Position numbers and translations under genes: made by a program
The notes under the pieces: model-generated
What the model was told of the DNA's origin: nothing
Seen by the model: the letters and a program-made list of their open reading frames with translations, nothing else
The model's database searches: none
From: Escherichia coli
GTDB lineage: Bacteria > Pseudomonadota > Gammaproteobacteria > Enterobacterales > Enterobacteriaceae
Reading direction: 5' to 3' (one strand)
DNA length: 64,000 bases
NCBI RefSeq assembly: GCF_003991155.1
Contig: NZ_CP031293.1
In this document: positions 1 through 64,000 of the stretch, piece after piece
Layout of the letters: each line of letters opens with the position of its first letter
How positions within the stretch are numbered: position 1 is the stretch's first letter

Positions 1-668
1 ACTGGAGCCGTATCACCGCACCAGTTGATGGTCGCGTTGGTCTCAAGCAGGTTGATGTTGGTAACCAAATCTCCAGTGGTGATACCACCGGGATTGTGGT
101 GATCACCCAGACGCATCCTATCGATTTGCTCTTTACCCTGCCGGAAAGCGATATCGCTACCGTAGTACAGGCGCAAAAAACCGGAAAACCGCTGGTTGTT
201 GAAGCCTGGGATCGCACCAACTCGAAGAAATTAAGTGAAGGCACGCTGTTAAGTCTCGATAACCAAATCGATGCCACTACCGGTACGATTAAAGTGAAAG
301 CACGCTTTAATAATCAGGATGATGCGCTGTTTCCCAATCAGTTTGTTAACGCGCGTATGTTAGTCGACACCGAACAAAACGCCGTGGTGATCCCCACCGC
401 CGCCCTGCAAATGGGCAATGAAGGCCATTTTGTCTGGGTGCTGAATAGCGAAAACAAGGTCAGCAAACATCTGGTGACGCCGGGCATTCAGGACAGTCAG
501 AAAGTGGTGATCCGCGCAGGTATTTCTGCGGGCGATCGCGTGGTGACGGATGGCATTGATCGCCTGACCGAAGGGGCGAAAGTGGAAGTGGTGGAAGCCC
601 AGAGCGCCACCACTTCGGAAGAGAAAGCCACCAGCCGCGAATACGCGAAAAAAGGAGCACGCTCCTGA
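1..668 (+). CDS. mdtA: RND efflux periplasmic adaptor (membrane fusion protein) MdtA, C-terminal part; 5' end upstream of window
   Basis: Frame is open from the window edge to TGA at 666-668; stop overlaps the mdtB ATG (ATGA); conserved position ahead of mdtBCD-baeSR. Confidence 0.85.
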
Positions 669-3600
669 TGCAGGTGTTACCCCCGAGCAGCACAGGCGGC
701 CCGTCGCGCCTGTTTATTATGCGTCCTGTCGCCACCACGCTGCTGATGGTGGCGATCTTACTCGCCGGGATTATCGGTTATCGAGCCCTGCCCGTTTCGG
801 CGCTGCCGGAAGTGGACTATCCGACCATTCAGGTGGTCACGCTTTATCCAGGTGCGAGCCCGGATGTCATGACCTCTGCCGTTACCGCGCCGCTCGAACG
901 CCAGTTCGGGCAGATGTCTGGCCTGAAACAGATGTCGTCGCAAAGTTCCGGCGGTGCGTCAGTTATCACTTTACAGTTCCAGCTAACATTACCGCTCGAT
1001 GTCGCCGAGCAGGAAGTGCAGGCCGCGATTAACGCTGCGACCAACTTGTTGCCGAGCGATCTGCCTAACCCGCCGGTTTACAGCAAAGTGAATCCGGCAG
1101 ATCCGCCGATCATGACGCTCGCCGTCACCTCAACCGCCATGCCGATGACCCAGGTGGAAGATATGGTGGAAACCCGCGTCGCGCAGAAAATCTCGCAGAT
1201 TTCCGGCGTCGGCCTGGTGACGCTTTCCGGCGGTCAGCGTCCGGCTGTTCGTGTCAAACTTAACGCTCAGGCGATTGCCGCCCTCGGCCTGACCAGCGAA
1301 ACCGTGCGCACCGCCATTACCGGCGCGAACGTTAACTCAGCGAAAGGTAGCCTCGACGGCCCTTCCCGCGCGGTCACGCTTTCCGCGAACGACCAGATGC
1401 AATCCGCCGAAGAGTATCGCCAGCTAATCATCGCCTACCAGAACGGCGCGCCGATTCGTCTGGGCGATGTCGCAACCGTAGAGCAAGGAGCAGAAAACAG
1501 CTGGCTCGGCGCGTGGGCGAACAAAGAACAGGCCATTGTGATGAATGTTCAGCGCCAGCCCGGTGCTAACATTATCTCCACCGCCGACAGCATCCGGCAG
1601 ATGCTGCCACAACTCACCGAGAGTTTGCCGAAATCGGTGAAGGTGACAGTACTTTCTGACCGTACCACCAATATTCGCGCATCCGTCGATGATACTCAGT
1701 TTGAATTAATGATGGCTATCGCGCTGGTAGTCATGATTATCTACCTGTTTTTGCGCAATATTCCGGCGACCATTATTCCTGGCGTCGCAGTGCCGCTGTC
1801 GTTAATCGGCACCTTCGCAGTCATGGTGTTTCTCGATTTTTCGATCAATAACCTGACGCTGATGGCATTAACTATCGCCACCGGATTCGTGGTCGATGAC
1901 GCCATCGTGGTGATCGAGAACATTTCGCGCTATATCGAAAAAGGCGAAAAACCGCTGGCGGCGGCGCTCAAGGGCGCGGGTGAAATCGGTTTTACCATTA
2001 TCTCGCTGACCTTCTCGCTGATTGCAGTGCTGATCCCGCTACTGTTTATGGGCGATATCGTCGGGCGACTGTTCCGCGAGTTTGCCATTACCCTGGCGGT
2101 AGCAATTTTGATCTCCGCCGTGGTGTCGCTGACTCTGACGCCGATGATGTGCGCGCGGATGCTCAGCCAGGAGTCGCTGCGTAAACAGAATCGCTTCTCC
2201 CGAGCCTCGGAGAAAATGTTCGACAGGATAATCGCCGCCTATGGTCGTGGACTGGCGAAAGTGCTGAATCATCCGTGGCTGACCTTAAGCGTGGCGCTCA
2301 GCACGCTGCTGCTTAGCGTGCTGTTGTGGGTGTTCATTCCGAAAGGTTTCTTCCCGGTACAGGACAACGGCATTATTCAGGGCACTTTGCAGGCACCGCA
2401 ATCCAGCTCCTTTACCAATATGGCCCAGCGGCAACGCCAGGTCGCGGATGTGATTTTGCAGGATCCGGCAGTGCAAAGTATGACCTCGTTTGTTGGCGTT
2501 GATGGCACTAACCCGTCGCTGAACAGTGCGCGTTTACAAATCAACCTCAAACCGTTGGATGAACGTGATGACCGGGTGCAAAAAGTCATCGCCCGTCTGC
2601 AAACGGCGGTCGATAAAGTGCCGGGCGTCGATCTCTTCCTGCAACCAACGCAGGATCTGACTATCGATACTCAGGTCAGCCGCACCCAGTACCAGTTTAC
2701 CTTGCAGGCCACATCGCTGGATGCGCTCAGCACCTGGGTGCCGCAACTCGTGGAAAAACTCCAGCAGTTGCCACAGCTTTCTGATGTCTCCAGTGACTGG
2801 CAGGACAAAGGGCTGGTGGCGTATGTCAATGTTGATCGCGACAGCGCCAGCCGTCTGGGGATCAGCATGGCGGACGTCGATAACGCCCTGTACAACGCGT
2901 TTGGTCAGCGACTGATTTCCACTATTTATACTCAGGCTAACCAGTATCGCGTGGTGCTGGAACACAACACTGAAAATACCCCAGGCCTCGCGGCGCTGGA
3001 TACTATCCGCCTGACCAGCAGCGACGGTGGCGTGGTGCCGCTAAGCTCAATTGCCAAAATTGAGCAGCGTTTTGCGCCGCTCTCCATCAACCATCTGAAT
3101 CAGTTCCCGGTAACGACTATCTCCTTTAACGTGCCGGATAACTATTCGCTGGGCGATGCGGTGCAGGCGATTATGGACACCGAAAAAACGCTGAATCTGC
3201 CGGTGGATATCACCACGCAGTTCCAGGGTAGCACCCTCGCCTTCCAGTCGGCATTGGGCAGCACTGTCTGGCTGATTGTCGCGGCGGTGGTGGCGATGTA
3301 TATCGTGCTCGGTATTCTGTATGAAAGTTTTATTCACCCGATCACCATTCTCTCGACGTTGCCAACGGCAGGTGTTGGCGCACTGCTGGCGCTAATGATT
3401 GCCGGAAGTGAGCTGGATGTGATCGCCATCATCGGCATTATTTTGCTGATCGGTATTGTGAAGAAAAACGCCATCATGATGATCGACTTCGCGCTGGCTG
3501 CTGAGCGCGAGCAAGGCATGTCGCCGCGCGAAGCTATTTACCAGGCTTGTCTGTTGCGTTTTCGTCCGATCCTGATGACCACTCTGGCGGCTCTGCTTGG

Positions 3601-3790
3601 CTCGCTGCCGCTGATGTTGAGTACCGGGGTCGGCGCGGAACTACGTCGTCCGTTAGGTATCGGCATGGTCGGCGGTCTGATAGTCAGCCAGGTGCTGACG
3701 CTGTTTACCACGCCGGTGATTTATTTGCTATTCGACCGCCTGGCATTGTGGACCAAAAGCCGCTTTGCCCGTCATGAAGAGGAGGCGTAA
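668..3790 (+). CDS. mdtB: RND multidrug efflux transporter permease MdtB
   Basis: 1040-aa ORF with 12-TM RND architecture and large periplasmic loops; synteny with mdtC/mdtD/baeSR. Confidence 0.95.
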
Positions 3791-6700
3791 GTGAAGTTTT
3801 TTGCCCTCTTCATTTACCGCCCGGTGGCGACGATTTTACTGTCGGTCGCCATTACCCTGTGCGGCATACTGGGTTTCCGTATGCTGCCAGTCGCCTCGCT
3901 GCCGCAGGTCGATTTTCCGGTGATCATGGTCAGCGCCTCGCTGCCCGGTGCGTCACCAGAAACAATGGCGTCTTCCGTTGCCACGCCGCTGGAGCGCTCA
4001 CTTGGGCGCATTGCCGGAGTCAGCGAAATGACCTCCAGCAGTTCGCTCGGCAGCACGCGCATTATTTTGCAGTTTGATTTTGACCGGGATATCAACGGCG
4101 CAGCGCGCGATGTGCAGGCGGCGATCAACGCCGCGCAAAGTCTGCTACCCAGCGGGATGCCCAGCCGTCCGACCTATCGCAAAGCGAACCCATCGGATGC
4201 GCCAATTATGATCCTCACGCTGACATCCGATACTTATTCGCAGGGTGAACTGTACGATTTCGCCTCGACACAGCTGGCTCCGACAATTTCGCAAATCGAC
4301 GGTGTCGGTGATGTCGATGTCGGCGGCAGCTCACTGCCCGCCGTACGCGTCGGGCTGAATCCGCAGGCGCTGTTTAATCAGGGCGTCTCGCTGGACGACG
4401 TACGCACTGCCATCAGCAATGCCAACGTGCGTAAACCGCAGGGCGCACTGGAAGATGGCACCCACCGCTGGCAGATCCAGACCAATGACGAACTGAAAAC
4501 TGCCGCTGAATATCAGCCGCTAATTATTCATTACAACAACGGCGGAGCGGTTCGTCTGGGCGATGTGGCGACGGTGACCGACTCAGTACAGGATGTGCGC
4601 AACGCCGGGATGACCAACGCCAAACCGGCTATTTTGCTGATGATCCGCAAGCTGCCGGAAGCCAATATTATCCAGACGGTAGACAGCATCCGCGCCCGTC
4701 TGCCGGAATTACAATCCACCATCCCGGCAGCAATTGATCTGCAAATTGCCCAGGATCGCTCCCCTACTATCCGCGCGTCGCTGGAAGAGGTTGAGCAGAC
4801 GCTGATTATCTCGGTGGCGCTGGTGATTCTGGTGGTGTTTTTATTCCTGCGCTCGGGTCGCGCCACTATTATTCCCGCCGTTGCGGTGCCGGTTTCGCTG
4901 ATTGGTACGTTTGCGGCGATGTACCTGTGCGGATTCAGTCTCAATAACCTTTCGTTAATGGCACTCACCATCGCTACTGGTTTCGTGGTGGATGACGCCA
5001 TCGTGGTGCTGGAAAACATTGCCCGTCATCTGGAAGCGGGGATGAAACCGCTACAGGCCGCGCTACAAGGTACTCGCGAAGTCGGCTTTACGGTGCTGTC
5101 GATGAGTCTGTCACTGGTGGCGGTGTTCCTGCCGCTGCTGTTGATGGGCGGATTGCCGGGTCGCCTGTTACGCGAGTTTGCCGTGACGCTTTCTGTCGCC
5201 ATTGGTATTTCGTTGCTGGTTTCCCTGACGTTAACGCCGATGATGTGCGGCTGGATGCTGAAAGCCAGCAAGCCGCGCGAGCAAAAGCGACTGCGTGGTT
5301 TTGGTCGCATGTTGGTAGCCCTGCAACAAGGCTATGGCAAGTCGCTGAAATGGGTGCTCAATCATACCCGTCTGGTGGGCGTGGTGCTGCTTGGCACCAT
5401 TGCGCTGAATATCTGGCTGTATATCTCGATCCCGAAAACCTTCTTCCCGGAGCAGGACACAGGCGTACTGATGGGCGGGATACAGGCTGACCAGAGTATT
5501 TCGTTTCAGGCGATGCGCGGCAAGTTGCAGGACTTCATGAAAATTATCCGTGACGATCCGGCGGTGGATAATGTCACCGGCTTTACTGGCGGTTCACGGG
5601 TGAACAGTGGAATGATGTTTATCACGCTTAAACCACGCGGCGAGCGGAGCGAAACGGCCCAGCAAATTATCGACCGTCTGCGGGTAAAGCTGGCGAAAGA
5701 GCCGGGGGCGAATCTGTTCCTGATGGCGGTACAGGATATTCGCGTTGGCGGACGTCAGTCGAACGCCAGCTATCAGTACACGTTACTGTCCGACGACCTG
5801 GCGGCACTGCGCGAATGGGAGCCGAAAATTCGCAAAAAACTGGCGACGTTGCCGGAACTGGCGGACGTGAACTCCGACCAGCAGGATAACGGCGCGGAAA
5901 TGAATCTGGTTTACGACCGCGACACCATGGCACGGCTGGGAATCGACGTGCAGGCCGCCAACAGCCTGTTAAATAACGCCTTCGGTCAGCGGCAAATCTC
6001 GACCATTTACCAGCCGATGAACCAGTATAAAGTGGTGATGGAAGTGGATCCGCGCTATACCCAGGACATCAGTGCGCTGGAAAAAATGTTCGTTATCAAT
6101 AACGAAGGAAAAGCGATCCCGCTGTCGTATTTCGCTAAATGGCAACCGGCGAATGCCCCACTATCGGTGAATCATCAGGGATTATCGGCGGCCTCGACCA
6201 TCTCGTTCAACCTGCCGACCGGGAAATCGCTCTCGGACGCCAGTGCGGCGATCGATCGCGCAATGACCCAGCTTGGTGTGCCTTCGACGGTGCGCGGCAG
6301 TTTTGCCGGCACGGCGCAGGTGTTCCAGGAGACGATGAACTCGCAGGTGATCCTGATTATCGCCGCCATCGCCACGGTGTATATCGTGCTGGGTATCCTT
6401 TACGAGAGTTACGTACATCCGCTGACGATCCTCTCCACCCTGCCCTCGGCGGGCGTTGGTGCGCTGCTGGCGCTGGAGCTGTTTAATGCCCCGTTCAGCC
6501 TAATCGCCCTGATAGGAATCATGCTATTAATCGGCATCGTGAAGAAAAACGCCATTATGATGGTCGATTTTGCGCTCGAAGCCCAACGGCACGGTAACCT
6601 GACGCCGCAGGAAGCTATTTTCCAGGCCTGTCTGCTGCGTTTTCGCCCGATTATGATGACTACCCTGGCGGCGCTGTTTGGCGCGCTGCCGCTGGTGTTG

Positions 6701-6868
6701 TCGGGCGGTGACGGCTCGGAGCTGCGGCAACCCCTGGGGATCACCATTGTCGGCGGTCTGGTAATGAGCCAGCTTCTGACGCTGTATACCACGCCGGTGG
6801 TGTATCTCTTTTTCGACCGTCTGCGGCTGCGTTTTTCGCGTAAACCTAAACAAACGATAACCGAGTAA
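3791..6868 (+). CDS. mdtC: RND multidrug efflux transporter permease MdtC
   Basis: 1025-aa RND paralog of MdtB starting with GTG one nt after the mdtB stop. Confidence 0.95.
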
Positions 6869-8284
6869 ATGACAGATCTTCCCGACAGCACCCGCTGGCA
6901 ATTGTGGATTGTGGCTTTCGGCTTCTTTATGCAGTCGCTGGACACCACCATCGTAAACACTGCCCTTCCCTCAATGGCGCAAAGCCTCGGGGAAAGTCCG
7001 TTGCATATGCACATGGTCATTGTCTCTTATGTGCTGACCGTGGCGGTGATGCTGCCCGCCAGCGGCTGGCTGGCGGACAAAGTCGGCGTGCGCAATATTT
7101 TCTTTACCGCCATCGTGCTGTTTACTCTCGGTTCACTGTTTTGCGCACTTTCCGGCACGCTGAACGAACTGTTGCTGGCACGCGCGTTACAGGGCGTTGG
7201 CGGTGCGATGATGGTGCCGGTCGGCAGGTTGACGGTGATGAAAATCGTACCGCGCGAGCAATATATGGCGGCGATGACCTTTGTCACGTTACCCGGTCAG
7301 GTCGGGCCGCTGCTCGGTCCGGCACTCGGCGGCCTGCTGGTGGAGTACGCCTCCTGGCACTGGATCTTTTTGATCAACATTCCGGTGGGGATTATCGGTG
7401 CGATCGCCACACTGATGTTAATGCCGAACTACACCATGCAGACGCGGCGCTTTGATCTCTCCGGCTTTTTATTGCTGGCGGTTGGCATGGCGGTATTAAC
7501 CCTGGCGCTGGACGGCAGTAAAGGTACAGGTTTATCGCCGCTGGCGATTGCTGGCCTGGTCACAGTTGGTGTGGTGGCACTGGTGCTTTATCTGCTGCAC
7601 GCCAGAAATAACAACCGCGCTCTTTTCAGTCTGAAACTGTTCCGCACTCGTACCTTTTCACTGGGCCTGGCGGGGAGCTTTGCCGGACGTATCGGTAGCG
7701 GCATGTTGCCCTTTATGACGCCGGTTTTCCTGCAAATTGGCCTCGGTTTCTCGCCTTTTCATGCCGGACTGATGATGATCCCGATGGTGCTTGGCAGCAT
7801 GGGAATGAAGCGAATTGTGGTACAGGTGGTGAATCGCTTTGGTTATCGTCGGGTACTGGTAGCGACCACGCTGGGTCTGTCGCTGGTCACCATGTTGTTT
7901 ATGACCACCGCGCTGCTGGGCTGGTACTACGTTTTACCGTTCGTCCTGTTTTTACAAGGAATGGTCAACTCAACGCGTTTCTCCTCCATGAACACCCTGA
8001 CGCTGAAAGATCTCCCGGACAATCTGGCGAGCAGCGGAAACAGCCTGCTGTCGATGATTATGCAATTGTCGATGAGTATCGGCGTCACTATCGCCGGGCT
8101 GTTGCTGGGACTTTTTGGTTCACAGCATGTCAGCGTCGACAGCGGCACCACACAAACCGTCTTTATGTACACCTGGCTTAGCATGGCGTTTATCATCGCC
8201 CTTCCGGCGTTCATCTTTGCCAGAGTGCCGAACGATACGCATCAAAATGTCGCTATTTCGCGGCGAAAAAGGAGCGCGCAATGA
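6869..8284 (+). CDS. mdtD: MFS transporter MdtD
   Basis: 471-aa hydrophobic ORF (14-TM MFS-like) abutting mdtC; stop overlaps baeS start. Confidence 0.9.
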
Positions 8285-9684
8285 AGTTCTGGCGACCCGG
8301 TATTACCGGCAAACTGTTTCTGGCGATTTTCGCCACCTGCATTGTCTTGCTGATCAGTATGCACTGGGCGGTGCGTATCAGTTTTGAGCGTGGCTTTATT
8401 GATTACATCAAGCATGGTAATGAACAACGGCTGCAAATGCTCGGCGATGCGCTTGGTGAGCAGTACGCCCAGCACGGGAACTGGCGCTTCCTGCGTAATA
8501 ACGATCGCTTTGTATTTCAGATCCTACGTTCGCTGGAGCATGATAACAACGAAGATAAGCCCGGCCCCGGTATGCCGCCACACGGCTGGCGCACGCAATT
8601 CTGGGTGGTTGATCAAAACAACAAAGTGCTGGTTGGCCCGCGAGCACCGATTCCACCAGACGGCACACGGCGGCCCATTATGGTCAATGGGGCGGAAGTG
8701 GGTGCGGTGATCGCCTCCCCTGTTGAACGACTGACCCGCAATACCGATATCAATTTTGACAGACAACAGAGGCAAACCAGTTGGCTGATTGTCGCTTTAT
8801 CTACCTTGTTAGCGGCGCTGGCGACATTCCCACTGGCGCGCGGTTTGCTGGCTCCGGTCAAACGACTGGTGGACGGTACACACAAACTGGCAGCGGGCGA
8901 TTTCACTACTCGCGTAGCCCCCACCAGCGAAGATGAGTTGGGCAGACTGGCAGAGGATTTCAATCAACTCGCCAGCACACTGGAGAAAAACCAGCAGATG
9001 CGCCGCGATTTTATGGCCGATATCTCCCACGAGCTGCGCACGCCTTTAGCGGTACTGCGCGGCGAACTGGAAGCTATTCAGGATGGCGTGCGTAAATTCA
9101 CGCCGGAGACGGTGGCTTCTTTACAGGCAGAGGTCGGTACACTGACCAAACTGGTGGATGATCTTCATCAATTGTCGATGTCTGATGAAGGCGCTCTCGC
9201 CTATCAAAAAGCACCGGTAGATTTGATCCCACTGCTGGAAGTGGCGGGCGGCGCATTTCGCGAACGATTCGCCAGCCGTGGCCTGAAACTGCAATTTTCC
9301 CTGCCAGACAGTATTACCGTATTTGGCGATCGCGACCGTTTAATGCAGTTATTCAATAACTTACTGGAAAACAGCCTGCGCTACACTGATAGCGGCGGTA
9401 GCCTGAAAATCTCTGCCGAGCAGCACGACAAAACGGTGCGCCTGACCTTTGCCGACAGTGCACCGGGCGTTAGTGACGATCAACTGGAAAAATTGTTTGA
9501 GCGTTTTTATCGCACCGAAGGTTCCCGCAACCGTGCCAGCGGCGGTTCCGGCTTGGGGCTGGCGATTTGTCTTAACATTGTTGAAGCACATAATGGTCGC
9601 ATTGTTGCCGCTCATTCGCCTTTTGGCGGGGTAAGCATTACAGTAGAGTTACCGCTGGAACGGGATTTACAGAGAGAAGTATGA
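8281..9684 (+). CDS. baeS: Envelope-stress sensor histidine kinase BaeS
   Basis: 467 aa; two N-terminal TM segments, HAMP, H-box (SHELRTPL) and ATPase G-boxes (GGSGLGLAI). Confidence 0.9.
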
Positions 9685-10403
9685 CCGAGTTACCAATCGA
9701 CGAAAACACGCCACGTATTTTGATCGTGGAAGATGAACCGAAGCTGGGGCAGTTGCTTATTGATTATCTGCGTGCTGCGAGCTATGCGCCGACGCTTATC
9801 AGCCACGGCGATCAGGTACTGCCATATGTGCGCCAGACACCACCGGATCTGATCCTGTTGGATCTGATGCTCCCTGGCACCGATGGCCTGACGTTGTGTC
9901 GGGAGATTCGTCGTTTTTCTGACATTCCGATCGTGATGGTGACAGCAAAAATCGAAGAGATCGACCGCCTGCTCGGGCTGGAGATTGGCGCAGATGATTA
10001 TATCTGTAAGCCGTACAGCCCACGGGAAGTGGTAGCGCGCGTCAAAACCATTTTGCGCCGTTGCAAACCGCAGCGCGAGTTGCAGCAACAGGATGCTGAA
10101 AGCCCGTTGATTATCGACGAAGGTCGTTTTCAGGCTTCATGGCGCGGAAAAATGCTTGACCTGACGCCTGCGGAATTTCGTCTGCTGAAAACGCTCTCTC
10201 ATGAACCAGGAAAAGTGTTCTCCCGCGAGCAATTGCTCAATCATCTTTATGACGACTACCGCGTAGTAACCGACCGCACCATCGACAGCCACATTAAAAA
10301 CCTGCGCCGCAAGCTGGAATCTCTCGACGCCGAACAGTCATTTATCCGCGCCGTTTACGGCGTCGGTTACCGCTGGGAAGCCGACGCCTGCCGCATCGTT
10401 TAA
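9681..10403 (+). CDS. baeR: OmpR-family response regulator BaeR
   Basis: 240 aa; receiver domain ([10 protein letters not shown]) plus winged-helix output domain; overlaps baeS stop. Confidence 0.9.
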
Positions 10404-10582
10404 TATTTTTACCTGCCGGAGAAGGCATTCACGCCGCATCCGGCAACATTATCCCATGCATTGTCGGCTATCTGACATTATCTCTCCGCCCTGGCAAGCA
10501 CCTGAAAATCGCTCATACTTTAATCGGCAAACAGTCCTTTTAGATGCTGTTTTCGATACGCAATTTCAATCAAGGAGTCATT

Positions 10583-10915
10583 ATGGCTGGTTGGTTTGAA
10601 CTCAGTAAGAGCAGTGATAATCAGTTCCGGTTTGTGCTAAAAGCGGGCAATGGTGAGACTATCCTCACCAGCGAGCTGTATACCTCAAAAGCCTCTGCGG
10701 AAAAGGGCATCGCGTCGGTACGTAGCAACAGCCCGCAAGAAGAACGCTATGAGAAAAAAACGGCAAGCAACGGCAAATTCTATTTCAATCTGAAAGCCGC
10801 CAATCATCAAATTATCGGCTCCAGCCAGATGTACGCCACCGCGCAATCTCGTGAAACCGGAATTGCCTCCGTTAAAGCCAATGGCACAAGCCAGACGGTA
10901 AAAGACAATACGTAA
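10583..10915 (+). CDS. yegP: DUF1508 (YegP-like) tandem-repeat protein
   Basis: ATG 39 nt into the 10544 ORF, preceded by AAGGAG; 110 aa with two internal repeats; start choice by SD and K-12 length. Confidence 0.8.
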   Translation: MAGWFELSKSSDNQFRFVLKAGNGETILTSELYTSKASAEKGIASVRSNSPQEERYEKKTASNGKFYFNLKAANHQIIGSSQMYATAQSRETGIASVKANGTSQTVKDNT

Positions 10916-10917
10916 TT

Positions 10918-10950
10918 ACGATGCCGGGCGTGGGTTGTTGGCGTCCGGCT
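10918..10950 (+). terminator. Putative rho-independent terminator downstream of yegP
   Basis: GC hairpin (GCCGGGCG...CGTCCGGC) followed by TTTATAT; approximate coordinates. Confidence 0.45.
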
Positions 10951-11168
10951 TTATATCAAAACAACTCTTAGTTATTGATAATTAAGATTAACCTCCGCCA
11001 TTAAAATAGTGGGCACTGACGAGCACTCGTTGTGCTTTCTTTGTTTACCATCCCATACTTATCTTCCTGAACATGTTCATATGCCAAAATATCTTCTAAT
11101 ACTTTCGTGACGCTATCCGGTTTATGAAATACACTGATGTAAGATTTTTACTTACAGGCGGGTGTAAA

Positions 11169-11420
11169 ATGGCCAGAACGATGACGGTTGATCTCGGCGA
11201 TGAGTTGCGTGAATTTATCGAGTCCTTAATTGAATCCGGCGACTATCGCACCCAAAGCGAAGTGATCCGTGAGTCGCTGCGCTTACTTCGAGAAAAGCAA
11301 GCAGAGTCTCGCCTGCAAGCGTTACGTGACATGCTCGCTGAAGGGTTGAGTAGTGGTGAAGCTCAGCCGTGGGAAAAGGACGCGTTTTTACGGAAGGTGA
11401 AAGCAGGGATAAGGAAATAA
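11169..11420 (+). CDS. ParD/RHH-family type II antitoxin
   Basis: Small ORF with ParD-like sequence (SEVIRESLRLLREKQ...LQALR..L.EG..SG); in-frame ATG at 11169 chosen from the 11124 ORF; stop 1 nt before the toxin start. Confidence 0.75.
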   Translation: MARTMTVDLGDELREFIESLIESGDYRTQSEVIRESLRLLREKQAESRLQALRDMLAEGLSSGEAQPWEKDAFLRKVKAGIRK

Positions 11421-11421
11421 T

Positions 11422-11718
11422 GTGCGTACTATAAAACTCATGCCAAAAGCCAATGAGGATTTAGAAGGCATCTGGTATTACAGCTATCACCATTTCGGCG
11501 AACCACAAGCCGACAGATATGTGGAACATCTTTCAGACGTTCTCCAGATTCTGAGTAACAATAATATAGGTACGCCCAGACCTGAATTAGGCGAAGGTAT
11601 TTTTGTTCTTCCTTTTGAACGCCACGTAATTTATTTCCTGCAATCGCCAGAGGAAATTATCGTCATTCGTATCCTTAACCAAAACCAGGACGCCTCCAGA
11701 CATTTACACTGGAGCTAA
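11422..11718 (+). CDS. ParE/RelE-superfamily type II toxin
   Basis: 98-aa ORF (GTG start) directly after the antitoxin; ParE-like motifs (EDLEGIWYY...GEPQADRYV...GTPRPELG); alternative ATG at 11440. Confidence 0.75.
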   Translation: MRTIKLMPKANEDLEGIWYYSYHHFGEPQADRYVEHLSDVLQILSNNNIGTPRPELGEGIFVLPFERHVIYFLQSPEEIIVIRILNQNQDASRHLHWS

Positions 11719-11820
11719 ACCCGCCGATTGCGCTACAATGCCCGCCCTTAAAGTGGGGGCACTCCCCTAACCGCTTCATCAGGTGAAGCGGATCTGACCT
11801 GTCATCAGAACGAGAGAATT

Positions 11821-13182
11821 ATGTTTAAACCGGAACTCCTTTCCCCGGCGGGAACGCTGAAAAATATGCGTTACGCTTTCGCTTATGGCGCAGATGCTGT
11901 TTATGCGGGCCAGCCGCGTTACTCCCTGCGTGTGCGCAACAACGAATTCAACCACGAAAATCTCCAGCTCGGCATCAATGAAGCCCACGCGCTGGGGAAA
12001 AAGTTTTATGTCGTGGTCAACATTGCACCGCACAACGCCAAGCTGAAAACCTTTATCCGTGACCTGAAACCGGTGGTGGAGATGGGGCCGGATGCGCTGA
12101 TTATGTCCGATCCAGGGCTGATTATGCTGGTGCGCGAGCACTTCCCTGAAATGCCGATCCACCTCTCGGTGCAGGCTAACGCCGTGAACTGGGCGACGGT
12201 GAAATTCTGGCAGCAAATGGGACTGACCCGCGTGATCCTCTCTCGCGAGCTGTCGCTGGAAGAGATTGAAGAGATCCGTAATCAGGTGCCGGATATGGAG
12301 ATCGAGATCTTCGTTCACGGTGCGCTGTGCATGGCCTACTCCGGTCGCTGCCTGCTCTCTGGCTATATCAACAAGCGCGACCCGAACCAGGGCACCTGCA
12401 CCAACGCCTGCCGCTGGGAGTACAACGTCCAGGAAGGGAAAGAAGATGACGTTGGCAACATCGTGCACAAGTACGAGCCGATTCCGGTGCAAAATGTTGA
12501 GCCGACGCTGGGCATCGGCGCGCCAACCGACAAAGTGTTTATGATCGAAGAAGCTCAGCGTCCGGGCGAGTATATGACTGCGTTTGAAGATGAGCACGGC
12601 ACTTACATCATGAACTCGAAAGATCTGCGCGCTATCGCCCACGTTGAACGCCTGACCAAAATGGGCGTGCATTCGCTGAAAATCGAAGGTCGTACAAAAT
12701 CTTTCTACTATTGCGCACGCACCGCGCAGGTTTACCGTAAAGCTATCGATGACGCAGCTGCGGGAAAACCATTCGATACCAGCCTGCTGGAAACTCTGGA
12801 AGGTCTGGCGCATCGTGGCTATACCGAAGGTTTCCTGCGTCGTCATACTCACGACGATTATCAGAACTACGAATACGGTTATTCAGTTTCTGACCGCCAG
12901 CAGTTTGTTGGTGAGTTTACCGGTGAGCGCAAGGGCGACCTCGCGGCGGTAGCGGTGAAAAATAAATTCTCCGTTGGCGACAGCCTTGAGCTGATGACGC
13001 CGCAAGGGAACATTAACTTTACCCTTGAGCATATGGAAAACGCCAAAGGCGAAGCAATGCCGGTCGCACCGGGCGATGGTTATACTGTGTGGATCCCGGT
13101 GCCGCAGGATCTTGAGCTAAATTACGCGCTGCTGATGCGTAATTTCTCCGGGGAAACCACGCGTAACCCCCACGGTAAGTGA
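11821..13182 (+). CDS. trhP: Peptidase U32-family protein YegQ (tRNA hydroxylation protein TrhP)
   Basis: 453-aa ORF with U32 collagenase-family sequence; conserved neighbour of yegP and cyaR. Confidence 0.9.
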   Translation: MFKPELLSPAGTLKNMRYAFAYGADAVYAGQPRYSLRVRNNEFNHENLQLGINEAHALGKKFYVVVNIAPHNAKLKTFIRDLKPVVEMGPDALIMSDPGLIMLVREHFPEMPIHLSVQANAVNWATVKFWQQMGLTRVILSRELSLEEIEEIRNQVPDMEIEIFVHGALCMAYSGRCLLSGYINKRDPNQGTCTNACRWEYNVQEGKEDDVGNIVHKYEPIPVQNVEPTLGIGAPTDKVFMIEEAQRPGEYMTAFEDEHGTYIMNSKDLRAIAHVERLTKMGVHSLKIEGRTKSFYYCARTAQVYRKAIDDAAAGKPFDTSLLETLEGLAHRGYTEGFLRRHTHDDYQNYEYGYSVSDRQQFVGEFTGERKGDLAAVAVKNKFSVGDSLELMTPQGNINFTLEHMENAKGEAMPVAPGDGYTVWIPVPQDLELNYALLMRNFSGETTRNPHGK

Positions 13183-13266
13183 TTAATTTCGATTATTTTT
13201 CCCGGATGGAAAATTCTTAGAAACCGATCACATACAGCTGCATTTATTAAGGTTATCATCCGTTTC

Positions 13267-13353
13267 GCTGAAAAACATAACCCATAAAATGCTAGCTGTA
13301 CCAGGAACCACCTCCTTAGCCTGTGTAATCTCCCTTACACGGGCTTATTTTTT
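13267..13353 (+). ncRNA. cyaR: CyaR (RyeE) Hfq-dependent sRNA
   Basis: 87-nt sequence GCTGAAAAACATAACCCATAAAATGCTAGCTGTACCAGGAACCACCTCCTTAGCCTGTGTAATCTCCCTTACACGGGCTTATTTTTT matches my memory of CyaR, including the terminal hairpin and U-run. Confidence 0.85.
13327..13353 (-). other. Phage P2-type attB core overlapping the cyaR terminator
   Basis: Reverse complement reads AAAAAATAAGCCCGTGTAAGGGAGATT, which I recall as the P2 att core; no prophage genes follow. Confidence 0.55.
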
Positions 13354-13511
13354 ATGCATAAGCCCTATCTCTGGTAACCGTCTTCCATTGACCACATCGA
13401 TAGAATCTCCCTTCATAGCACGATGCCTTTCACTTATTGGCATCGTGCTCGCACAGGTTCCGGTTACGCACAGCCAGAACGCGCATGTTTGACGCTTACC
13501 AAAAAATATTC

Positions 13512-13829
13512 TCACTCTCCACATTTGAATGTCAGACGAGCGACGCCATGTAATCCTGCACCTTCTGTCTTCAATTTAACTATCTGCATTTTTTTGCCCT
13601 GTGTAACACAGAAATGAACTGCATCATTTTTTACTATATTTTCTGCACCAGATATTCTACCCCTGGCTAAAGAAGCTTCGGCTTCGGTGTAGTATTGGTT
13701 ATCGAGTTTACGCTGAATATTACTTTTATATGCAAGACCAAATTTACCGATACTTGTCTCATCATTATGTACAGCACACCCAGACATAAGAAAAACACTA
13801 ATTAATGATATAGCAGCTATCTTTTTCAT
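13512..13829 (-). CDS. yegR: Lipoprotein YegR
   Basis: Start taken at MKKIAAISLISVFLMSGC (lipobox) inside the 13512..13889 ORF; 105 aa. Confidence 0.8.
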   Translation of the reverse strand: MKKIAAISLISVFLMSGCAVHNDETSIGKFGLAYKSNIQRKLDNQYYTEAEASLARGRISGAENIVKNDAVHFCVTQGKKMQIVKLKTEGAGLHGVARLTFKCGE

Positions 13830-14244
13830 CTTACCTTCCCCCATTAAATACCAACGACACGCTCTGGTGTTTAAATATAATAATGGCATGATTATTATAA
13901 TTGAATAGGATTATAATAAATGTTCTGTACAACATTTCCTACATAAGTAGGAATTACATACACGGATGCCCTTCCGGGTAACCCCATGGGGGGGGGGTAA
14001 TATATTTTTAATAGTAGATTGAAGATGCCACTGTTTAGTTGAATATTAGGTATATGCTCTTTTTTGAAATTTATCGGTGGCTGCCGTTAATATTCGCTGT
14101 TCCCATTGCAAGCTCCTGGTGGTAACCACTGAATCCCCATACCTGAACTGACTTTTTATCCTCCGACTTTCATCCTGTTCTGACTCCACCTTTTCTTTTC
14201 TGCTCTACACTATCTACAGACCAATCATAAAGGCACATACGATC

Positions 14245-15144
14245 ATGGCAGAATTTCCCGCCAGCTTACTGATTCTTAATGGCAAAAGTACTGACAATCT
14301 ACCCTTGCGCGAAGCAATTATGCTGTTGCGTGAGGAAGGAATGACGATCCATGTGCGGGTCACCTGGGAGAAAGGCGATGCCGCACGATATGTAGAGGAG
14401 GCCCGGAAGTTGGGCGTCGCAACGGTGATTGCCGGTGGTGGCGATGGCACCATTAATGAAGTTTCTACGGCGTTGATTCAGTGTGAGGGGGATGACATAC
14501 CCGCGCTGGGAATTTTGCCATTAGGAACCGCCAATGATTTTGCCACCAGTGTAGGGATTCCTGAGGCACTGGATAAGGCGCTGAAACTGGCAATTGCCGG
14601 TAACGCCATTGCAATAGATATGGCGCAGGTCAACAAACAAACCTGTTTTATTAATATGGCGACAGGCGGATTTGGGACGCGTATTACCACAGAAACGCCG
14701 GAAAAATTAAAAGCCGCGCTGGGTGGCGTCTCTTACATCATTCATGGCTTAATGCGCATGGATACTCTGCAACCGGACCGTTGTGAAATCCGCGGTGAAA
14801 ACTTTCACTGGCAAGGTGACGCCCTGGTCATTGGTATTGGTAACGGGCGTCAGGCTGGTGGCGGTCAGCAATTGTGCCCGAACGCGTTAATTAACGATGG
14901 CTTGCTGCAACTGCGCATTTTTACCGGCGATGAAATTCTTCCGGCTCTCGTATCAACCTTAAAATCTGACGAAGATAACCCGAATATTATCGAAGGCGCT
15001 TCGTCGTGGTTTGATATACAAGCCCCACACGAAATCACTTTTAATCTTGATGGCGAACCGTTGAGCGGACAAAACTTTCATATTGAAATACTTCCGGCGG
15101 CGTTGCGTTGTCGATTACCACCGGATTGTCCATTATTGCGTTAA
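14245..15144 (+). CDS. yegS: Lipid kinase YegS (DAGK catalytic-domain family)
   Basis: 299-aa ORF with diacylglycerol-kinase-like GGDGT motif. Confidence 0.9.
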
Positions 15145-15225
15145 TCAAACTATTCTCTCTTGAACCAGGGAAAATCCGTAATGCCGGATGCGGTGTAAAC
15201 AACTTATCCGGCATACAGAACAATA

Positions 15226-16005
15226 CTACACCGTAATTAATTTCACTCGTGTCTTCTGCAATGCCAGTTTATCCACCTCTGACACAGCATCGTCGGTAAT
15301 AATAATGTCAATTTTTTCGATTGGCAGTACCTGATTAAAACCGCGACGATTAAATTTCGATGAATCGAGAACGGCAATCACTTTATTTGCGGCTGTGACC
15401 ATCGCCCCGCTAATCGAATAGCCTTCATTAAAGGTCGTAATACCATTAACCGCATCAATACCATCAGCACCGACAAACATTAAATCGGCATTAATATCCT
15501 GCAATGAACGCTCAGCAATGGAGCCATGCATCGAGCGCGTTTTATGGCGGACCGTGCCACCGCAGACGACCAGAGTAATGTCTTTATTTTCGGAAAGGGC
15601 AAATGCTGCCGGGAGACTGTTGGTAATCACCGTGATATTTTTGGCGGTCATTAATCCTTCGGCGATAAGCATTGTCGTACTTCCGCTGTCGAGAATAACG
15701 GTCATCCCTTCGTGGATCATTTTGACTGCCGCCTGCGCTATTCTGTTTTTTGGCGCGCTGGCGAGCTGAAATCGCTCTTTAAACCCGACTTCCTGGGTCT
15801 CGGTTTCACTATTACCGGACATTATTTTCGCCGCACCGCCATGAAAGCGCGTAACCACGCCTTTTTGTTCGAGAAAGCGCAAATCGGCACGGATTGTCGC
15901 TTCCGAGGCAGCAAATACTCCCGCCAGATCCTGAACAAGCACGGTTCCCTGTTCATTCACTAATTGGATGATCTTATTCCTTCGCTCGAATGAATTCATC
16001 GTCAT
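15226..16005 (-). CDS. gatR: DeoR-family repressor of galactitol operon, intact
   Basis: 259-aa uninterrupted ORF with N-terminal HTH and DeoR sugar-binding domain; alternative start at 15999. Confidence 0.85.
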   Translation of the reverse strand: MTMNSFERRNKIIQLVNEQGTVLVQDLAGVFAASEATIRADLRFLEQKGVVTRFHGGAAKIMSGNSETETQEVGFKERFQLASAPKNRIAQAAVKMIHEGMTVILDSGSTTMLIAEGLMTAKNITVITNSLPAAFALSENKDITLVVCGGTVRHKTRSMHGSIAERSLQDINADLMFVGADGIDAVNGITTFNEGYSISGAMVTAANKVIAVLDSSKFNRRGFNQVLPIEKIDIIITDDAVSEVDKLALQKTRVKLITV

Positions 16006-16104
16006 TTACCCATATTCAATTGTGGCTAGTGTAAACGAAGGGGGACCATTGGTGAATGATCTGTTTTGCACAATACCGGGCCAGCATCACGCTGGCCCGC
16101 GGTT

Positions 16105-17145
16105 TCAGGGAATGAGCAACACTTTGCCCGGCATAGCATTACGAGCGATGTCACGCACCGCCTGGGCGAAGCTTTCAAAGCTTCCACGGTGAGCGATTAA
16201 TGGCTCCAGGCTTAACTTACGTTCTGTCAGCAACCGACTCGCCGTTTCCCACTCCTGCCCCGGCCAAGGGCTGGAGTAGTTCATCCAACTGCCGATAACC
16301 GTCAGCTCTTTACGTAATATTTTGCCAAACGTTGTCGATGTTAAATGCAGATCCTGATGCAACGTGCCCACCAGCGTCAGCTGGGCATGAGGCCCGGCAA
16401 TCTCTACCGCCAGTTCGACGGTTTGCGGGACGCCAGCCGTCTCGAGGATAAGCTGATTAAAGCGCAGCTCGCGTAAAACGCCCTGCATTTGCGGCGCGCT
16501 CATTTCAAGGCTGTTAAATGTTTGCATCGCACCGAAAGATTTTGCCAGTGCCAGTTTTTCTGAGCTAATGTCGATTGCCGTCACACTCTTTGCTCCCAGC
16601 GCGACAGCGCACTGAATGGCCAGCAGGCCAATGGTTCCGGCACCAATAATAATAACGTTTTTATTCTCACATCCTTGCGCTAAATGGAACGCATGCAGGC
16701 CAACGGTAATCGGTTCAATAAAAGCGCCATCCTCAATAGGCATATCCGCAGGTAGTGCAAAGACATTGTTTCGCTTAACGACAATATATTCGGCAAATCC
16801 ACCATCACGCCGTGAGCCAATAAAATCATATTTTGCGCACTGGGAATAAAACCCTTTCAGACACTCTGGACAAGTAAAACAGGGTAATAACGGCACACAG
16901 GCAACCGCATCGCCGGGGTGTAAATCATCAACACCGGATCCCACCGCATCAATATAGCCGCTAAATTCATGGCCTAACGTTATTGGATAATAATGTGCAC
17001 CATTTTTAAATATCCTGGGTAAATCGGAACCACATAAGCCCGAGCTTGCAATTTTTACCCGCACCTCATCCTGATGTTTAATTTCAGGAATGACGCTTTC
17101 TGCAACGCGCACGATACCATCAGTATCATTCACCACTGATTTCAT
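16105..17145 (-). CDS. gatD: Galactitol-1-phosphate 5-dehydrogenase
   Basis: 346-aa zinc-type alcohol dehydrogenase fold; gat operon position. Confidence 0.9.
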   Translation of the reverse strand: MKSVVNDTDGIVRVAESVIPEIKHQDEVRVKIASSGLCGSDLPRIFKNGAHYYPITLGHEFSGYIDAVGSGVDDLHPGDAVACVPLLPCFTCPECLKGFYSQCAKYDFIGSRRDGGFAEYIVVKRNNVFALPADMPIEDGAFIEPITVGLHAFHLAQGCENKNVIIIGAGTIGLLAIQCAVALGAKSVTAIDISSEKLALAKSFGAMQTFNSLEMSAPQMQGVLRELRFNQLILETAGVPQTVELAVEIAGPHAQLTLVGTLHQDLHLTSTTFGKILRKELTVIGSWMNYSSPWPGQEWETASRLLTERKLSLEPLIAHRGSFESFAQAVRDIARNAMPGKVLLIP

Positions 17146-17192
17146 AAAAACTCCTGATTGTTAAGGGGGATTACCTCCCCCTCAGGTAAAAA

Positions 17193-18548
17193 TTATTCTG
17201 CGAGAACGGCTTTCTCTTGTTTAATAAAACCACGCGCTCTACGCCAGGTCATGAAAATACCGGTCAGATAAATTGCGCCGATAATAATGAAACCGGGAAT
17301 ATTTTGCGGGGAGAAAACCTGAATCAGTAACCAGGTAATGGGAGAACCGCCCTGATCCATTGAAGCCACCATACCCCCGGCTTTTAACGCGCCCGCATTA
17401 GCCGCCAGTTGGGTGTGCAAACCAATAGTTTGCGTAGCGATCCACAGGGTGATGCTCATAATGATGACACCCGAGATTAAGGTGCGGAACAGATTTCCAC
17501 GATGCACCGCGACCGCCATCGCCACAAAGAAGCCGATGGTGGCAAGGTCGCCAAACGGCAGCACCTGATTACCCGGCACACAAACAGCAATTAAAATGGT
17601 GAGCGGGATAAAAATCAGGCTTGCCGATACCACTGCCGTATGCCCCAGCAACAACGCCGGATCAAGGCCAATCAGGAACTCCTGACCGCCGAACTTCGCC
17701 TGTAAACGACTACGGGCCTGCTTAGCGATGGGCGTTAAACCATCCATGATAGGTTTAATCACCCGTGGCATCAGCAGCATAACTGCCGCCGTTTTTACCG
17801 CCAGCTGCAATACACCTTTGACATCGTAACCCGCAAGGATGCCGATAATCAGCCCCATCACAAAACCCACGGTGACCGGTTCGCCAAAAGGGCCAAATTT
17901 GCGCTGAATATCATCGGCGCTAAATTTAATTCGGTTAACGCCTGGGATTTTCTCGATGATAGCATCGACCAGCACCGCAATCGGCCCCATATACGCCGAC
18001 GTACCGTGCGGAATAGCAATGCCTTCCAGCTCAAAGAAATTTCGGGTATCGCGGGCAAACCAGTCGCCGAGCTTATAAACAAACGCCGCGTGAATTACCA
18101 CACCCGCCATCCCTATCATCCATGAACCGGTTGCCAGATGCAGCAACGCGCCGGTGAAGGTCATATGCCAGATATTCCAGATATCAACATTTACCACCCG
18201 CGTCATACGGGTCAGTAACATCGCCACGTTAACCAGAATCGCAATCGGAATCGCCACCAGCGCAATTTGCGACGCCCAGGTCATGGGTGAAGAGCCCGGC
18301 CAGCCGACATCGACCACATGCAGATTCAGGTCGAAATTTTCCGCCATCGCTTTCGCCGCCGGACCAATGGAATCCAGCATTAAGCCAATCACAAGGCCAA
18401 TGCCAACAAAGCCAATCCCGATATGCAGACCCGCTTTAAAGCAATCGCCTGCCTTCATGCCTAATATTTTAGAAAAAATAATGATGACAATCGGCAGCAT
18501 CACCGTAGGGCCGAGGTCGAGAATATAACGCATGACTTCTGAAAACAT
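17193..18548 (-). CDS. gatC: PTS galactitol-specific EIIC
   Basis: 451-aa polytopic membrane ORF between gatD and gatB. Confidence 0.9.
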   Translation of the reverse strand: MFSEVMRYILDLGPTVMLPIVIIIFSKILGMKAGDCFKAGLHIGIGFVGIGLVIGLMLDSIGPAAKAMAENFDLNLHVVDVGWPGSSPMTWASQIALVAIPIAILVNVAMLLTRMTRVVNVDIWNIWHMTFTGALLHLATGSWMIGMAGVVIHAAFVYKLGDWFARDTRNFFELEGIAIPHGTSAYMGPIAVLVDAIIEKIPGVNRIKFSADDIQRKFGPFGEPVTVGFVMGLIIGILAGYDVKGVLQLAVKTAAVMLLMPRVIKPIMDGLTPIAKQARSRLQAKFGGQEFLIGLDPALLLGHTAVVSASLIFIPLTILIAVCVPGNQVLPFGDLATIGFFVAMAVAVHRGNLFRTLISGVIIMSITLWIATQTIGLHTQLAANAGALKAGGMVASMDQGGSPITWLLIQVFSPQNIPGFIIIGAIYLTGIFMTWRRARGFIKQEKAVLAE

Positions 18549-18551
18549 AGG

Positions 18552-18836
18552 TCACCCCTGTAAGATAGTCAGAATTTTATTTTGTAATGCTTCGATACCG
18601 ACACCAGAAACAAAAGGCATGCCGTGAACTAACGGAATATTGCCAAAACTACGATCTACCCTGGCAGTGGTGCATATCAAATGCACGCCATCCATATAGG
18701 TTTCTATTTCATTAACCCGACACTGGATTAATTCAACAGGAATATTATGACTCTGACACAACTCTTTAATTTCTTCCGCCGCCATCGTAGAGGTCGCAAC
18801 CGCACCTCCGCAAGCGACAATAATTTTGCGTTTCAT
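18552..18836 (-). CDS. gatB: PTS galactitol-specific EIIB
   Basis: 94-aa ORF with N-terminal Cys ([11 protein letters not shown]). Confidence 0.9.
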
Positions 18837-18866
18837 AAATAGTCCTTTTTATTGTTACAGAGGGAT

Positions 18867-19319
18867 TTATTCGTCTGAATCTAAAACATACTTTGTGAAG
18901 TATTCCTTTAACTGGGTTTCAGGAAGAGTGATTAGTGTCTCGACGATATCGGGCTGTTGTAACTTGCCAAATAAACAGCGTAAAAGTTTCAATTGCTGCT
19001 GCGGATTTTCCACAATCAACGCAATAACCAACGATACCGCCACGTCGTTATCATCATCCGCTTGCTGAAAATGAACTTTATTTGTTGGCCTTAACAGATA
19101 AATGGCTGACGACTTAGCATGAATCGCCTCACAATGTGGTATTGCAATGGCGTGCTGCTCAAGCATTATCCCGGTAGGGAATTCTGCTTCTCTGGCAATT
19201 AATGCCTGTGGCCAGGTATCATGAACCACACCTTTCGCGAGCATCTCATTACCGATATGGGTTAAAACTTCGCTACGATCGACAAAAGAAATTCCGCTAC
19301 GAACAAACAGGTTAGTCAT
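18867..19319 (-). CDS. gatA: PTS galactitol-specific EIIA
   Basis: 150-aa ORF in gat operon order. Confidence 0.9.
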   Translation of the reverse strand: MTNLFVRSGISFVDRSEVLTHIGNEMLAKGVVHDTWPQALIAREAEFPTGIMLEQHAIAIPHCEAIHAKSSAIYLLRPTNKVHFQQADDDNDVAVSLVIALIVENPQQQLKLLRCLFGKLQQPDIVETLITLPETQLKEYFTKYVLDSDE

Positions 19320-19328
19320 ATACCGTCC

Positions 19329-21528
<2,200 letters not shown>

Positions 21529-21588
21529 TTAAATGTCGAGATAACGATCACAAAAACGACAATTCGAAAATTAATCAGAATGACAGGC

Positions 21589-21617
21589 AAAAAAACGGCC
21601 TCCCGATAGGGAAGCCG
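21589..21617 (-). terminator. Putative rho-independent terminator of fbaB
   Basis: Hairpin CGGCCTCCC-GATA-GGGAAGCCG followed on the minus strand by a U7 run; approximate. Confidence 0.5.
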
Positions 21618-21701
21618 TAGCAAAGTGCGCGTGTTTTTATGCCGGATGCGACGTAAACGCCTTTTCCGTTATACGGGGTAGTGCTGTTCGTATAAGGCGT
21701 A

Positions 21702-22754
21702 TCAGGCGATAGTAATTTTGCTATCGAGATAAACGTCCTGCACGGCGTTAATCAGTTTCACGCCGTCAGCCATCGATTTCTTGAACGCCTTACGTCCAAG
21801 AATCAGCCCCATTCCGCCAGCGCGTTTGTTGATAACCGCAGTACGCACTGCATCGCTGAGGTCAGTTTCACCGCCCGCAGCACCGCCGGAGTTTATCAAC
21901 CCAGCCCGGCCCATATAGCAGTTAGCTAACTGATAACGCACCAGATCAATCGGGTTTTCGCTGGTCAATTTGCTGTAAACACGATCGTCGGTATAACCGT
22001 AATTAATCGCTTTATAGCCGCCGTTATTTTCCGCCATTTTTTGTTTGACGATATCCGCACCTATGGTCGCCGCCAGATGGTTCGCCTGACCAGTCAGGTC
22101 GGCGGAAACATGGTAATCAACGCCATCTTTCTTAAAGGCGGAGTTACGCAAATAGGCCCACAGCACTGTCACCATGCCCAGCTCGTGCGCACGTTCAAAA
22201 GCCGCAGAAATTTCTTCAATCTGGCGACGTGACTCTTCCGAGCCAAAATAGATAGTCGCACCAACCGCCACCGCGCCCATATTGAACGCCTGCTCCACGC
22301 TGGCATACAGCGTTTGATCGTAGGTATTCGGGTAACTTAGCGTCTCGTTGTGATTAAGTTTGACGAGGAATGGAATGCGATGCGCGTAACGCCGCGATAC
22401 CGATGCCAGCACGCCGTAAGTTGACGCCACACAGTTACAGCCCGCTTCGATCGCCAGTTCAACAATGTTTTTCGGGTCAAAGTAGAGCGGGTTAGCGGCA
22501 AATGAAGCTCCGGCAGAGTGCTCAACGCCCTGGTCAACCGGCAGAATAGAAAGATATCCTGTGCCAGCCAGACGCCCGGTGTTGTACAACGTCTGCATAT
22601 TACGTAACACCGCTGGCGGGCGATTATTGTCAATCATCACGCGGTCTACGTAGTCATGTCCGGGGAGATAAAGCTGGTCAGAAGGAATAGTCATACAACG
22701 GTGCTGTAAAAGGTTGTCGGCGTCTTTGCCAAGCAACTGCGCAATATCTGTCAT
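21702..22754 (-). CDS. fbaB: Fructose-bisphosphate aldolase class I
   Basis: Start at [10 protein letters not shown] inside the 374-aa ORF gives 350 aa. Confidence 0.9.
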
Positions 22755-23010
22755 TACTATGCTCCCGTAAATTCCGATTGGATATCGGCTATGGATTGTC
22801 CTGGCCCGCCTTTTGCGGGCAATCATAATCCTGGTCGTTACGGGCGAGTTTTTCCATCTTTTGGATGTTTTTTCAGCGTTTTCTGTTGGCTCGATTCATC
22901 AGAAAAAATGTTACAGCGGTCAAGCTTTCACCGCAAAGGTATTTAAAAGGTATTATTAAGTGGTATTGTCATCGCGTACCTTACATTACCTGTCATGAAG
23001 GAATTAAAAG

Positions 23011-24288
23011 ATGAAAACAACAGCAAAGCTGTCGTTCATGATGTTTGTTGAATGGTTTATCTGGGGCGCGTGGTTTGTGCCATTGTGGTTGTGGTTAAGT
23101 AAAAGCGGTTTTAGTGCCGGAGAAATTGGCTGGTCGTATGCCTGTACCGCCATTGCGGCGATCCTGTCGCCGATTCTGGTTGGCTCCATCACTGACCGCT
23201 TTTTCTCGGCACAGAAAGTGCTGGCGGTATTGATGTTCGCTGGTGCGGTGCTGATGTATTTCGCCGCGCAACAGACCACTTTTGCCGGGTTCTTCCCGTT
23301 ACTGCTGGCCTACTCGCTAACCTATATGCCGACCATTGCGCTGACTAACAGTATCGCTTTTGCCAACGTGCCGGATGTGGAGCGTGATTTCCCGCGCATT
23401 CGTGTGATGGGGACTATCGGCTGGATTGCCTCTGGTCTGGCATGTGGATTCTTGCCGCAAATGCTGGGTTATGCCGATATCTCACCGACGAACATCCCGC
23501 TGCTGATTACTGCCGGAAGTTCTGCTCTGCTTGGTGTGTTTGCGTTTTTTCTGCCCGACACGCCACCAAAAAGCACCGGCAAAATGGATATTAAAGTCAT
23601 GCTCGGCCTGGATGCGCTGATCCTGCTGCGCGATAAGAACTTCCTCGTCTTTTTCTTCTGTTCATTCCTGTTTGCGATGCCACTGGCGTTCTATTACATC
23701 TTTGCCAACGGTTATCTGACCGAAGTTGGCATGAAAAACGCCACTGGCTGGATGACGCTCGGCCAGTTCTCTGAAATCTTCTTTATGCTGGCATTGCCGT
23801 TTTTCACTAAACGCTTTGGTATCAAAAAGGTATTGTTGCTTGGTCTGGTCACCGCTGCGATCCGCTATGGCTTCTTTATTTACGGTAGTGCGGATGAATA
23901 TTTCACCTACGCGTTACTGTTCCTCGGTATTTTGCTGCACGGCGTAAGTTACGATTTTTACTACGTTACCGCATACATCTATGTCGATAAAAAAGCCCCC
24001 GTGCATATGCGTACCGCCGCGCAGGGGCTGATCACGCTCTGCTGCCAGGGCTTCGGCAGTTTGCTCGGCTATCGTCTTGGCGGTGTGATGATGGAAAAGA
24101 TGTTCGCTTATCAGGAACCGGTAAACGGACTGACTTTCAACTGGGCCGGGATGTGGACTTTCGGCGCGGTGATGATTGCCATTATCGCCGTGCTGTTCAT
24201 GATTTTTTTCCGCGAATCCGACAACGAAATTACGGCTATCAAGGTCGATGATCGCGATATTGCGTTGACACAAGGGGAAGTTAAATGA
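23011..24288 (+). CDS. yegT: MFS nucleoside permease-family transporter
   Basis: 425-aa 12-TM ORF, first gene of the yegTUV cluster. Confidence 0.9.
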   Translation: MKTTAKLSFMMFVEWFIWGAWFVPLWLWLSKSGFSAGEIGWSYACTAIAAILSPILVGSITDRFFSAQKVLAVLMFAGAVLMYFAAQQTTFAGFFPLLLAYSLTYMPTIALTNSIAFANVPDVERDFPRIRVMGTIGWIASGLACGFLPQMLGYADISPTNIPLLITAGSSALLGVFAFFLPDTPPKSTGKMDIKVMLGLDALILLRDKNFLVFFFCSFLFAMPLAFYYIFANGYLTEVGMKNATGWMTLGQFSEIFFMLALPFFTKRFGIKKVLLLGLVTAAIRYGFFIYGSADEYFTYALLFLGILLHGVSYDFYYVTAYIYVDKKAPVHMRTAAQGLITLCCQGFGSLLGYRLGGVMMEKMFAYQEPVNGLTFNWAGMWTFGAVMIAIIAVLFMIFFRESDNEITAIKVDDRDIALTQGEVK

Positions 24289-25289
24289 AAACAGAACGTA
24301 TTCTCGGTGCTCTTTATGGGCAGGCGTTAGGGGATGCGATGGGGATGCCCTCCGAGCTTTGGCCACGCAGCCGCGTTAAAGCACACTTTGGCTGGATTGA
24401 CCATTTTCTGCCTGGACCAAAGGAGAATAACGCAGCCTGTTATTTTAACCGCGCCGAATTCACCGACGATACCTCGATGGCGCTGTGTCTGGCGGATGCG
24501 TTACTGGAACGTGAAGGCGAGATCGATCCGGATCTGATTGGGCGTAATATTCTCGACTGGGCGCTGCGTTTCGACGCCTTTAACAAAAACGTACTAGGTC
24601 CGACCTCGAAGATTGCGCTTAACGCCATTCGCGACGGTAAACCCGTTGCTGAACTGGAAAATAACGGCGTGACCAACGGCGCAGCGATGCGCGTCTCGCC
24701 ATTAGGTTGTTTGCTTCCGGCGCGTGATGTTGATTCCTTTATTGATGATGTGGCGCTGGCCTCCAGCCCGACCCATAAATCCGATCTGGCAGTTGCAGGT
24801 GCGGTAGTCATCGCATGGGCGATTTCTCGTGCCATTGACGGAGAAAGCTGGTCAGCGATTGTTGATTCACTGCCTTCAATTGCGCGACATGCACAGCAAA
24901 AACGCATCACTACCTTCAGCGCCTCACTGGCAGCACGTCTGGAGATTGCGCTGAAAATTGTGCGCAATGCCGACGGCACCGAATCCGCCAGCGAACAGCT
25001 GTATCAGGTCGTTGGCGCAGGTACCAGCACTATTGAGTCCGTTCCGTGCGCCATTGCGCTGGTTGAACTGGCACAAACCGACCCGAATCGCTGCGCCGTC
25101 CTGTGCGCTAACCTTGGCGGCGACACAGACACCATAGGTGCTATGGCGACGGCAATTTGCGGCGCGTTGCATGGCGTTAACGCTATCGATCCTGCGTTAA
25201 AGGCGGAACTGGATGCGGTAAATCAGCTTGATTTCAACCGCTATGCCACAGCGCTGGCGAAGTATCGCCAACAACGGGAGGCGGTATGA
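24285..25289 (+). CDS. yegU: ADP-ribosylglycohydrolase-family protein
   Basis: 334-aa ORF overlapping yegT stop and yegV start. Confidence 0.85.
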   Translation: MKTERILGALYGQALGDAMGMPSELWPRSRVKAHFGWIDHFLPGPKENNAACYFNRAEFTDDTSMALCLADALLEREGEIDPDLIGRNILDWALRFDAFNKNVLGPTSKIALNAIRDGKPVAELENNGVTNGAAMRVSPLGCLLPARDVDSFIDDVALASSPTHKSDLAVAGAVVIAWAISRAIDGESWSAIVDSLPSIARHAQQKRITTFSASLAARLEIALKIVRNADGTESASEQLYQVVGAGTSTIESVPCAIALVELAQTDPNRCAVLCANLGGDTDTIGAMATAICGALHGVNAIDPALKAELDAVNQLDFNRYATALAKYRQQREAV

Positions 25290-26251
25290 GCAGCGCTCGA
25301 TTACACACGCTGCTGCCTGAATTAACCACGCGTCAGCCAGTGATGGTCGTCGGCGCGGCGGTCATTGATGTGATCGCCGACGCTTATGCCCTCCCCTGGC
25401 GTGGGTGCGATATCGAACTGAAACAGCAGAGCGTTAACGTTGGCGGCTGTGCACTGAATATTGCCGTGGCATTAAAGCGCCTCGGCATCGAAGCGGGTAA
25501 TGCCTTGCCGCTCGGTCAGGGGGTGTGGGCGGAGATTATTCGCAACCGGATGGCAAAAGAGGACTTAATCAGCCTGATCGATAACGCCGAAGGTGATAAC
25601 GGCTGGTGTCTGGCGCTGGTTGAGCCGGATGGCGAACGCACTTTTATGTCATTCAGCGGTGTGGAAAATCAGTGGAATCGCCAATGGCTGGCACGATTAA
25701 CCGTTGCGCCTGGCAGCCTGCTCTATTTTTCCGGTTATCAACTGGCCTCGCCCTGCGGCGAATTGTTAGTGGAATGGCTGGAAGAGCTGCAAGACGTGAC
25801 GCCATTTATCGATTTTGGCCCACGTATTGGCGATATCCCGGATGCATTACTGGCGCGGATCATGGCCTGTCGACCTTTAGTGTCACTCAATCGTCAAGAG
25901 GCTGAGATTGCCGCCGAACGTTTTGCTCTATCCGCAGAGATAACAACACTAGGCAAGCAATGGCAGGAGAAATTTGCCGCGCCGTTGATCGTTCGTCTCG
26001 ATAAAGAGGGCGCATGGTATTTCAGCAACGACGCTTCTGGCTGCATTCCGGCATTTCCAACGCAAGTTGTAGACACCATTGGGGCGGGCGACAGTCATGC
26101 CGGCGGCGTACTTGCCGGGCTGGCCTCTGGTCTGCCACTGGCGGATGCCGTATTACTGGGCAATGCAGTGGCGTCGTGGGTTGTCGGGCATCGGGGCGGT
26201 GATTGTGCGCCAACGCGCGAGGAACTACTCCTCGCACACAAAAACGTATAG
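25286..26251 (+). CDS. yegV: PfkB-family sugar/nucleoside kinase
   Basis: 321-aa ORF with C-terminal GAGD motif. Confidence 0.85.
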   Translation: MSSARLHTLLPELTTRQPVMVVGAAVIDVIADAYALPWRGCDIELKQQSVNVGGCALNIAVALKRLGIEAGNALPLGQGVWAEIIRNRMAKEDLISLIDNAEGDNGWCLALVEPDGERTFMSFSGVENQWNRQWLARLTVAPGSLLYFSGYQLASPCGELLVEWLEELQDVTPFIDFGPRIGDIPDALLARIMACRPLVSLNRQEAEIAAERFALSAEITTLGKQWQEKFAAPLIVRLDKEGAWYFSNDASGCIPAFPTQVVDTIGAGDSHAGGVLAGLASGLPLADAVLLGNAVASWVVGHRGGDCAPTREELLLAHKNV

Positions 26252-26971
26252 ATCGCTGCGACAGTGGCTGATGCTGTACTCAATAGGCCGTTGCTGTTGG
26301 TCAAGCGCCACTTGCTTGATCACCAGCACCGGTATTTTGCTATCTAACTGAATATGTGACTGAAACTCGGCATCCGGCATCCGGGCGCTAACGCGGGAAC
26401 GCGTACGTTGTGGGTAAATGTGCTGGCTGCGGAAGTAGTCATAAAGAGAAATCCCGATGGCATCAACATCATGAATTAAATGTGCCGGAACCCACGATTC
26501 CTCAATCGATACCGCTTCTTCATCGACATAGCGAATACGCTTAAGCAAAAAGACATCACTTCCCGCTTCGACCGCCAGCTGCTGCGCAACTTCTTCGGGA
26601 CATTTCACGACACGCTTGTTAACCCATAGCGTATCGGGCTTTTTCCCGCGCAATACCACCTGCTGAGAAAAACCTCGCGCTTCTTTCAACGAGTATTCGA
26701 AGATGTTGTTGATCTGCGTACCGTAACCACGCGAACGCGTCACCACGCCCTCTTCTTCCAGCGCCTGCATCGCCTTGCGCACCGTAATGCGCGAAACGCC
26801 GGTTAACTGACTTAAATCACGCTCACCGGGCAAAATATTGCCATGCTCCAGCACCCCGCTGCGCACGGCATTTTTTACCGTTTCGGCAAACTTAATATAA
26901 AGCGGCGTGTTATCCGCCGCTAAAATACGTTCGTTCAGTTGGGCAATCAGCTGGGTATGCGCTTGTTCCAT
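26225..26971 (-). CDS. yegW: GntR-family transcriptional regulator
   Basis: 248-aa ORF with N-terminal wHTH and UTRA-like C-terminal domain; convergent with yegV. Confidence 0.85.
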   Translation of the reverse strand: MEQAHTQLIAQLNERILAADNTPLYIKFAETVKNAVRSGVLEHGNILPGERDLSQLTGVSRITVRKAMQALEEEGVVTRSRGYGTQINNIFEYSLKEARGFSQQVVLRGKKPDTLWVNKRVVKCPEEVAQQLAVEAGSDVFLLKRIRYVDEEAVSIEESWVPAHLIHDVDAIGISLYDYFRSQHIYPQRTRSRVSARMPDAEFQSHIQLDSKIPVLVIKQVALDQQQRPIEYSISHCRSDLYVFVCEE

Positions 26972-27022
26972 TTGTCTTTTTCCTGCCGGGGAGTCTGGTG
27001 GGAGTATATCACTGCTTCTTAT

Positions 27023-27850
27023 TTAAGGCGTTTCTTTAATCCCATCAACGAATCCCTGCAACTCCTCCTCTGTGCCATTAAACACATTAAAATCCACCGG
27101 ACCATTAATGCCATCTACCTGCCCACGGTCGGAATGCTGCCAGAAGCGCCAGGCCATGCCGTCATTGTCCGGACGACGTTGATAGTAGTGAGCCACCCAC
27201 CACGGATATTCATTGAAATAGCCCGCCAGATTCGTGTGATAAAAAACGGCTCCTGAGTAAATAATCGGCTTTTTCCCCGTACTTTTTTCGACCATTTTTA
27301 GCCACTGACTTACCCGCTTGCGTAATTCTTTTGCCGATAATTTTCCCCGTTCTTCTACGTCCAGCACGGCAGGGAAATCGCCTTGTGAGAAATCCACCGT
27401 TTGCAGAAATAATCTCGCCTGAACTGAAGCGGATACCGACGGGGAAAAATAATGATACGCCCCGCGCAGCAGGCCATTTTCGCGGCTTAGTTGCCAGTTA
27501 CGCGAAAAATAGGGGTCCACCAGCTTTTCGCCTTCCGTCGCCTTAATAAAGGCAAATTGTAAGCGAATACCGTTATCGCGCATTTTTGCCACCCGCTGCC
27601 AGTCGATTCGCTCCTGCCAGCGTGAAACATCAATACCATGAATGGTGTAACTGGCAGGAATGCGAATAGCAAAAGATTTGACCGGGCGATAACCGTAGAA
27701 GTGGATGTAGTCTTTAATCTGAATTGCTGTCGAATAGAAAAAATTCACCGTCTGACGCGGATAAATTGCAACGATGGAAATTAGCCCAAGAGCGCATAAT
27801 AAAGCGGTGAATTTTTTTCGACTGGTGATTCTCAGCTGCATTGGTTTCAT
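27023..27850 (-). CDS. yegX: Glycoside hydrolase family 25 (lysozyme-like) exported protein
   Basis: 275-aa ORF with N-terminal hydrophobic segment. Confidence 0.8.
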   Translation of the reverse strand: MKPMQLRITSRKKFTALLCALGLISIVAIYPRQTVNFFYSTAIQIKDYIHFYGYRPVKSFAIRIPASYTIHGIDVSRWQERIDWQRVAKMRDNGIRLQFAFIKATEGEKLVDPYFSRNWQLSRENGLLRGAYHYFSPSVSASVQARLFLQTVDFSQGDFPAVLDVEERGKLSAKELRKRVSQWLKMVEKSTGKKPIIYSGAVFYHTNLAGYFNEYPWWVAHYYQRRPDNDGMAWRFWQHSDRGQVDGINGPVDFNVFNGTEEELQGFVDGIKETP

Positions 27851-27905
27851 CCCTGAATGTCAGCGCCAAAGGCTGACAATAACCAAAGCAGCTATAGTAC
27901 GGTGC

Positions 27906-28706
27906 TCACCACCAGGCGTGGAAGTGGTGAACCGGACCAATACCGTGACCAACTTCCAGCGTGTCGGCCTGGGCTAACGCCGATGAAAGCCAGCTTTTTG
28001 CCTCCTGTACGGTGTCAGCCCAGTTTGTATGGCGCGGGCGCAGTGCAGCCAACGCCGCAGAGAGCGTACAACCAGTGCCGTGAGTGTTTTTGGTCATAAT
28101 GCGCGGTGCGGTAAACCGTTGTTCACCCTCGCGGGTAAACAGCCAGTCCGGGCTTTGCTCATCATCCAGATGACCACCTTTCATTAGCACTGCGCCACAG
28201 CCCATCGCCAACAGCGATCGCCCTTGTTCCAGCATTTCCTGTTCGGTGCGCGCGTGTGGCGCGTCGAGCAAGGCGGCTGCTTCGGGCAAGTTTGGCGTTA
28301 TTAATGAAACATGTGGCAATAATCGACTGCGTAGCGTGGCAACTGCCGAAGGTGAAAGCAGCGGGTCGCCGCTTTTTGCCAGCATAACGGTGTCGAGTAC
28401 CACGTTTTGGATCTGATAACGTTGCAACCGTTCTGCCACCGCTTCAACAATATCGGTTTCCGCCAACATACCGATTTTAGTGGTGTCGATTCGCACATCA
28501 CTGAACACCGAATCGAGCTGGGCGGCGACAAAATCAGGCTCAATGCGATACACCGACTGTACGCCACGGGTATTTTGCGCCACCAGTGCAGTAATCACTG
28601 AGCAACCATAAGCGCCAAGTGCCGAGAAGGTTTTAAGATCGGCCTGAATCCCCGCACCACCACTCGGATCAGTACCGGCAATCGTCAGAGCGTTAATTCG
28701 TTTCAT
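27906..28706 (-). CDS. thiD: Hydroxymethylpyrimidine/phosphomethylpyrimidine kinase
   Basis: 266-aa ORF, ThiD sequence. Confidence 0.9.
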   Translation of the reverse strand: MKRINALTIAGTDPSGGAGIQADLKTFSALGAYGCSVITALVAQNTRGVQSVYRIEPDFVAAQLDSVFSDVRIDTTKIGMLAETDIVEAVAERLQRYQIQNVVLDTVMLAKSGDPLLSPSAVATLRSRLLPHVSLITPNLPEAAALLDAPHARTEQEMLEQGRSLLAMGCGAVLMKGGHLDDEQSPDWLFTREGEQRFTAPRIMTKNTHGTGCTLSAALAALRPRHTNWADTVQEAKSWLSSALAQADTLEVGHGIGPVHHFHAWW

Positions 28707-28729
28707 GCCTGCACCTCCTGCGTCAATTG

Positions 28730-29491
28730 TCAGAGCGCATCAAGGAAATGTGGAACAAAACTGCCTGGCCCCTCGCTTCTGGCAACTGCGCGTTCTCCGG
28801 CTTGTTTCATCCAGTGACAGGCAGATGCGATATTTTCCAGCGTATCGCCTGGTAGCGCACAACAGGCAGCGACAACCGCCGATAATGCACAGCCAGTTCC
28901 TACCACTTTGGTCATTAGCGGATCGCCACCGTGAATGCCAACGATACGATGTCCATCGGTAACATAATCCACCTCGCCAGTGACCACGACGATTGCGCCA
29001 GTTTCCCGTGCCAGTGTTTGTGCAGCAGGTATCGCGTTAGCTGCGGCATCAGTGGTATCCACTCCCCGTCCGCCATTAGCAACGCCAGCTAATGCCATGA
29101 TTTCCGAAGCATTACCACGTATGGCGGTTGGCTTATGAGACAGAAGTTCCAGACAAAAACGGCGGCGATAATCGAGTGCACCCACCGCTACTGGATCAAG
29201 CGTCCAGGGTGTTTGAGAGCGTTTTGCCTGTTCAACGGCGGCACGCATCGCCTGTGCGCGTGGCTGCGTCAGCGTGCCAACGTTAATCAGCAACGCACTG
29301 GCGATTGCCGCAAACTGACTGGCCTCTTCGGTTTCGATGACCATCGCTGGCGATGCACCGAGCGCCAGTAAGGTATTGGCAGTAAAGGTTTGCACCACAT
29401 CATTGGTCATACAGTGCACAAGGGGGGAATGTTTGTGAAAAAGATGTAACGCGTGCGCAGATTGCGCGGAACTCAGCAGGTCGACTTGCAT
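28730..29491 (-). CDS. thiM: Hydroxyethylthiazole kinase ThiM; C-terminus ends early at an in-frame TGA
   Basis: 253-aa ORF; the TGA at 28730-28732 is followed in frame by QLTQEVQA and a second TGA that overlaps the thiD ATG. Confidence 0.9.
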
Positions 29492-29625
29492 AGTTTGCTC
29501 CTGCCATAACGTGAAGAAGCAATGACCTGGTGGTCCGTGACTTCCCTACGCTGGCATTATCCAGATCAGGTGATACGGGTATTTCTCAGCCTTCACGCAG
29601 AAGGGCACCCCGAGTCGTTTGGTTG
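29492..29625 (-). promoter_or_regulatory. TPP riboswitch (thi-box) leader of thiMD
   Basis: Minus-strand leader reads AACCAAACGACTCGGGGTGCCCTTCTGCGTGAAGGCTGAGAAATACCCGTATCACCTGATCTGGATAATGCCAGCGTAGGG, the thiM aptamer as I recall it, followed by the expression platform up to the thiM ATG. Confidence 0.85.
29544..29625. repeat. 82-bp direct repeat, left copy (attL-like); lies within the thiM riboswitch aptamer
   Basis: Perfect 82/82 identity with 37276..37357. Confidence 0.9.
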
Positions 29626-29837
29626 AATCTCTATATTTTGTGCCAGCTTAGGGGAAGTGGCTTGCAGATGCAAGCTCGCCTCCATTAATTGCTTCTTCTC
29701 TGTGTACCCCATTTTGTACCCCATATCAGAAATGAAAAAGAAACATTTAACATCTATCATTCAGATGATAAAAACTATTGATTATCTTAATTTGCTAATT
29801 TATATTATTTATCTAAATTTGATAGGTGAGATAAAAA

Positions 29838-30077
29838 ATGACAGAAACCCAGATCTACGAGAACATTAAGCAAGCCATTAGCAGCGCACCACGAAATAGC
29901 CAAACGATGGAAATGCACCTCCAGATGATCAAATATGCTGACCATCTGAAAAAGGTTACGGCAAAAGAGTTTTGTGAAGGTGTAGGACTTAAAGCCAGCT
30001 TTGGTACAGAGTTCAGCAAAATGAGAAATCTTACCGAGCGACTCAAAGCTGCTGGACTTGACACCACGAAGTTATAA
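29838..30077 (+). CDS. Hypothetical small protein (island)
   Basis: 79-aa ORF with SD-like GGTGAG upstream; no recognised motif. Confidence 0.4.
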   Translation: MTETQIYENIKQAISSAPRNSQTMEMHLQMIKYADHLKKVTAKEFCEGVGLKASFGTEFSKMRNLTERLKAAGLDTTKL

Positions 30078-30242
30078 AAAACAAATCATCAATATATTAT
30101 TTTTGTTTTCCAGACTTACTTGCATATGTTTCTACGAGCATAAAAAACAACAACCACCACATAGCTATTACCATAATAATGTTTTCCTTTTATATTAAAC
30201 AGAGAAATAGAATTAGAGCGTGGAATAGATGAATTCTATTTT

Positions 30243-30488
30243 CTATAACTTCTTGAGGTTGAATGTAGAAAAAGACAGCTCTTTCATTTCAATAACACCG
30301 AAATTTGATAGCTGTTTCAGCCAGAATTTTAAACCTGACTCAGAGCAACCTGCTCGATGTAACACATCGCTATATTTTAGCGGTGTTGGCTTTCCTTTAT
30401 AGAGGTAAACAAGCGTTTCGTAGGTGTGTTTTCCGGTGTCGTTACACTGAATGCGGTCTACTTGATTTTTTACTAAATATTGGATCAT
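30243..30488 (-). CDS. Hypothetical small protein, possible winged-helix (island)
   Basis: 81-aa ORF with AAGGAGG upstream, directly after the 239-aa gene stop. Confidence 0.45.
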   Translation of the reverse strand: MIQYLVKNQVDRIQCNDTGKHTYETLVYLYKGKPTPLKYSDVLHRAGCSESGLKFWLKQLSNFGVIEMKELSFSTFNLKKL

Positions 30489-30499
30489 AGTCCTCCTTA

Positions 30500-31219
30500 T
30501 TAAAATGGAATGTCAAAATCGTCCTCTTCTGTCTCAGGTATCGTGTATATATGTTCTCTTCCTGTAAATTCAGAAACCACTATTGAAATTAGCCTGTATG
30601 CCTCTATTTTATCGCCCTGCGTTTCAGCTAAAGCCCACTCAAGGGCTGCTTCTGTTGGCTGTCCATTCGGTTTGCAAATAGTGACACCGCCCCAAGGAAG
30701 CTCTGTTTTTTCCTGCTGAATAGAGCGTGTTGTTTCTAGTGTTTTTTTATCTTCCGTAGGGGGAAGCTGTTCAGGAACAGCTTTAACAGTAGATACTTGC
30801 TCTGTCTGTGGCTTTTCTGCATTTACAGAGGCTTTCGCTTCTCTTGGTGCTGTAATATGTGCATCTGTAAAGGGTAATGCTTTATAGAGTGATGTTTGAC
30901 CGTGGCGTGCCTCTACAGAAAGAACTCCCATATCAACAAACATATTTATAATATTGCGTACCTGACGATCACTAACCATTCCAATATTAGCTAATGTTTT
31001 TTGAGTAGCGTAACATTCTTGCCCTTGTTCATTGAATCCAGCTATATAGCTATAGATTTCAACGGCTGGCAGTGTAGCGGTGTATTCATTACCAGATGGT
31101 GAGTACCATTTTTTAAACATCTTCAACCATTGCTCAACAACTACATATTTTTGTTTACCATCTTTCTGATTTAGACATTTGGCTTTCGCTTCGGCAATTG
31201 TTTTGATATTTTTGATCAT
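30500..31219 (-). CDS. Putative replication-initiator-like DNA-binding protein with SSB-like acidic C-terminal tip (…EEDDFDIPF)
   Basis: 239-aa ORF with strong AAGGAGG SD; N-terminal wHTH-like segment, P/E/K/T-rich linker, C-terminus DDFDIPF. Confidence 0.6.
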   Translation of the reverse strand: MIKNIKTIAEAKAKCLNQKDGKQKYVVVEQWLKMFKKWYSPSGNEYTATLPAVEIYSYIAGFNEQGQECYATQKTLANIGMVSDRQVRNIINMFVDMGVLSVEARHGQTSLYKALPFTDAHITAPREAKASVNAEKPQTEQVSTVKAVPEQLPPTEDKKTLETTRSIQQEKTELPWGGVTICKPNGQPTEAALEWALAETQGDKIEAYRLISIVVSEFTGREHIYTIPETEEDDFDIPF

Positions 31220-31343
31220 TTAGTTCCTCCTTTGTAAGGACTGTAATTAGTAGTTCATTAACAAGTTTTGGAATTGATTTCCCTTCTGCCTTTGCGCGAT
31301 TTAACAACGCGTTATAAGTTGCAGAGTCAAAATTAATATTCAT
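31155..31343 (-). CDS. Ribbon-helix-helix (CopG/Arc-like) small DNA-binding protein
   Basis: Start at MNINFDSATYNALLNRAKAEGKS with GGAGAGGAGA SD; overlaps start of the Rep-like gene. Confidence 0.55.
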   Translation of the reverse strand: MNINFDSATYNALLNRAKAEGKSIPKLVNELLITVLTKEELNDQKYQNNCRSESQMSKSERW

Positions 31344-31365
31344 TTGGTTTTCTCCTCTCCTGTTA

Positions 31366-31548
31366 TTATTCTTTCTCTGCTTCTGCCTTACGCAGTTCAT
31401 CAATAATCTTGAGTGCATCGTCAAAGCATTTTTCACGCTCTGGATAACCTCGACTCCTTGCCATATTACGATTCATTACTACTTGATGTCGTGTTAACTC
31501 ACCTTTTTTAAATGCCTCTACGACGTGTTCCGGTATAAACCATTTCAT
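31366..31548 (-). CDS. Hypothetical 60-aa protein, first gene of the island's minus-strand operon
   Basis: ATG preceded by AAGGAG at optimal spacing; basic/acidic helical sequence. Confidence 0.5.
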   Translation of the reverse strand: MKWFIPEHVVEAFKKGELTRHQVVMNRNMARSRGYPEREKCFDDALKIIDELRKAEAEKE

Positions 31549-32323
31549 AAAAAACTCCTTATTCAGTTAAAAGAAAAACACCTTGCAAGCCTGACGGCTT
31601 CAAAGTGCATTGATTTTGATTATTTAGAGAAGAATGTTTTTCTGTCCCTCTAGTACCTATTATTACATATAAATAAACATTTGTCAATATCTTTTCATAA
31701 AAAATCAGAACCTTTTCATGCACTTACATTTTTTCTTAGCGATTCGTGCTCTCCTGTGTAGTGCTATTCTTCATTACCAGCTAAAACGCTCTAAAACGCG
31801 TTCTAACGAAGTTTTGATAAAAGCAATACATTCTCTTATGTAATGGCTGTTTAGCTCGCCAGAGGCTTATTTAAGTGGCTTATTTTGTATTTGTTAGATG
31901 ATGATAGATATAAAACAGAGAGTTCTTAGATTAGTTACTTTATAAAACGCTCTGTAAAGCCCTGTAGTGAGTTTATATATGTAGGCAAAGCGGTTTCCAT
32001 TCTCTACCCTGCTTAATGCTGTTAGAGAAGCATTTAGACCCCTTATTTTTAATTACCTAAAGTATCCTCTATACATCTCTGTTATGAAACACCTCTGAAT
32101 CCTTCATAAAACACATTATGACGCAAAGAACACTTTTCTAAGGTGATTCCCTTCCTGAACTCTGTTTCTTGCGTCAGAGAGCTACACAGAGAGCTTATAA
32201 AGCTATTATTAATAATAAAGTAGATAAAGTAAGTAAGATAAGTAAGAAGATTAACTAAGATAGATAAGATTAATAAGATCAGAATTCTCTTTCGGTGTCG
32301 CCTCTGGCTTTTCCACCGAAAAC

Positions 32324-33019
32324 AATTACACGACTACAGAATGTAGGAAGTGAAATTGTATTGAGGCTTAGTGAAATTACACGAGGAAAGCAGAGTGTAA
32401 TTGAGCTTTAGCCGCTCTCTCTTCGAGTAATTACACAACTACAGAGAATAACAGAGTTATTAAATGTAGGAGGGTAATTAAGAGTTAGAGAGAGTTAACA
32501 CGTAAGCAATCAGATGATTGGTTAGGTGATTACTCTTACTGCGCACAGCGCAATAGTATTCCTTCGTGGGCGTTACCGCCAACGATAGTTACACGAAGAA
32601 AGTAACGCTTTGCTTTCGGTGTGAGCGGAACGGGCCAGCCACAAAGCCCGAAAGGTAGCGGAGTAAGGCTGCTTGCCAGAGAGTGGAGCTAACGCCGGAA
32701 GGCAAAAGATCATATATATAGTATAAAGAATATTATTTAATTATAGTATTGGTGGAACTCATTACCTAAGGTAAACCGGAGACCACTTCCAACGGTTAGG
32801 CAACCACTTCCAATTGTGTTATTTCCCCTTTTACCCTAAGTAAATTTTAGCCTTTCGTTACATCCATTTATCACATAGCACTTACCCTGTGTAAATCATA
32901 GAATAATGCTCTCTATTCCCTGTGTAATTCCATACTAAAAAATTCAATGAAAAGTAGTTTAAAAGTGCAATGTTAGCTTTCTTCACTTTTACATCACTTT
33001 CGCTGCGCCTTGTGTAATG
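32324..33019. repeat. Iteron-like repeat cluster (AATTACAC core, both orientations) in a 1.75-kb non-coding region
   Basis: AATTACACGACTACAGA at ~32324 and AATTACACAACTACAGA at ~32429; shorter copies at ~32375 and inverted at ~32396, ~32885, ~32918, ~33008. Confidence 0.6.
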
Positions 33020-33312
33020 CGGCTTACAGAGCACTATCAGAAATTATTGATCAAAAATCAACCTATTATTTGTCGAACAAGTTTTCTTTAATGCAACAAA
33101 AATTATTTTTTCAAAATAAACACACAATTTAATAGCTTGCTAATTTTACCAAAATGTAACTACATGATTCTCATGCAAGAAGTGTAGTGATAAGGCAGGC
33201 TAAATCACCACACTAAAAAACTTCGAATTTCGTAGTGAAAAAAGTACTTTACACACCTAATCAACACGCCCAATAATCACTACACACAAATCAATACAGA
33301 AGAAAAAAGAAG

Positions 33313-33864
33313 ATGGCTAATATTGGATACATTAGGGTATCGACTGTGCAACAAAACACAGACCGTCAATTAGCAGGAGTAACTCTTGATAAAGTCTTTG
33401 AAGATAAAGCGTCAGGCAAGAACACTCAGCGCCCACAGTTTGAGGCAATGATGAACTATGTGCGGGAGGGTGACGTGTTACACGTCCATAGTATTGATCG
33501 CCTTTGTCGTAATACAGCCGACCTTCTGGCAACTGTAGAGCAATTAACAAAGCGCGGCGTGTCTGTGCATTTCCATAAAGAAGACTTTAAGACAGGAAAG
33601 AACTCTCCCGCAGGGAATATGATGCTCACAGTTCTTGCAGCAGTGGCACAAATGGAACGTGAAATGATGCTTGAGCGTCAACGTGAAGGGATCGCCGCAG
33701 CCAAGGCCGCTGGACGTATAGCAAAACGTGGTAATGGAAAAGCAATTGATCGAGCGGGAATTGCTGCCGCTCTCGCGAATGGTGGCTCAATTCGGAGCGT
33801 AGCAAAAGATTTCAGTGTCAGCACGCAGACGGTGCAACGTATCAAGAAAGAGCAGGTGGCGTAA
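33313..33864 (+). CDS. Small serine recombinase (resolvase/invertase family)
   Basis: 183 aa; N-terminal catalytic motif IGYIRVSTVQQNTDRQ with the nucleophilic Ser; C-terminal HTH. Confidence 0.85.
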   Translation: MANIGYIRVSTVQQNTDRQLAGVTLDKVFEDKASGKNTQRPQFEAMMNYVREGDVLHVHSIDRLCRNTADLLATVEQLTKRGVSVHFHKEDFKTGKNSPAGNMMLTVLAAVAQMEREMMLERQREGIAAAKAAGRIAKRGNGKAIDRAGIAAALANGGSIRSVAKDFSVSTQTVQRIKKEQVA

Positions 33865-34030
33865 TGCCTCCTTGATATTTGACAGGGACGGTCGGCAAAA
33901 ATCGGGGCTTGCTGATCTCAGCGTTGAGCGGTTCTTGCAATGGTGCCTAGGTGCTCGCTTGTATTCCCCTTCGATAATCACCACTAAGCCACTTATTGCC
34001 TTGTGGAGTGGCCCGAAAATTACTGATATC

Positions 34031-34531
34031 TTATTGATTCAGTCGATCCCATTTAACCGCAGATACAATTCCCCAATTACCACTAGCATTAGGCCTACGC
34101 CACTTCGCGGTTTCCATTCCACGAAGGTATTCGAGAGCTTCATTGAACGAACTGAAACGTTTCTGGGCTGATTTTTCCCCTACTCTAAACGAACCATCGC
34201 GAGTACTTGCCAATCCTGGATGAAAACACGACCCATCTGCAGCATAAGGAACAAGTACCTCCTGATCATCAGGTTTCCTTGAATCAGAAGCCAGTAACTG
34301 CCAAGGCTCAATACGCAAAGCGTCAGCCAGAACCTCAATTGCATCAAGAGATGCATTAGAGCAACCACGCTCAATTCGACTCATATAACTACGTGCAAAA
34401 CCACACCGATCTGCAAAGGCCTCTTGGCTTAAGCCAATAGCTATACGGAACTCTTTTACTCGTTGTCCAAAAAGGTATCTCAGATTCTTTCGCATGGCAC
34501 AAAGATGCAATTTGACGCACCAATTAACCAC
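34031..34531 (-). CDS. XRE-family HTH regulator with uncharacterised C-terminal domain
   Basis: Cro/C1-type HTH (GLSQEAFADRCGFARSYMSRIERG); likely start at internal Met (34495). Confidence 0.7.
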   Translation of the reverse strand: MVNWCVKLHLCAMRKNLRYLFGQRVKEFRIAIGLSQEAFADRCGFARSYMSRIERGCSNASLDAIEVLADALRIEPWQLLASDSRKPDDQEVLVPYAADGSCFHPGLASTRDGSFRVGEKSAQKRFSSFNEALEYLRGMETAKWRRPNASGNWGIVSAVKWDRLNQ

Positions 34532-34605
34532 GCACTAATCGTGACATTTTGAATCAATCATGTATTATTAGCATCACCATCCATTTGACACACCAAGGGA
34601 GACAA

Positions 34606-34953
34606 ATGAAAAAACTAGTATTTGCCGCTTTGTTAATTCCAGTGATGGGCCACGCCACAACCTTTTCCTGTAAAGCAATACAGGAAGGTCATATTGACTC
34701 GGGAAGTCAGAAAGTTTCTGTAGATTCAACTTTTGATATACAAGATAAAAAAATGACCATAAATCTTGGCGGTAAAACTTGGAGACTTGATTTGGTAGGT
34801 CAAAAAAGCATCGCAAAGATGTATGCTACACCTGACGGAGGGGTTGCAGCCACATACATTGACAATGGCAGTATACCGATATTTGTATTACGCCCTTCTA
34901 ATCCCGATGGGGAGATGGCTGTTTACACATTGAGTATGTGTTCTGAAGTATGA
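34606..34953 (+). CDS. Small secreted protein of unknown function
   Basis: Start at MKKLVFAALLIPVMGHA (signal peptide) with AAGGGAGA SD; divergent from the XRE gene. Confidence 0.6.
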   Translation: MKKLVFAALLIPVMGHATTFSCKAIQEGHIDSGSQKVSVDSTFDIQDKKMTINLGGKTWRLDLVGQKSIAKMYATPDGGVAATYIDNGSIPIFVLRPSNPDGEMAVYTLSMCSEV

Positions 34954-35030
34954 TTGATCGGCGTGATATTCACGCCGTTTTTGGGGAAATTTGTATATTG
35001 AAAAATATAGAAATAGAACTTTTATCAAGC

Positions 35031-35756
35031 CTATTTATTAACAGGTAGTAATGTCAGATCGCCATAATGGGCTTGTCTATGGCAATTAGGACATAATGCA
35101 ATAGCATTTTCCACAGAGTCCTCCCCCCCCTTTGAAAGCCACTCAATATGATGAACTTCTAGAAATGGAGTACCATCTTCCTTTAGAAAAGGAGCATCTC
35201 GCTTACAATATTGACATTTTCCATTTGCACTCAAAAGAACTTCAGCAACTACATATGGGCTTCGTTTATAAACTCGTGTTGTTACTTCGATTAGTTCCGG
35301 GATTTTACTTTCTGTCGCTAAAATTTGCTTTCGTTCCACTGAAGATAATTTTGCAGCCGTCTCAACAGCTTCTTCGAAAACCGATTTTACTTGACGATAA
35401 CGCCACATCCCTTCTAAATCCTGGTATAATTCCCAAATACCGTGCACAGATGGTTGATAGATTTCAAAAATATTTCCACGCTTGAACAATCGGTCATACT
35501 TATGATGCCGATGAGTTACATCATCAGTTCGTCGGGCAGTTTTGTTGAAACTCCAGTAGCTCCGCTTACAATTAACTGTATTAGCAATTAAATTGAGCCA
35601 AGTATTATCTTTATAAGATGGAAATAGCTTTCTAAGATAATCATCTACCTGCTTAGCCGTTGCAGCCCCACCAAACTGATTAGCAATTATCTGTATGGTA
35701 ATAGCTCTTATCGGTTGATCGCCATACTTGTATTTTTTGCCTAAATTTTTAACCAT
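35031..35756 (-). CDS. HNH endonuclease, McrA-like C-terminal nuclease domain with distinct N-terminal domain
   Basis: C-terminal CQYC...EVHHIEWLSKGG...NAIALCPNCHRQAHY zinc-finger HNH motif, similar to what I recall of E. coli McrA; ~150-aa N-terminal region unrecognised. Confidence 0.75.
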   Translation of the reverse strand: MVKNLGKKYKYGDQPIRAITIQIIANQFGGAATAKQVDDYLRKLFPSYKDNTWLNLIANTVNCKRSYWSFNKTARRTDDVTHRHHKYDRLFKRGNIFEIYQPSVHGIWELYQDLEGMWRYRQVKSVFEEAVETAAKLSSVERKQILATESKIPELIEVTTRVYKRSPYVVAEVLLSANGKCQYCKRDAPFLKEDGTPFLEVHHIEWLSKGGEDSVENAIALCPNCHRQAHYGDLTLLPVNK

Positions 35757-35884
35757 AGAAGACTCACTAAGCCTAAATTCATCTTAAGTTATTATTGTAA
35801 ATTAGTTGTGAAAATTTTTGATCTCAGACAATAAAAATCTACAAATTATTAGCTGGTTATACACTAAGAAGGATACACGAATAA

Positions 35885-37222
35885 CTAAGTCTCCCAACAA
35901 AGACCATCGATCACATAACAAACGGTGGAAAGTGGGAATGTGTGCAGATAACGCTGGGTAATCCCTACTCCACTCTTTTCATGACCTACCACCTGTTGCA
36001 GATGCGCCAAATTACTCACCCAACCAGCTAAACAAGTAGAAATCATAGTATGCCGGAAACTATGCACCAAGCGCCGCTGCCCATAATCATCAAGATAAGG
36101 AATATCAAGCTGATCACGAACATCTGAAAGAACTTTACCTATCTTTGACATATTTCGACCTGAGACTTCCGAAAAGATTTTCTCTTTCCATTGGCGGTTA
36201 ACAAAATCCAGAAACCCCCACTCAATCAGTTTGGGATGAATCACTACCTGTCTTGTAGCATTCTCAGTTTTACCCAGCCTTCTTTCCGCGATCAGAAGAT
36301 AGTGCCGCTGGCTATCTTCATCAAATTTGATCTGCGACTTCTCCAGTTTAGCAATCTCACCTCTTCTGGCTCCTGTGTACGCCAACAACAAAGTGATCCA
36401 CTTCTGCCATCCATCAGGCTGCTTTAGTGCCCATCCTACAAATTTTTTCATTTCTGCTGCACTGTATGCACCAAACCTAGCTTTGGATGGTGCCGCTACT
36501 ATTCCATCAGTCGGAGACTTAGATAGAATATCTTTGTTTTCAGTCAGAAATGTTTTGAATAACGATTTGTAGATTTTAAGGTGCTTATGTACAGCCTCAG
36601 CACCAACTAAATCCTCTGGCAGCACATCATCACATTCGATTAGTTGCTGAATAGTCATTGACCTATACGGTTGCACTACACGCTTTGGTAAGTTTTCGAC
36701 AGTTTCCATTACTCGCTTAATATCTTGTTTGGTGATTGCCGTTACGTCTGTTTCTTTTCCCAAGACAACAAGCAATACCTCCATATAACGCTCATTTGCC
36801 ATTGAGATCGATTTTGTCCAATTTCGACCTCTTTCCTCCTTGTACATAGCCCACGCATCAGCAAGTGTTAGCACCTTTTCCGGTTTGGCTGGTGGTTGAA
36901 GCTGCAAAACTTCTTTAGAAATATTGTTCAATTGCTGAGGGAGTGGCAACGGAATCATTACGTTACGTGACGAAGCGATCAAGTTTGAAACAAACTTATT
37001 AAATTGTGGCAACGGAGTAGCGAGTGATTTAACGAAAGGAATGTGCGGAGTAAGGCCAATCATCAACGCCGATGCTTCGCGATAACTGTCAGTAAAAAGT
37101 GATTTTTTGTATATCCGACCATCCGAAAGCCGGATTTGTAGATAGTAATTACCGTTTCGCTGAAATGTGTATGGGAGAGTTCTTGACCTCATAAACGCCC
37201 CCTTTTTGTACCTTAACAGCAT
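35885..37222 (-). CDS. Tyrosine site-specific integrase
   Basis: 445 aa; C-terminal catalytic region with HSFRHT and GITQRYLH; starts 53 bp from the right direct repeat. Confidence 0.85.
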   Translation of the reverse strand: MLLRYKKGAFMRSRTLPYTFQRNGNYYLQIRLSDGRIYKKSLFTDSYREASALMIGLTPHIPFVKSLATPLPQFNKFVSNLIASSRNVMIPLPLPQQLNNISKEVLQLQPPAKPEKVLTLADAWAMYKEERGRNWTKSISMANERYMEVLLVVLGKETDVTAITKQDIKRVMETVENLPKRVVQPYRSMTIQQLIECDDVLPEDLVGAEAVHKHLKIYKSLFKTFLTENKDILSKSPTDGIVAAPSKARFGAYSAAEMKKFVGWALKQPDGWQKWITLLLAYTGARRGEIAKLEKSQIKFDEDSQRHYLLIAERRLGKTENATRQVVIHPKLIEWGFLDFVNRQWKEKIFSEVSGRNMSKIGKVLSDVRDQLDIPYLDDYGQRRLVHSFRHTMISTCLAGWVSNLAHLQQVVGHEKSGVGITQRYLHTFPLSTVCYVIDGLCWET

Positions 37223-37275
37223 GATTTATGGTCAAAAAGAGATACAACCACATAATTTTCAAGACTATTTTGGCC

Positions 37276-37357
37276 CCCTACGCTGGCATTATCCAGATCA
37301 GGTGATACGGGTATTTCTCAGCCTTCACGCAGAAGGGCACCCCGAGTCGTTTGGTTG
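37276..37357. repeat. 82-bp direct repeat, right copy (attR-like); duplicate of the thiM aptamer segment
   Basis: Identical to 29544..29625; followed by native sequence leading into rcnR. Confidence 0.9.
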
Positions 37358-37445
37358 CGATGATAAATCGCAAAGGAGGATGGTAATGTCCAGCGCACGC
37401 GTTGTAAACGAGGAAAAACGGCAGTTTTACAATCGCGTTAATAAA

Positions 37446-37718
37446 TTATTTGATATATGAATCCAGCACCTTCAGAACGACATCCAGATCTTCTTCACGT
37501 TTTAGCTCATCCCCCTGGTGAACGATGTGTTCCGTCAGATGACCTTTAATCACTTCCCGCATCAGACCGTTTACCGCGCCACGGATAGCAGCAATCTGTT
37601 GTAAAACTGCAGCGCATTCGTGCGGCTCGTCGAGCATTTTCTTGAGCGCCACGACCTGGCCCTGAATCTTACTGGCACGCGCTTTCAGTTTCTGTTTATC
37701 ACGGATGGTATGAGACAT
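37446..37718 (-). CDS. rcnR: Ni/Co-responsive repressor RcnR
   Basis: 90-aa ORF, CsoR/RcnR family; divergent from rcnA. Confidence 0.9.
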
Positions 37719-37766
37719 GGCAACACCTGGTTAACAAGAATATGAAAAATCATAGCACTATTAATC

Positions 37767-37801
37767 TACTGGGGGGTAGTATCAGGTACTGGGGGGGAGT
37801 A
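37767..37801. promoter_or_regulatory. RcnR operator sites (TACT-G6/7-AGTA) in the rcnR-rcnA intergenic region
   Basis: TACTGGGGGGTAGTA and TACTGGGGGGGAGTA, 5 bp apart; matches the RcnR recognition motif as I recall it. Confidence 0.7.
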
Positions 37802-37838
37802 GAATCAGATTGCCGAATTAATACTAAGAATTATTATC

Positions 37839-38648
<810 letters not shown>

Positions 38649-38866
38649 CTCAATCCTTTAGGCTTGCATGTTATCTTCAGCCCAGGATGATTCTTAAATC
38701 AGCTATTTCCGCTGACTCTCTGCTCGCTAAGGATGCTTTTAGGGCATCCTTTCATTTACACTTTTTACGAAATCATGGGATCACTAACAAAATATCGCTT
38801 GTCAGTTATATTGTATGGCAGGAAAGATATGCGACTGATATTACAGATCCCCAAAGTGGAGAGTTT

Positions 38867-39205
38867 ATGACCATTAAAAATAAGATGTTGCTGGGTGCGC
38901 TTTTGCTGGTTACCAGTGCCGCCTGGGCCGCACCAGCCACCGCGGGTTCGACCAATACCTCGGGAATTTCTAAGTATGAGTTAAGCAGTTTCATTGCTGA
39001 CTTTAAGCATTTCAAACCAGGTGACACCGTACCAGAAATGTACCGTACCGATGAGTACAACATTAAGCAGTGGCAGTTACGTAACCTGCCCGCGCCTGAT
39101 GCCGGGACGCACTGGACCTATATGGGTGGCGCGTACGTGTTGATCAGCGACACCGACGGTAAAATCATTAAAGCCTACGACGGTGAGATTTTTTATCATC
39201 GCTAA
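38867..39205 (+). CDS. rcnB: Periplasmic Ni/Co homeostasis protein RcnB
   Basis: Start at MTIKNKMLLGALLLVTSAAWA (signal peptide) inside the longer 38687 ORF; 112 aa. Confidence 0.8.
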   Translation: MTIKNKMLLGALLLVTSAAWAAPATAGSTNTSGISKYELSSFIADFKHFKPGDTVPEMYRTDEYNIKQWQLRNLPAPDAGTHWTYMGGAYVLISDTDGKIIKAYDGEIFYHR

Positions 39206-39230
39206 AAAAAGCCCCCTCGGAGAGAGGGGG
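39204..39230 (-). terminator. Rho-independent terminator downstream of yehA
   Basis: Hairpin CCCCCTC-GGAGA-GAGGGGG preceded on the plus strand by A7 (U7 on minus); approximate. Confidence 0.55.
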
Positions 39231-39286
39231 AAATGCAAACACCTTGTTATTTTTTATTATTAGCCACTTGCTCGTCTTGCTTATTA

Positions 39287-40321
39287 TTAGTCGTATTTCA
39301 CATTGATTAATGCGGTTGCCTCCAGTGCGCCAGATTTAACTTTGTTTGTATCGTAAACGTAGTAACTGGCCGTTATCGGAATTGAAACCGTTGTATCTGT
39401 AAGTTTTGACTTTGCCGCAATTTCTTTTAAATTTGTATATCCTTTACTGCTGTTAGTGATATTTAAAAGTGTGACTGGCGTACCATTACTTTCAAGAATA
39501 AATCCTACGCCATTATCTTCCGCACCTTTCAGGATCGTGTTGCTGTTGGTTAACAAGTCAGAACTTGATAAATACACCTGCATTTTCCGTGATGTTTGAT
39601 TTTGTTGACCTAATAAGTTTTTACAACGCAGAACAATATCCCCTTTGTTACTATTTATTGTTGCTTTGTTACCTGTAGCTGGTAATTGTGAAACGGGAAT
39701 ACTCTCTAACGTAATTAATAAATCGTCCGGTTTGCAGGTTGTGGTTATCGGGTTGTATGACAATGTCAGATTAAAGGAATAGACACCTGCATTTTGTGCC
39801 AATGCATTTCTGTAGCTATTTACACATGCATCCCATGACTTGCCACCGAATAAACACAGTAAAAATTGTACTGCAGCACTCCCGCGTGTCGATGATGAAG
39901 CACTGGATAATGTCGCAACACCATTAATCATCACTGAACCGCCGCCCCCCGCAGAAACATTCACTTTTGCATTACTGGCCGCAGGTGTCACCGTTACCGA
40001 ATAACCACTGGTGAAACTGGTCTGAGTATTTGACAACGTGATGTTGTTTTTATTGGTCCATTCAAAATGTAAATTTAATTTAATGGTATCGTTATAAAGT
40101 CCAACAATAATATCCGACGGGCTCATAGGGGTGATAGTATTTGTACTCACGCATGACGAATCATTAAAATTATGCTCATATGTCGCCATTTGTGTTTGAG
40201 TAAGTGCAAAATCCCCCTGAACAACCAAATTGTGCTGAACAGATAACTCACTATAACATGCTGCATAGCTCACAGGCATAACCATCATTATTAATATAAA
40301 TAGCATTATGCGAATTTCCAT
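39287..40321 (-). CDS. yehA: Chaperone-usher fimbrial tip adhesin-like protein YehA
   Basis: 344-aa ORF with signal peptide; last gene of yehDCBA. Confidence 0.85.
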   Translation of the reverse strand: MEIRIMLFILIMMVMPVSYAACYSELSVQHNLVVQGDFALTQTQMATYEHNFNDSSCVSTNTITPMSPSDIIVGLYNDTIKLNLHFEWTNKNNITLSNTQTSFTSGYSVTVTPAASNAKVNVSAGGGGSVMINGVATLSSASSSTRGSAAVQFLLCLFGGKSWDACVNSYRNALAQNAGVYSFNLTLSYNPITTTCKPDDLLITLESIPVSQLPATGNKATINSNKGDIVLRCKNLLGQQNQTSRKMQVYLSSSDLLTNSNTILKGAEDNGVGFILESNGTPVTLLNITNSSKGYTNLKEIAAKSKLTDTTVSIPITASYYVYDTNKVKSGALEATALINVKYD

Positions 40322-40336
40322 AGAACCACCTGACTA

Positions 40337-42832
40337 TTACTGGCAAATATAATTTTTACTTTCATCAATCTCTTTACCGAAGGTGATTGTGCATGAAAGC
40401 CCTTGTTGCTTATCAATTGCCACATTAACCGATGGCGGTACTTCATTGGTGCGAATAAATAACTGGCTTCCCTGGCCGACAACACCAATATTATGACCAT
40501 GGATATCATTGACTTCATAACCAAACGTTAATGGTTGCCCATCCGCTCTTAATGCTTTTATAAACCATGGCTTGCGCTGATCGGTATCAAAATTAACCAG
40601 TACAACCGCGCCGCGATAAGGGGCGGCAATTTTCCGGTTGCCACGTAATTCTGCTTCGCTATCGCTTTGTGACACATCCAACATCAGGTAATTTTCCCGA
40701 TAAGGTGTCATTCCGTCGTATACCACCACTCCATTACGGTTTGTTGTGCGATATTTTTGCCCATTGACATAAGCATCTTTAATTCCTGGCGCATTCATCA
40801 CAGCAAACGTTTCAGAAAGACGGTTTGCCAGATTAACGCCACCCGACCAGGCGACAATGCCCCCTGAAACACTGGCTCCAGCCTGTCGATAAGCACTCGA
40901 CTGACTATAACTGCCATTCACTGTCGCAACCGGCGCGTTCCAGGTTAAATTCGCCCCAGCTGTCGTTTCATTTCCCTGATACTGATAACTCAGGTTGACC
41001 CCATAGTTAAACTGATCCCGGCTTCCAACGGTTCCTGATAATCCCGTATTATTTGAGGCAACCCCCTGATCATCAAACGTCGTTGAGTTAGACATATATA
41101 TTTGCCGACGAGGCGTCGTAACGTCATCACCCCAATCAAAGGGAATCGATATAAAAATATTAAAACGTTTCTCTTCATGATGATTCTCGTCATAAGCCTG
41201 GCTTGCCGCGAGGGTATAGCTTATCCGTCGCAGGTTGTTGGAATAACTCAACTGATAATCCTTACTACTGCCGCTACGCCCCCAGTAATCTCGCCATAAC
41301 GTACTTAATGACACAGAACCCCAGCCTTCTGGCAATGACTGGCTCATATTAGCAGAAAAGCTATTTTTACGGCCAAAATCGTTCTGGTAATAATCGGCAA
41401 TGTCATAGATATCGTTTTCATCACGGCGATAATTATCTTTATTGTTTGCCCAAACGTGATCGTTAAATGTCCGGTAATCACGCGACGAATAACGCCAGGC
41501 TGCCAGACCAAAACGCGTCGACGTTTGGCTCACAAATTTGTTGTAGGCAATTTGATAACTTTGCCCGTCAAACACATCGCCGTTGTCTTGTTTACTATGC
41601 GACTTCGTGGCATCGACGGAAATGGCACCAATGCGTGTATTCCAGCCAGTCCCCAAAGTGAACGCGTAATAATTATTCGCGACCATCGATCCGCCATACA
41701 GCGTCAATAAGTTATTAAAACCATACTGATAACCCGCCTGAACAAAATCACTTTGTTTGCTCGCCCCTTCAATATGGCTACGACCTGCCGCAAAATCATA
41801 TTTCGACACGCCGGGTTGCAGCATATTCGGCACTGCTGCATAAGGCACCAGATAGGTGGTTACCGAACCGTCCGCCTCTTTCACGCTGACATCAAGATCT
41901 GCTCCACCACCGGCCAACTGCAAATCTGTAATCGCAAACGGGCCAGGAGGAACCTCTTTCTGATAAACCACAAAACCGTTCTGTTCAATAGTTACCAGCG
42001 CGTTACTCTGAGCAATCCCCTGCACCCGTGGCGTAAAATTCTGTTTCGAGTTAGGCAACATCTGCATATCACGAAACAACCGCACACCGCTGAAGCGAAC
42101 AGAATCAAAAATATCGCTTGATGTGTACATATCACCCACGCGAAGCGTGCCGAGAAGTTGGGCAAATCCACGTTCCAGATACAGGGTATTGCTTTTCCAC
42201 ACCCCTGGATTGCTATTTGTTTTACTGAAACTGGCATCAGAATGCAGTTGCCACCCCAGTAAGTTTAACCCGCTGTTAAAACGTACATATGTACTCTTGC
42301 TATTACCCGACGCTTTATAGTCGCTGTAATACTGACTCACATAATAAGAGGTATAAAACGCATTAATACCCCGCTCCCAGTTTTCCGGTGGAACATAGCC
42401 ACTTTCCAGTTCTTCCACCCACGCCTGCGGGACACTGAAATCGAGACGAAAAACTCCGATATCCCAGGTATAGCTCCCACCCTGAACAAGTTGCTCAAAT
42501 GTTAAACATTGCTTACCGCTGGCAAAGTTATCGGTATTAATGCCTAACCGCTTGATAATTTCCCTTGATAAACATGTTTCTTGCGGGTTGTCTTTAACAA
42601 TAATCTCATATTTCCCGCGCCATTGCTTATTGACATAAATATCGATGTCATACTGCCCCGGCAAGGGTTGATTATCATCAAGACGAATATTTGCAACCTG
42701 CTGGTCTTTCATTCCACCTATCATAAAATGGGTATCAAAGGTTTCTTCAGCTGCATAAGCTTCAATGCCGAGCAATAACGCTACGATTGCTGATGCAAGT
42801 GGGGTCATTCTCAACATAGGCAGCTCCTGCAA
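40337..42832 (-). CDS. yehB: Fimbrial outer-membrane usher YehB
   Basis: 831-aa usher-like ORF; true start possibly at MLRMTPL (42817). Confidence 0.85.
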   Translation of the reverse strand: MQELPMLRMTPLASAIVALLLGIEAYAAEETFDTHFMIGGMKDQQVANIRLDDNQPLPGQYDIDIYVNKQWRGKYEIIVKDNPQETCLSREIIKRLGINTDNFASGKQCLTFEQLVQGGSYTWDIGVFRLDFSVPQAWVEELESGYVPPENWERGINAFYTSYYVSQYYSDYKASGNSKSTYVRFNSGLNLLGWQLHSDASFSKTNSNPGVWKSNTLYLERGFAQLLGTLRVGDMYTSSDIFDSVRFSGVRLFRDMQMLPNSKQNFTPRVQGIAQSNALVTIEQNGFVVYQKEVPPGPFAITDLQLAGGGADLDVSVKEADGSVTTYLVPYAAVPNMLQPGVSKYDFAAGRSHIEGASKQSDFVQAGYQYGFNNLLTLYGGSMVANNYYAFTLGTGWNTRIGAISVDATKSHSKQDNGDVFDGQSYQIAYNKFVSQTSTRFGLAAWRYSSRDYRTFNDHVWANNKDNYRRDENDIYDIADYYQNDFGRKNSFSANMSQSLPEGWGSVSLSTLWRDYWGRSGSSKDYQLSYSNNLRRISYTLAASQAYDENHHEEKRFNIFISIPFDWGDDVTTPRRQIYMSNSTTFDDQGVASNNTGLSGTVGSRDQFNYGVNLSYQYQGNETTAGANLTWNAPVATVNGSYSQSSAYRQAGASVSGGIVAWSGGVNLANRLSETFAVMNAPGIKDAYVNGQKYRTTNRNGVVVYDGMTPYRENYLMLDVSQSDSEAELRGNRKIAAPYRGAVVLVNFDTDQRKPWFIKALRADGQPLTFGYEVNDIHGHNIGVVGQGSQLFIRTNEVPPSVNVAIDKQQGLSCTITFGKEIDESKNYICQ

Positions 42833-43507
42833 TTAAATTTTGTCACTAATATAGTTGCCATGGTCATCGATAATGGTCAGATGCCAGTTATTCGCATTAT
42901 TACTTTTGACATTAATACTCTGACTTTCTAAGGGGGCAATCATAATAGTTTCATAATTGACTTTGACATTATTAGCTTTGACATCCGAAATCGTCACCCA
43001 ATTTGCTGAGTCATTTTTTATCACCAATCCATTGCCACTGCGATTTACCCGTAACTTTTTAAATGTCGCTTTATTTACCGGTGCAATACCCGCAGGCCGG
43101 TAAAACAATTTGATTCTGTTTTGCATTGCAAATTTCAGTGCATTCTTGCCCTCTTGCTCTGGACTATTTGGTGGAATATCCAGAACATTCAGATAAAAAA
43201 TGCTCTCTTTATTAGTGGGCAGTTTATTCGGCATAATTTTGATTTTTACTTGCTGCCCGGAATTTGCCCCTATTTTTGCCACTGGTGGCGTTAACATGAA
43301 AGGAACCTGAATTTTTTCTGGTGGTAACGACGTATCACCATCATCAATCCACGCCTGCAGCAGCGAAGAACGGTTTCCCTGATTCATCAACTGCACCATC
43401 ACTTCTTTATTTTCTGCCGGGTAAATAATACGCGTCCCGTAGATAACAATACCGGCATGTGCAGGAAGGACCATAGAAGAAATGAGTAAAGCAAATAATC
43501 CTTTCAT
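42833..43507 (-). CDS. yehC: Fimbrial periplasmic chaperone YehC
   Basis: 224-aa ORF with signal peptide, PapD-like. Confidence 0.85.
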   Translation of the reverse strand: MKGLFALLISSMVLPAHAGIVIYGTRIIYPAENKEVMVQLMNQGNRSSLLQAWIDDGDTSLPPEKIQVPFMLTPPVAKIGANSGQQVKIKIMPNKLPTNKESIFYLNVLDIPPNSPEQEGKNALKFAMQNRIKLFYRPAGIAPVNKATFKKLRVNRSGNGLVIKNDSANWVTISDVKANNVKVNYETIMIAPLESQSINVKSNNANNWHLTIIDDHGNYISDKI

Positions 43508-43587
43508 CTTAATGCCTCTTAAATTAAAAGGCCGCCATGGGGATAGCGGCCATGTTTATTACCTGGAGAAACTTGAAATTTTATTTA

Positions 43588-44130
43588 TTAATCCTGCGCC
43601 ACACGCATAACCAGAGAAGATAACACATCACCTGATTGCACTGAATTATCTGTCAGCTTCAGGTATTTTGCTTTAAACGGAATAGCATATTGACCTTCCG
43701 CTGTTTTATAACTCTCAATGTTAAAAGGTGCAGAAACATCCAGGACATCGCTGTTATCACCTAAATAGAGATAGTACCCCACGGTATCGTTGCTACTGGC
43801 TATCGCCTTATCGTTTCCGGTTATTTTATCGTTGGTAATCAACGAGAGTTTTACACCAGCAACTTCTTTCGGACAGCTAATTTTTAACATGCTGCTGGTT
43901 ACACCGACTGCATCATCATAGGTCGAGTATTTAGCTTTACCTTCAAAGACAGTGGTTGGTACAGTTGGCATATTAATACTTACTGAATCGCCACCCGCTT
44001 CGAATTTACACGGAGATTCTGCAATATTCCCTTTAATGGTTAATGTTCCGGTATCAACGTCTGCGGCAAATACCCCAGCGCTCATAAAAAAAGAAGAAAA
44101 GACAGCGGCAGCAATAATTGAACGTTTCAT
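43588..44130 (-). CDS. yehD: Fimbrial major subunit YehD
   Basis: 180-aa ORF with signal peptide; AT-rich upstream region. Confidence 0.85.
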   Translation of the reverse strand: MKRSIIAAAVFSSFFMSAGVFAADVDTGTLTIKGNIAESPCKFEAGGDSVSINMPTVPTTVFEGKAKYSTYDDAVGVTSSMLKISCPKEVAGVKLSLITNDKITGNDKAIASSNDTVGYYLYLGDNSDVLDVSAPFNIESYKTAEGQYAIPFKAKYLKLTDNSVQSGDVLSSLVMRVAQD

Positions 44131-44425
44131 AATATGTTCCTTAATAAAATTTATTTTTTGGTTGTTAAGAGTCTGTATCTCTTAGAAACAAATTTCTCAC
44201 ATCAAAAAAGTTGCCGCAATGTAAACATATTGTTTTATTGATTTAAAGCAAATTAACTATTGCAATATAAATACAACAAATACTTAAGCATATTAAATAT
44301 TTATCACATCTATTAATTAATGCAGATTTTTGTAAATGGTATTATTTATATCAATAAAAAAGCTAAAATCATTCACACGAATGATTTCAGCTTTCTAAAT
44401 CCGATTAAAAAACCAGGGTGGCAAA

Positions 44426-44707
44426 TTAATCGTAGCGATTTAACACGATTCGACGTTTGCTATCGCTACCTGCAACAACCACTTCTGTCGTTACACCTTT
44501 GACTGGCGAAGAAACCTGATGACGGGTATCAACATCATACGTTAACTGACCACAATGCTGTTGAGGTTGTCCATTAACCATAGCCATACTGCATGTTGGG
44601 GGACTGATCCTGCCATTAATCGTTAATGTGGCAGTCTGTGAAGAGAACGCGGGAGAAGCCATTCCATAGGCAAGAAAAATAATTCCTGACAGCCAGTACT
44701 TATTCAT
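44426..44707 (-). CDS. yehE: Small exported protein YehE
   Basis: 93-aa ORF with signal peptide. Confidence 0.75.
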   Translation of the reverse strand: MNKYWLSGIIFLAYGMASPAFSSQTATLTINGRISPPTCSMAMVNGQPQQHCGQLTYDVDTRHQVSSPVKGVTTEVVVAGSDSKRRIVLNRYD

Positions 44708-44969
44708 TGAACGTTATCCCTGTAGTAAAGGTTATGCCTGGATAGAATGAGTGCATAACAAACTATAGCTGTACATCCACTACACAGCCACGAAGGATGA
44801 TAATGAAGCATTGCCTGTACGATCAATCGACTTTATAGAGTTTCGGACGAAGGTCCGCAGAATATTTGCAGCATTAAATAAGTGTTCATTAATGCGGCAA
44901 AAACAAATACACCGCATCAATGTAACATCTCTGCGGTGTATGAAAAGCAACCAAAAAGGTTTATACGCG

Positions 44970-46079
44970 TTAGACCGCGCGGAAGGAAATCTCGCCAGGA
45001 ATGACTTCTCCCTGCCAATAAAGCTGGGCTGCAACGCGGTCAGCCAGCTGGCGGTAGATAGCGGTAAATTCGCTCTCCGGACGGCTGATAACCGTTGGCG
45101 TGCCTTTATCGAGATCTTCACGTAAGGAGATGTGTAACGGCATCTGCCCCAGCAACTGCGTGTGGTATTTCTCGGCCAGTTTCTCTGCACCACCGGTACC
45201 GAAAATCGGTTCATGGTGACCACAGTTACTGCAAATATGCACACTCATGTTCTCGACAATACCGAGCACCGGAACCTCGACTTTCTCGAACATCACAATG
45301 CCTTTTTTCGCATCGATCAACGCAATGTCCTGCGGGGTGGTGACCACTACCGCGCCAGTTACTGGAATGTTCTGTGCCAGTGTCAATTGAATGTCACCGG
45401 TGCCTGGCGGCATATCAAGCACCAGATAGTCGAGATCCGGCCACAAGGTTTCCTGCAACATTTGCATTAACGCCTTGCTCGCCATCGGACCACGCCACAC
45501 CATCGCATTGTCGTCAGTGACCAGATAACCAATTGAATTGGTTGCAAGGCCATGAGACATAATCGGTGCCATGTGGGTACCGTCCGGCGAAGTTGGACGC
45601 TGATTTTCTGCGCCCAGCATGGTGGGGATTGATGGGCCGTAGATATCGGCGTCCAGAATGCCGACTTTCGCCCCTTCCGCCGCCAGTGCCAGCGCCAGGT
45701 TTACCGCCGTGGAGGATTTACCCACGCCGCCTTTACCGGAGCTGACCGCAATGATGTTCTTCACGCCGTTAATTCCCGGCTGATTCTTCACGCGTTTTAA
45801 GGTGGCGATATTGTGCGACAGTTTCCAGTCGATAGCTTTCGCCCCGGTGATACGCAGCAGTTCGGCGCTACATTGCTCTTTTAACTCTTCGAACGCGCTA
45901 TGCCAGACGAATGGCATAACCAGTTCCACATGCAACGTGTCGTCCATCCAGGCGACATGGTGCAACGCTTTCAGCGTGGTGAGGTTATGCTTCAGGGTTG
46001 GGTGCTGAAAATTGGCCAGTGTCCCGGCGACCATTGCGCGCAAGGCTTCTGGTGATTTGGCCTGGGATTGTTCGTTCAT
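44970..46079 (-). CDS. mrp: Fe-S cluster carrier ATPase Mrp/ApbC
   Basis: Start at MNEQSQAKS (residue 11 of the 379-aa ORF); P-loop GKGGVGKS and CxxC motif. Confidence 0.9.
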   Translation of the reverse strand: MNEQSQAKSPEALRAMVAGTLANFQHPTLKHNLTTLKALHHVAWMDDTLHVELVMPFVWHSAFEELKEQCSAELLRITGAKAIDWKLSHNIATLKRVKNQPGINGVKNIIAVSSGKGGVGKSSTAVNLALALAAEGAKVGILDADIYGPSIPTMLGAENQRPTSPDGTHMAPIMSHGLATNSIGYLVTDDNAMVWRGPMASKALMQMLQETLWPDLDYLVLDMPPGTGDIQLTLAQNIPVTGAVVVTTPQDIALIDAKKGIVMFEKVEVPVLGIVENMSVHICSNCGHHEPIFGTGGAEKLAEKYHTQLLGQMPLHISLREDLDKGTPTVISRPESEFTAIYRQLADRVAAQLYWQGEVIPGEISFRAV

Positions 46080-46210
46080 CCCGACTCCTTTTTTGTATAG
46101 ATAAACCATCAGCTGATAGTTTACCTGAAGAATATAGAGAAGTACTTACTTAACATTTTCCCATTTGGTACTATCTAACCCCTTTTCACTATTAAGAAGT
46201 AATGCCTACT

Positions 46211-48244
46211 ATGACTCAAGTCGCGAAGAAAATTCTGGTGACGTGCGCACTGCCGTACGCTAACGGCTCAATCCACCTCGGCCATATGCTGGAGCACATC
46301 CAGGCTGATGTCTGGGTCCGTTACCAGCGAATGCGCGGCCACGAGGTCAACTTCATCTGCGCCGACGATGCCCACGGCACACCGATCATGCTGAAAGCTC
46401 AGCAGCTCGGTATCACCCCGGAGCAGATGATTGGCGAAATGAGTCAGGAGCATCAGACTGATTTCGCAGGCTTTAACATCAGCTATGACAACTATCACTC
46501 GACGCACAGCGAAGAGAACCGCCAGTTGTCAGAACTTATCTACTCTCGCCTGAAAGAAAACGGTTTTATTAAAAACCGCACTATTTCTCAGCTGTACGAT
46601 CCGGAAAAAGGCATGTTCCTGCCGGACCGTTTTGTGAAAGGCACCTGCCCGAAATGTAAATCCCCGGATCAATACGGCGATAACTGCGAAGTCTGCGGCG
46701 CGACCTACAGCCCGACTGAATTGATCGAGCCGAAATCGGTGGTTTCTGGCGCTACGCCGGTAATGCGTGATTCTGAACACTTCTTCTTTGATCTGCCCTC
46801 TTTCAGCGAAATGTTGCAGGCATGGACCCGCAGCGGTGCGTTGCAGGAGCAGGTGGCAAATAAAATGCAGGAGTGGTTTGAATCCGGCCTGCAACAGTGG
46901 GATATCTCCCGCGACGCCCCTTATTTCGGTTTTGAAATTCCGAACGCGCCGGGCAAATATTTCTATGTCTGGCTGGACGCACCGATTGGCTATATGGGCT
47001 CTTTCAAGAATCTGTGTGATAAGCGCGGCGACAGCGTAAGCTTCGATGAATACTGGAAGAAAGATTCCACTGCCGAGCTGTATCACTTCATCGGTAAAGA
47101 TATCGTTTACTTCCACAGCCTGTTCTGGCCAGCAATGCTGGAAGGCAGCAACTTCCGCAAGCCGACCAACCTGTTTGTTCATGGCTATGTGACGGTGAAC
47201 GGCGCGAAGATGTCTAAGTCTCGCGGTACCTTTATTAAGGCCAGCACCTGGCTGAATCATTTTGACGCCGACAGCCTGCGTTACTACTACACTGCGAAAC
47301 TCTCTTCGCGCATTGATGATATCGATCTCAACCTGGAAGATTTCGTTCAGCGCGTGAATGCCGATATCGTTAACAAAGTGGTTAACCTGGCCTCCCGTAA
47401 TGCAGGCTTTATCAACAAACGTTTTGACGGCGTGCTGGCAAGCGAACTGGCTGACCCGCAGTTGTACAAAACCTTCACTGATGCCGCTGAAGTGATTGGT
47501 GAAGCGTGGGAAAGCCGCGAATTTGGTAAAGCAGTGCGCGAAATCATGGCGCTGGCTGATCTGGCTAACCGCTATGTCGATGAACAGGCTCCGTGGGTGG
47601 TGGCAAAACAGGAAGGCCGCGATGCCGACCTGCAGGCAATTTGCTCAATGGGCATAAACCTGTTCCGCGTGCTGATGACTTACCTGAAGCCGGTACTGCC
47701 GAAACTGACCGAGCGCGCAGAAGCATTCCTCAATACAGAACTGACCTGGGATGGTATCCAGCAACCGCTGCTGGGCCACAAAGTGAATCCGTTCAAAGCG
47801 CTGTATAACCGCATCGATATGAAGCAGGTTGAAGCACTGGTGGAAGCGTCTAAAGAAGAAGTGAAAGCAGCTGCCGCGCCAGTTACTGGCCCACTGGCAG
47901 ATGATCCGATTCAGGAAACCATCACCTTTGACGACTTCGCCAAAGTTGACCTGCGCGTGGCGCTGATCGAAAACGCAGAGTTTGTTGAAGGTTCTGACAA
48001 ACTGCTGCGCCTGACGCTGGATCTCGGCGGTGAAAAACGCAATGTCTTCTCCGGCATTCGTTCTGCTTACCCGGATCCGCAGGCACTGATTGGTCGTCAC
48101 ACCATTATGGTGGCTAACCTGGCACCACGTAAAATGCGCTTCGGTATCTCCGAAGGCATGGTGATGGCTGCCGGTCCTGGCGGGAAAGATATTTTCCTGC
48201 TAAGTCCGGATGCTGGTGCTAAACCGGGTCATCAGGTGAAATAA
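46211..48244 (+). CDS. metG: Methionyl-tRNA synthetase
   Basis: Start at [10 protein letters not shown]; HLGH and KMSKS motifs, zinc knuckle CPKC...CEVC. Confidence 0.95.
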
Positions 48245-48253
48245 TCTCCTTTC

Positions 48254-48283
48254 AAGGCGCTGTATCGACAGCGCCTTTTCTTT
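48254..48283 (+). terminator. Rho-independent terminator of metG
   Basis: 10-bp stem AAGGCGCTGT/ACAGCGCCTT with ATCG loop, then TTTTCTTT. Confidence 0.75.
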
Positions 48284-48384
48284 ATAAATTCCTAAAGTTG
48301 TTTTCTTGCGATTTTGTCTCTCTCTAACCCGCATAAATACTGGTAGCATCTGCATTCAACTGGATAAAATTACAGGGATGCAGA

Positions 48385-51300
48385 ATGAGACACTTTATCT
48401 ATCAGGACAAAAAATCACATAAATTCTGGGCGGTGGAGCAGCAAGGCAACGAGTTACATATCAGTTGGGGCAAAGTCGGCACTAACGGGCAAAACCAGGT
48501 AAAAAGCTTTGCTGATGCTGCGGCAGCGGCAAAAGCGGAGCTTAAGCTGATCGCGGAGAAAACGAAAAAAGGCTATGTGGAAAATGCTTCAGCAAACGTG
48601 CATATCCCCCCCATCACCAAAGCCACTCCTGAAGTTAAAACTCCCCCTGTGAGTCAAAATAAACACCCATGGCTGGCTGATGATGCAGTCATTCCTGTCA
48701 CTGACGATATTAATCGATTTGCTTTTCCACATCGCTCTCGCCCCAGAGAGATCAATTATCTGCACAAAGATGGTCAAATATGGCAGCGCATTGCGAATAA
48801 CACCAGGGCATATGACCCCGACAATAATTACCGCTCTTATCCTGAAAACTGGCAGCAAGCGTTTGCCGAGTTACAAAGTCGAATTCTGGACAATCAACAA
48901 ACAGGGAGTGCGCAATCTGATGCGGCATTGCTCTGGAGTTTTTGGAACTCTTACTCTGCAGATGAACTGGTCGATGACTTAGTCATTCGCTGTGGTCTGG
49001 AAAGTGCCGTTGAAATCGCCCTTTTTGCTCTTCAACTCAAATATAAACCAGTAAAAGGCGCAGTCACCACCATCATTCCACCTGGTCACAAAGCAGAATC
49101 GCTACCGAGTTGGCATCAACGTCTATGTCATCATCTTTCACTCGCTTCAGAAGATGAGTGGCAACGCTGTGTGAATAAAGTGCTTACTGCTATTCCGACG
49201 CTATCCCCAGCACGGCAACCTTTTGCGGCGTTACTGCTCCCTGAACGCCCGGATATTGCCAATGCTATGGCTCTACGTTACGCAGACCAAAACGTTCCGG
49301 CGATGACCTGGTTAAGACTGGTAGTAACCGATGATGCCGCTCTGACTGCAGCAGAAAAATACGACTTCCCACCGTTATATCGTGATTTTCGCGCTTATCT
49401 GGCAATGTTGCTGGCAAATAATGGGGTGAGCGGTGTAAGCCGGATACTTACTGAGTTTGTGGAAGAGCATTCTGACAATCCCACTTATCTCTTCGAGCGC
49501 ATCAGCGAGACTGAAGATCTTGTCAAATGGTTATGGAAAACGAATCACCCGGATGCGATTCAAATTCTGATCCTCGGTGTAATTGGCAAGAAAAAGCACC
49601 TGGAATACTTAAGCAAAGCCTGTCAAAAACATCCCGCTGCGGCTATTGCCGCTTATGCAACTTTGCTGGCAATACATGAAGATGCACAGTGGCGCAACGC
49701 GCTTGTCAAACTGGTTACCGTCACGCCAGAGTTGGTATGTGACGTCATTCCCTGGGTTAATGCTAAAGCGGCAGGCATCTTATCTGAATGTCGTCCGCAG
49801 CCAGTAGCTGAAGAATGTGAATATGCCACTGTGGATATGTTGCCGGAGCTGTTTGTTTCGCCGCCCTGGATGACCAAAGAGAAAAAGAAAAATACGCCTG
49901 TGTTTGATCTTCCAGTGCTTCCAGTTCCTTCTGTTTCTGATGTCACTCCCGAGATTGCCAAAAGACTAACCCGTACTTACCTTGTCACCCGCTTCCAGCA
50001 AATAGCCCAACAGCAGGCGACAAAACAAACATTGTTTACCGACCTGCCGCCGATAAAAAAAGCAAGCTGGGAGAAACACTTAATACCGCTTACACCGGAG
50101 CAACAAATACTGTGGCATCTTGGTTTTGAAAAATGGCGGGAAAGCGGAGAAAAAATCTACGAAAAAATTCCGGCGCCACAAAGCGCCGTTGATGCCCTGC
50201 TACGCTTCGATTTTCCAGCACTCAATGCTGAATTTGTGCAATACCATAACAATGCATACAAAAGCTGGAATCTCATTGCCCTCTGTTACCTGCCTGGTCA
50301 ACAGGCCATTTCTTTTCTTAACCAGATAGTCAAAGAAGATAACTACTCTGATGAGGGAAATATTCTGGCAATTTTTGGTAGCGCCGCCATACCTGCATTT
50401 ATGACCTGCCTGCAACGTGATCCACGACGTCTGTGCTTCTTCCCCTTTTTCCTCGGTGTCAGTGACCTGGCCTTACCGATGGCGCAACAATTACAGAAAA
50501 AAATGTCTTATGACGATGCGCGAAACTGGCTGACTGATTACCCGCGCCATGCCGCCGCCGGACTGCTTCCTGTAGCACTGGGTAAACACTGCCAAAATCG
50601 GGAATATGCCCGCCAGGCGCTCCGCCTGCTGGTGAATTTAAACCAACGAGAAACGATTGAGGAAATCGCCCGGGGGTATAACCAACCAGATGTTTTAGCT
50701 GCGCTGGCAACATTGTTCGATAGCGACCCACTGGAAGAATATCCTGCAAAAATCGCCCCATTGCCCGGCTTTTATCAGTTCACCTTATGGCGCAGACCAC
50801 GGCTTAAAAGTAACAATCTGCCTCTGTCCGATGACGCTATGCGCCACCTGGGCACTATGTTGAGCTTCCCTCGCGACATTACCGCCTACGCTGGACTGGA
50901 TATCATTAGAGAAATCTTCACCCGGGAATCACTGGCTGACTTTGGCTGGGATCTCTACACGGCATGGATGGAATCTGGCGCGCCCGCAAAAGAAAACTGG
51001 GCATTTACCTCGCTGGGGATTTTAGGCAATAACGACACCGCGCGTAAACTAACCCCGCTTATCCGGGCCTGGCCGGGTGAATCCCAGCATAAACGCGCGG
51101 TTTCTGGGCTCGATGTGTTAGCCAGTATCGGTAGCGATATTGCGCTGATGCTGCTTAATGGCATTGCACAAAAAATTAAATTCAAAGCATTGCAGGAACA
51201 TGCCCGCGACAAAATCAATATGGTCGCCGAAAATCGCGGATTGACAATGGCCGAACTGGAAGACCGCCTGGCTCCAGATTTAGGGCTTGATATCAACGGC

Positions 51301-52185
51301 TCGCTGATACTTGATTTCGGCCCACGTCAATTCACCGTTGGTTTTGACGAAACCTTAAAACCTGTAGTGCGCGATGCAAACGGCAAGGTCCTGAAAGATT
51401 TACCCAAACCAAATCAGAGCGATGATAAAACACTGGCAACTGACGCCGTTAACCTCTTTAAACAATTGAAGAAAGATGTTCGTGCTATCGCCAGCCAGCA
51501 AATTACCCGTCTGGAACAGGCTATGTGCCAGCGCAGACGCTGGACGACAGAGCAGTTCCGCCTGTTCATGGTGGAGCACCCACTGGTACGTCACTTAACC
51601 CGACGACTGTTATGGGGGGTATATACTGAGGAAAACACGCTGATTGCCTGCTTCCGGGTCGCAGAAGACAGCACTTACAGCGATATGCAGGATGAGCTAT
51701 TCACGCTACCAGCAGGAAACATCGGTATTCCGCATATGCTGGAAATCCCCCCTGAATCTGCCGCTGCATTCAGGCAAATTTACGCTGATTACGAACTGCT
51801 CCCCCCCTTCCAACAGCTCGATCGTGGTAGTTATCGTCTTGCTGATAATGAACGGAATACCCACGAACTGACACGCTGGAGCGGACGCCTTTGCCAGGCA
51901 GGGCGCATTGTCGGGCTAGAGCGCCGAGGTTGGCAACGTCTGGAAGAAAGCGGCAGCGTCTATGCGATGCGCAAATCTACTCCTTATGGCGATCTCGAAC
52001 TTGAAACAGAACATTTTTCATTAATTTATGGCGAAACAGGTTATGGCGACCTGTTACCTGTTGAAAGCGTAAAAATCACCTCGCCAGATGATCGCTACGG
52101 TAAACAACCTTTACTTACTTTTTCCATGCTCGACGACATCACCGCCAGCGAGCTGATTAACGACATTGAATCATTGTTTGATTAA
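48385..52185 (+). CDS. WGR-domain / DUF4132 large protein, paralog 1 (MolR-like)
   Basis: 1266-aa ORF; N-terminal WGR-like motif (KFWAVEQQGNELHISWGKVGTNGQ); C-terminal region shared with the next two genes. Confidence 0.85.
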   Translation: MRHFIYQDKKSHKFWAVEQQGNELHISWGKVGTNGQNQVKSFADAAAAAKAELKLIAEKTKKGYVENASANVHIPPITKATPEVKTPPVSQNKHPWLADDAVIPVTDDINRFAFPHRSRPREINYLHKDGQIWQRIANNTRAYDPDNNYRSYPENWQQAFAELQSRILDNQQTGSAQSDAALLWSFWNSYSADELVDDLVIRCGLESAVEIALFALQLKYKPVKGAVTTIIPPGHKAESLPSWHQRLCHHLSLASEDEWQRCVNKVLTAIPTLSPARQPFAALLLPERPDIANAMALRYADQNVPAMTWLRLVVTDDAALTAAEKYDFPPLYRDFRAYLAMLLANNGVSGVSRILTEFVEEHSDNPTYLFERISETEDLVKWLWKTNHPDAIQILILGVIGKKKHLEYLSKACQKHPAAAIAAYATLLAIHEDAQWRNALVKLVTVTPELVCDVIPWVNAKAAGILSECRPQPVAEECEYATVDMLPELFVSPPWMTKEKKKNTPVFDLPVLPVPSVSDVTPEIAKRLTRTYLVTRFQQIAQQQATKQTLFTDLPPIKKASWEKHLIPLTPEQQILWHLGFEKWRESGEKIYEKIPAPQSAVDALLRFDFPALNAEFVQYHNNAYKSWNLIALCYLPGQQAISFLNQIVKEDNYSDEGNILAIFGSAAIPAFMTCLQRDPRRLCFFPFFLGVSDLALPMAQQLQKKMSYDDARNWLTDYPRHAAAGLLPVALGKHCQNREYARQALRLLVNLNQRETIEEIARGYNQPDVLAALATLFDSDPLEEYPAKIAPLPGFYQFTLWRRPRLKSNNLPLSDDAMRHLGTMLSFPRDITAYAGLDIIREIFTRESLADFGWDLYTAWMESGAPAKENWAFTSLGILGNNDTARKLTPLIRAWPGESQHKRAVSGLDVLASIGSDIALMLLNGIAQKIKFKALQEHARDKINMVAENRGLTMAELEDRLAPDLGLDINGSLILDFGPRQFTVGFDETLKPVVRDANGKVLKDLPKPNQSDDKTLATDAVNLFKQLKKDVRAIASQQITRLEQAMCQRRRWTTEQFRLFMVEHPLVRHLTRRLLWGVYTEENTLIACFRVAEDSTYSDMQDELFTLPAGNIGIPHMLEIPPESAAAFRQIYADYELLPPFQQLDRGSYRLADNERNTHELTRWSGRLCQAGRIVGLERRGWQRLEESGSVYAMRKSTPYGDLELETEHFSLIYGETGYGDLLPVESVKITSPDDRYGKQPLLTFSMLDDITASELINDIESLFD

Positions 52186-52197
52186 AAGGATTTAGCA

Positions 52198-55100
52198 ATG
52201 AAAACCTATATTTATCAGGACGAAAAATCACATAAATTCTGGGCAGTGGAGCAACAGGGAAACGAGCTGCATATTAGTTGGGGCAAAGTCAGTACCAACG
52301 GGCAAAGCCAGGTAAAAAGCTTTGCTGATGCTGCGGCGGCGGAAAAAGCGGAACTGAGGCTGATTGCGGAGAAGATGAAGAAGGGGTATGTGGAGCAAGC
52401 GAAGGATAATTCTTTGCAACCTTCCCAAACGGTAACGGATTCTCTCAAGGTAGCGGCCTTATCCACCATTATTCAGGAACAACCCTTTTGCGTAGCAGAA
52501 GCCCGTGTGGCTGACAAAAATACAGATGATGTTTTACCGTGGCTGGCGAAAGATATTGCTGTCGTTTTTCCGCCCGAAGTTGTACACACCACGTTAAGCC
52601 ATCGCCGCTTTCCCGGAGTTCCTGTTCAGCAAGCAGACAACTTGACCCAGTTACGTCGCTTAGCCTGTAGCGTGTCGCAACGGGATAATAAAACAGCCAC
52701 ATTTGACTTCAGCGCCTGTTCTTTAGTATGGCAAAACACCGTCGCCCAGGCGATCAGTCAGATCGACTGCCTGAAAACAACACAGTTACCATCACCAGTA
52801 ATGGCTGTACTCACGGCACTTGAAATGAAATGCACAAGATATAAAGTGCGTGAGGATGTTATGGATCAGATCATTCAGGAAGGCGGTCTGGAATATGCTA
52901 CTGATGTAATAATACACCTTCAACAGATTGATATTGAATGGAATTATGCGAATAATATCATTATTATTCTGCCGTCTGGCATTGCACCTGATAACTTGCA
53001 GCAATATTCCAGTTTTGAATTACGCCTACGGAAACATTTATCACTGGCGGAAGAGTCTCTCTGGCAAAAATGTGCACAAAAACTTATTGCCGCAATTCCA
53101 CATATTCCAGAATGGCGGCAACCATTAATTGCTTTGTTATTACCCGAAAAACCAGAAATTGCACATGAAATTGCCCAGCGTCTACTGGGGAAAAAAAAAT
53201 TACCCTCGCTTGAGTGGCTAAAAATAGTGGCGACTGATGAGCACATTCTTGCCTCATTAGAAAAATATCACGAGCCATATGCCATTTTTGATGATTACTA
53301 TTGTGGTGCGATATGGTCAGCCACCGTATTACAGGAGCAAGGTGTTGCAGCCCTGCCCCGATTTGCTCCCTATGCCGCAAGTGACTACTGCGCCGATGTG
53401 TTGCGTCATATCAATCATCCGTTCGCATTAACACTGCTTATACGTGTAGCCGGGCATACTAAACGCTGTCACGATCGAATGACGAAAGCCTGCGCTGCGT
53501 TCCCACACGCAGCACTGGCAGCACTGGCGGAACTTCTAGTGCAAAAAGAAGAGAATAGTTGGCGCATTATGCTAATGACGATGCTTATCTCGCAACCAGC
53601 ACTGGCAGAACAGGTCATTCCCTGGCTTTCGACACCCGCAGCTGCAGTGCTGAAATCATGCCAGCAACAACTGACACAGCCATCAAACCATGCCAGCACC
53701 GATCTACTGCCGGCCATAGTAGTCTCCCCACCATGGCTTTCGAAAAAGAAAAAATCGTCGATTCCGGTGCTTGATTTAGCACCATTAGGCATTGAGCCAA
53801 TCAGTTATCTGACAGAAGAAATCAGTAATCAACTTTTGGCGAAATATATCTGGTATTCAAAACACATCACGGTTAGTCATGAAGAAAGTACTGCCAATCT
53901 GTTGGCAAGGATGGGTTTTCAACGACGGATCGCTGGTACATATATTAAAGCTCCCGAAGCGGTAGTTGAGGCATGGCTAAATGAAGATTATTCAACCTTA
54001 ATAAGTGAATTTAAGGTGTTTCATTCACCTACCGGGCATTATTGGCATTTGGGGATTTTGACAACATTGCCGCTGGAGAAAGCAATAAGAGCATGGAATG
54101 CCCTTACTCTATCTCCGCATACCGATACCGAATACGCCATGTTACATTTTGGACTCAAAGGATTACCTGGGTTAGTAAACTCACTTGCACGTTATCCACA
54201 GGAAGCCTTGCCCATAACGAATTACTTCGCAGCGAGTGAGCTGGCTCCTGCCGTCGCCCGCGCCTTCAACAAACTCAAAACCCTACGACAAGACGCCCGC
54301 ACCTGGCTGCTGAAATACCCGGAACACGCCATTACCGGCCTGCTACCTTCGGCGCTCGGCAAAGCCGGTGAAGCACAGGATAACGCCCGCGCTGCCTTGC
54401 GTATGCTTATCGAAAACGATCATCAGCCATTACTGCAAGAAATCGCCCGGCGTTATAACCAGCCGGAAGTAACAGATGCGGTGAACGCTATGCTTGCGCT
54501 CGATCCCTTAGATAATCACCCGACAAAAATCCCCACTCTTCCGGCCTTTTATCAGCCATCGATCTGGACCCGCCCGGTATTAAAAGCAAATGCCCAATCA
54601 CTGCCAGATAACGCCCTCCTCCACCTCGGTGAAATGCTCCGCTTCCCTCAGGAAGAGGCTCTGTATCCGGGATTATTGCAGGTGAAAGATGCCTGTACCG
54701 CCGACTCACTGGCTGAATTTGCCTGGGATCTGTTTACCGCCTGGCAGACCGCTGGCGCACCGTCGAAAGAAAGTTGGGCGTTCACTGCGTTAGGCGTTCT
54801 CGGTAACGATGACACCGCCCGCAAACTGACGCCATTAATCCGCGCCTGGCCTGGCGAATCTCAGCATAAACGTGCCACCGTTGGGTTGGATATTCTCGCT
54901 GCTATCGGCAGCGATATCGCCCTGATGCAGCTTAACGGCATCGCCCAGAAACTGAAATTCAAAGCATTACAGGAGCGAGCAAAAGAAAAAATTGCCGACA
55001 TTGCCGAAAGCCGCGAACTCACAGTGGCAGAACTTGAAGATCGGTTAGCACCGGATCTCGGTCTGGATGATAACGGTTCGCTGCTGCTGGATTTCGGGCC

Positions 55101-55992
55101 ACGGCAGTTCACCGTCAGCTTTGATGAAACCTTAAAACCGTTTGTGCGTGATGCTTCCGGCAGCCGCCTGAAAGACTTGCCTAAACCGAACAAAAGCGAT
55201 GATGAAACCCAAGCGAACGATGCAGTTAACCGCTACAAACTGTTGAAAAAAGATGCGCGTACCGTTGCCGCCCAGCAGGTAGCAAGGCTGGAATCCGCCA
55301 TGTGCCTACGCCGCCGCTGGTCGCCGGAAAACTTCCAGCTATTCCTGGTTGAGCATCCGCTGGTTCGCCACTTAACCCGCCGTCTGATTTGGGGCGTTTA
55401 TAGCACCGAAAACGAGCTACTGGCCTGTTTCCGGGTGGCAGAAGATAACAGCTACAGCACCGCTGACGATGATCTTTTCACCCTGCCGGAAGGCGATATC
55501 TCTATTGGTATTCCTCACGTTCTGGAAATATCACCGACGGATGCCGCCGCCTTTGGTCAGCTTTTTGCCGACTACGAACTTTTACCGCCGTTCCGTCAGC
55601 TCGACCGCAACAGTTATGCCCTGACTGAAGTCGAACGCAACGCCAGCGAACTAACCCGCTGGGCAGGCAGAAAATGCCCGAGCGGTCGGGTTATGGGGCT
55701 GTCGAATAAAGGCTGGGTGCGTGGTGAACCGCAGGACGGTGGCTGGATCGGCTGGATGATCAAACCTCTGGGCCGCTGGTCATTAATCATGGAAATCGAT
55801 GAAGGATTTGCAGTTGGTATGTCGCCAGCCGAACTCAGTGCCGAGCAACTCTTAAGCAAGCTGTGGCTATGGGAAGGCAAAGCAGAAAGCTATGGCTGGG
55901 GGAGTCATTCAACACAGGAAGCGCAGTTCTCCGCACTCGATGACATCACCGCCAGCGAGTTGATTAACGATATTGAAGCCCTGTTTGAATAA
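52198..55992 (+). CDS. molR: WGR-domain / DUF4132 large protein, paralog 2 (MolR-like; length matches my recollection of intact MolR)
   Basis: 1264-aa ORF; N-terminal ~60 aa and C-terminal ~450 aa highly similar to paralog 1, centre divergent; which copy is the K-12 molR orthologue is uncertain. Confidence 0.8.
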   Translation: MKTYIYQDEKSHKFWAVEQQGNELHISWGKVSTNGQSQVKSFADAAAAEKAELRLIAEKMKKGYVEQAKDNSLQPSQTVTDSLKVAALSTIIQEQPFCVAEARVADKNTDDVLPWLAKDIAVVFPPEVVHTTLSHRRFPGVPVQQADNLTQLRRLACSVSQRDNKTATFDFSACSLVWQNTVAQAISQIDCLKTTQLPSPVMAVLTALEMKCTRYKVREDVMDQIIQEGGLEYATDVIIHLQQIDIEWNYANNIIIILPSGIAPDNLQQYSSFELRLRKHLSLAEESLWQKCAQKLIAAIPHIPEWRQPLIALLLPEKPEIAHEIAQRLLGKKKLPSLEWLKIVATDEHILASLEKYHEPYAIFDDYYCGAIWSATVLQEQGVAALPRFAPYAASDYCADVLRHINHPFALTLLIRVAGHTKRCHDRMTKACAAFPHAALAALAELLVQKEENSWRIMLMTMLISQPALAEQVIPWLSTPAAAVLKSCQQQLTQPSNHASTDLLPAIVVSPPWLSKKKKSSIPVLDLAPLGIEPISYLTEEISNQLLAKYIWYSKHITVSHEESTANLLARMGFQRRIAGTYIKAPEAVVEAWLNEDYSTLISEFKVFHSPTGHYWHLGILTTLPLEKAIRAWNALTLSPHTDTEYAMLHFGLKGLPGLVNSLARYPQEALPITNYFAASELAPAVARAFNKLKTLRQDARTWLLKYPEHAITGLLPSALGKAGEAQDNARAALRMLIENDHQPLLQEIARRYNQPEVTDAVNAMLALDPLDNHPTKIPTLPAFYQPSIWTRPVLKANAQSLPDNALLHLGEMLRFPQEEALYPGLLQVKDACTADSLAEFAWDLFTAWQTAGAPSKESWAFTALGVLGNDDTARKLTPLIRAWPGESQHKRATVGLDILAAIGSDIALMQLNGIAQKLKFKALQERAKEKIADIAESRELTVAELEDRLAPDLGLDDNGSLLLDFGPRQFTVSFDETLKPFVRDASGSRLKDLPKPNKSDDETQANDAVNRYKLLKKDARTVAAQQVARLESAMCLRRRWSPENFQLFLVEHPLVRHLTRRLIWGVYSTENELLACFRVAEDNSYSTADDDLFTLPEGDISIGIPHVLEISPTDAAAFGQLFADYELLPPFRQLDRNSYALTEVERNASELTRWAGRKCPSGRVMGLSNKGWVRGEPQDGGWIGWMIKPLGRWSLIMEIDEGFAVGMSPAELSAEQLLSKLWLWEGKAESYGWGSHSTQEAQFSALDDITASELINDIEALFE

Positions 55993-56001
55993 GGAAAGAA
56001 C

Positions 56002-59000
56002 ATGGACAAGGAATTACCGTGGCTGGCGGATAACGCCCAACTGGAACTGAAATATAAAAAAGGCAAAACACCACTCAGCCATCGCAATTGGCCGGGAGAA
56101 CCGGTGCCTGTTATCACTGAAAGCCTCATCCAGACACTGGGTGATAAATTGCTACACATTGCTGAGAAGAAAAAAAACATTGTCTGGCGTTATGAAAATT
56201 TTTCACTGGAATGGCAGTCCGCCATCACGCAGGCCATCAACTTGATCGGCGAGCACAAACCCTCAGTTCCGGCCCGGACAATGGCGGCGCTAGCCTGTAT
56301 CGCGCAAAATGACAGCCAACAGTTGCTCGACGAAATCGTCCAACAAGAGGGACTGGAATATGCGACTGAGGTGGTGATTGCACGCCAGTTTATTGCACAG
56401 TGTTATGAGAGTGATCCTCTGCTAGTGACATTGCAGTATCAGAACGAGGATTATGGCTATGGTTATCGCTCAGAAACCTATAACGAATTCGATCTCCGAC
56501 TGCGTAAGCATCTCTCTCTGGCAGAGGAAAGCTGCTGGCAGCGTTGCGCCGACAAACTCATTGCCGCACTGCCAGGACTACCCCAAGTTCGCCGTCCTTT
56601 TATTGCGCTGATCCTCCCGGAAAAACCAGAAATCGCCAATGAGTTGGTAGGCCTTGAATGCCCGTGGACTCATTTTCATTCTAAGGAGTGGTTAAAAGTT
56701 GTTGCTACTGACCACAGGGCAGTGGGAAAACTCGAACGCTACTGGAGCCAGGATATATTTAGCGATCGCGAAGCCAGCTACATGTCGCATGAAAACCACT
56801 TCGGCTACGCGGCCTGCGCCGCCCTTTTGCGCGAACAAGGAATTGCAGCCGTTCCACGCCTCGCGATGTATGCCCATAAAGAAGATTGCGGCAGTCTGCT
56901 GGTACAAATTAACCATCCGCAGGTCATCCGTACCCTGCTGTTAGTTGCTGATAAAAATAAACCCAGCCTGCAACGTGTGGCTAAATACAGTAAAAACTTC
57001 CCCCATGCGACGCTTGCCGCACTGGCAGAGCTTCTGGCGTTAAAAGAACCGCCTGCACGCCCTGGTTATCCAATCATCGAAGACAAAAAGCTGCCTGCAC
57101 AGCAAAAAGCTCGAGATGAATACTGGCGTACGCTGTTACAAACGCTGATGGCATCGCAGCCACAACTGGCAGAAGAGGTGATGCCGTGGTTAAGTACTCA
57201 AGCCCAGGCAGTGCTGAATAGTTATTTATCGGCACCGCCCAAAACGGTTATTGATAGCACCGATAACATCCAAATGCCTGAAATCCTCGTTTCACCACCG
57301 TGGCGTAGTAAGAAAAAAATGACAGTTCCACGTCTTGATTTGGCACCGTTCGAATTAACGCCGCAAGTTTACTGGCAACCAGGCGAACGAGAGAGGCTTG
57401 CCGCCACTGAGTCTGCCCGTTATTTCAGCACGGAATCTCTTGCGGAACGCATGGAACAAAAAAGTGGACGAGTTGTATTACAGGAGCTGGGTTTTGGAGA
57501 TGATGTATGGCTGTTTTTGAATTATATACTCCCCGGAAAACTGGATGCTGCACGCAATTCACTCATTGTTCAGTGGCATTACTACCCAGGGCGGGTTGAA
57601 GAGATCATGAATGGCTGGAGCTCCCCGGAAGCTCAATTAGCAGAACAGGCGCTTCGCAACGGTCACGTAGAAGTGTTAATTAACATATGGGAAAATGACA
57701 GCTACTCACGCTATCGTCGGGAAAAGAGTATCTGGAACCTGTATTTATTGGCGCAGTTGCCGCGTGAGATGGCTTTGACTTTCTGGCTACGTATCAATGA
57801 GAAAAAGCATCTGTCTGCGGGTGAGGACTATTTTCTCAGTATCTTCGGATTGGATGCTCTACCAGGTCTGCTGTTGGCTTTTTCACATCGTCCAAAAGAA
57901 ACATTTCCATTAATTTTAAATTTCGGCGCAACAGAACTGGCCCTGCCCGTTGCCCGCGTCTGGCGACGTTTCGCGGCGCAGCGTGATCTGGCTCGCCAGT
58001 GGATTTTACATTGGCCGGAACATACAGCTACTGCACTTATCCCTCTTGTCTTCACCAAATCCAGCGATAATAGCGAAGCTGCATTACTTGCCCTGCGTTT
58101 ACTTTACGAACAGGGACATGGCGAATTACTGCAAACCGTGGCAAACCGCTGGCAGCATACAGATGTATGGCCTGCCCTGGAGCAATTACTTAAACAGGGT
58201 CCAATGGACATTTACCCGGCACGCATTCCCAAAGCCCCTGATTTCTGGCATCCGACAATGTGGTCCAGACCGAGACTTATCACGAATAATCAGCCTGTTA
58301 CCGATGATGCTCTGGAAATTATCGGCGACATGCTGCGCTTTACCCAGGGCGGACGTTTTTATTGCGGGCTGGAACAACTGAAAACGTTCTGCCAGCCACA
58401 AACGCTGGCAGCTTTTGCCTGGGATCTCTTCACCGCGTGGCAACAAGTTGGCGCCCCCGCAAAAGACAACTGGGCATTTCTGGCGTTAAGTCTCTTCGGT
58501 GACGAAAGCACGGCTCGGGATCTGACAACACAGATCCTCGCCTGGCCACAGGAAGGCAAATCTGCCCGTGCCGTCAGTGGCCTGAACATACTTACTCAGA
58601 TGAATAATGATATGGCGCTGATACAGCTGCATCATATATCGCAACGGGCGAAATCCCGCCCCTTACGTGATAACGCGGCGGAATTTCTTCAGGTGGTCGC
58701 AGAAAATCGTAGGCTAAGCCAGGAACAGTTAGCGGACAGATTAGTCCCAACACTGGGTCTTGATGATCCGCAGGCGTTGAGTTTTGATTTTGGTCCACGG
58801 CAATTTACCGTTCGCTTTGATGAAAACCTTAACCCGGTTATCTTTGATCAGCAAAACGTTCGCCAGAAAAGCGTTCCCCGGTTGCGCGCCGATGACGATC
58901 AACTGAAAGCGCCCGAGGCACTGGCCCGACTAAAAGGGCTAAAAAAAGATGCGACTCAGGTGAGCAAAAACCTGCTCCCGCGTCTTGAAACGGCCCTACG

Positions 59001-59634
59001 CACCACCCGACGCTGGTCGCTGGCAGATTTTCATACTCTGTTTGTTAATCATCCCTTTACCCGCCTGGTTACTCAGCGATTAATATGGGGCGTGTATCCG
59101 GCAAATGAACCGCGTCGTTTACTCAACGCCTTTCGTGTGGCCGCAGAGGGGGAGTTCTGCAATGCACAAGATGAGCCCATTGACCTGCCTGCGGATGCTT
59201 TGATTGGCATTGCCCACCCGTTAGAAATGACAGCAGAAATGCGCAGTGAATTTGCACAGCTTTTTGCCGATTACGAAATTATGCCGCCTTTTCGCCAGTT
59301 GACGAGGCGCACAGTGCTGCTCACGCCTGACGAGTCAGCCAGTAACAGCCTGACTCGCTGGGAAGGTAAATCCGCTACCGTTGGGCAACTTATGGGAATG
59401 CGATACAAAGGCTGGGAGTCAGGCTATGAGGACGCATTTGTCTATGACCTGGGCGAGTACCGGCTGGTCCTTAAGTTTTCATCCGGTTTTAACCACTACA
59501 ATGTTGATAGCAAAGCGCTAATGAGCTTCCGTTCTCTTCATGTATACCGTGACAATAAATCTGTCACTTTTGCCGAACTTGATGTGTTTGATTTGAGTGA
59601 AGCGTTAAGCGCACCCGACGTCATTTTCCATTAA
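56002..59634 (+). CDS. yehI: DUF4132-family large protein YehI (no WGR domain)
   Basis: 1210-aa ORF sharing central and C-terminal blocks with the two upstream paralogs. Confidence 0.85.
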   Translation: MDKELPWLADNAQLELKYKKGKTPLSHRNWPGEPVPVITESLIQTLGDKLLHIAEKKKNIVWRYENFSLEWQSAITQAINLIGEHKPSVPARTMAALACIAQNDSQQLLDEIVQQEGLEYATEVVIARQFIAQCYESDPLLVTLQYQNEDYGYGYRSETYNEFDLRLRKHLSLAEESCWQRCADKLIAALPGLPQVRRPFIALILPEKPEIANELVGLECPWTHFHSKEWLKVVATDHRAVGKLERYWSQDIFSDREASYMSHENHFGYAACAALLREQGIAAVPRLAMYAHKEDCGSLLVQINHPQVIRTLLLVADKNKPSLQRVAKYSKNFPHATLAALAELLALKEPPARPGYPIIEDKKLPAQQKARDEYWRTLLQTLMASQPQLAEEVMPWLSTQAQAVLNSYLSAPPKTVIDSTDNIQMPEILVSPPWRSKKKMTVPRLDLAPFELTPQVYWQPGERERLAATESARYFSTESLAERMEQKSGRVVLQELGFGDDVWLFLNYILPGKLDAARNSLIVQWHYYPGRVEEIMNGWSSPEAQLAEQALRNGHVEVLINIWENDSYSRYRREKSIWNLYLLAQLPREMALTFWLRINEKKHLSAGEDYFLSIFGLDALPGLLLAFSHRPKETFPLILNFGATELALPVARVWRRFAAQRDLARQWILHWPEHTATALIPLVFTKSSDNSEAALLALRLLYEQGHGELLQTVANRWQHTDVWPALEQLLKQGPMDIYPARIPKAPDFWHPTMWSRPRLITNNQPVTDDALEIIGDMLRFTQGGRFYCGLEQLKTFCQPQTLAAFAWDLFTAWQQVGAPAKDNWAFLALSLFGDESTARDLTTQILAWPQEGKSARAVSGLNILTQMNNDMALIQLHHISQRAKSRPLRDNAAEFLQVVAENRRLSQEQLADRLVPTLGLDDPQALSFDFGPRQFTVRFDENLNPVIFDQQNVRQKSVPRLRADDDQLKAPEALARLKGLKKDATQVSKNLLPRLETALRTTRRWSLADFHTLFVNHPFTRLVTQRLIWGVYPANEPRRLLNAFRVAAEGEFCNAQDEPIDLPADALIGIAHPLEMTAEMRSEFAQLFADYEIMPPFRQLTRRTVLLTPDESASNSLTRWEGKSATVGQLMGMRYKGWESGYEDAFVYDLGEYRLVLKFSSGFNHYNVDSKALMSFRSLHVYRDNKSVTFAELDVFDLSEALSAPDVIFH

Positions 59635-59694
59635 ACCACAGCGGGCAGTGATGCGACTGCCCGTTATTAACACGACCTGCCACCGGGAAAAGCG

Positions 59695-60015
59695 ATGATC
59701 GTGCAAAAAGAGCTGGTCGCTATTTATGATTATGAAGTCCCTGTACCTGAAGATCCGTTTTCCTTCAGACTTGAGATCCATAAATGCTCTGAATTATTTA
59801 CAGGTTCCATCTACCGGCTGGAGCGATTCCGGCTACATCCAACATTTCATCAACGTGATCGAGAGGATATCGACCCGCTAATAAATGATGCGTTGATTTA
59901 TATAAGAGATGAGTTTATTGATGAGCGAAAATTACGGGGCGAATCACCAGAAATGGTAATAGCCATTTTTAATCGTGAACTACAGAATATATTCAACCAA
60001 GAAATAGAAAAATAG
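59695..60015 (+). CDS. yehK: Small protein YehK
   Basis: 106-aa ORF at conserved position. Confidence 0.75.
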   Translation: MIVQKELVAIYDYEVPVPEDPFSFRLEIHKCSELFTGSIYRLERFRLHPTFHQRDREDIDPLINDALIYIRDEFIDERKLRGESPEMVIAIFNRELQNIFNQEIEK

Positions 60016-60068
60016 CTTTATTAAAGAGGGAGACGGTATTCCCCCTTAGATGCGTTTCAATTTGCCCG

Positions 60069-60158
60069 TTACTTCAACAAATCAATCAACCGTAACAGAG
60101 CCACTAATAACTCCAGTACGGCAATGAGCACAGTTAACTTTTGTGTCAGCGTGTCCAT
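60069..60158 (-). CDS. zorO: Type I toxin, ZorO-like small hydrophobic peptide (29 aa)
   Basis: Minus-strand ORF MDTLTQKLTVLIAVLELLVALLRLIDLLK with TAAGGAGA SD; matches my memory of ZorO; approximate coordinates. Confidence 0.6.
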   Translation of the reverse strand: MDTLTQKLTVLIAVLELLVALLRLIDLLK

Positions 60159-60384
60159 CCGCTCTCCTTATTAAGGAGCGCAACACCAGCACCTTACCCT
60201 TACACTGCCTGTCGATACTGGTTTACGTATGTTGGACCACGATGTTGCACTCCGGATCAGGGCACTACCTGCGGCACCACCCGTCCGGTAGCCATGACTT
60301 GAAATGGGTTCGATCCGGCGCAACGTCCCAACAGTCAGGATTATAAATCTCATTATCTTAATTGCAACGGGGTCCACCGATGGT

Positions 60385-60469
60385 TATAATTCGTTCGTTG
60401 GAACACGATGTTGCACAGGCTGCGGCGTTGGGCCTGAAAATAGTAAATAAAAGAACCTGCCTCACCAGC
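60385..60469 (+). ncRNA. orzO: Putative OrzO-like antisense sRNA antitoxin (boundaries uncertain)
   Basis: Plus-strand CACGATGTTGCAC can pair with the zorO 5' UTR (same 13-mer at ~60237); ends in hairpin ACCTGC-CTCACCA-GCAGGT plus T7. Confidence 0.4.
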
Positions 60470-60590
60470 AGGTTTTTTTATTTACTGTGATCTGCTTTCC
60501 AGATATTTTCCGCTCAAACAACTAATGCGCCAAACATTTATTGCGCGTAAAATATCGTTTATTTCATTAATACATTTCAGGGATGAATAT

Positions 60591-61679
60591 ATGTCACCGC
60601 AGAATAATCATCTGCAGCGTCCGCCTGCCGCTGTGTTATACGCCGATGAACTGGCAAAATTAAAACAAAATGATCACGCACCTTGCCCGCCCGGTTGGCA
60701 GTTAAGTTTGCCTGCGGCCCGTGCTTTTATCCTTGGCGACGAAGCGCAAAATATTAGCCGTAAAGTCGTGATCAGTCCCTCCGCTGTCGAACGCATGTTA
60801 GTCACTCTCGCTACCGGGCGCGGTTTGATGTTGGTGGGGGAACCTGGCACCGCAAAATCGCTCCTGTCTGAATTACTGGCAACCGCTATTAGCGGCGATG
60901 CCGGGTTAACCATCCAGGGCGGCGCATCTACCACCGAAGATCAAATCAAGTACGGCTGGAACTACGCTCTGCTTATCAATCATGGTCCATCAACGGAAGC
61001 GCTGGTCCCTGCCCCGCTTTACCAGGGAATGCGCGACGGCAAAATCGTCCGTTTTGAAGAAATAACGCGTACACCGCTGGAAGTGCAGGACTGTCTGTTA
61101 GGTATGCTTTCTGACAGGGTGATGACGGTGCCGGAACTCACCGGTGAAGCCAGTCAGCTCTATGCGCGGGAAGGCTTTAATATTATTGCCACTGCCAATA
61201 CCCGCGATCGCGGCGTCAATGAAATGAGTGCTGCGCTAAAGCGTCGTTTCGATTTTGAAACTGTCTTTCCGATTATGGATTTCGCTCAGGAGCTGGAGCT
61301 TGTCGCCAGTGCTTCGGCGCGTTTGCTGGCCCATAGCGGTATTCCGCATAAAGTGCCTGACGCGGTACTGGAGTTACTGGTCCGCACCTTCCGCGATCTG
61401 CGTGCCAACGGCGAAAAGAAAACGTCAATGGATACACTAACAGCGATTATGTCCACCGCTGAAGCCGTGAACGTGGCCCACGCTGTGGGCGTCCGCGCCT
61501 GGTTTTTAGCGAATCGCGCAGGTGAGCCAGCCGATCTGGTGGACTGTATTGCCGGAACCATCGTCAAAGATAACGAAGAAGATCGCGCTCGTCTGCGCCG
61601 TTACTTCGAACAGCGAGTCGCCACACATAAAGAAGCTCACTGGCAGGCTTATTATCAAGCCCGCCACCGCCTGCCGTGA
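60591..61679 (+). CDS. yehL: MoxR-family AAA+ ATPase YehL
   Basis: Start at MSPQNNHLQ inside the 60525 ORF; Walker A GEPGTAKS. Confidence 0.85.
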   Translation: MSPQNNHLQRPPAAVLYADELAKLKQNDHAPCPPGWQLSLPAARAFILGDEAQNISRKVVISPSAVERMLVTLATGRGLMLVGEPGTAKSLLSELLATAISGDAGLTIQGGASTTEDQIKYGWNYALLINHGPSTEALVPAPLYQGMRDGKIVRFEEITRTPLEVQDCLLGMLSDRVMTVPELTGEASQLYAREGFNIIATANTRDRGVNEMSAALKRRFDFETVFPIMDFAQELELVASASARLLAHSGIPHKVPDAVLELLVRTFRDLRANGEKKTSMDTLTAIMSTAEAVNVAHAVGVRAWFLANRAGEPADLVDCIAGTIVKDNEEDRARLRRYFEQRVATHKEAHWQAYYQARHRLP

Positions 61680-61689
61680 GGAAAGATGC

Positions 61690-63969
61690 ATGAGCGAGCC
61701 GTTAATTGTCGGCATCCGGCATCATAGCCCGGCCTGCGCCCGGCTGGTGAAATCGTTAATCGAAAGCCAGCGGCCACGATACGTGTTGATTGAAGGCCCG
61801 GCTGATTTTAATGACCGGGTAGACGAACTGTTTTTAGCCCACCAGCTTCCGGTAGCTATTTACAGTTATTGCCAGTATCAGGACGGTACGGCCCCCGGGC
61901 GCGGTGCCTGGACGCCATTTGCTGAATTTTCACCGGAGTGGCAGGCGCTACAAGCCGCACGTCGTATTCAGGCACAAACTTACTTCATCGATTTACCTTG
62001 CTGGGCGCAGAGTGAAGAAGATGACGATTCGCCTGATACGCAAGAGGAAAGCCAGACCTTGCTGCTGCGTGCCACCCGCATGGATAACAGCGACACCCTG
62101 TGGGATCACTTGTTCGAAGATGAAAGCCAGCAAACTGCATTACCCTCTGCGCTGGCGCACTATTTTGCACAACTGCGGGGCGATTCCCCCGGAGATGCTC
62201 TCAATCGTCAGCGCGAAGCCTTTATGGCCCGCTGGATTGCATGGGCGATGCAGCAAAACAATGGCGACGTGTTAGTCGTCTGCGGCGGCTGGCATGCTCC
62301 GGCACTGGCAAAGATGTGGCGCGAATACACGCAGGAAATTAACACGCCGGAATTGCCCTCGCTGGCAGATGTCGTTACAGGTTGTTATCTCACCCCCTAC
62401 AGTGAAAAGCGCCTTGATGTGCTGGCAGGATACCTTTCCGGTATGCCTGCCCCGGTCTGGCAAAACTGGTGCTGGCGGTGGGGCTTGCAGCAGGCAGGTG
62501 AACAACTGCTGAAAACGGTTCTTACCCGTTTGCGCCAGCACCACTTGCCTGCTTCAACAGCGGATATGGCTGCCGCTCATCTGCATGCGATGGCACTGGC
62601 ACAGTTGCGCGGTCATACACTACCGTTACGCACTGACTGGCTGGATGCCATAGCAGGCTCGCTGATTAAAGAAGCCCTGAATGCGCCGTTGCCGTGGAGC
62701 TATCGCGGCGTTATTCATCCCGATACCGATCCGATTCTGCTAACGTTGATAGACACATTAGCGGGTGACGGATTCGGTAAACTTGCCCCTTCTACGCCAC
62801 AACCGCCTCTGCCAAAAGATGTCACCTGCGAACTGGAACGTACCGCAATCTCTCTTCCGGCGGAGCTTACCTTAAATCGCTTTAACCCCAATGGACTAGC
62901 GCAAAGTCAGGTGTTACATCGGCTGGCAATACTGGAGATCCCAGGGATTGTACGCCAGCAGGGAAGCACACTGACACTTGCAGGCAACGGTGAAGAACGC
63001 TGGAAATTAACCCGCCCGCTTAGCCAGCATGCGGCATTGATTGAGGCCGCCTGCTTTGGTGCAACACTCCAGGAAGCCGCACGCCATAAATTAGAAGCCG
63101 ATATGCTGGACGCGGGTGGAATCGGCAGTATCACCACATGTCTTAGCCAGGCGGCGTTAGCGGGTCTGGCGTCCTTCAGTCAGCAATTACTGGAACAACT
63201 CACATTATTAATCGCCCAAGAAAATCAGTTTGCCGAAATGGGCCAGGCGCTGGAAGTGCTTTACGCCTTGTGGCAGCTCGATGAAATCAGCGGTATGCAA
63301 GGCGCGCAGATATTACAAACGACGTTATGCGCGGCTATCGATCGCACGCTGTGGCTGTGTGAATCTAACGGCAGACCGGATGAAAAGGAGTTTCACGCTC
63401 ACCTGCATAGCTGGCAAGCGCTTTGCCATATCCTGCGCGATCTACATAGCGGCGTTAATTTACCCGGCGTTTCTCTTTCTGCGGCGGTAGCCTTACTGGA
63501 GCGACGCAGTCAGGCGATTCATGCCCCGGCGCTGGATCGCGGCGCGGCTCTTGGCGCACTAATGCGTCTGGAACATCCCAACGCCAGTGCCGAAGCGGCG
63601 CTGACGATGCTGGCGCAGTTATCCCCGGCACAATCCGGCGAGGCGCTGCACGGTTTGCTGGCGCTGGCCCGCCATCAACTGGCCTGTCAGCTGGCATTTA
63701 TCGCCGGTTTCAGTAGTCATTTAAATCAACTGAGTGACGACGATTTTATTAACGCCCTGCCCGATTTACGCGCGGCGATGGCCTGGCTACCACCACGAGA
63801 ACGCGGGACGCTGGCGCATCAGGTGCTTGAGCATTACCAGCTCGCACAGCTTCCCATTTCAGCGCTGCAAATGCCGTTGCATTGTCCACCGCAAGCCATT
63901 GCACATCATCAACAACTCGAACAGCAGGCACTGGCATCGCTGCAACACTGGGGAGTTTTCCATGTCTGA
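61690..63969 (+). CDS. yehM: Uncharacterised protein YehM
   Basis: Start at MSEPLIVGI (in frame within the 61522 ORF, just after the yehL stop); 759 aa. Confidence 0.8.
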   Translation: MSEPLIVGIRHHSPACARLVKSLIESQRPRYVLIEGPADFNDRVDELFLAHQLPVAIYSYCQYQDGTAPGRGAWTPFAEFSPEWQALQAARRIQAQTYFIDLPCWAQSEEDDDSPDTQEESQTLLLRATRMDNSDTLWDHLFEDESQQTALPSALAHYFAQLRGDSPGDALNRQREAFMARWIAWAMQQNNGDVLVVCGGWHAPALAKMWREYTQEINTPELPSLADVVTGCYLTPYSEKRLDVLAGYLSGMPAPVWQNWCWRWGLQQAGEQLLKTVLTRLRQHHLPASTADMAAAHLHAMALAQLRGHTLPLRTDWLDAIAGSLIKEALNAPLPWSYRGVIHPDTDPILLTLIDTLAGDGFGKLAPSTPQPPLPKDVTCELERTAISLPAELTLNRFNPNGLAQSQVLHRLAILEIPGIVRQQGSTLTLAGNGEERWKLTRPLSQHAALIEAACFGATLQEAARHKLEADMLDAGGIGSITTCLSQAALAGLASFSQQLLEQLTLLIAQENQFAEMGQALEVLYALWQLDEISGMQGAQILQTTLCAAIDRTLWLCESNGRPDEKEFHAHLHSWQALCHILRDLHSGVNLPGVSLSAAVALLERRSQAIHAPALDRGAALGALMRLEHPNASAEAALTMLAQLSPAQSGEALHGLLALARHQLACQLAFIAGFSSHLNQLSDDDFINALPDLRAAMAWLPPRERGTLAHQVLEHYQLAQLPISALQMPLHCPPQAIAHHQQLEQQALASLQHWGVFHV

Positions 63970-64000
63970 ACTGAACGATCTTCTGACCACCTGTGAGCTA
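63962..64000 (+). CDS. yehP: YehP (VWA-domain protein), 5' end only
   Basis: ATG overlapping the yehM stop (ATGTCTGA); frame open to window end; identity from synteny only. Confidence 0.5.
   Translation, partial: MSELNDLLTTCEL

What the first reader, a model, noticed from the sequence alone, without database searches (positions are those of the whole stretch)
37223..37445. Integration swaps 5' contexts: the ancestral thiM upstream region plus an aptamer copy now precede the integrase, and thiMD is preceded by island DNA
The repeat starts where the thiM leader begins (AACCAAACGACUC...). After insertion, thiM-thiD has island sequence directly upstream of its aptamer (29626 onward), whereas the native upstream region (37358-37445) plus the duplicated aptamer reads on the minus strand into the integrase gene. 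Integrase transcription could therefore start from the ancestral thiM promoter through a TPP-binding aptamer that lacks the native expression platform, and thiMD expression may depend on an island promoter. The thiM transcription start is not known to me precisely.
Basis: inference. Interest (0 to 1): 0.7.

Follow-up and report, generated by a model that had tools for sequence, protein, structure and literature searches.

The report
Island swaps promoters at thiM riboswitch
A 7.65-kb mobile island has inserted inside the thiamine-sensing riboswitch in front of thiMD. It brings its own promoter and a copy of most of the riboswitch to keep thiMD running, and it leaves the host's thiM promoter and a truncated riboswitch copy in front of its own integrase gene.

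Summary
A perfect 82-bp direct repeat (29544-29625 / 37276-37357) flanks a 7,650-bp, low-GC island carrying a tyrosine integrase. Removing the island in silico restores the K-12 rcnR-thiM intergenic region (248 of 249 nt).

The K-12 thiM transcription start lies 150 nt upstream of the AUG (RegulonDB; Bastet 2017 numbering), equivalent to window 37373. That is 16 nt outside the repeat, so the native promoter (TTTACA-17-TACCAT, 37408-37380) now faces int.

Related integrases (64-84% identity, at least 15 Enterobacterales genera) all sit about 130 nt downstream of such an aptamer fragment. Identity between the two copies always ends at GCCAGCGTAG(GG), while its 5' extent varies. In one E. coli relative the thiM-side aptamer is a chimera with a foreign, compensated P3 stem.

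The island therefore supplies thiM's promoter and the aptamer's 5' part. Its end carries a conserved TTGCNN-17-TAA(G/T)CT motif. In O157:H7 EDL933, which keeps only this island end and has lost the native promoter, published Cappable-seq puts thiM starts exactly there.

The int-side copy lacks the P1 3' strand (about 2 of 5 pairs). Transcription of int from the thiM promoter is plausible but untested, and thiamine control of int is unlikely.

The parts
27906..28706 (-). thiD, the second gene of the thiMD operon
   Evidence: ORF; PGAP annotation of the identical locus
28730..29491 (-). thiM. In this window it is a 253-aa ORF with a premature stop at codon 254; other strains have 262 aa.
29492..29543 (-). 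Host-derived 3' part of the thiM leader: the P1 3' strand (GGGAAGUCA, 29546-29538, straddling the repeat boundary) and the expression platform that sequesters the SD/AUG. Identical to K-12.
29544..29625 (-). Repeat copy 1 (thiM-proximal): aptamer P1 5' strand through P4 3' strand. By the family geometry this is the island-supplied segment. Together with 29526-29543 it forms a complete TPP aptamer (Rfam 71.2 bits).
29626..29692 (-). Outward-facing island-end promoter region: -35 TTGCAT 29673-29668, 17-nt spacer, -10 TAAGCT 29650-29645. Positions equivalent to the EDL933 Cappable-seq thiM starts are 29639 (148 nt), 29628 (137 nt) and 29692 (201 nt).
29703..29720 (+). Two TGTACC (GGTACA) repeats, candidate integrase arm-type sites of the P arm (inference).
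   Evidence: conserved GGGGTACA repeats in related island ends
29626..37275 (.). The integrative island, 7,650 bp, GC 0.39. Present at 80% coverage or more in 80 of 5,426 complete E. coli genomes.
29838..30077 (+). 79-aa ORF (PGAP 'HTH-like domain-containing'; phrog_30666). Conserved at this end in related islands and retained in the O157:H7 remnant. Function unknown.
30500..31219 (-). Replication-initiator (O-like/DnaD-like) protein gene, transcribed towards thiM.
33313..33864 (+). Serine recombinase / DNA invertase gene
34031..34495 (-). cI-like / control-protein helix-turn-helix regulator gene
35031..35756 (-). HNH endonuclease gene; matches the PADLOC type IV methyl-directed restriction enzyme model.
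35885..37192 (-). Tyrosine integrase, 435 aa, start ATG 37192
37193..37275 (-). Island-specific int leader (P' arm side). It contains a GGTACA motif (37207-37212 on +) and the SD GGGGG. It has no P1 3' strand and no sigma-70 match of 9/12 or better.
37276..37357 (-). Repeat copy 2 (int-proximal): a host-derived aptamer fragment lacking the P1 3' strand and the expression platform (Rfam 61.3 bits).
37355..37373 (-). Native 5' end of the thiM leader. The start is equivalent to 37373 (C in K-12, T here). A 5'-terminal hairpin UUGCGAUUUAUCAUCGCAA is predicted, spanning the boundary between native DNA and the repeat.
37380..37408 (-). Native thiM promoter: -35 TTTACA 37408-37403, 17-nt spacer, -10 TACCAT 37385-37380. 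It now points into int.
37446..37718 (-). rcnR, the host gene flanking the attachment site

Best explanation
This is a site-specific integrative island of a family whose chromosomal attachment site is the 3' part of the thiM TPP aptamer, the conserved P4-P5 arm ...ACCTGATCTGGATAATGCCAGCGTAG.

In the island's attachment site, its own copy of the thiM leader 5' part (P1 5' strand through P4) lies 5' of the crossover, preceded by an outward-facing promoter. The int leader and int lie 3' of the crossover. Strand exchange at or next to GCGTAG(GG) therefore has two consequences:
- It rebuilds a complete riboswitch in front of thiMD from the island-borne promoter and aptamer 5' part plus the host P1 3' strand and expression platform.
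- It leaves the host thiM promoter, the 5' hairpin and an aptamer fragment without P1 directly upstream of int.

thiMD is then transcribed from the island promoter: -35 TTGCAT 29673-29668, -10 TAAGCT 29650-29645, start about 29639, nearly the native 5'-UTR length. The riboswitch mechanism itself is unchanged.

Int most likely receives transcription from the displaced thiM promoter. In the excised circle or in tandem arrays it would receive it from the island's own surrogate promoter. The truncated aptamer there is a by-product of where the attachment site lies, not a dedicated sensor.

Shown: the anatomy, the fixed crossover-side boundary, the chimeric aptamer in a relative, the conserved promoter motif, and the transcription starts in K-12 and EDL933.
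Inferred: activity of the island promoter in this strain, the exact crossover position, and transcription of int from the thiM promoter.
For: - The 82-bp perfect repeat flanks an island with int at one end. In-silico excision gives the K-12 sequence at 248 of 249 nt.
- The K-12 thiM start is 150 nt upstream of the AUG, 16 nt outside the repeat (RegulonDB v10.5 as quoted in PMC10469882 Table S5). Bastet 2017 numbering (G142 in the SD, U152 in the AUG) agrees. TTTACA-17-TACCAT lies at the right distance, and the same architecture occurs upstream of thiM leaders in other genera.
- The integrase has relatives at 64-84% identity in at least 15 Enterobacterales genera. In 21 loci, counting Lelliottia and Rahnella, an aptamer fragment lies about 130 nt upstream of int on the same strand. 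Where the locus reaches far enough, a full aptamer plus thiM lies 3.6-12.8 kb downstream.
- The 3' end of copy-to-copy identity was identical in all 10 loci checked (GCCAGCGTAG, plus GG or nothing), while the exact 5' extent ran from 16 to 70 nt in the nine two-copy loci.
- In E. coli EC20-72C-1 the thiM-side aptamer has a foreign 5' half with a compensated P3 stem, while the int-side copy is native.
- The thiM-side copies keep all helices in 14 of 14 sequences, and three P3 pairs change on both sides.
- The island-end motif TTGCNN-17 (16 in one)-TAA(G/T)CT, 28-29 nt before GACTCGGGG, occurs in 13 instances.
- EDL933 keeps this end with one SNP in the 95 nt upstream of the aptamer and no indel there. 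It has lost int, the second copy and the native promoter. Its Cappable-seq thiM starts at 137, 148 and 201 nt map to window 29628, 29639 and 29692.
- No terminator-like site and no other sigma-70 match of 9/12 or better lie on the minus strand between 37408 and int.
Against: - There are no transcript data from a strain with the intact island, so promoter use in this window is extrapolated from EDL933, which has a remnant with one SNP in the spacer.
- The -35 and -10 hexamers of the island promoter are weak matches to consensus (3/6 each) and fell below the 9/12 threshold of the scan.
- The minus-strand island genes at 31548-30243 point towards thiM and could contribute read-through.
- The crossover position is inferred from sequence boundaries only. 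Clear inverted core-type repeats around GCGTAG are seen in the other int-leader types but not in this window's type.
- In Pantoea ananatis (L021) the distribution of aptamer variants between the two copies does not fit the simple model without an extra recombination event.
Confidence: 0.8

Rival explanations
1. Int has its own promoter inside the 83-nt island-specific leader (the P' arm). Transcription from the displaced thiM promoter never reaches int productively, for example because of Rho-dependent termination in the 181-nt untranslated leader. The promoter swap would then matter only for thiMD.
For: From general knowledge, many integrases are autoregulated from promoters that overlap their arm sites. 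The leader is conserved within each int-leader type, and relatives of this window's type carry TTGACT-17-TAATGC. Bastet 2017 shows Rho acting on the untranslated thiM mRNA.
Against: No sigma-70 match of 9/12 or better lies on the minus strand in 37193-37275, and no intrinsic terminator is predicted. The candidate -10 hexamers lack the conserved T at the last position (read directly from the sequence). The leader conservation is equally explained by attachment-site arm function, given the GGTACA motif.
Confidence: 0.35
2. In island carriers thiMD is transcribed mainly by read-through from the island's minus-strand genes (replication-initiator operon, 31548-30243), not from a promoter at the junction.
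For: These genes are co-oriented with thiM. No terminator-like site is predicted in 29400-30000. The junction promoter hexamers are weak.
Against: The EDL933 remnant has no minus-strand island genes upstream, yet it shows capped 5' ends at 137, 148 and 201 nt in the junction DNA. The -35, spacer, -10 and distance to the aptamer are conserved across genera. A plus-strand ORF (29838-30077) with its own promoter-like sites lies in between.
Confidence: 0.12
3. The int-proximal aptamer copy is a working TPP sensor that makes integrase expression respond to thiamine status.
For: The copy scores 61.3 bits against Rfam TPP, above the threshold. Helices P2, P3, P4 and P5 are all inside the repeat and appear in the predicted minimum-free-energy fold of the int leader. 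The arrangement is conserved across the family.
Against: The P1 3' strand is absent: 2 of 5 pairs here and a mean of 2.1 of 5 in 23 int-side copies, against 5 of 5 in 14 thiM-side copies. Complementarity of the leader to the P1 5' strand does not exceed shuffled controls. Int-side copies in four relatives (L014, L025, L026, L016) fall below the Rfam threshold, and P4 is weakened in that int-leader type. The int SD is predicted to pair with the coding sequence regardless of the aptamer. The presence of the fragment is fully explained by the geometry of the attachment site.
Confidence: 0.1
4. The repeat is a chance or homologous-recombination duplication unrelated to site-specific integration.
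For: None found.
Against: The repeat is 82 nt and perfect. An integrase lies at the boundary. The empty site is precise. The same geometry and the same fixed boundary recur in many genera.
Confidence: 0.01

Closest known systems
tRNA/tmRNA-targeting genomic islands (Islander/TIGER class; PMC4383910, PMC7192596)
   Same: A tyrosine integrase lies at one end. Direct repeats are formed by an island-borne copy of part of the target. The target is regenerated after integration and the empty site is precise. The TIGER supplement already lists islands named Eco824.15.TPP_RNA and Kox2.11.TPP_RNA, so a TPP riboswitch has been catalogued as a target.
   Different: In those islands the element supplies the 3' end of an RNA gene, and the complete gene lies next to int. 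Here the element supplies the promoter and the 5' part of a cis-regulatory RNA. The complete copy lies at the far end and the int-side copy is the broken one. No discussion of the regulatory consequences was found. The passage seen does not say which TPP riboswitch the TIGER islands target.
dusA-specific integrase islands (Farrugia et al. 2015, PMC4482086)
   Same: Integration is into the 5' end of a host transcription unit (abstract seen). From my recollection of that paper, not checked here, the element replaces the displaced 5' part.
   Different: The target there is the coding sequence of dusA. Here it is a riboswitch aptamer in an untranslated leader, with a chimeric functional RNA as the product. 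Homology between the two integrase families was not tested.
ICEclc Pcirc (outward-facing promoter at the end opposite int that drives int only after circularisation; from my own knowledge of Sentchilo et al. 2003, not checked here)
   Same: An outward-facing promoter lies at the island end distal to int, so int sees different promoters in the integrated and the circular state.
   Different: In the thiM islands the same promoter also has a host-directed job, driving thiMD when integrated. In the integrated state int is placed behind a host promoter. Activity in the circular form is untested here.
rnpB-associated relatives of this integrase in marine Gammaproteobacteria (found here)
   Same: They share 29-33% aa identity. 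Int lies about 90-180 nt downstream of a structured-RNA target on the same strand. GGTACA repeats lie next to the int start.
   Different: The target is the RNase P RNA gene and the int-side copy is complete (295-339 bits, full model length). This is the classical geometry in which the element supplies the 3' end.
E. coli 'rcnR-thiM' locus in Hochhauser et al. 2023 (PMC10121019, supplement)
   Same: It appears to be the same island: 7,956 bp and 8 genes between rcnR and thiM, with the HNH gene scored as a type IV restriction system (compare).
   Different: It is listed there as a non-hotspot locus with mobile-element type 'None'. The supplement rows seen do not mention the riboswitch, the repeat or the promoter swap.

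Membership tests
TPP riboswitch (Rfam RF00059), thiM-proximal copy 29526-29622 | Covariance-model score at or above the gathering threshold (54.3 bits) | tested here: met
   71.2 bits; relatives score 72-78 bits
TPP riboswitch (Rfam RF00059), thiM-proximal copy | Closing P1 helix plus an expression platform that links P1 to the SD/AUG | tested here: met
   P1 forms 5 of 5 pairs in 14 of 14 copies. The sequence from the repeat to the AUG is identical to the experimentally studied K-12 leader (PMC5499598).
TPP riboswitch (Rfam RF00059), int-proximal copy 37259-37354 | Covariance-model score at or above the gathering threshold | tested here: met
   61.3 bits here. The equivalent copies in relatives score 54.9-61.9 bits (L012, L013, L021, L024) or fall below threshold (L014, L025, L026, L016).
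TPP riboswitch (Rfam RF00059), int-proximal copy | Closing P1 helix | tested here: not met
   2 of 5 pairs here and a mean of 2.1 of 5 in 23 copies. Complementarity of the 90-nt leader to the P1 5' strand does not exceed shuffles.
TPP riboswitch (Rfam RF00059), int-proximal copy | Expression platform coupling ligand binding to the downstream gene | tested here: inconclusive
   No terminator is predicted. The int SD is predicted to pair with the coding sequence independently of the aptamer helices. No conserved switching element is visible in the family alignment.
TPP riboswitch, both copies | Binding of thiamine pyrophosphate | not testable with these tools
   Needs in-line probing, ITC or reporter assays.
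Site-specific integrative island with a tyrosine integrase that regenerates its target | Tyrosine recombinase encoded at one end | tested here: met
   Pfam PF00589 at 4e-6; phrog_1 integrase at 1.2e-26; PGAP annotation
Site-specific integrative island with a tyrosine integrase that regenerates its target | Flanking direct repeats and a precise empty site in other strains | tested here: met
   82-bp perfect repeat; K-12 empty site reproduced at 248 of 249 nt; 5,424 of 5,426 genomes match the site and most show the empty form
Site-specific integrative island with a tyrosine integrase that regenerates its target | The element carries the segment that restores the target | tested here: met
   Chimeric thiM-side aptamer against a native int-side copy in EC20-72C-1. 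Fixed 3' boundary with a variable 5' extent. The thiM-side copies are structurally intact.
Site-specific integrative island with a tyrosine integrase that regenerates its target | Excision to a circular form and re-integration | not testable with these tools
   Junctions that look like attP or tandem arrays occur in L007, L008, L012 and L026 but do not prove mobility.
dusA-specific integrase (DAI) islands | Target is the 5' end of dusA | tested here: not met
   The target is the thiM leader in every locus examined.
dusA-specific integrase (DAI) islands | Integrase belongs to the DAI clade | not tested
   No DAI reference sequence was compared.
Phage-inducible chromosomal island / phage satellite | Integrase, repressor and replication module together with genes for hijacking helper-phage packaging | tested here: inconclusive
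   The integrase, a cI-like HTH regulator and an O-like replication initiator are present. No capsid, terminase or packaging-related family was detected with PHROGs.
ICEclc-type outward promoter (Pcirc) | Promoter at the int-distal end that reads outward across the attachment junction | tested here: inconclusive
   The motif is conserved, and capped 5' ends map to the same DNA in the EDL933 remnant. Activity in this strain and in a circular form is untested.

The most novel reading that the evidence does not exclude
Placing int behind the host thiM promoter and a P1-less TPP aptamer is functional wiring rather than a by-product. Integrase expression, and with it island excision or re-integration, would respond to thiamine status or to thiM promoter activity in the integrated state, and would switch to the island's own surrogate promoter in the excised circle.
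Probability: 0.1. Interest if true: 0.85.

Novelty: new variant of a known kind. Interest (0 to 1): 0.6.

Why it matters
- **Extent.** Judging from evenly spaced rows of the ranked BLAST hit list, roughly 10-13% of complete E. coli genomes have island-derived DNA directly upstream of the thiM aptamer. This includes the O157:H7-type genomes examined (EDL933 and others sampled), which have lost the native promoter. In these strains an operon needed for thiamine synthesis runs from a horizontally acquired promoter, and in some strains from a chimeric riboswitch.
- **Transcription-start comparisons.** The EHEC and K-12 thiM starts were scored as conserved (148 against 150 nt) although the underlying DNA is not homologous.
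- **TPP riboswitch as a model and drug target.** Strains differ in the promoter and, in some cases, in half of the aptamer.
- **Mobile-element biology.** The rule that an element regenerates its target is extended to a promoter plus most of a riboswitch.
- **Riboswitch engineering.** The chimeric copies are natural examples of aptamer halves that can be exchanged.
- **Genome engineering.** The family recognises a 26-nt site conserved across Enterobacterales, which could be useful for targeted insertion.

Tried and rejected
- **Replacement P1 in the int leader.** The window has AGUC 9 nt further downstream and UGGUUG complementary to CAACCA. Neither is conserved in relatives, and the complementarity does not exceed shuffled controls.
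- **Sigma-54 promoter.** TGGCAC at 29644-29639 was considered. The downstream TTGC element is absent, so this was dropped (read directly from the sequence).
- **Terminators.** Intrinsic terminators were sought between the aptamer copy and int and at the thiM junction. None was found.
- **A dedicated sigma-70 promoter for int in 37193-37275.** No match of 9/12 or better was found.
- **Core-type inverted repeats around GCGTAG.** They are clear in the other int-leader types (TCTGGATAATGCCA / TGGC(G/A)ATTAT(C/T)CA) but not convincing in this window's type, so the exact crossover stays inferred.
- **Literature.** Five searches for a described thiM or TPP-riboswitch attachment site, one of which doubled as the EHEC transcription-start search, found no discussion. 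The site appears only in supplementary catalogue entries.
- **EDL933 per-condition data.** The per-condition start table for gene 15540 was cut off in the stored supplement.
- **ORF-free stretch at 31.55-33.3 kb.** Only loose TTACAC(G/A)A repeats were found and this was not pursued.

Full report
**1. The observation**

The window holds a perfect 82-nt direct repeat at 29544-29625 and 37276-37357. On the minus strand both copies reach the Rfam TPP riboswitch threshold of 54.3 bits: 71.2 bits at 29526-29622 and 61.3 bits at 37259-37354.

Between the copies lie 7,650 bp of low-GC DNA (0.39 against 0.49 in the flanks). The encoded genes are:
- a tyrosine integrase at 35885-37192, minus strand (Pfam PF00589, phrog_1);
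- an HNH / type IV restriction-like nuclease;
- a cI-like regulator;
- a DNA invertase;
- an O-like replication initiator;
- several small ORFs.

The island is present at 80% coverage or more in 80 of 5,426 complete E. coli genomes. Joining 37358-37475 to 29625 and downstream reproduces the K-12 rcnR-thiM intergenic region over 249 nt with one SNP. So 37358-37445 is the ancestral thiM upstream region and the island is a precise insertion.

**2. Where thiM transcription starts**

Bastet et al. 2017 (PMC5499598) number the SD guanine as G142 and the U of the AUG as U152. RegulonDB v10.5, as tabulated in PMC10469882 Table S5, gives 150 nt between the start and the start codon in MG1655.

Both place +1 at the K-12 equivalent of window 37373, which is 16 nt upstream of the repeat. 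A sigma-70-like TTTACA-17-TACCAT sits at 37408-37380, with its last base 7 nt upstream of 37373. The same TTTACA-17-TAYCNT architecture precedes thiM leaders in other genera.

The first 19 nt are predicted to form a 5'-terminal hairpin that spans the boundary between native DNA and the repeat.

**3. A family, not a one-off**

The int-side junction occurs in 191 E. coli genomes. These include a 12.8-kb relative with different cargo.

A scan of one genome per species found integrases of 64-84% identity in at least 15 Enterobacterales genera. In 21 such loci, counting Lelliottia and Rahnella, a TPP aptamer fragment lies about 130 nt upstream of the int start on the same strand. Where the locus extends far enough, a second, complete aptamer followed by thiM lies 3.6-12.8 kb downstream.

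Relatives at 29-33% identity in marine Gammaproteobacteria instead sit about 90-180 nt downstream of a complete RNase P RNA gene.

**4. Geometry of recombination**

In all 10 loci with two or more copies, identity between the copies ends at the same place: GCCAGCGTAG, plus GG in this window's int-leader type and plus nothing in the other types. The exact 5' extent of identity ran from 16 to 70 nt in the nine two-copy loci.

In E. coli EC20-72C-1 the int-side copy is fully native. The thiM-side copy has a foreign 5' half (UCUUCAUGACUCGGGGUGCCCCAUCAAUGAUGGGCUGAGAA) in which the P3 stem is replaced by a compensated one.

Across 14 thiM-side copies, all of P1, P2, P4 and P5 is kept, and three P3 pairs change on both sides.

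This is the signature of an element whose attachment site carries its own version of the leader 5' of the crossover. After integration that version ends up in front of thiM, and the host's version ends up in front of int.

The shared block, ACCTGATCTGGATAATGCCAGCGTAG, is the P4-P5 arm of the aptamer. In the other int-leader types an inverted repeat (TCTGGATAATGCCA ... TGGC(G/A)ATTAT(C/T)CA) brackets GCGTAG and looks like core-type integrase sites. GGTACA repeats at 29703, 29715 and 37207 are candidate arm sites. The exact crossover position is inference.

**5. The island supplies the thiM promoter**

Immediately upstream of the thiM-side aptamer, the island end reads TTGCAT (29673-29668), a 17-nt spacer, TAAGCT (29650-29645), then 28 nt to GACUC. 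The same TTGCNN-17 (16 in one)-TAA(G/T)CT-28/29 arrangement occurs in 13 instances from at least 8 genera. A second type of island end carries a promoter plus 5' hairpin that resembles native thiM promoters (TTTACA-17-TACTAT).

Experimental support comes from O157:H7 EDL933. There a 2.3-kb remnant of the island separates thiM from rcnR. The remnant keeps the thiM-side island end, with one SNP in the 95 nt upstream of the aptamer and no indel there. It has lost int, the second aptamer copy and the native promoter; only about 12 nt after the rcnR stop codon are shared.

Published Cappable-seq lists thiM starts 137, 148 and 201 nt upstream of the start codon in EDL933. These map to window 29628, 29639 and 29692, all in island-derived DNA. 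The 148-nt start lies 6 nt downstream of TAAGCT.

Judging from evenly spaced rows of the ranked hit list, roughly 560-700 of 5,426 genomes have island DNA next to the thiM aptamer.

That the promoter is active in this particular strain is inferred. Read-through from the island's minus-strand genes is not excluded as a contributor.

**6. The int side**

Between the thiM promoter and the int ATG (37192) there is no terminator-like site and no other sigma-70 match of 9/12 or better on the minus strand. Transcription of int from the thiM promoter is therefore the simplest reading, but no data test it.

The aptamer copy there is a fragment. The repeat stops at GCGUAGGG, just before the P1 3' strand. 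In the native geometry the int leader gives 2 of 5 P1 pairs, with a mean of 2.1 of 5 in 23 relatives, against 5 of 5 in all 14 thiM-side copies. The leader's complementarity to the P1 5' strand does not exceed shuffled controls.

Int-side copies in relatives score 55-62 bits or fall below the Rfam threshold. P2-P5 can still fold in the predicted minimum-free-energy structure, and the int SD is predicted to pair with the coding sequence independently of them.

I therefore regard thiamine control of int as unlikely (about 0.1). The fragment's presence follows from the position of the attachment site.

**7. Comparison with what is known**

The element works like tRNA/tmRNA-type and dusA-type islands, which regenerate their target (PMC4383910, PMC4482086). 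Its outward promoter recalls Pcirc of ICEclc (from my own knowledge). It differs in that the regenerated part is a promoter plus five-sixths of a riboswitch aptamer, which yields natural chimeric riboswitches.

The target has been catalogued. The TIGER supplement names islands Eco824.15.TPP_RNA and Kox2.11.TPP_RNA. Hochhauser et al. list a 7,956-bp 'rcnR-thiM' locus with mobile-element type 'None'. RefSeq annotates both riboswitch hits. Five literature searches found no description of the promoter and aptamer exchange.

I rate this a new variant of a known kind, with interest 0.6.

**8. Caveats**

- Transcript evidence comes from K-12 (empty site) and EDL933 (remnant), not from an intact island.
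- The promoter hexamers are weak matches to consensus.
- One locus (Pantoea ananatis) needs an additional recombination event to fit the model.
- Mobility of this copy is untested.

Noticed in passing
window 28730-28732 (thiM codon 254): thiM in this window has a premature stop (W254*), giving 253 aa instead of 262. It ends 24 nt before the thiD ATG, whereas thiM and thiD overlap in the PGAP annotation of another strain with the same island. The other strain (NZ_AP017617) has Trp at this codon. This could affect thiM-thiD translational coupling, or it could be a sequencing error.
   Followed up: partly
window 37373: The single difference between the reconstructed empty site and K-12 is at the mapped +1 of the thiM promoter: C in K-12 and in EC20-72C-1, T in this window. 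This promoter now faces int.
   Followed up: partly
L029, L031, L033, L034, L036 (about 90-180 nt upstream of int): Integrases 29-33% identical to this one in marine Gammaproteobacteria lie just downstream of a complete RNase P RNA gene (Rfam 295-339 bits). In the two loci inspected (L029 and L034), GGTACA repeats lie next to the int start. The lineage appears to specialise in structured-RNA targets.
   Followed up: partly
L005 (EDL933 2947141-2949546) and L003: O157:H7-type genomes keep a 2.3-kb remnant of the island (79-aa ORF plus two other ORFs) and have lost the native thiM promoter. The EHEC TSS paper scores the thiM TSS as conserved with K-12 (148 against 150 nt) although the upstream DNA is not homologous.
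   Followed up: yes
L026 (three GCCAGCGTAG anchors at 9904, 13304, 20551); L007, L008, L012 int-side junctions: In several genera the int-side aptamer is preceded by an island-end promoter motif rather than a host promoter. This suggests tandem arrays of thiM islands, or junctions like those of an excised circle.
   Followed up: partly
window 31550-33310: This is a 1.7-kb AT-rich stretch of the island with no ORF over 54 aa and no annotated gene. It contains loose TTACAC(G/A)A repeats (32324, 32377, 32429, 32589). It is possibly a replication origin next to the O-like initiator gene, or decayed genes. The related 12.8-kb island has a similar unannotated gap.
   Followed up: partly
window 35031-35756: The island's HNH gene matches a PADLOC type IV methyl-directed restriction enzyme model (1.9e-23). 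It is probably the 'RM_type_IV' call at 'rcnR-thiM' in Hochhauser et al. 2023. A relative of the island carries an AIPR (abortive infection) gene instead, so the family may ferry defence cargo.
   Followed up: partly
L006 9840-9936 (Lelliottia int-side copy): The P5 loop region reads CTGGGGGATGCCAG instead of the otherwise invariant CTGGATAATGCCAG. This is consistent with relaxed constraint on int-side copies.
   Followed up: no
window 13265-13350 and 60404-60479: Rfam finds the CyaR sRNA (100.7 bits) and an OrzO-P antitoxin RNA (102.8 bits) elsewhere in the window.
   Followed up: no
window 38186-38257: rcnA contains a run of 12-nt GCACGAGCACGA-type repeats, which encode its histidine-rich loop. 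rcnA length differs between strains (810-852 nt in the annotated loci).
   Followed up: no

Follow-up and report, generated by a model that had tools for sequence, protein, structure and literature searches.

Background

The system closest to the locus described here is the RcnR operator of Escherichia coli K-12. E. coli RcnR is described as recognising a tandem operator made up of a pair of type 1 sites that have the pattern TACT-G6-N-AGTA, a finding credited to Iwig & Chivers (2009, J Mol Biol 393:514), and this operator is the example that the family description gives for a tandem type 1 site. The accounts on which we draw state that one metal-free RcnR tetramer occupies each TACT-G6-N-AGTA site, and that RcnR recognises the inverted repeats TACT/AGTA, touching the DNA mainly in its minor groove, together with the unusual A-form-like shape of the unbroken G tract. 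The RcnR tetramer is reported to block the transcription of rcnA and rcnB and to depart from the DNA with Co(II) or Ni(II) (PMC7105576). According to its title, the study of Blaha et al. (2011, Biochimie 93:434) found that RcnR represses both rcnA and rcnR via a shared operator.

The operator, the repressor and the regulatory logic were worked out for E. coli K-12 in the years 2006-2011, and therefore the locus that we analyse here carries little weight as a discovery. Its value is that of a correctly annotated regulatory landmark in the window, by which we mean the whole 64-kb stretch of E. coli DNA that was analysed. The initial annotation had recorded the elements for completeness rather than for novelty and it was right to do so, as the operator had previously been characterised in K-12. 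The comparative data presented below add modest detail, namely that both sites and their 20-bp register are very strongly conserved, together with the likely positions of the promoters and with natural versions of the locus that differ in the number of sites.

Results and discussion

Two exact RcnR motifs in the rcnR-rcnA gap

Two G-tract elements lie between the divergent genes rcnR and rcnA. The positions of these elements and of the neighbouring genes in the window are the following:

37446-37718, minus strand: rcnR, Ni(II)/Co(II)-responsive repressor of the CsoR/RcnR family, 90 aa (NCBIfam equivalog NF011613, Pfam PF02583)
37755-37813: imperfect dyad enclosing both sites, with 16-nt arms (37755-37770 and 37798-37813) that are 75% complementary
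37767-37781: RcnR operator site 1, rcnR-proximal, TACTGGGGGGTAGTA on the plus strand, TACT-G6-T-AGTA, type 1 of the CsoR/RcnR family, exact motif match
37782-37786: inter-site spacer TCAGG, 5 bp, constant in length and variable in its letters
37787-37801: RcnR operator site 2, rcnA-proximal, TACTGGGGGGGAGTA on the plus strand, TACT-G7-AGTA (equal to TACT-G6-G-AGTA), exact motif match
37839-38648, plus strand: rcnA, Ni/Co efflux permease and regulated target, 269 aa (NCBIfam NF007454, Pfam NicO)
38867-39205, plus strand: rcnB, periplasmic accessory protein downstream of rcnA (Pfam PF11776 RcnB, 67.8 bits; annotated as rcnB in an identical genome record)

Two TACT-G6/7-AGTA elements had initially been placed in a divergent promoter region. 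The span given for them, 37767-37801, is exact to the base and the location holds: both sites are inside a 120-bp gap (37719-37838) which, by the curated gene models, separates rcnR on the minus strand from rcnA on the plus strand. The description of the elements needs one correction, because site 1 is TACT-G6-T-AGTA and its G6 tract does not abut AGTA. Both sites correspond to TACT-G6-N-AGTA with 0 mismatches, that is, with half-sites 7 bp apart and an unbroken G tract.

Read directly along the plus strand, the order is AATC TACTGGGGGGTAGTA TCAGG TACTGGGGGGGAGTA GAATCAG. Sites 1 and 2 form a 15-nt direct repeat, 93% identical, whose copies start 20 bp apart, and each of them is an interrupted palindrome in which 7 bp separate TACT from AGTA. 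The outer flanks of the large dyad are AGTAGATT on the minus strand and AGTAGAAT on the plus strand. There are 2 exact matches to TACTGGGGGGNAGTA in the 64-kb window versus 0.00 expected by chance, as estimated from 100 dinucleotide-preserving shuffles, and when up to 2 mismatches were tolerated no further match beyond both sites was found in the 64-kb window (0.21 expected). An 81-aa open reading frame that spans the operators (37742-37987, plus strand) is a mechanical one that overlaps rcnA out of frame and was not counted as a gene.

Over the 120 bp between the genes, the DNA agrees with E. coli K-12 MG1655 at 100% of the positions and contains exactly two matches to the motif; therefore, the published sites are these two. 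The published RcnR binding experiments reportedly used K-12 DNA. The fit to the established RcnR recognition pattern, which had been proposed for this locus from the beginning, is borne out by the form of both sites and by the complete identity of the gap and of RcnR to K-12. Likewise, the match to the published RcnR footprints appears to be supported, on the basis of secondary citations and of the sequence identity to K-12. We are highly confident that the two elements are the tandem RcnR operator in the shared control region of the divergent rcnR and rcnA(-rcnB). Directly observed here are that the sites are present, where they lie, how significant they are and how well they are conserved, as well as the identities of the genes and the identity to K-12, and no evidence contradicting the RcnR operator was found in the sequence, gene-identity and conservation analyses.

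Identity of the repressor and of its target

The product of rcnR scores 197 bits against the NCBIfam RcnR equivalog NF011613 (cut-off 138) and is identical to K-12 MG1655 RcnR in 90 of its 90 residues. His3, Cys35, His60 and His64 are present in the translation, which gives the H-C-H-H (W-X-Y-Z) metal-ligand fingerprint that is described as separating RcnR from the copper-sensing CsoRs. The question of whether the sites are bound mainly by the paralogue FrmR, a formaldehyde sensor, or by another protein of the CsoR family has to be considered here, given that RcnR and FrmR are described as mutual closest relatives in the family and that a G/C-tract design is said to be common to the family operators. 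Actually, the RcnR open reading frame does match the FrmR model weakly, with 76.5 bits. Nevertheless, this score is below the cut-off of 133, whereas the equivalog model identifies the adjacent regulator as RcnR above its cut-off; furthermore, the sites accompany rcnR in 79 of the 80 loci that were recovered with an RcnR query, and the literature consulted assigns the motif to RcnR. We regard it as very improbable that FrmR or another relative is the main ligand, and we retain RcnR as the repressor of these sites.

Regarding the target, the rcnA product reaches 547 bits against NF007454 (nickel/cobalt efflux transporter, RcnA subfamily; cut-off 195) and is 96% identical to K-12 RcnA, the differences being mainly in the His-rich loop. 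Several complete E. coli chromosomes match the 1.3-kb rcnR-rcnA region with 100% identity and have rcnR and rcnA as the RefSeq annotation; of 5426 E. coli genomes, 5369 contain the region.

In RcnA, the cytoplasmic His-rich loop (38198-38254) is encoded by a hexanucleotide tandem repeat, GCACGA, in 7.5 copies, and its sequence here is HEHEHEHEHDHEHHHHHEH. RcnA has 269 aa in this genome versus 274 aa in K-12, with an indel and several substitutions that are restricted to this loop, and it is annotated at further lengths in other genomes.

Conservation of the two sites across species

When RcnR was used as the query against 100,044 species genomes, 80 rcnR loci were recovered, which belong to the Enterobacterales and to one Vibrio (the genera include Escherichia, Citrobacter, Salmonella, Raoultella, Kosakonia, Rahnella, Hafnia, Erwinia, Edwardsiella and Morganella, and the Vibrio is V. 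europaeus). Two sites were found upstream of rcnR in 68 of the 80 loci, one site in 11 and none in 1. Among the 68 two-site loci the start-to-start spacing was 20 bp in 66, the core of site 1 was GGGGGGT in 59 and the core of site 2 was GGGGGGG in 64, while the sequence of the inter-site spacer varied across loci. The information content was 1.2-1.6 bits per position over site 1 versus around 0.1-0.5 bits in the flanks. The site 2 motif served as the anchor of the alignment, so its 2.0 bits are by construction and its conservation is partly so too. In these alignments a protein-binding element with two sites is clearly visible as a phylogenetic footprint.

These results bear on a simpler explanation, in which the G-tract elements only belong to promoters or spacers, or come from a 20-bp duplication that arose by chance, and are bound by no specific repressor. 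It is true that the sites overlap the zones of the 120-bp divergent region where promoter elements must fall, and that a two-copy direct repeat of 15 nt can in principle arise by chance. However, 0.00 exact motifs are expected per window, and all 15 positions of both sites are kept from Escherichia to Vibrio, which is far more than a -10 or a -35 element needs, whereas the flanks drift. In addition, direct binding of RcnR to the motif is reported in the literature. We therefore assign a practically negligible probability to this explanation, and a tandem RcnR operator is the reading that we follow from here on.

A second, diverged rcnR-rcnA locus is present on the 314-kb E. coli plasmid p21AR0133A (locus L005, positions 1184-2694). 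In this copy both 15-mers are unchanged and have the same spacing, and the surrounding sequence is largely different. The plasmid rcnA is split into two fragments and annotated as incomplete. Altogether, the operator region was matched by 8 plasmid records in the E. coli collection.

In Escherichia whittamii Sa2BVA5 (locus L013, position 1435 and upstream) the start codon of rcnR abuts sequence internal to rcnA (GCCTGGTTTTTCATCCCCAGCGCC). The arrangement resembles the outcome of a deletion between CCTGGTT microhomologies, in which the two operators would have been lost along with the two promoters and the first codons of rcnA.

Candidate promoters and their relation to the sites

The aligned loci also point to the probable positions of the two promoters, which are the following:

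37749-37757, minus strand: candidate extended -10 of rcnR, TGCTATGAT, 9 nt from the edge of site 1
37800-37805, plus strand: candidate -10 hexamer of rcnA, TAGAAT, whose first two bases are common with the AGTA half-site of site 2

In 67 of the 67 distinct two-site loci there is a TAnnnT hexamer at the position of the rcnA candidate, and in 44 of them it is TAGAAT; T37805 is invariant (2.0 bits) despite its position outside the anchor motif. This hexamer, overlapping the end of site 2, is likely to be the -10 of rcnA. In the sense direction of rcnR, the stretch from site 1 to the start codon of that gene contains TGnTAnnnT in 59 of the 67 distinct loci (shuffled controls, 9%), and in 43 of those 59 it is exactly 9 nt from site 1. 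In this genome it lies at 37749-37757 on the minus strand, and it is likely the extended -10 of rcnR.

When 17-bp spacers are assumed, both promoters have their -35 on site 1, and the spacer and the first -10 bases of rcnA are covered by site 2. The -35 elements implied in this way (TAGTAT for rcnA and the G tract for rcnR) are poor matches to TTGACA, and therefore the geometry by which RNA polymerase might be occluded is tentative. A consensus promoter scan reported neither of the two candidates.

Two other promoter assignments were considered and rejected. The single hit of the scan, TTGCCG-16-TATTAT (37810-37837), is poor as an rcnA promoter: 1.1 hits are expected from shuffles, its -35 is unconserved (around 0.2 bits), and it ends 1 nt before the rcnA ATG, leaving no leader for ribosome binding. 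The conserved AAGAAT..ATT.TCATG before rcnA is more likely to represent the translation initiation region than a promoter. On the rcnR side, the large dyad suggests a mirror-image -10, TAGATT (37764-37769, minus strand), which would overlap site 1. This hexamer is less likely than the extended -10 at 37749-37757, since its final T (37764) is poorly conserved (0.4 bits) and many Citrobacter loci have TAGATC or TAGAAA instead.

A possible mode of repression

The following mechanism can be proposed, in which RcnR binding, its stoichiometry and the release by metal at these sites are taken from the literature, and the exact promoter hexamers and the steric-occlusion geometry are inferred from cross-species conservation. 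Apo-RcnR would sit on both sites, with site 2 overlapping the start of the rcnA -10 and site 1 covering both -35 regions. Bound RcnR would then exclude RNA polymerase from the rcnA and rcnR promoters, probably by steric occlusion. Because both -35 elements would be on site 1 and site 2 would cover the spacer and -10 of rcnA, a single repressor-bound region would shut both promoters, and this dual shut-off agrees with the shared operator named in the title of Blaha et al. When cytosolic Ni(II) or Co(II) rises, the metal would bind to RcnR, through ligands that include His3, Cys35, His60 and His64, and would weaken its binding to DNA. The release of RcnR would finally allow the transcription of rcnA-rcnB, and thus efflux, and of rcnR itself.

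Possible non-equivalence of the sites and their number

Each site has its own base at the N position from Escherichia to Vibrio: 59 of 68 loci have T at the rcnR-proximal site, and 64 of 68 have G at the rcnA-proximal one. Furthermore, loci with a single intact site were found in Morganella (five loci), Edwardsiella anguillarum, Erwinia psidii, an Enterobacter sp. and E. coli 97_3250, and in every one of them the remaining site has the site 2 (G7) form and adjoins the rcnA -10 candidate. At the other extreme, nine loci of the Kosakonia/Phytobacter type have a third, degenerate element, AACT-G7-AGTT, located 21 bp past site 1, in an intergenic region that is 20 bp longer.

That the N base differs by site, and that loci with one, two and three sites occur naturally, suggests that the sites are not equivalent, and this is the only mildly new angle of the analysis. 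It is conceivable, although we hold it to be rather doubtful, that site 2 is the ancestral primary switch of rcnA and site 1 an addition for autoregulation or cooperativity, and that the number of copies (1, 2 or 3) tunes the Ni/Co set-point between lineages. The one-, two- and three-site versions could be used in the study of metal set-point tuning or in the design of Ni/Co biosensors (cf. PMC7105576).

Sequence variants in E. coli

Of 5361 E. coli genomes, 4437 (83%) have an identical 59-bp core (37755-37813), and another 910 have one or two changes in it. Nine one-change variants were sampled. Three of them had C37806A, directly past the rcnA -10 candidate, and two had C37783T, in the inter-site spacer. 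The remaining changes, each in one of the nine, were a G-to-T in the tract of site 1, a G-to-A in the tract of site 2, and site 2 tracts of G8 and of G6; two more length variants were found besides. The first four variants had suggested that the variation was concentrated in the G tracts, but this idea was dropped after five more had been added, as the common variants C37806A and C37783T are outside the motifs.

The length variants of the site 2 tract come from complete genomes, with G6 in FDAARGOS_1285 and ETEC1716 and G8 in A8 and S1-INA-02-B, and they may be either genuine or errors that long-read assemblies make in homopolymers. Their existence is what could be put forward for a different role of the G6 and G7 homopolymers, namely that they act as slipped-strand (phase-variable) switches, or form G-quadruplex DNA, and set the expression of rcnA without a repressor. 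However, the tracts are fixed across species (G6 followed by T in 59 of 68 loci, G7 in 64 of 68) and 83% of the E. coli genomes share an identical 59-bp core, which is the opposite of a hypervariable contingency locus; besides, the length variants are rare and could be assembly errors. As for a quadruplex, there are only two G runs, too few for an intramolecular one. Both versions are in our opinion most unlikely, and the tracts are better understood as parts of the RcnR sites.

Among the 13 variant E. coli chromosomal loci inspected, none had an altered TACT or AGTA half-site, although strain 97_3250 (locus L087, positions 1553-1656) has lost one whole site: an exact 20-bp deletion fuses both sites into a single TACT-G7-AGTA.

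An integrase island in the neighbouring thiM riboswitch

Apart from the operator, the window contains an island of 7,732 bp (around 7.7 kb) between thiM and rcnR (29544-37357) that is absent from K-12. Its genes encode a tyrosine integrase (ORF 35885-37222, minus strand), a recombinase-family protein, an HNH endonuclease and hypothetical proteins. The island is flanked by perfect 82-bp direct repeats (29544-29625 and 37276-37357), each of which is within a full match to the TPP riboswitch, Rfam RF00059 (29526-29622 with 71 bits and 37259-37354 with 61 bits). Therefore, the island was inserted into the TPP riboswitch of thiM, with duplication of most of the aptamer. The copy on the rcnR side has the K-12-like upstream (promoter) side and is now directly upstream of the integrase gene, and the copy on the thiM side has the K-12-like thiM side. 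Of 5426 E. coli genomes, 161 have the junction between island and riboswitch, which among the matches listed adjoins an annotated riboswitch in 8 of 8.

Comparison with known systems

The operator is already known, and the locus is identical to the published K-12 operator: the locus itself, the motif, the number of copies and the position between rcnR and rcnA are the same. The surroundings differ from those in K-12 in two respects, namely the 7.7-kb integrase island beyond the 3' end of rcnR and a His-rich loop of RcnA that is 5 residues shorter here.

Compared with the type 1 operators of the CsoR/RcnR (DUF156) family in general, we found no difference, since the sites have a continuous G6 or G7 tract and half-sites 7 bp apart, and are arranged in tandem. 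With the type 2 operators, such as those of CsoR in Streptomyces lividans and Bacillus subtilis, the sites share, as far as these are described in the sources consulted, the protein family, G/C tracts with (A)GTA dyads and a repression that is relieved by the inducer. However, type 2 sites are described as having two short G/C tracts 2-4 bases apart, inverted repeats around 11 bp apart and two tetramers per site, whereas the RcnR sites of this locus have a single continuous tract and, according to the literature, one RcnR per site.

What the first reader, a model, noticed from the sequence alone, without database searches (positions are those of the whole stretch)
48385..64000. Three tandem WGR/DUF4132 giant paralogs upstream of a MoxR AAA+ ATPase cluster (yehL-yehM-yehP)
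ORFs of 1266, 1264 and 1210 aa lie head-to-tail with 10-12 bp gaps and AAGGA SD sequences. The first two share a near-identical N-terminal WGR-like module and a highly similar C-terminal ~450 aa but diverge in the centre; the third lacks the WGR module. As far as I recall, K-12 carries only a frameshifted molR plus yehI, so one intact copy may be additional here. The function of this cluster is, to my knowledge, not established; the modular divergence and the MoxR/VWA partners resemble a sensor/effector arrangement.
Basis: partly seen in the sequence, partly recalled or inferred. Interest (0 to 1): 0.6.

Follow-up and report, generated by a model that had tools for sequence, protein, structure and literature searches.

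The report
Polymorphic WGR-DUF4132 giants of Yeh machine
Three huge tandem paralogous genes in this E. coli strain look like interchangeable, highly polymorphic subunits of a widely conserved but uncharacterised ATP-driven (MoxR/VWA) protein machine, which makes a long-orphaned locus experimentally testable.

Summary
Three intact head-to-tail genes (A 1266 aa, B 1264 aa, C = yehI 1210 aa) precede yehK-yehL-yehM-yehP. A and B carry an N-terminal WGR domain; all three carry DUF4132.

- **Extra copy.** B is the orthologue of the K-12 molR pseudogene. A is absent from K-12 and present in about 30% of 5,426 complete E. coli genomes. E. albertii and E. fergusonii carry four copies.
- **Hypervariable centre.** Residues about 61-700 are also hypervariable between E. 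coli strains (22-60% identity between B allele classes). The WGR end and the C-terminal ~560 residues stay 92-100% identical. One allele class is shared with other Escherichia species.
- **Conserved operon.** [WGR-DUF4132]x1-4 - MoxR ATPase - DUF5682 - VWA - SWIM is found in 45 of 51 informative loci from several phyla.
- **YehM.** Its N-domain has a TraB/ChaN/erythromycin-esterase-like fold, so it may be a hydrolase.
- **Other context.** No known defence family matches. The family is absent from phage genomes and rare on plasmids. In E. coli the locus carries a LexA-box-like site and is often pseudogenised.

Best reading: variable specificity subunits of a MoxR-VWA machine, possibly for surveillance of foreign or damaged molecules. 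Function is unproven.

The parts
48360..48375 (.). LexA-box-like palindrome CTGGATAAAATTACAG, 10 bp upstream of the ATG of copy A
   Evidence: It is the only CTG-N10-CAG site with an AT-rich spacer in 46202-64000, and it is conserved in five other E. coli loci. molR is listed in the LexA regulon in review PMC6590174. Repression was not tested here.
48385..52185 (+). Copy A, 1266 aa: WGR (residues 5-69), variable helical region (about 70-700), constant C-terminal module (about 700-1266, including Pfam DUF4132 at 1000-1183). Absent from K-12.
   Evidence: AF2 model of residues 700-1266: pLDDT 88.3.
52198..55992 (+). Copy B, 1264 aa: intact orthologue of the K-12 molR (yehG/yehH) pseudogene. WGR at 7-69, DUF4132 at 988-1173. 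The centre (nt about 52500-54300) is a hypervariable cassette with at least four allele classes in E. coli.
56002..59634 (+). Copy C = yehI, 1210 aa: DUF4132 module without WGR.
59695..60015 (+). yehK, 106 aa, seen only in Escherichia loci. It may belong to the system or not.
   Evidence: Annotation. No tblastn hit in 67 non-Escherichia loci.
60069..60158 (-). zorO type I toxin ORF (29 aa, MDTLTQKLTVLIAVLELLVALLRLIDLLK), inserted between yehK and yehL.
   Evidence: Its location matches Fozo et al. 2010, PMC2887945.
60404..60479 (+). OrzO antitoxin sRNA.
   Evidence: Rfam RF02083, 102.8 bits against a gathering score of 60.
60591..61679 (+). yehL, MoxR-type AAA+ ATPase (362 aa).
   Evidence: Annotation. 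Homologues carry PF07728 AAA_5. Walker A GEPGTAKS and VRFEE are invariant in 21 sequences.
61690..63969 (+). yehM, DUF5682 (759 aa): N-terminal TraB/ChaN/erythromycin-esterase-like domain followed by a helical-repeat C-terminal half.
63962..64000 (+). First 39 nt of yehP (VWA). The gene and yehQ (SWIM) continue beyond the window.
   Evidence: Annotation of the identical genome. MIDAS motif DQSGS is invariant in 22 sequences.

Best explanation
A, B and C are alternative large subunits of one conserved multi-protein machine. They act either as specificity adaptors or as sensors.

**The core (inferred roles).**
- YehL is a MoxR AAA+ motor.
- YehP is a VWA adaptor with an intact MIDAS metal site.
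- YehM has a TraB/TIKI/ChaN-fold domain, possibly a hydrolase, plus a helical scaffold.
- YehQ carries two SWIM zinc fingers.

**The giants.** Each giant has three parts:
- a constant C-terminal module of about 560 residues (helical repeat plus the DUF4132 alpha/beta part plus a conserved acidic C-terminal helix), which I infer docks onto the core;
- a variable region of about 630 residues, inferred to be helical and to act as the recognition surface;
- usually an N-terminal WGR domain, known elsewhere as a nucleic-acid or DNA-break binder.

Tandem paralogues and old allelic cassettes broaden what the machine can recognise.

**Most likely role.** Surveillance of foreign or damaged macromolecules, that is, a conflict or stress system. 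It is SOS-linked in E. coli. The ATP-driven core would then remodel or cleave the bound target.

**Shown versus inferred.**
- Shown: gene linkage, domain content, intact motifs, the pattern of variation.
- Inferred: the physical complex, the docking site, the target class and the output.
For: **Linkage.**
- 45 of 51 informative loci encode DUF4132 genes directly upstream of YehL-YehM-YehP-YehQ homologues.
- These loci come from Gamma- and Betaproteobacteria, Myxococcota, Geobacterales, Holophagales and Actinobacteria.
- The 6 exceptions are extra copies in Massilia species that also have a linked locus.
- Arrays of 2-4 or more copies recur.

**Constant versus variable parts.**
- The C-terminal 560 residues are conserved at 40-55% across 6145 cluster representatives and are always C-terminal.
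- 17 of 19 long members start with WGR.
- Within E. coli, B alleles are 92-100% identical at residues 1-60 and 700-1264 but only 22-60% identical at 61-700.
- Four or more allele classes occur, at 3993, 679 and 154 genomes plus a remainder.
- The E. albertii and E. fergusonii B copies belong to one E. coli allele class.

**Selection.**
- dN/dS is 0.14-0.29, so the genes are constrained.
- Synonymous divergence exceeds that of metG and is saturated in the cassettes, so the alleles are old.

**Active core.**
- Walker A, MIDAS and SWIM motifs are conserved.
- The YehM fold matches TraB, ChaN, EreC and RRSP.

**Candidate docking helix.** S556 is nearly invariant and E557 invariant in the C-terminal helix.

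**Damage link.**
- LexA-box-like site; molR is listed in the LexA regulon.
- DUF4132 and WGR genes are induced on DdrO depletion in Deinococcus.
Against: - No protein of the locus matches any PADLOC defence model.
- The locus sits at a fixed chromosomal site between housekeeping genes, not in a mobile island.
- The family is absent from 50,697 phage genomes and rare on plasmids.
- No window reached dN/dS above 1.
- No classical effector domain (nuclease, TIR, pore) was found.
- 7 of 12 annotated E. coli loci carry at least one pseudogene. This would also fit a decaying function.
- The LexA site is not found in other taxa (0 of 75 upstream regions).
- The fold of the variable region was not predicted here.
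Confidence: 0.4

Rival explanations
1. This is a cofactor or metallo-centre maturation machine. By analogy with CobN-CobS-CobT, BchH-BchI-BchD, CoxD/E, NorQ/D and CbbQ/O, the ~1250-residue DUF4132 proteins would be the large working subunits or clients. The MoxR-VWA motor would act on them to insert or remodel a cofactor. The old name molR would then reflect a real molybdate link.
For: - Characterised MoxR-VWA pairs mostly mature or activate enzymes (established knowledge of the family).
- The YehP VWA weakly matches a cobaltochelatase subunit model.
- The size of the giants resembles CobN and BchH.
- The locus is chromosomal, syntenic and not mobile.
- The ChaN relative of the YehM fold binds haem.
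- The historical molR annotation refers to molybdate utilisation (cited).
Against: - No CobN or Mg-chelatase domain was found in A, B or C by Pfam.
- A housekeeping maturation factor would not be expected to carry intraspecific cassettes at 22-60% identity, 2-4 tandem paralogues and frequent pseudogenes.
- K-12, where the molybdate phenotype was described, has molR as a pseudogene.
- In Deinococcus, molybdenum genes were not co-regulated with the DUF4132 gene.
Confidence: 0.15
2. This is a DNA-damage response machine. WGR and SWIM modules bring an AAA+ unfoldase plus a protease to damaged DNA, for example to remove trapped or cross-linked proteins. This would be functionally similar to Cdc48/p97 with SPRTN/Wss1 in eukaryotes.
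For: - LexA-box-like site conserved in E. coli; molR is listed as a LexA regulon member.
- DRA0166 (DUF4132) and DR2173 (WGR) are strongly induced on DdrO depletion in D. radiodurans.
- WGR is described as a DNA-binding domain (and established PARP biology).
- YehM has a fold shared with the TIKI and RRSP peptidases.
Against: - 0 of 75 upstream regions in other taxa carry an E. coli-type LexA box.
- Repair factors are normally conserved, not cassette-polymorphic or often pseudogenised.
- C and some other family members lack WGR.
Confidence: 0.15
3. In E. coli the locus is a decaying remnant with no present function. The diversity would reflect relaxed constraint plus recombination with other Escherichia.
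For: - 7 of 12 annotated loci have at least one pseudogene, in different genes.
- K-12, O157:H7 and ST131 sublineages tolerate disruption.
- dN/dS is higher than in neighbouring genes.
Against: - dN/dS of 0.14-0.29 for the giants and 0.02-0.15 for yehL and yehM still indicates purifying selection.
- Fully intact loci exist in 2016C-3878, HS, R1 and 13C1079T.
- The operon is conserved across phyla with invariant catalytic motifs.
- Some frameshifts may be assembly errors.
Confidence: 0.1

Closest known systems
MoxR AAA+ / VWA pairs (RavA-ViaA, CbbQ-CbbO, NorQ-NorD, CoxD-CoxE; YehL subfamily of MoxR)
   Same: A MoxR-type ATPase is encoded next to a VWA protein with an intact MIDAS motif. Both are strongly conserved: YehL 56-90% and YehP 47-79% identity across phyla.
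   Different: The partners here are a DUF5682 protein with a TraB/ChaN-like domain, a double-SWIM protein, and 1-4 giant WGR-DUF4132 proteins. No client enzyme is obvious. The large subunits are polymorphic.
MoxR-vWA 'ternary' conflict systems of Kaur, Burroughs, Iyer and Aravind 2020 (PMC7159879)
   Same: A MoxR plus vWA core is combined with additional, diversifying components. The overall logic is a regulated NTP-dependent system with variable parts.
   Different: That paper does not mention YehL, YehM, SWIM, WGR or MolR. No VMAP protein and none of its effector domains were identified here. The Yeh system occurs in unicellular enterobacteria.
Predicted MoxR-vWA-YebA (transglutaminase-like peptidase) degradation system (PMC3495828)
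   Same: The proposed division of labour is the same: vWA recruits, MoxR unfolds, and a linked hydrolase-fold protein acts. YehM would take the hydrolase position.
   Different: The hydrolase fold is different (TraB/TIKI/ChaN-like, not transglutaminase-like). The proteins appear cytoplasmic with no membrane anchor noted. SWIM and DUF4132 components are added.
Class I chelatases (CobN-CobS-CobT, BchH-BchI-BchD)
   Same: An AAA+ motor plus a VWA subunit plus a ~1200-1300-residue third subunit.
   Different: No sequence or Pfam relationship of A, B or C to CobN or BchH. The large subunits are multiple and polymorphic.
NLR/STAND-type and other modular immune sensors
   Same: A constant signalling or docking module is joined to a variable repeat-type recognition region. 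Tandem paralogues and old allele classes are present.
   Different: The giants have no NTPase domain of their own; the ATPase is a separate MoxR protein. There is no match to PADLOC models. Immune function is untested.

Membership tests
DUF4132 (Pfam PF13569) | Significant match to the Pfam profile | tested here: met
   A E 5.5e-51, B 2.3e-50, C 4.5e-47. The conserved unit is in fact about 560 residues, three times the Pfam domain.
WGR domain (Pfam PF05406) | Significant match to the Pfam profile | tested here: met
   A E 1.8e-18 and B E 1.8e-15. C has no match. The only solved relative is 2ra8, residues 3-69.
MoxR AAA+ ATPase (YehL) | AAA_5-type domain with Walker A and Walker B, encoded next to a VWA protein | tested here: met
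   Homologues at 63-65% identity carry PF07728. GEPGTAKS and VRFEE are invariant. There are weak NCBIfam hits to GvpN and MadB. RefSeq names one orthologue 'MoxR family ATPase'. Pfam was not run on the E. coli protein itself.
VWA with MIDAS (YehP) | DxSxS...T...D metal-ion-dependent adhesion site | tested here: met
   DQSGS at 223-227, GGGT and SDF are conserved in 22 sequences. A homologue carries PF05762/PF13519.
MoxR-vWA ternary conflict systems (Kaur et al. 2020) | MoxR plus vWA plus a VMAP protein plus a recognised effector domain | tested here: inconclusive
   MoxR and vWA are present. No VMAP or listed effector was identified by Pfam. The paper has no mention of the Yeh components. VMAP profiles were not available to test.
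Known anti-phage defence systems (PADLOC-DB 2.0) | Match of at least one component to a defence-system profile | tested here: not met
   0 families for all 8 proteins at E up to 0.01.
TraB/TIKI/ChaN/erythromycin-esterase superfamily (YehM N-domain) | Shared alpha/beta fold with conserved His, Glu and Arg active-site or ligand residues | tested here: inconclusive
SWIM zinc finger (YehQ) | CxCxnCxH motif | tested here: met
   Two motifs are visible in the sequence (CSCGANGMCRH and CDCIEGTLCEH). The Pfam SWIM match is weak, E 0.0049 and 0.24.
Class I chelatase large subunit (CobN/BchH) | CobN/Mg-chelatase domain | tested here: not met
   No such Pfam hit in A, B or C.
LexA (SOS) regulon | CTGT-N8-ACAG operator near the promoter, and derepression on DNA damage | tested here: inconclusive
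   An operator-like site with one core mismatch is conserved in 6 E. coli loci. molR is listed in a review. Regulation cannot be tested here. The site is absent from other taxa.
zorO-orzO type I toxin-antitoxin | 29-aa hydrophobic toxin ORF with a divergent OrzO sRNA | tested here: met
   Rfam OrzO-P 102.8 bits. 29-aa ORF on the opposite strand. Location as in PMC2887945.

The most novel reading that the evidence does not exclude
The Yeh locus is an undescribed, phylogenetically widespread surveillance or immune system. Arrays of polymorphic WGR-helical-DUF4132 proteins would act as interchangeable sensors. They would hand bound foreign or damaged targets to a MoxR-VWA motor coupled to a TraB/TIKI-like hydrolase (YehM) and a SWIM protein. 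Allelic cassettes would be maintained across Escherichia species by balancing selection.
Probability: 0.25. Interest if true: 0.85.

Novelty: new variant of a known kind. Interest (0 to 1): 0.6.

Why it matters
yehI, molR and yehLMPQ are among the long-standing orphan genes of E. coli. This analysis turns them into a defined system with testable parts:
- a conserved four-gene MoxR/VWA core;
- a candidate hydrolase (YehM);
- exchangeable giant subunits whose variable cassette predicts specificity.

If the system is a surveillance or defence machine, it would add a new architecture to bacterial immunity, one that current defence-finding tools miss. If it is a maturation machine, it would revive the old molybdate link. 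Either way, natural strains with fully intact loci (this one, HS, R1) and natural knock-outs (K-12, O157:H7) give ready material for experiments.

The locus is also a known insertion site for a blaCTX-M-15 transposon in ST131 (PMC9334617).

Tried and rejected
- **PADLOC scan of all eight proteins:** no hit.
- **NCBIfam:** only WGR-level and weak AAA or VWA matches.
- **PDB sequence search with A:** only the WGR domain of 2ra8. With the YehM profile, only chance coiled-coil hits.
- **LexA boxes upstream of DUF4132 genes in other taxa:** 0 of 75, so a general SOS link is rejected.
- **dN/dS by segment:** no segment above 1. The variable cassettes are saturated at synonymous sites, so recent positive selection cannot be shown.
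- **Phage origin suggested by near-identical PHROG families:** rejected, because tblastn against 50,697 phage genomes finds nothing. Those PHROGs probably come from mis-delimited prophage predictions.
- **Fourth paralogue type X of E. albertii:** not found in E. coli complete genomes by megablast.
- **Literature searches** for DUF4132, DUF5682, the yeh gene names and WGR/MoxR/vWA/SWIM: no functional study. The 1990 molR paper is not held.


Full report
**1. The observation**

The window region holds three long + strand ORFs: A 48385-52185 (1266 aa), B 52198-55992 (1264 aa) and C 56002-59634 (1210 aa).
- They are separated by 12 and 9 bp.
- AAGGA lies upstream of B and C.
- The metG terminator hairpin lies at 48254-48277, and no strong terminator-like site separates A, B and C.

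Pfam assignments:
- A has WGR at residues 5-69 and DUF4132 at 1000-1183.
- B has WGR at 7-69 and DUF4132 at 988-1173.
- C has DUF4132 only.

A three-way alignment shows the following.
- A and B are 86% identical over the first 50 residues, 10-40% across the centre, and 62-84% over residues about 840-1180.
- A paralogue-specific block of about 40 residues follows, then a conserved tail.
- Overall identities are A-B 43.5%, A-C 27.7% and B-C 33.3%.

At the DNA level only three A/B stretches are recognisably repeated:
- 48369-48581 versus 52181-52394, 84.6%;
- 50926-51879 versus 54703-55662, 70%;
- the last 57 bp of each gene, 87.7%.

Two small corrections apply: one gap is 9 bp, and only 39 nt of yehP lie inside the window.

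**2. Identity of the locus and the extra copy**

The window is identical to E. coli 2016C-3878. In that genome the nine genes from A to yehQ carry no pseudogene flag in RefSeq.

A K-12-type genome has metG, one frameshifted DUF4132 pseudogene (molR), yehI, yehK, yehL, yehM, yehP and a yehQ pseudogene.
- The K-12 pseudogene aligns with B at 94.3%, continuously from 52181 to 60014.
- The K-12 promoter region and first 200 nt also align with the region upstream of and into A.
- So A is the extra gene. The two-copy state differs from the three-copy state by exactly one repeat unit, bounded by the WGR-coding repeat.
- The first 197 nt of K-12 molR are equally similar to A and to B and are mosaic, which is compatible with recombination inside that repeat.

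**3. Copy number in the population and the genus**
- The A-specific centre is found in 1643 of 5426 complete E. coli genomes. Of these, 46 match at 99% or more, 897 at 90-95% and 700 at 80-90%.
- E. albertii and E. fergusonii carry A, a further paralogue X, then B; in E. albertii a partial fourth gene, C (yehI-like), follows before the fetched stretch ends, while the E. fergusonii stretch ends after B.
- X is not detectable in E. coli complete genomes by megablast.
- Copy number in the genus therefore ranges from two to four. Three copies is neither universal nor unique to this strain.

**4. Hypervariability within the species**

An alignment of the metG-yehM interval from six E. coli strains shows the pattern.
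- metG is 95-100% identical.
- The giants and the yeh core are mostly 90-97% identical.
- Nucleotides 52500-54300 of B are only 46-64% identical to the alleles of strains 86-24, AVS0542, 18SZHZ655Rt and TB06052.

At the protein level:
- B alleles are 92-100% identical at residues 1-60 and 700-1264, and 22-60% identical at 61-700.
- A has a variable block at about residues 540-700 (33-60%).
- C has milder variable blocks.

Allele classes of the B cassette:
- the window/K-12 type occurs in 3993 genomes, a second type in 679, a third in 154, and the rest are different again;
- the B centre of E. albertii and E. fergusonii is 80-81% identical to the second E. coli class but only 55-73% identical to the window's B, so allele classes are shared across species.

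Selection:
- dN/dS is 0.14-0.29 for the giants, against 0.01 for metG, 0.02-0.07 for yehL and 0.09-0.15 for yehM.
- Synonymous divergence is two to several times that of metG and is saturated in the cassettes.

The picture is of old, maintained or exchanged alleles under purifying selection. It is not one of recent runaway positive selection.

**5. The wider family and its genomic context**

A phmmer search with A residues 700-1266 against 1.84 billion cluster representatives gives 6145 hits at E up to 1e-3, of which 2641 are at 1e-30 or below.
- The whole ~560-residue stretch aligns at 40-55% identity and is always at the C-terminus.
- The host proteins range from 600 to 1780 residues.
- Of 19 long members, 17 begin with WGR, and one has a histidine-kinase module.

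A scan of one genome per species returned 67 loci. tblastn with the E. coli Yeh proteins shows:
- 45 of 51 informative loci have YehL, YehM, YehP and YehQ homologues directly downstream, or in a few cases upstream, of the DUF4132 gene or genes;
- the six unlinked loci are additional copies in Massilia species that also have a linked locus;
- linked loci carry one (31), two (6), three (7) or four (1) DUF4132 modules, and these are lower bounds;
- the taxa include Klebsiella spallanzanii (three copies), Erwinia, Serratia, Variovorax, Massilia, Burkholderia, Xanthomonadales, Myxococcota, Trichlorobacter, Holophagales, Mycolicibacterium and Propionibacteriaceae.

Other context:
- YehK has no homologue outside Escherichia in these loci.
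- The family is absent from 50,697 phage genomes.
- It occurs in only 33 of 72,556 plasmid records, mostly megaplasmids or mislabelled chromosomes.

**6. Structures and motifs**

*C-terminal module of A*.
- With a 33-sequence alignment, AlphaFold2 gives pLDDT 88.3.
- It folds as a helical repeat (model residues 10-262), a long helix, and an alpha/beta part that contains Pfam DUF4132 and ends in a conserved helix.
- Foldseek returns nothing significant. The alpha/beta part therefore has no solved relative that I could find.
- S556 is nearly invariant (90% or more) and E557 invariant in the terminal helix across both alignments.

*YehM*.
- The model has pLDDT 86.9.
- The C-terminal half is HEAT-like.
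- R10, H11, E35, D101 and H202 are invariant in 24 sequences. This is compatible with a hydrolase, but I did not map them onto a known active site.

*Other core proteins*.
- YehL keeps Walker A (GEPGTAKS) and an invariant VRFEE.
- YehP keeps the MIDAS motif DQSGS.
- YehQ has two CxC...CxH SWIM motifs.

**7. Regulation and literature**
- A LexA-box-like palindrome, CTGGATAAAATTACAG, lies 10 bp before the ATG of the first gene. It is conserved in six E. coli loci and unique within 17.8 kb.
- molR is listed among LexA-regulated genes in a review (PMC6590174).
- BglJ-RcsB activates the molR promoter, which is not H-NS repressed (PMC3950696).
- In D. radiodurans a DUF4132 gene (DRA0166) and a WGR gene (DR2173) are strongly induced when DdrO is depleted (PMC8533742).
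- The E. coli-type LexA site is absent from 75 upstream regions in other taxa, so the SOS link is lineage-specific.
- No paper in the held library reports a function for DUF4132, DUF5682 or yehLMPQ.
- The MoxR-vWA conflict-system paper does not mention these components.
- PADLOC has no matching model.

**8. Gene decay**
- Among 12 annotated E. coli loci, seven have at least one gene flagged as a pseudogene. The affected genes differ between strains: molR/B, A, yehI, yehK, yehL, yehM, yehP and yehQ.
- Four loci are fully intact (2016C-3878, R1, 13C1079T, HS). A fifth, 18SZHZ655Rt, has no flagged gene in the stretch examined, where yehP is cut and yehQ was not covered.
- Some frameshifts may be assembly errors.
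- ST131 sublineage L1a carries a blaCTX-M-15 transposon in this region (PMC9334617).

**9. Interpretation**

Well supported: the giants are functionally tied to the YehLMPQ core. They consist of a constant C-terminal module, a variable middle and usually a WGR head.

I infer four further points.
- The constant module docks on the MoxR-VWA motor, and the near-invariant Ser / invariant Glu pair in the tail helix is a candidate MIDAS ligand.
- The variable region is the recognition surface.
- Paralogue arrays and allele classes widen recognition.
- The most likely role is surveillance of foreign or damaged macromolecules, with YehM as the candidate catalytic output.

Three rivals remain open, with the evidence set out in the report sections:
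- a cofactor-maturation machine, analogous to class I chelatases and other MoxR-VWA systems;
- a DNA-damage or protein-removal machine;
- functional decay in E. coli.

The absence of mobile-element association, of known defence domains and of dN/dS above 1 keeps confidence in an immune role low.

**10. Verdict**
- The genes themselves are annotated everywhere, so the three-copy arrangement is not new as a fact.
- Three things do not appear in the literature I could search: the system-level picture, the within-species cassette polymorphism with trans-specific alleles, and the TraB/ChaN-like domain of YehM. Together they make an old orphan locus directly testable.

Noticed in passing
window 60069-60158 (-) and 60404-60479 (+): One copy of the zorO-orzO type I toxin-antitoxin pair sits between yehK and yehL. 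The window has about 285 bp here that K-12 lacks, as described for O157:H7 by Fozo et al. 2010.
   Followed up: yes
window 48360-48375: A LexA-box-like palindrome lies immediately before the first giant gene. It is conserved in E. coli whether or not copy A is present, so the same promoter region drives A in this strain and molR in K-12.
   Followed up: partly
L079 10001-23807 (E. albertii) and L080 10001-21382 (E. fergusonii): Arrays with an additional paralogue type X (1330 and 1254 aa) lie between A and B; the E. albertii array has four genes, the E. fergusonii stretch ends after the third. The centre of X is only about 30% identical to any E. coli copy.
   Followed up: partly
PHROG families 20839, 28101, 36602, 36295, 30700, 33984, 31592, 29006: All Yeh proteins match PHROG 'phage' families almost perfectly and full-length, yet no phage genome in the 50,697-record collection encodes a homologue. 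These PHROGs probably derive from chromosomal DNA included in prophage predictions.
   Followed up: partly
L010 6883-12213: A 1776-aa metagenomic protein fuses HisKA and HATPase_c histidine-kinase domains to WGR and DUF4132. It lies next to a response regulator and a MoxR ATPase.
   Followed up: no
L036, L038, L041, L052 (Massilia species): Arrays of five to six tandem WGR-DUF4132 genes fill 20 kb with no Yeh core in view. The same genomes also hold a core-linked array.
   Followed up: no
H39 NZ_CP025870.1 and H40 NZ_CP081792.1: metG copies of about 94% identity occur on ~100-kb E. coli plasmids. In all, 222 plasmid places matched the query, apparently through metG only.
   Followed up: no
L034 (MAG labelled Collinsella sp., 2.8-kb contig): The contig encodes a protein 90% identical to copy A of E. 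coli. This is most likely E. coli contamination of the metagenome bin.
   Followed up: no
window 43500-45000: GC content drops to 0.36-0.37 upstream of apbC, in the yehD-yehE fimbrial region, against 0.45-0.56 in the yeh giant and core genes.
   Followed up: no
model m25289a9519f6 versus PDB 2r5x: A sub-domain of the DUF4132 module aligns with the small uncharacterised protein YugN (Foldseek probability 0.98, TM 0.59 on the target, E 0.35).
   Followed up: no

Follow-up and report, generated by a model that had tools for sequence, protein, structure and literature searches.

Judged by its sequence, the locus between yehK and yehL in the 64-kb Escherichia coli stretch analysed here (the window) belongs to the zor-orz type I toxin-antitoxin modules known from E. 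coli and is present intact, in a single copy. We assign a probability of about 0.93 to the reading that it is a functional-looking single-copy module of the zorP/orzP sequence type which encodes the ZorO peptide. Its sequence preserves both promoters with their hexamers, the RBS, an ORF of full length with its start and stop codons, and 19 of 20 pairing positions between the small RNA and the toxin leader. The locus is already known and is an ordinary member of a widespread and well-described module.

Architecture of the module

The module lies inside the yehK-yehL intergenic region, which in its entirety spans positions 60016-60590 (575 nt) and is flanked by yehK (59695-60015) and yehL (from 60591) according to the annotation of the 100% identical genome of E. 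coli 2016C-3878. This annotation agrees with an earlier reading made without database searches (the sequence-only reading), which had placed a zorO-orzO-like locus between these two genes. The window was compared with 21 further zor/orz units and two orz-only loci from 13 other E. coli genomes (14 with the window) and three other Escherichia species. The yehK-yehL site is common to the window and the 13 other E. coli genomes; it is based on annotation for the identical genome and 12 further genomes. The coordinates of all features are collected in Table 1.

The hydrophobic 29-aa peptide encoded on the minus strand, which the sequence-only reading had matched to ZorO, is letter-for-letter the same as the published ZorO sequence (PMC6669753 section 4.3), a peptide that was synthesised, expressed and tested for toxicity by Otsuka et al. 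(PMC6669753). Exactly this peptide is encoded by 16 of the 22 compared units, and a published survey found it as the product of 72.5% of all zor ORFs (PMC11264685). Variable sites of the ORF across the 22 units comprise seven synonymous and four conservative non-synonymous ones. A scan of the Zor peptide against NCBIfam matched no family. The strong SD reported ahead of the ORF proved to be an AAGGAG motif located 5 nt 5' of the ATG.

Both divergent sigma-70-like promoters are served by one palindromic -35 hexamer, TTGCAA, and the hexamers TTGCAA and TATAAT occur in at least 99% of zor-orz loci (PMC11264685 Table 3). The zor leader showed no indels relative to the O157-type copies. Its length and RBS register are identical to those of the mapped EDL933 zorO leader, which is 174 nt long and has its RBS at +164..+169 and its 'exposed after processing' (EAP) region at +73..+102 (PMC5397157). 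In leader folds calculated for minimum free energy (MFE) and from the alignment, +1..+22 pairs with +74..+102, and the variable part of the target resides inside an internal loop; these folds match the published structure model. The EAP region contains a conserved GGAGUG motif, and its 3' 20 nt (60231-60250) represent the predicted Orz binding site. The RBS is predicted to be largely sequestered, with a mean P(unpaired) of 0.08 in the leader folds, and all six anti-RBS/RBS pairs are invariant in 11 distinct UTRs. By analogy, the paired 5' end (+1..+22) may keep the EAP closed until the first 28 nt are removed, consistent with the probing reported in PMC5397157. As the predicted accessibility of the target rose only modestly upon removal of these 28 nt, from 0.33 to 0.43, the opening of the EAP is taken from the published probing and not from the folds. 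No compensatory changes were found in the alignment fold of the leader because the compared sequences are too similar; the cis structure thus rests on energy and literature. The terminator-like hairpin of the zor mRNA has the same position in 22 of 22 compared units and is separated from the yehK stop codon by only 14 nt; its stem is weakened by two window-specific substitutions (60027 and 60032).

Table 1. Positions of the zor-orz elements and of island ORFs in the window.
Feature	Position	Strand	Description
zor sigma-70 promoter	60340..60367	-	-35 TTGCAA (60367..60362), 16-nt spacer, -10 TATAAT (60345..60340); promoter scan 10/12
zor mRNA 5' end	60311..60332	-	+1..+22; predicted cis pairing with EAP (folds)
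zor 5' UTR, 174 nt	60159..60332	-	putative start G at 60332, 7 nt past -10, by homology
EAP region	60231..60260	-	putative ribosome standby, +73..+102; coordinates transferred from PMC5397157
Anti-RBS CUCCUU	60173..60178	-	+155..+160; predicted RBS-pairing hairpin (MFE and alignment folds)
RBS AAGGAG	60164..60169	-	mRNA +164..+169; same position as published (PMC5397157)
zor toxin ORF, 29 codons + stop	60069..60158	-	encodes MDTLTQKLTVLIAVLELLVALLRLIDLLK; identical to published ZorO
zor mRNA terminator-like hairpin	60029..60045	-	GGGGGAATACCGTCTCC then CTCTTTAATA; terminator scan
orz sigma-70 promoter	60362..60390	+	-35 TTGCAA (60362-60367), 17-nt spacer, -10 TATAAT (60385-60390); promoter scan 10/12
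Orz sRNA, ~83 nt	60397..60479	+	seed 60397-60416, V1 ACG 60405-60407, internal hairpin, terminator stem 60454-60474, U7
Small serine recombinase	33313..33864	+	island
HNH-like ORF	35031..35756	-	island
Tyrosine-recombinase-like ORF	35885..37222	-	directly beside second aptamer copy, island

Orz and its pairing with the zor leader

The divergent OrzO-like sRNA proposed for the plus strand was recovered by the Rfam covariance model RF02083 (OrzO-P), which matched 60404-60479 end to end (model positions 1-76) with 102.8 bits at a gathering score of 60. No second OrzO-P match above threshold was found in a scan of the 64-kb window, and a weak match on the reverse strand results from the symmetry of the Orz terminator. 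This strong intrinsic terminator, also noticed previously, consists of the stem listed in Table 1 followed by seven T (60473-60479). In a wider frame (60442-60486) it forms a symmetric A-tract/stem/T-tract arrangement with 19-nt arms of 95% complementarity, so that by sequence it could work in both directions. The fold of Orz has a z-score of -2.6. The sRNA span originally given as 60385-60470 was revised, since 60385-60390 is its -10 box; most likely, the sRNA extends from 60397 to 60479. Its 5' end is presumed to be at 60397, given the position of the -10 box and the published rule that Orz-zor pairing starts at the 5' end of the sRNA (PMC3919570).

The 20-mer GTTGGAACACGATGTTGCAC at 60397-60416, beginning 7 nt past the plus-strand -10 box, recurs at 60231-60250 with one mismatch. 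A search for it with up to three mismatches revealed no third site in the 64-kb window, 0.01 being expected by chance. The toxin mRNA has the sequence of the minus strand, and the repeat, direct on the plus strand, therefore makes the 5' end of Orz antisense to the toxin leader. A complementarity of 13 nt to the toxin's 5' UTR had been described before; it is present (60404-60416 versus 60238-60250) but forms only part of a 20-nt region in which 19 bases are paired as 6 + 13 around an A/G mismatch at 60403/60237. The duplex of the 5' 22 nt of Orz with the leader has a calculated energy of -34.0 kcal/mol and the pattern 6(1)13, i.e. 19 nt. An RNAduplex calculation with full-length Orz and the whole leader yielded -64.9 kcal/mol; this structure was over-extended and unrealistic, and the 5' 22 nt were used instead. 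According to Wen et al. (PMC3919570), a 5(1)12 pairing of 17 nt round one unpaired base suffices for repression, and the functional threshold given there is a continuous stretch of 15 nt or more, or 17 nt or more if one mismatch lies inside (PMC3919570). The 6(1)13 pairing of the window lies above this threshold.

The same register is supported by comparison of alleles. Five distinct seed/target allele pairs form standard pairs in 95% of cells, and changes on both sides that keep the pair occur at positions 5, 6, 9, 10 and 11 among three allele types. The seed-target covariation score was reached by none of 500 shuffles, and shifting the register by 1-3 nt lowered pairing to 26-41%. Position 7 is paired in O-type alleles and mismatched in P-type and third-type alleles, which identifies the mismatch of the window as a family feature and not as decay.

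The 5' ends of the two transcripts (60311-60332 on the minus strand and 60397-60416 on the plus strand) both start with GUUGG, share a GA(C/U)GUUGC motif and are arranged symmetrically about the common -35 hexamer. A test for an inverted duplication of the zor and Orz 5' ends gave a weak gapped similarity, which 21 of 1000 shuffles scored equally well. Probably, this similarity is a by-product of both ends pairing with the same EAP segment, in cis and in trans, respectively.

Each step of the mechanism proposed for this locus was shown for the O157 zorO-orzO pair and is applied here by sequence identity or homology. Minus-strand transcription from 60332 would yield an mRNA of ~305 nt with the 174-nt leader. 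In the full-length transcript, pairing of +1..+22 with +74..+102 would close the EAP while the AAGGAG RBS is locked in a hairpin, and for these two reasons the full-length leader should be translated poorly. Removal of the first 28 nt would free +73..+102 as a ribosome standby site and increase translation. The 83-nt Orz would pair through its 5' 20 nt with leader positions +83..+102 (19 of 20 bases), thereby blocking the standby site and triggering RNase III-dependent decay, so that the toxin is kept off. The ZorO peptide, if made, would insert into the inner membrane and cause depolarisation, ATP depletion and a growth stop. By analogy with the O-type pair we infer the transcription start sites, the processing and the repression by the Orz allele of the window. 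For that pair, RNase III dependence, Hfq independence and the seed rules (PMC3919570), 5' processing and the standby model (PMC5397157), and the toxicity of ZorO with membrane depolarisation and loss of ATP (PMC6669753, PMC9860968) are experimentally known. That toxin overexpression stops growth and that rescue by the sRNA is RNase III-dependent was reported for EDL933 zorO-orzO only (PMC3919570).

Compared to canonical OrzP of EDL933 and MG1655, the window Orz carries three substitutions, C60423, C60426 and G60430, which give the internal hairpin G-C pairs where canonical OrzP has two G-U pairs and a mismatch. The strengthened hairpin (60406-60415 with 60421-60430) overlaps nucleotides 10-19 of the seed, and the predicted P(unpaired) of seed nucleotides 1-20 is 0.33 for the window Orz versus 0.42 for canonical OrzP. 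The modelled structures suggest that these substitutions could reduce antitoxin efficiency. That the allele would bring about an altered toxin-repression threshold or a toxin-independent regulatory role like that of orphan OrzP is a suggestion to which we give a slim chance. Two of the three substitution states also occur in E. whittamii. The exact allele is present in SMS-3-5 and at least 24 other complete genomes, apparently always in single copy; the class of at least 99% identity to the allele comprises 332 records, which may include partial alignments. Among 5,426 complete E. coli genomes, 72 records are at least 99% identical across all 575 nt.

The slightly weakened zor terminator stem and the slightly lower seed accessibility of this allele would also fit a silent or decaying remnant whose sRNA acts mainly on other targets, a role that has to be assumed for OrzP in K-12-like strains, which have no toxin. 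Only the sRNA half is present in about a third of E. coli genomes (our own search; PMC11264685), and conservation of Orz consequently needs no toxin. In addition, an MG1655 strain with a single chromosomal zorO-orzO grew like its parent in LB (PMC9860968), and according to a section heading of that paper multiple copies help growth in aminoglycosides while a single chromosomal copy does not. We nevertheless regard decay as very unlikely for the window: all the sequence elements named at the outset are intact, the variable sites of the ORF are more often synonymous than non-synonymous, and within the 64-kb window the seed 20-mer matches nothing but the zor leader.

Sequence type and origin of the unit

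The compared units fall into three sequence types according to V1, namely O (GAA), P (ACG) and a third type (GCC), which differ mainly where sRNA and leader pair and in the body of the sRNA. In the window V1 reads ACG on both the sRNA and its target. Types were assigned by the rule of a blastn bit score >650 (Shore et al., PMC11264685) for the 413-nt unit, with the O157-like strain 10671 instead of EDL933 as the zorP/orzP reference. The unit of the window scored 673 bits (96.1% identity) against O157-type zorP/orzP, 585 bits (91.5%) against the third type and 513 bits (87.9%) against zorO/orzO. Hence the previous description as zorO-orzO-like holds for the peptide, which is ZorO, and for the sRNA family, which is OrzO-P, but not for the locus type, which is zorP/orzP with V1 ACG and 673 versus 513 bits.

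V1 ACG and a score above 650 bits thus place the window in zorP/orzP, whereas its peptide has Thr3 instead of the T3S change of ZorP. In practice T3S is not a defining feature of zorP/orzP because the published scheme sorts by nucleotide score. The exact ZorO peptide is also encoded by six of the nine other P-type units, and the P-type second copy of E. whittamii keeps Thr3 together with Q6R. Ser3 ('ZorP') was found in the second copy of three O157-like genomes only, among all 22 units. The third type (V1 GCC; L008, L011c1, L012c1 and L014c1) is presumably the published zorQ/orzQ; the A20S ZorQ peptide is absent from all four of its units. The subtype is functionally relevant despite the identical toxin, since wild-type OrzP fails to repress zorO and V1 sets specificity (PMC3919570). 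The zor-orz papers cited here contain no direct demonstration of OrzP repressing a P-type zor leader; their mutational work concerns zorO throughout.

An assignment of the locus to zorO/orzO proper, as the orthologue of EDL933 z3289 and OrzO, could invoke the peptide, which is ZorO and not ZorP. At the sequence level this assignment is refuted, and we attribute practically no weight to it: V1 is of the OrzP type (ACG) and not GAA on sRNA as well as target, and the match to zorO/orzO reaches 513 bits and 87.9% compared to 673 bits and 96.1% for zorP/orzP at a cut-off of >650, so that V1 and score both fall outside zorO/orzO. Moreover, the two types are functionally distinct, wild-type OrzP being without effect on zorO (PMC3919570).

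Among the closest described counterparts of this zorP/orzP-type unit, zorP-orzP of O157:H7 EDL933 (z3290 and its divergent sRNA; Fozo 2010, Wen 2014) has the same position beside yehL. The O157:H7 pair shares 96.1% identity over the 413-nt unit, V1 ACG, the 6(1)13 pairing with the same A/G mismatch, the promoters, the UTR length and the RBS. In contrast, the window has Thr3 (the ZorO sequence) where ZorP has Ser3, differs by three substitutions in the internal hairpin of the sRNA (60423, 60426, 60430), lacks an upstream zorO/orzO partner copy and has a shorter, different yehK junction that results in a YehK of 106 aa versus 105 aa. The experimentally characterised EDL933 zorO-orzO shares with the window the same 29-aa toxin, architecture and Rfam sRNA family as well as the 174-nt leader, the EAP region and the RBS hairpin. 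It differs in overall identity (87.9%), V1 (GAA there, ACG in the window), the sRNA body and the pairing, which comprises 18 continuous pairs there and 19 with one internal mismatch in the window. OrzPmg, the orphan antitoxin of K-12 MG1655 (PMC11264685), is found at the same site 5' of yehL and its sRNA differs at three positions; an OrzP with three differences from the window Orz was seen by northern blot in MG1655 (PMC11264685). From 60299 onward the window is ~96% identical to K-12, where ~30 nt of the zor leader are left at the OrzPmg locus and both the toxin ORF and the target site are missing. K-12 MG1655 (L003 3000-3190 / L004) contains a full OrzP-type sRNA gene with both promoters, which scored 99.9 bits with the Rfam model. 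Other toxin systems of the standby model also possess a divergent sRNA whose pairing site lies at a long distance 5' of a structurally sequestered RBS, and their toxin mRNAs likewise become active through 5' processing (PMC5397157). Their toxins and RNAs are unrelated in sequence, and the palindromic common -35 hexamer is a feature of the locus in the window.

Against one O157-type reference, the combination of a P-type sRNA with the ZorO peptide looked like the product of a homologous deletion in an O157-like zorO/orzO-zorP/orzP tandem that fused the first copy's ORF with the second copy's leader and sRNA. With that reference, informative sites left of ~60155 matched copy 1 in nine of ten cases, sites right of 60236 mostly matched copy 2, and an 80-nt stretch between them, identical in both copies, offered a possible crossover site. 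This explanation was convincing as long as a single reference was considered and dissolved when the comparison was extended to the 22 units of the 14 E. coli genomes and the three other Escherichia species. The 'copy 1' states of the ORF, Thr3 among them, also occur in other P-type single copies within these 22 units, in P-type second copies of Q-P genomes, and in copy 2 of E. whittamii and in Escherichia sp. MOD1-EC7003. As Thr3 is widespread among the units, the T3S cluster is a derived state of the O157-like copy 2 and no type marker. Furthermore, the yehK junction differs from that of two-copy genomes by ~55 missing nucleotides, which does not fit a simple unequal crossover. We therefore consider a recombinant origin unlikely and retain the reading of the locus as a single zorP/orzP-type unit with the ZorO peptide.

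Distribution, genomic surroundings and annotation

Only one toxin copy had been seen previously, and the 64-kb window indeed contains a single zor ORF. In a 2024 survey of 2,212 assemblies, 3% had no zor-orz sequence, ~30% the sRNA only, 25% one unit and 42% two units (PMC11264685), and arrays of three or four units were rare (Shore et al., PMC11264685). With a single unit in a quarter of E. coli assemblies, one copy is normal (PMC11264685). The 5,426 complete E. coli genomes that we searched agree with this published copy-number picture: some match to the interval was found in 5,232, and at least 80% of the interval, corresponding to at least one full toxin-antitoxin unit, was covered in 3,392. 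Most of the remaining genomes match from ~60299 onward, which corresponds to the sRNA half alone, as in K-12.

Of the sampled genomes with one unit, four are P (the window included), one is O and one is of the third type; the tandem genomes are O-P, third-P or third-O. E. coli N3 (L014, 900-2072) has a tandem with the third type first and O second, O adjoining yehL; the order of types in tandems is accordingly not fixed. Intact zor/orz ORFs were also detected in three Escherichia genomes outside E. coli (L015-L017): Escherichia sp. E1V33 with a single O unit, E. whittamii with an O-P tandem, and Escherichia sp. MOD1-EC7003 with a single P unit encoding the ZorO peptide. In these three, read without annotation, the sequence adjacent to the locus matches yehL-proximal or yehK-proximal flanks. 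The tandem O-P arrangement either predates E. coli or was transferred.

The 3' end of yehK and the spacer to the zor terminator are highly variable among genomes (window 60000-60030; L002, L005-L014). Owing to its short yehK junction the window encodes a YehK of 106 aa, compared to 105 aa in K-12 and the O157-like strains. In four sampled genomes yehK is annotated as frameshifted or with an internal stop. Lengths of the yehK-yehL interval vary with its architecture and amount to 306, 573-779 or 1147-1240 nt. On the other side of the module, 5' of yehL, two repeats of 16 nt were noted, an inverted one (60502-60517 / 60541-60556, 88% complementary) and a tandem direct one, CAAACAACTAATGCGC / CAAACATTTATTGCGC (60515-60546). 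The repeat region 60502-60556 is conserved in K-12 and, from its sequence, could be a candidate regulator binding site for the yehL operon.

Elsewhere in the window, thiM (28730..29491, minus strand) and rcnA (37839..38648, plus strand) flank an island of ~7.7 kb (29526-37354). TPP-riboswitch matches on the minus strand mark both of its ends (29526-29622 and 37259-37354) and have 82 nt of the aptamer core in common as an exact direct repeat; the island carries the recombinase-like and HNH-like ORFs listed in Table 1. From this arrangement the island resembles an integrative element whose attachment site would be the thiM riboswitch, which it duplicates. K-12 presumably lacks the extra DNA of the island, going by K-12 map positions. 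The CyaR (RyeE) sRNA gene, which is expected in this neighbourhood, was located at 13265-13350 on the plus strand with 100.7 bits at a gathering score of 47.

The yehK-yehL interval is blank in all 13 of the PGAP-annotated RefSeq genomes inspected. The annotation of MG1655 (NC_000913.3) is also blank at this site, leaving the OrzP-type sRNA unmarked. The module is not annotated because NCBIfam has no model for the Zor peptide, and as annotation pipelines leave the interval empty, readers of raw sequence will keep rediscovering the locus. The practical point of the locus is this annotation gap; biologically, it opens no new question and adds a further example to a type I module that is well surveyed and variable in copy number.
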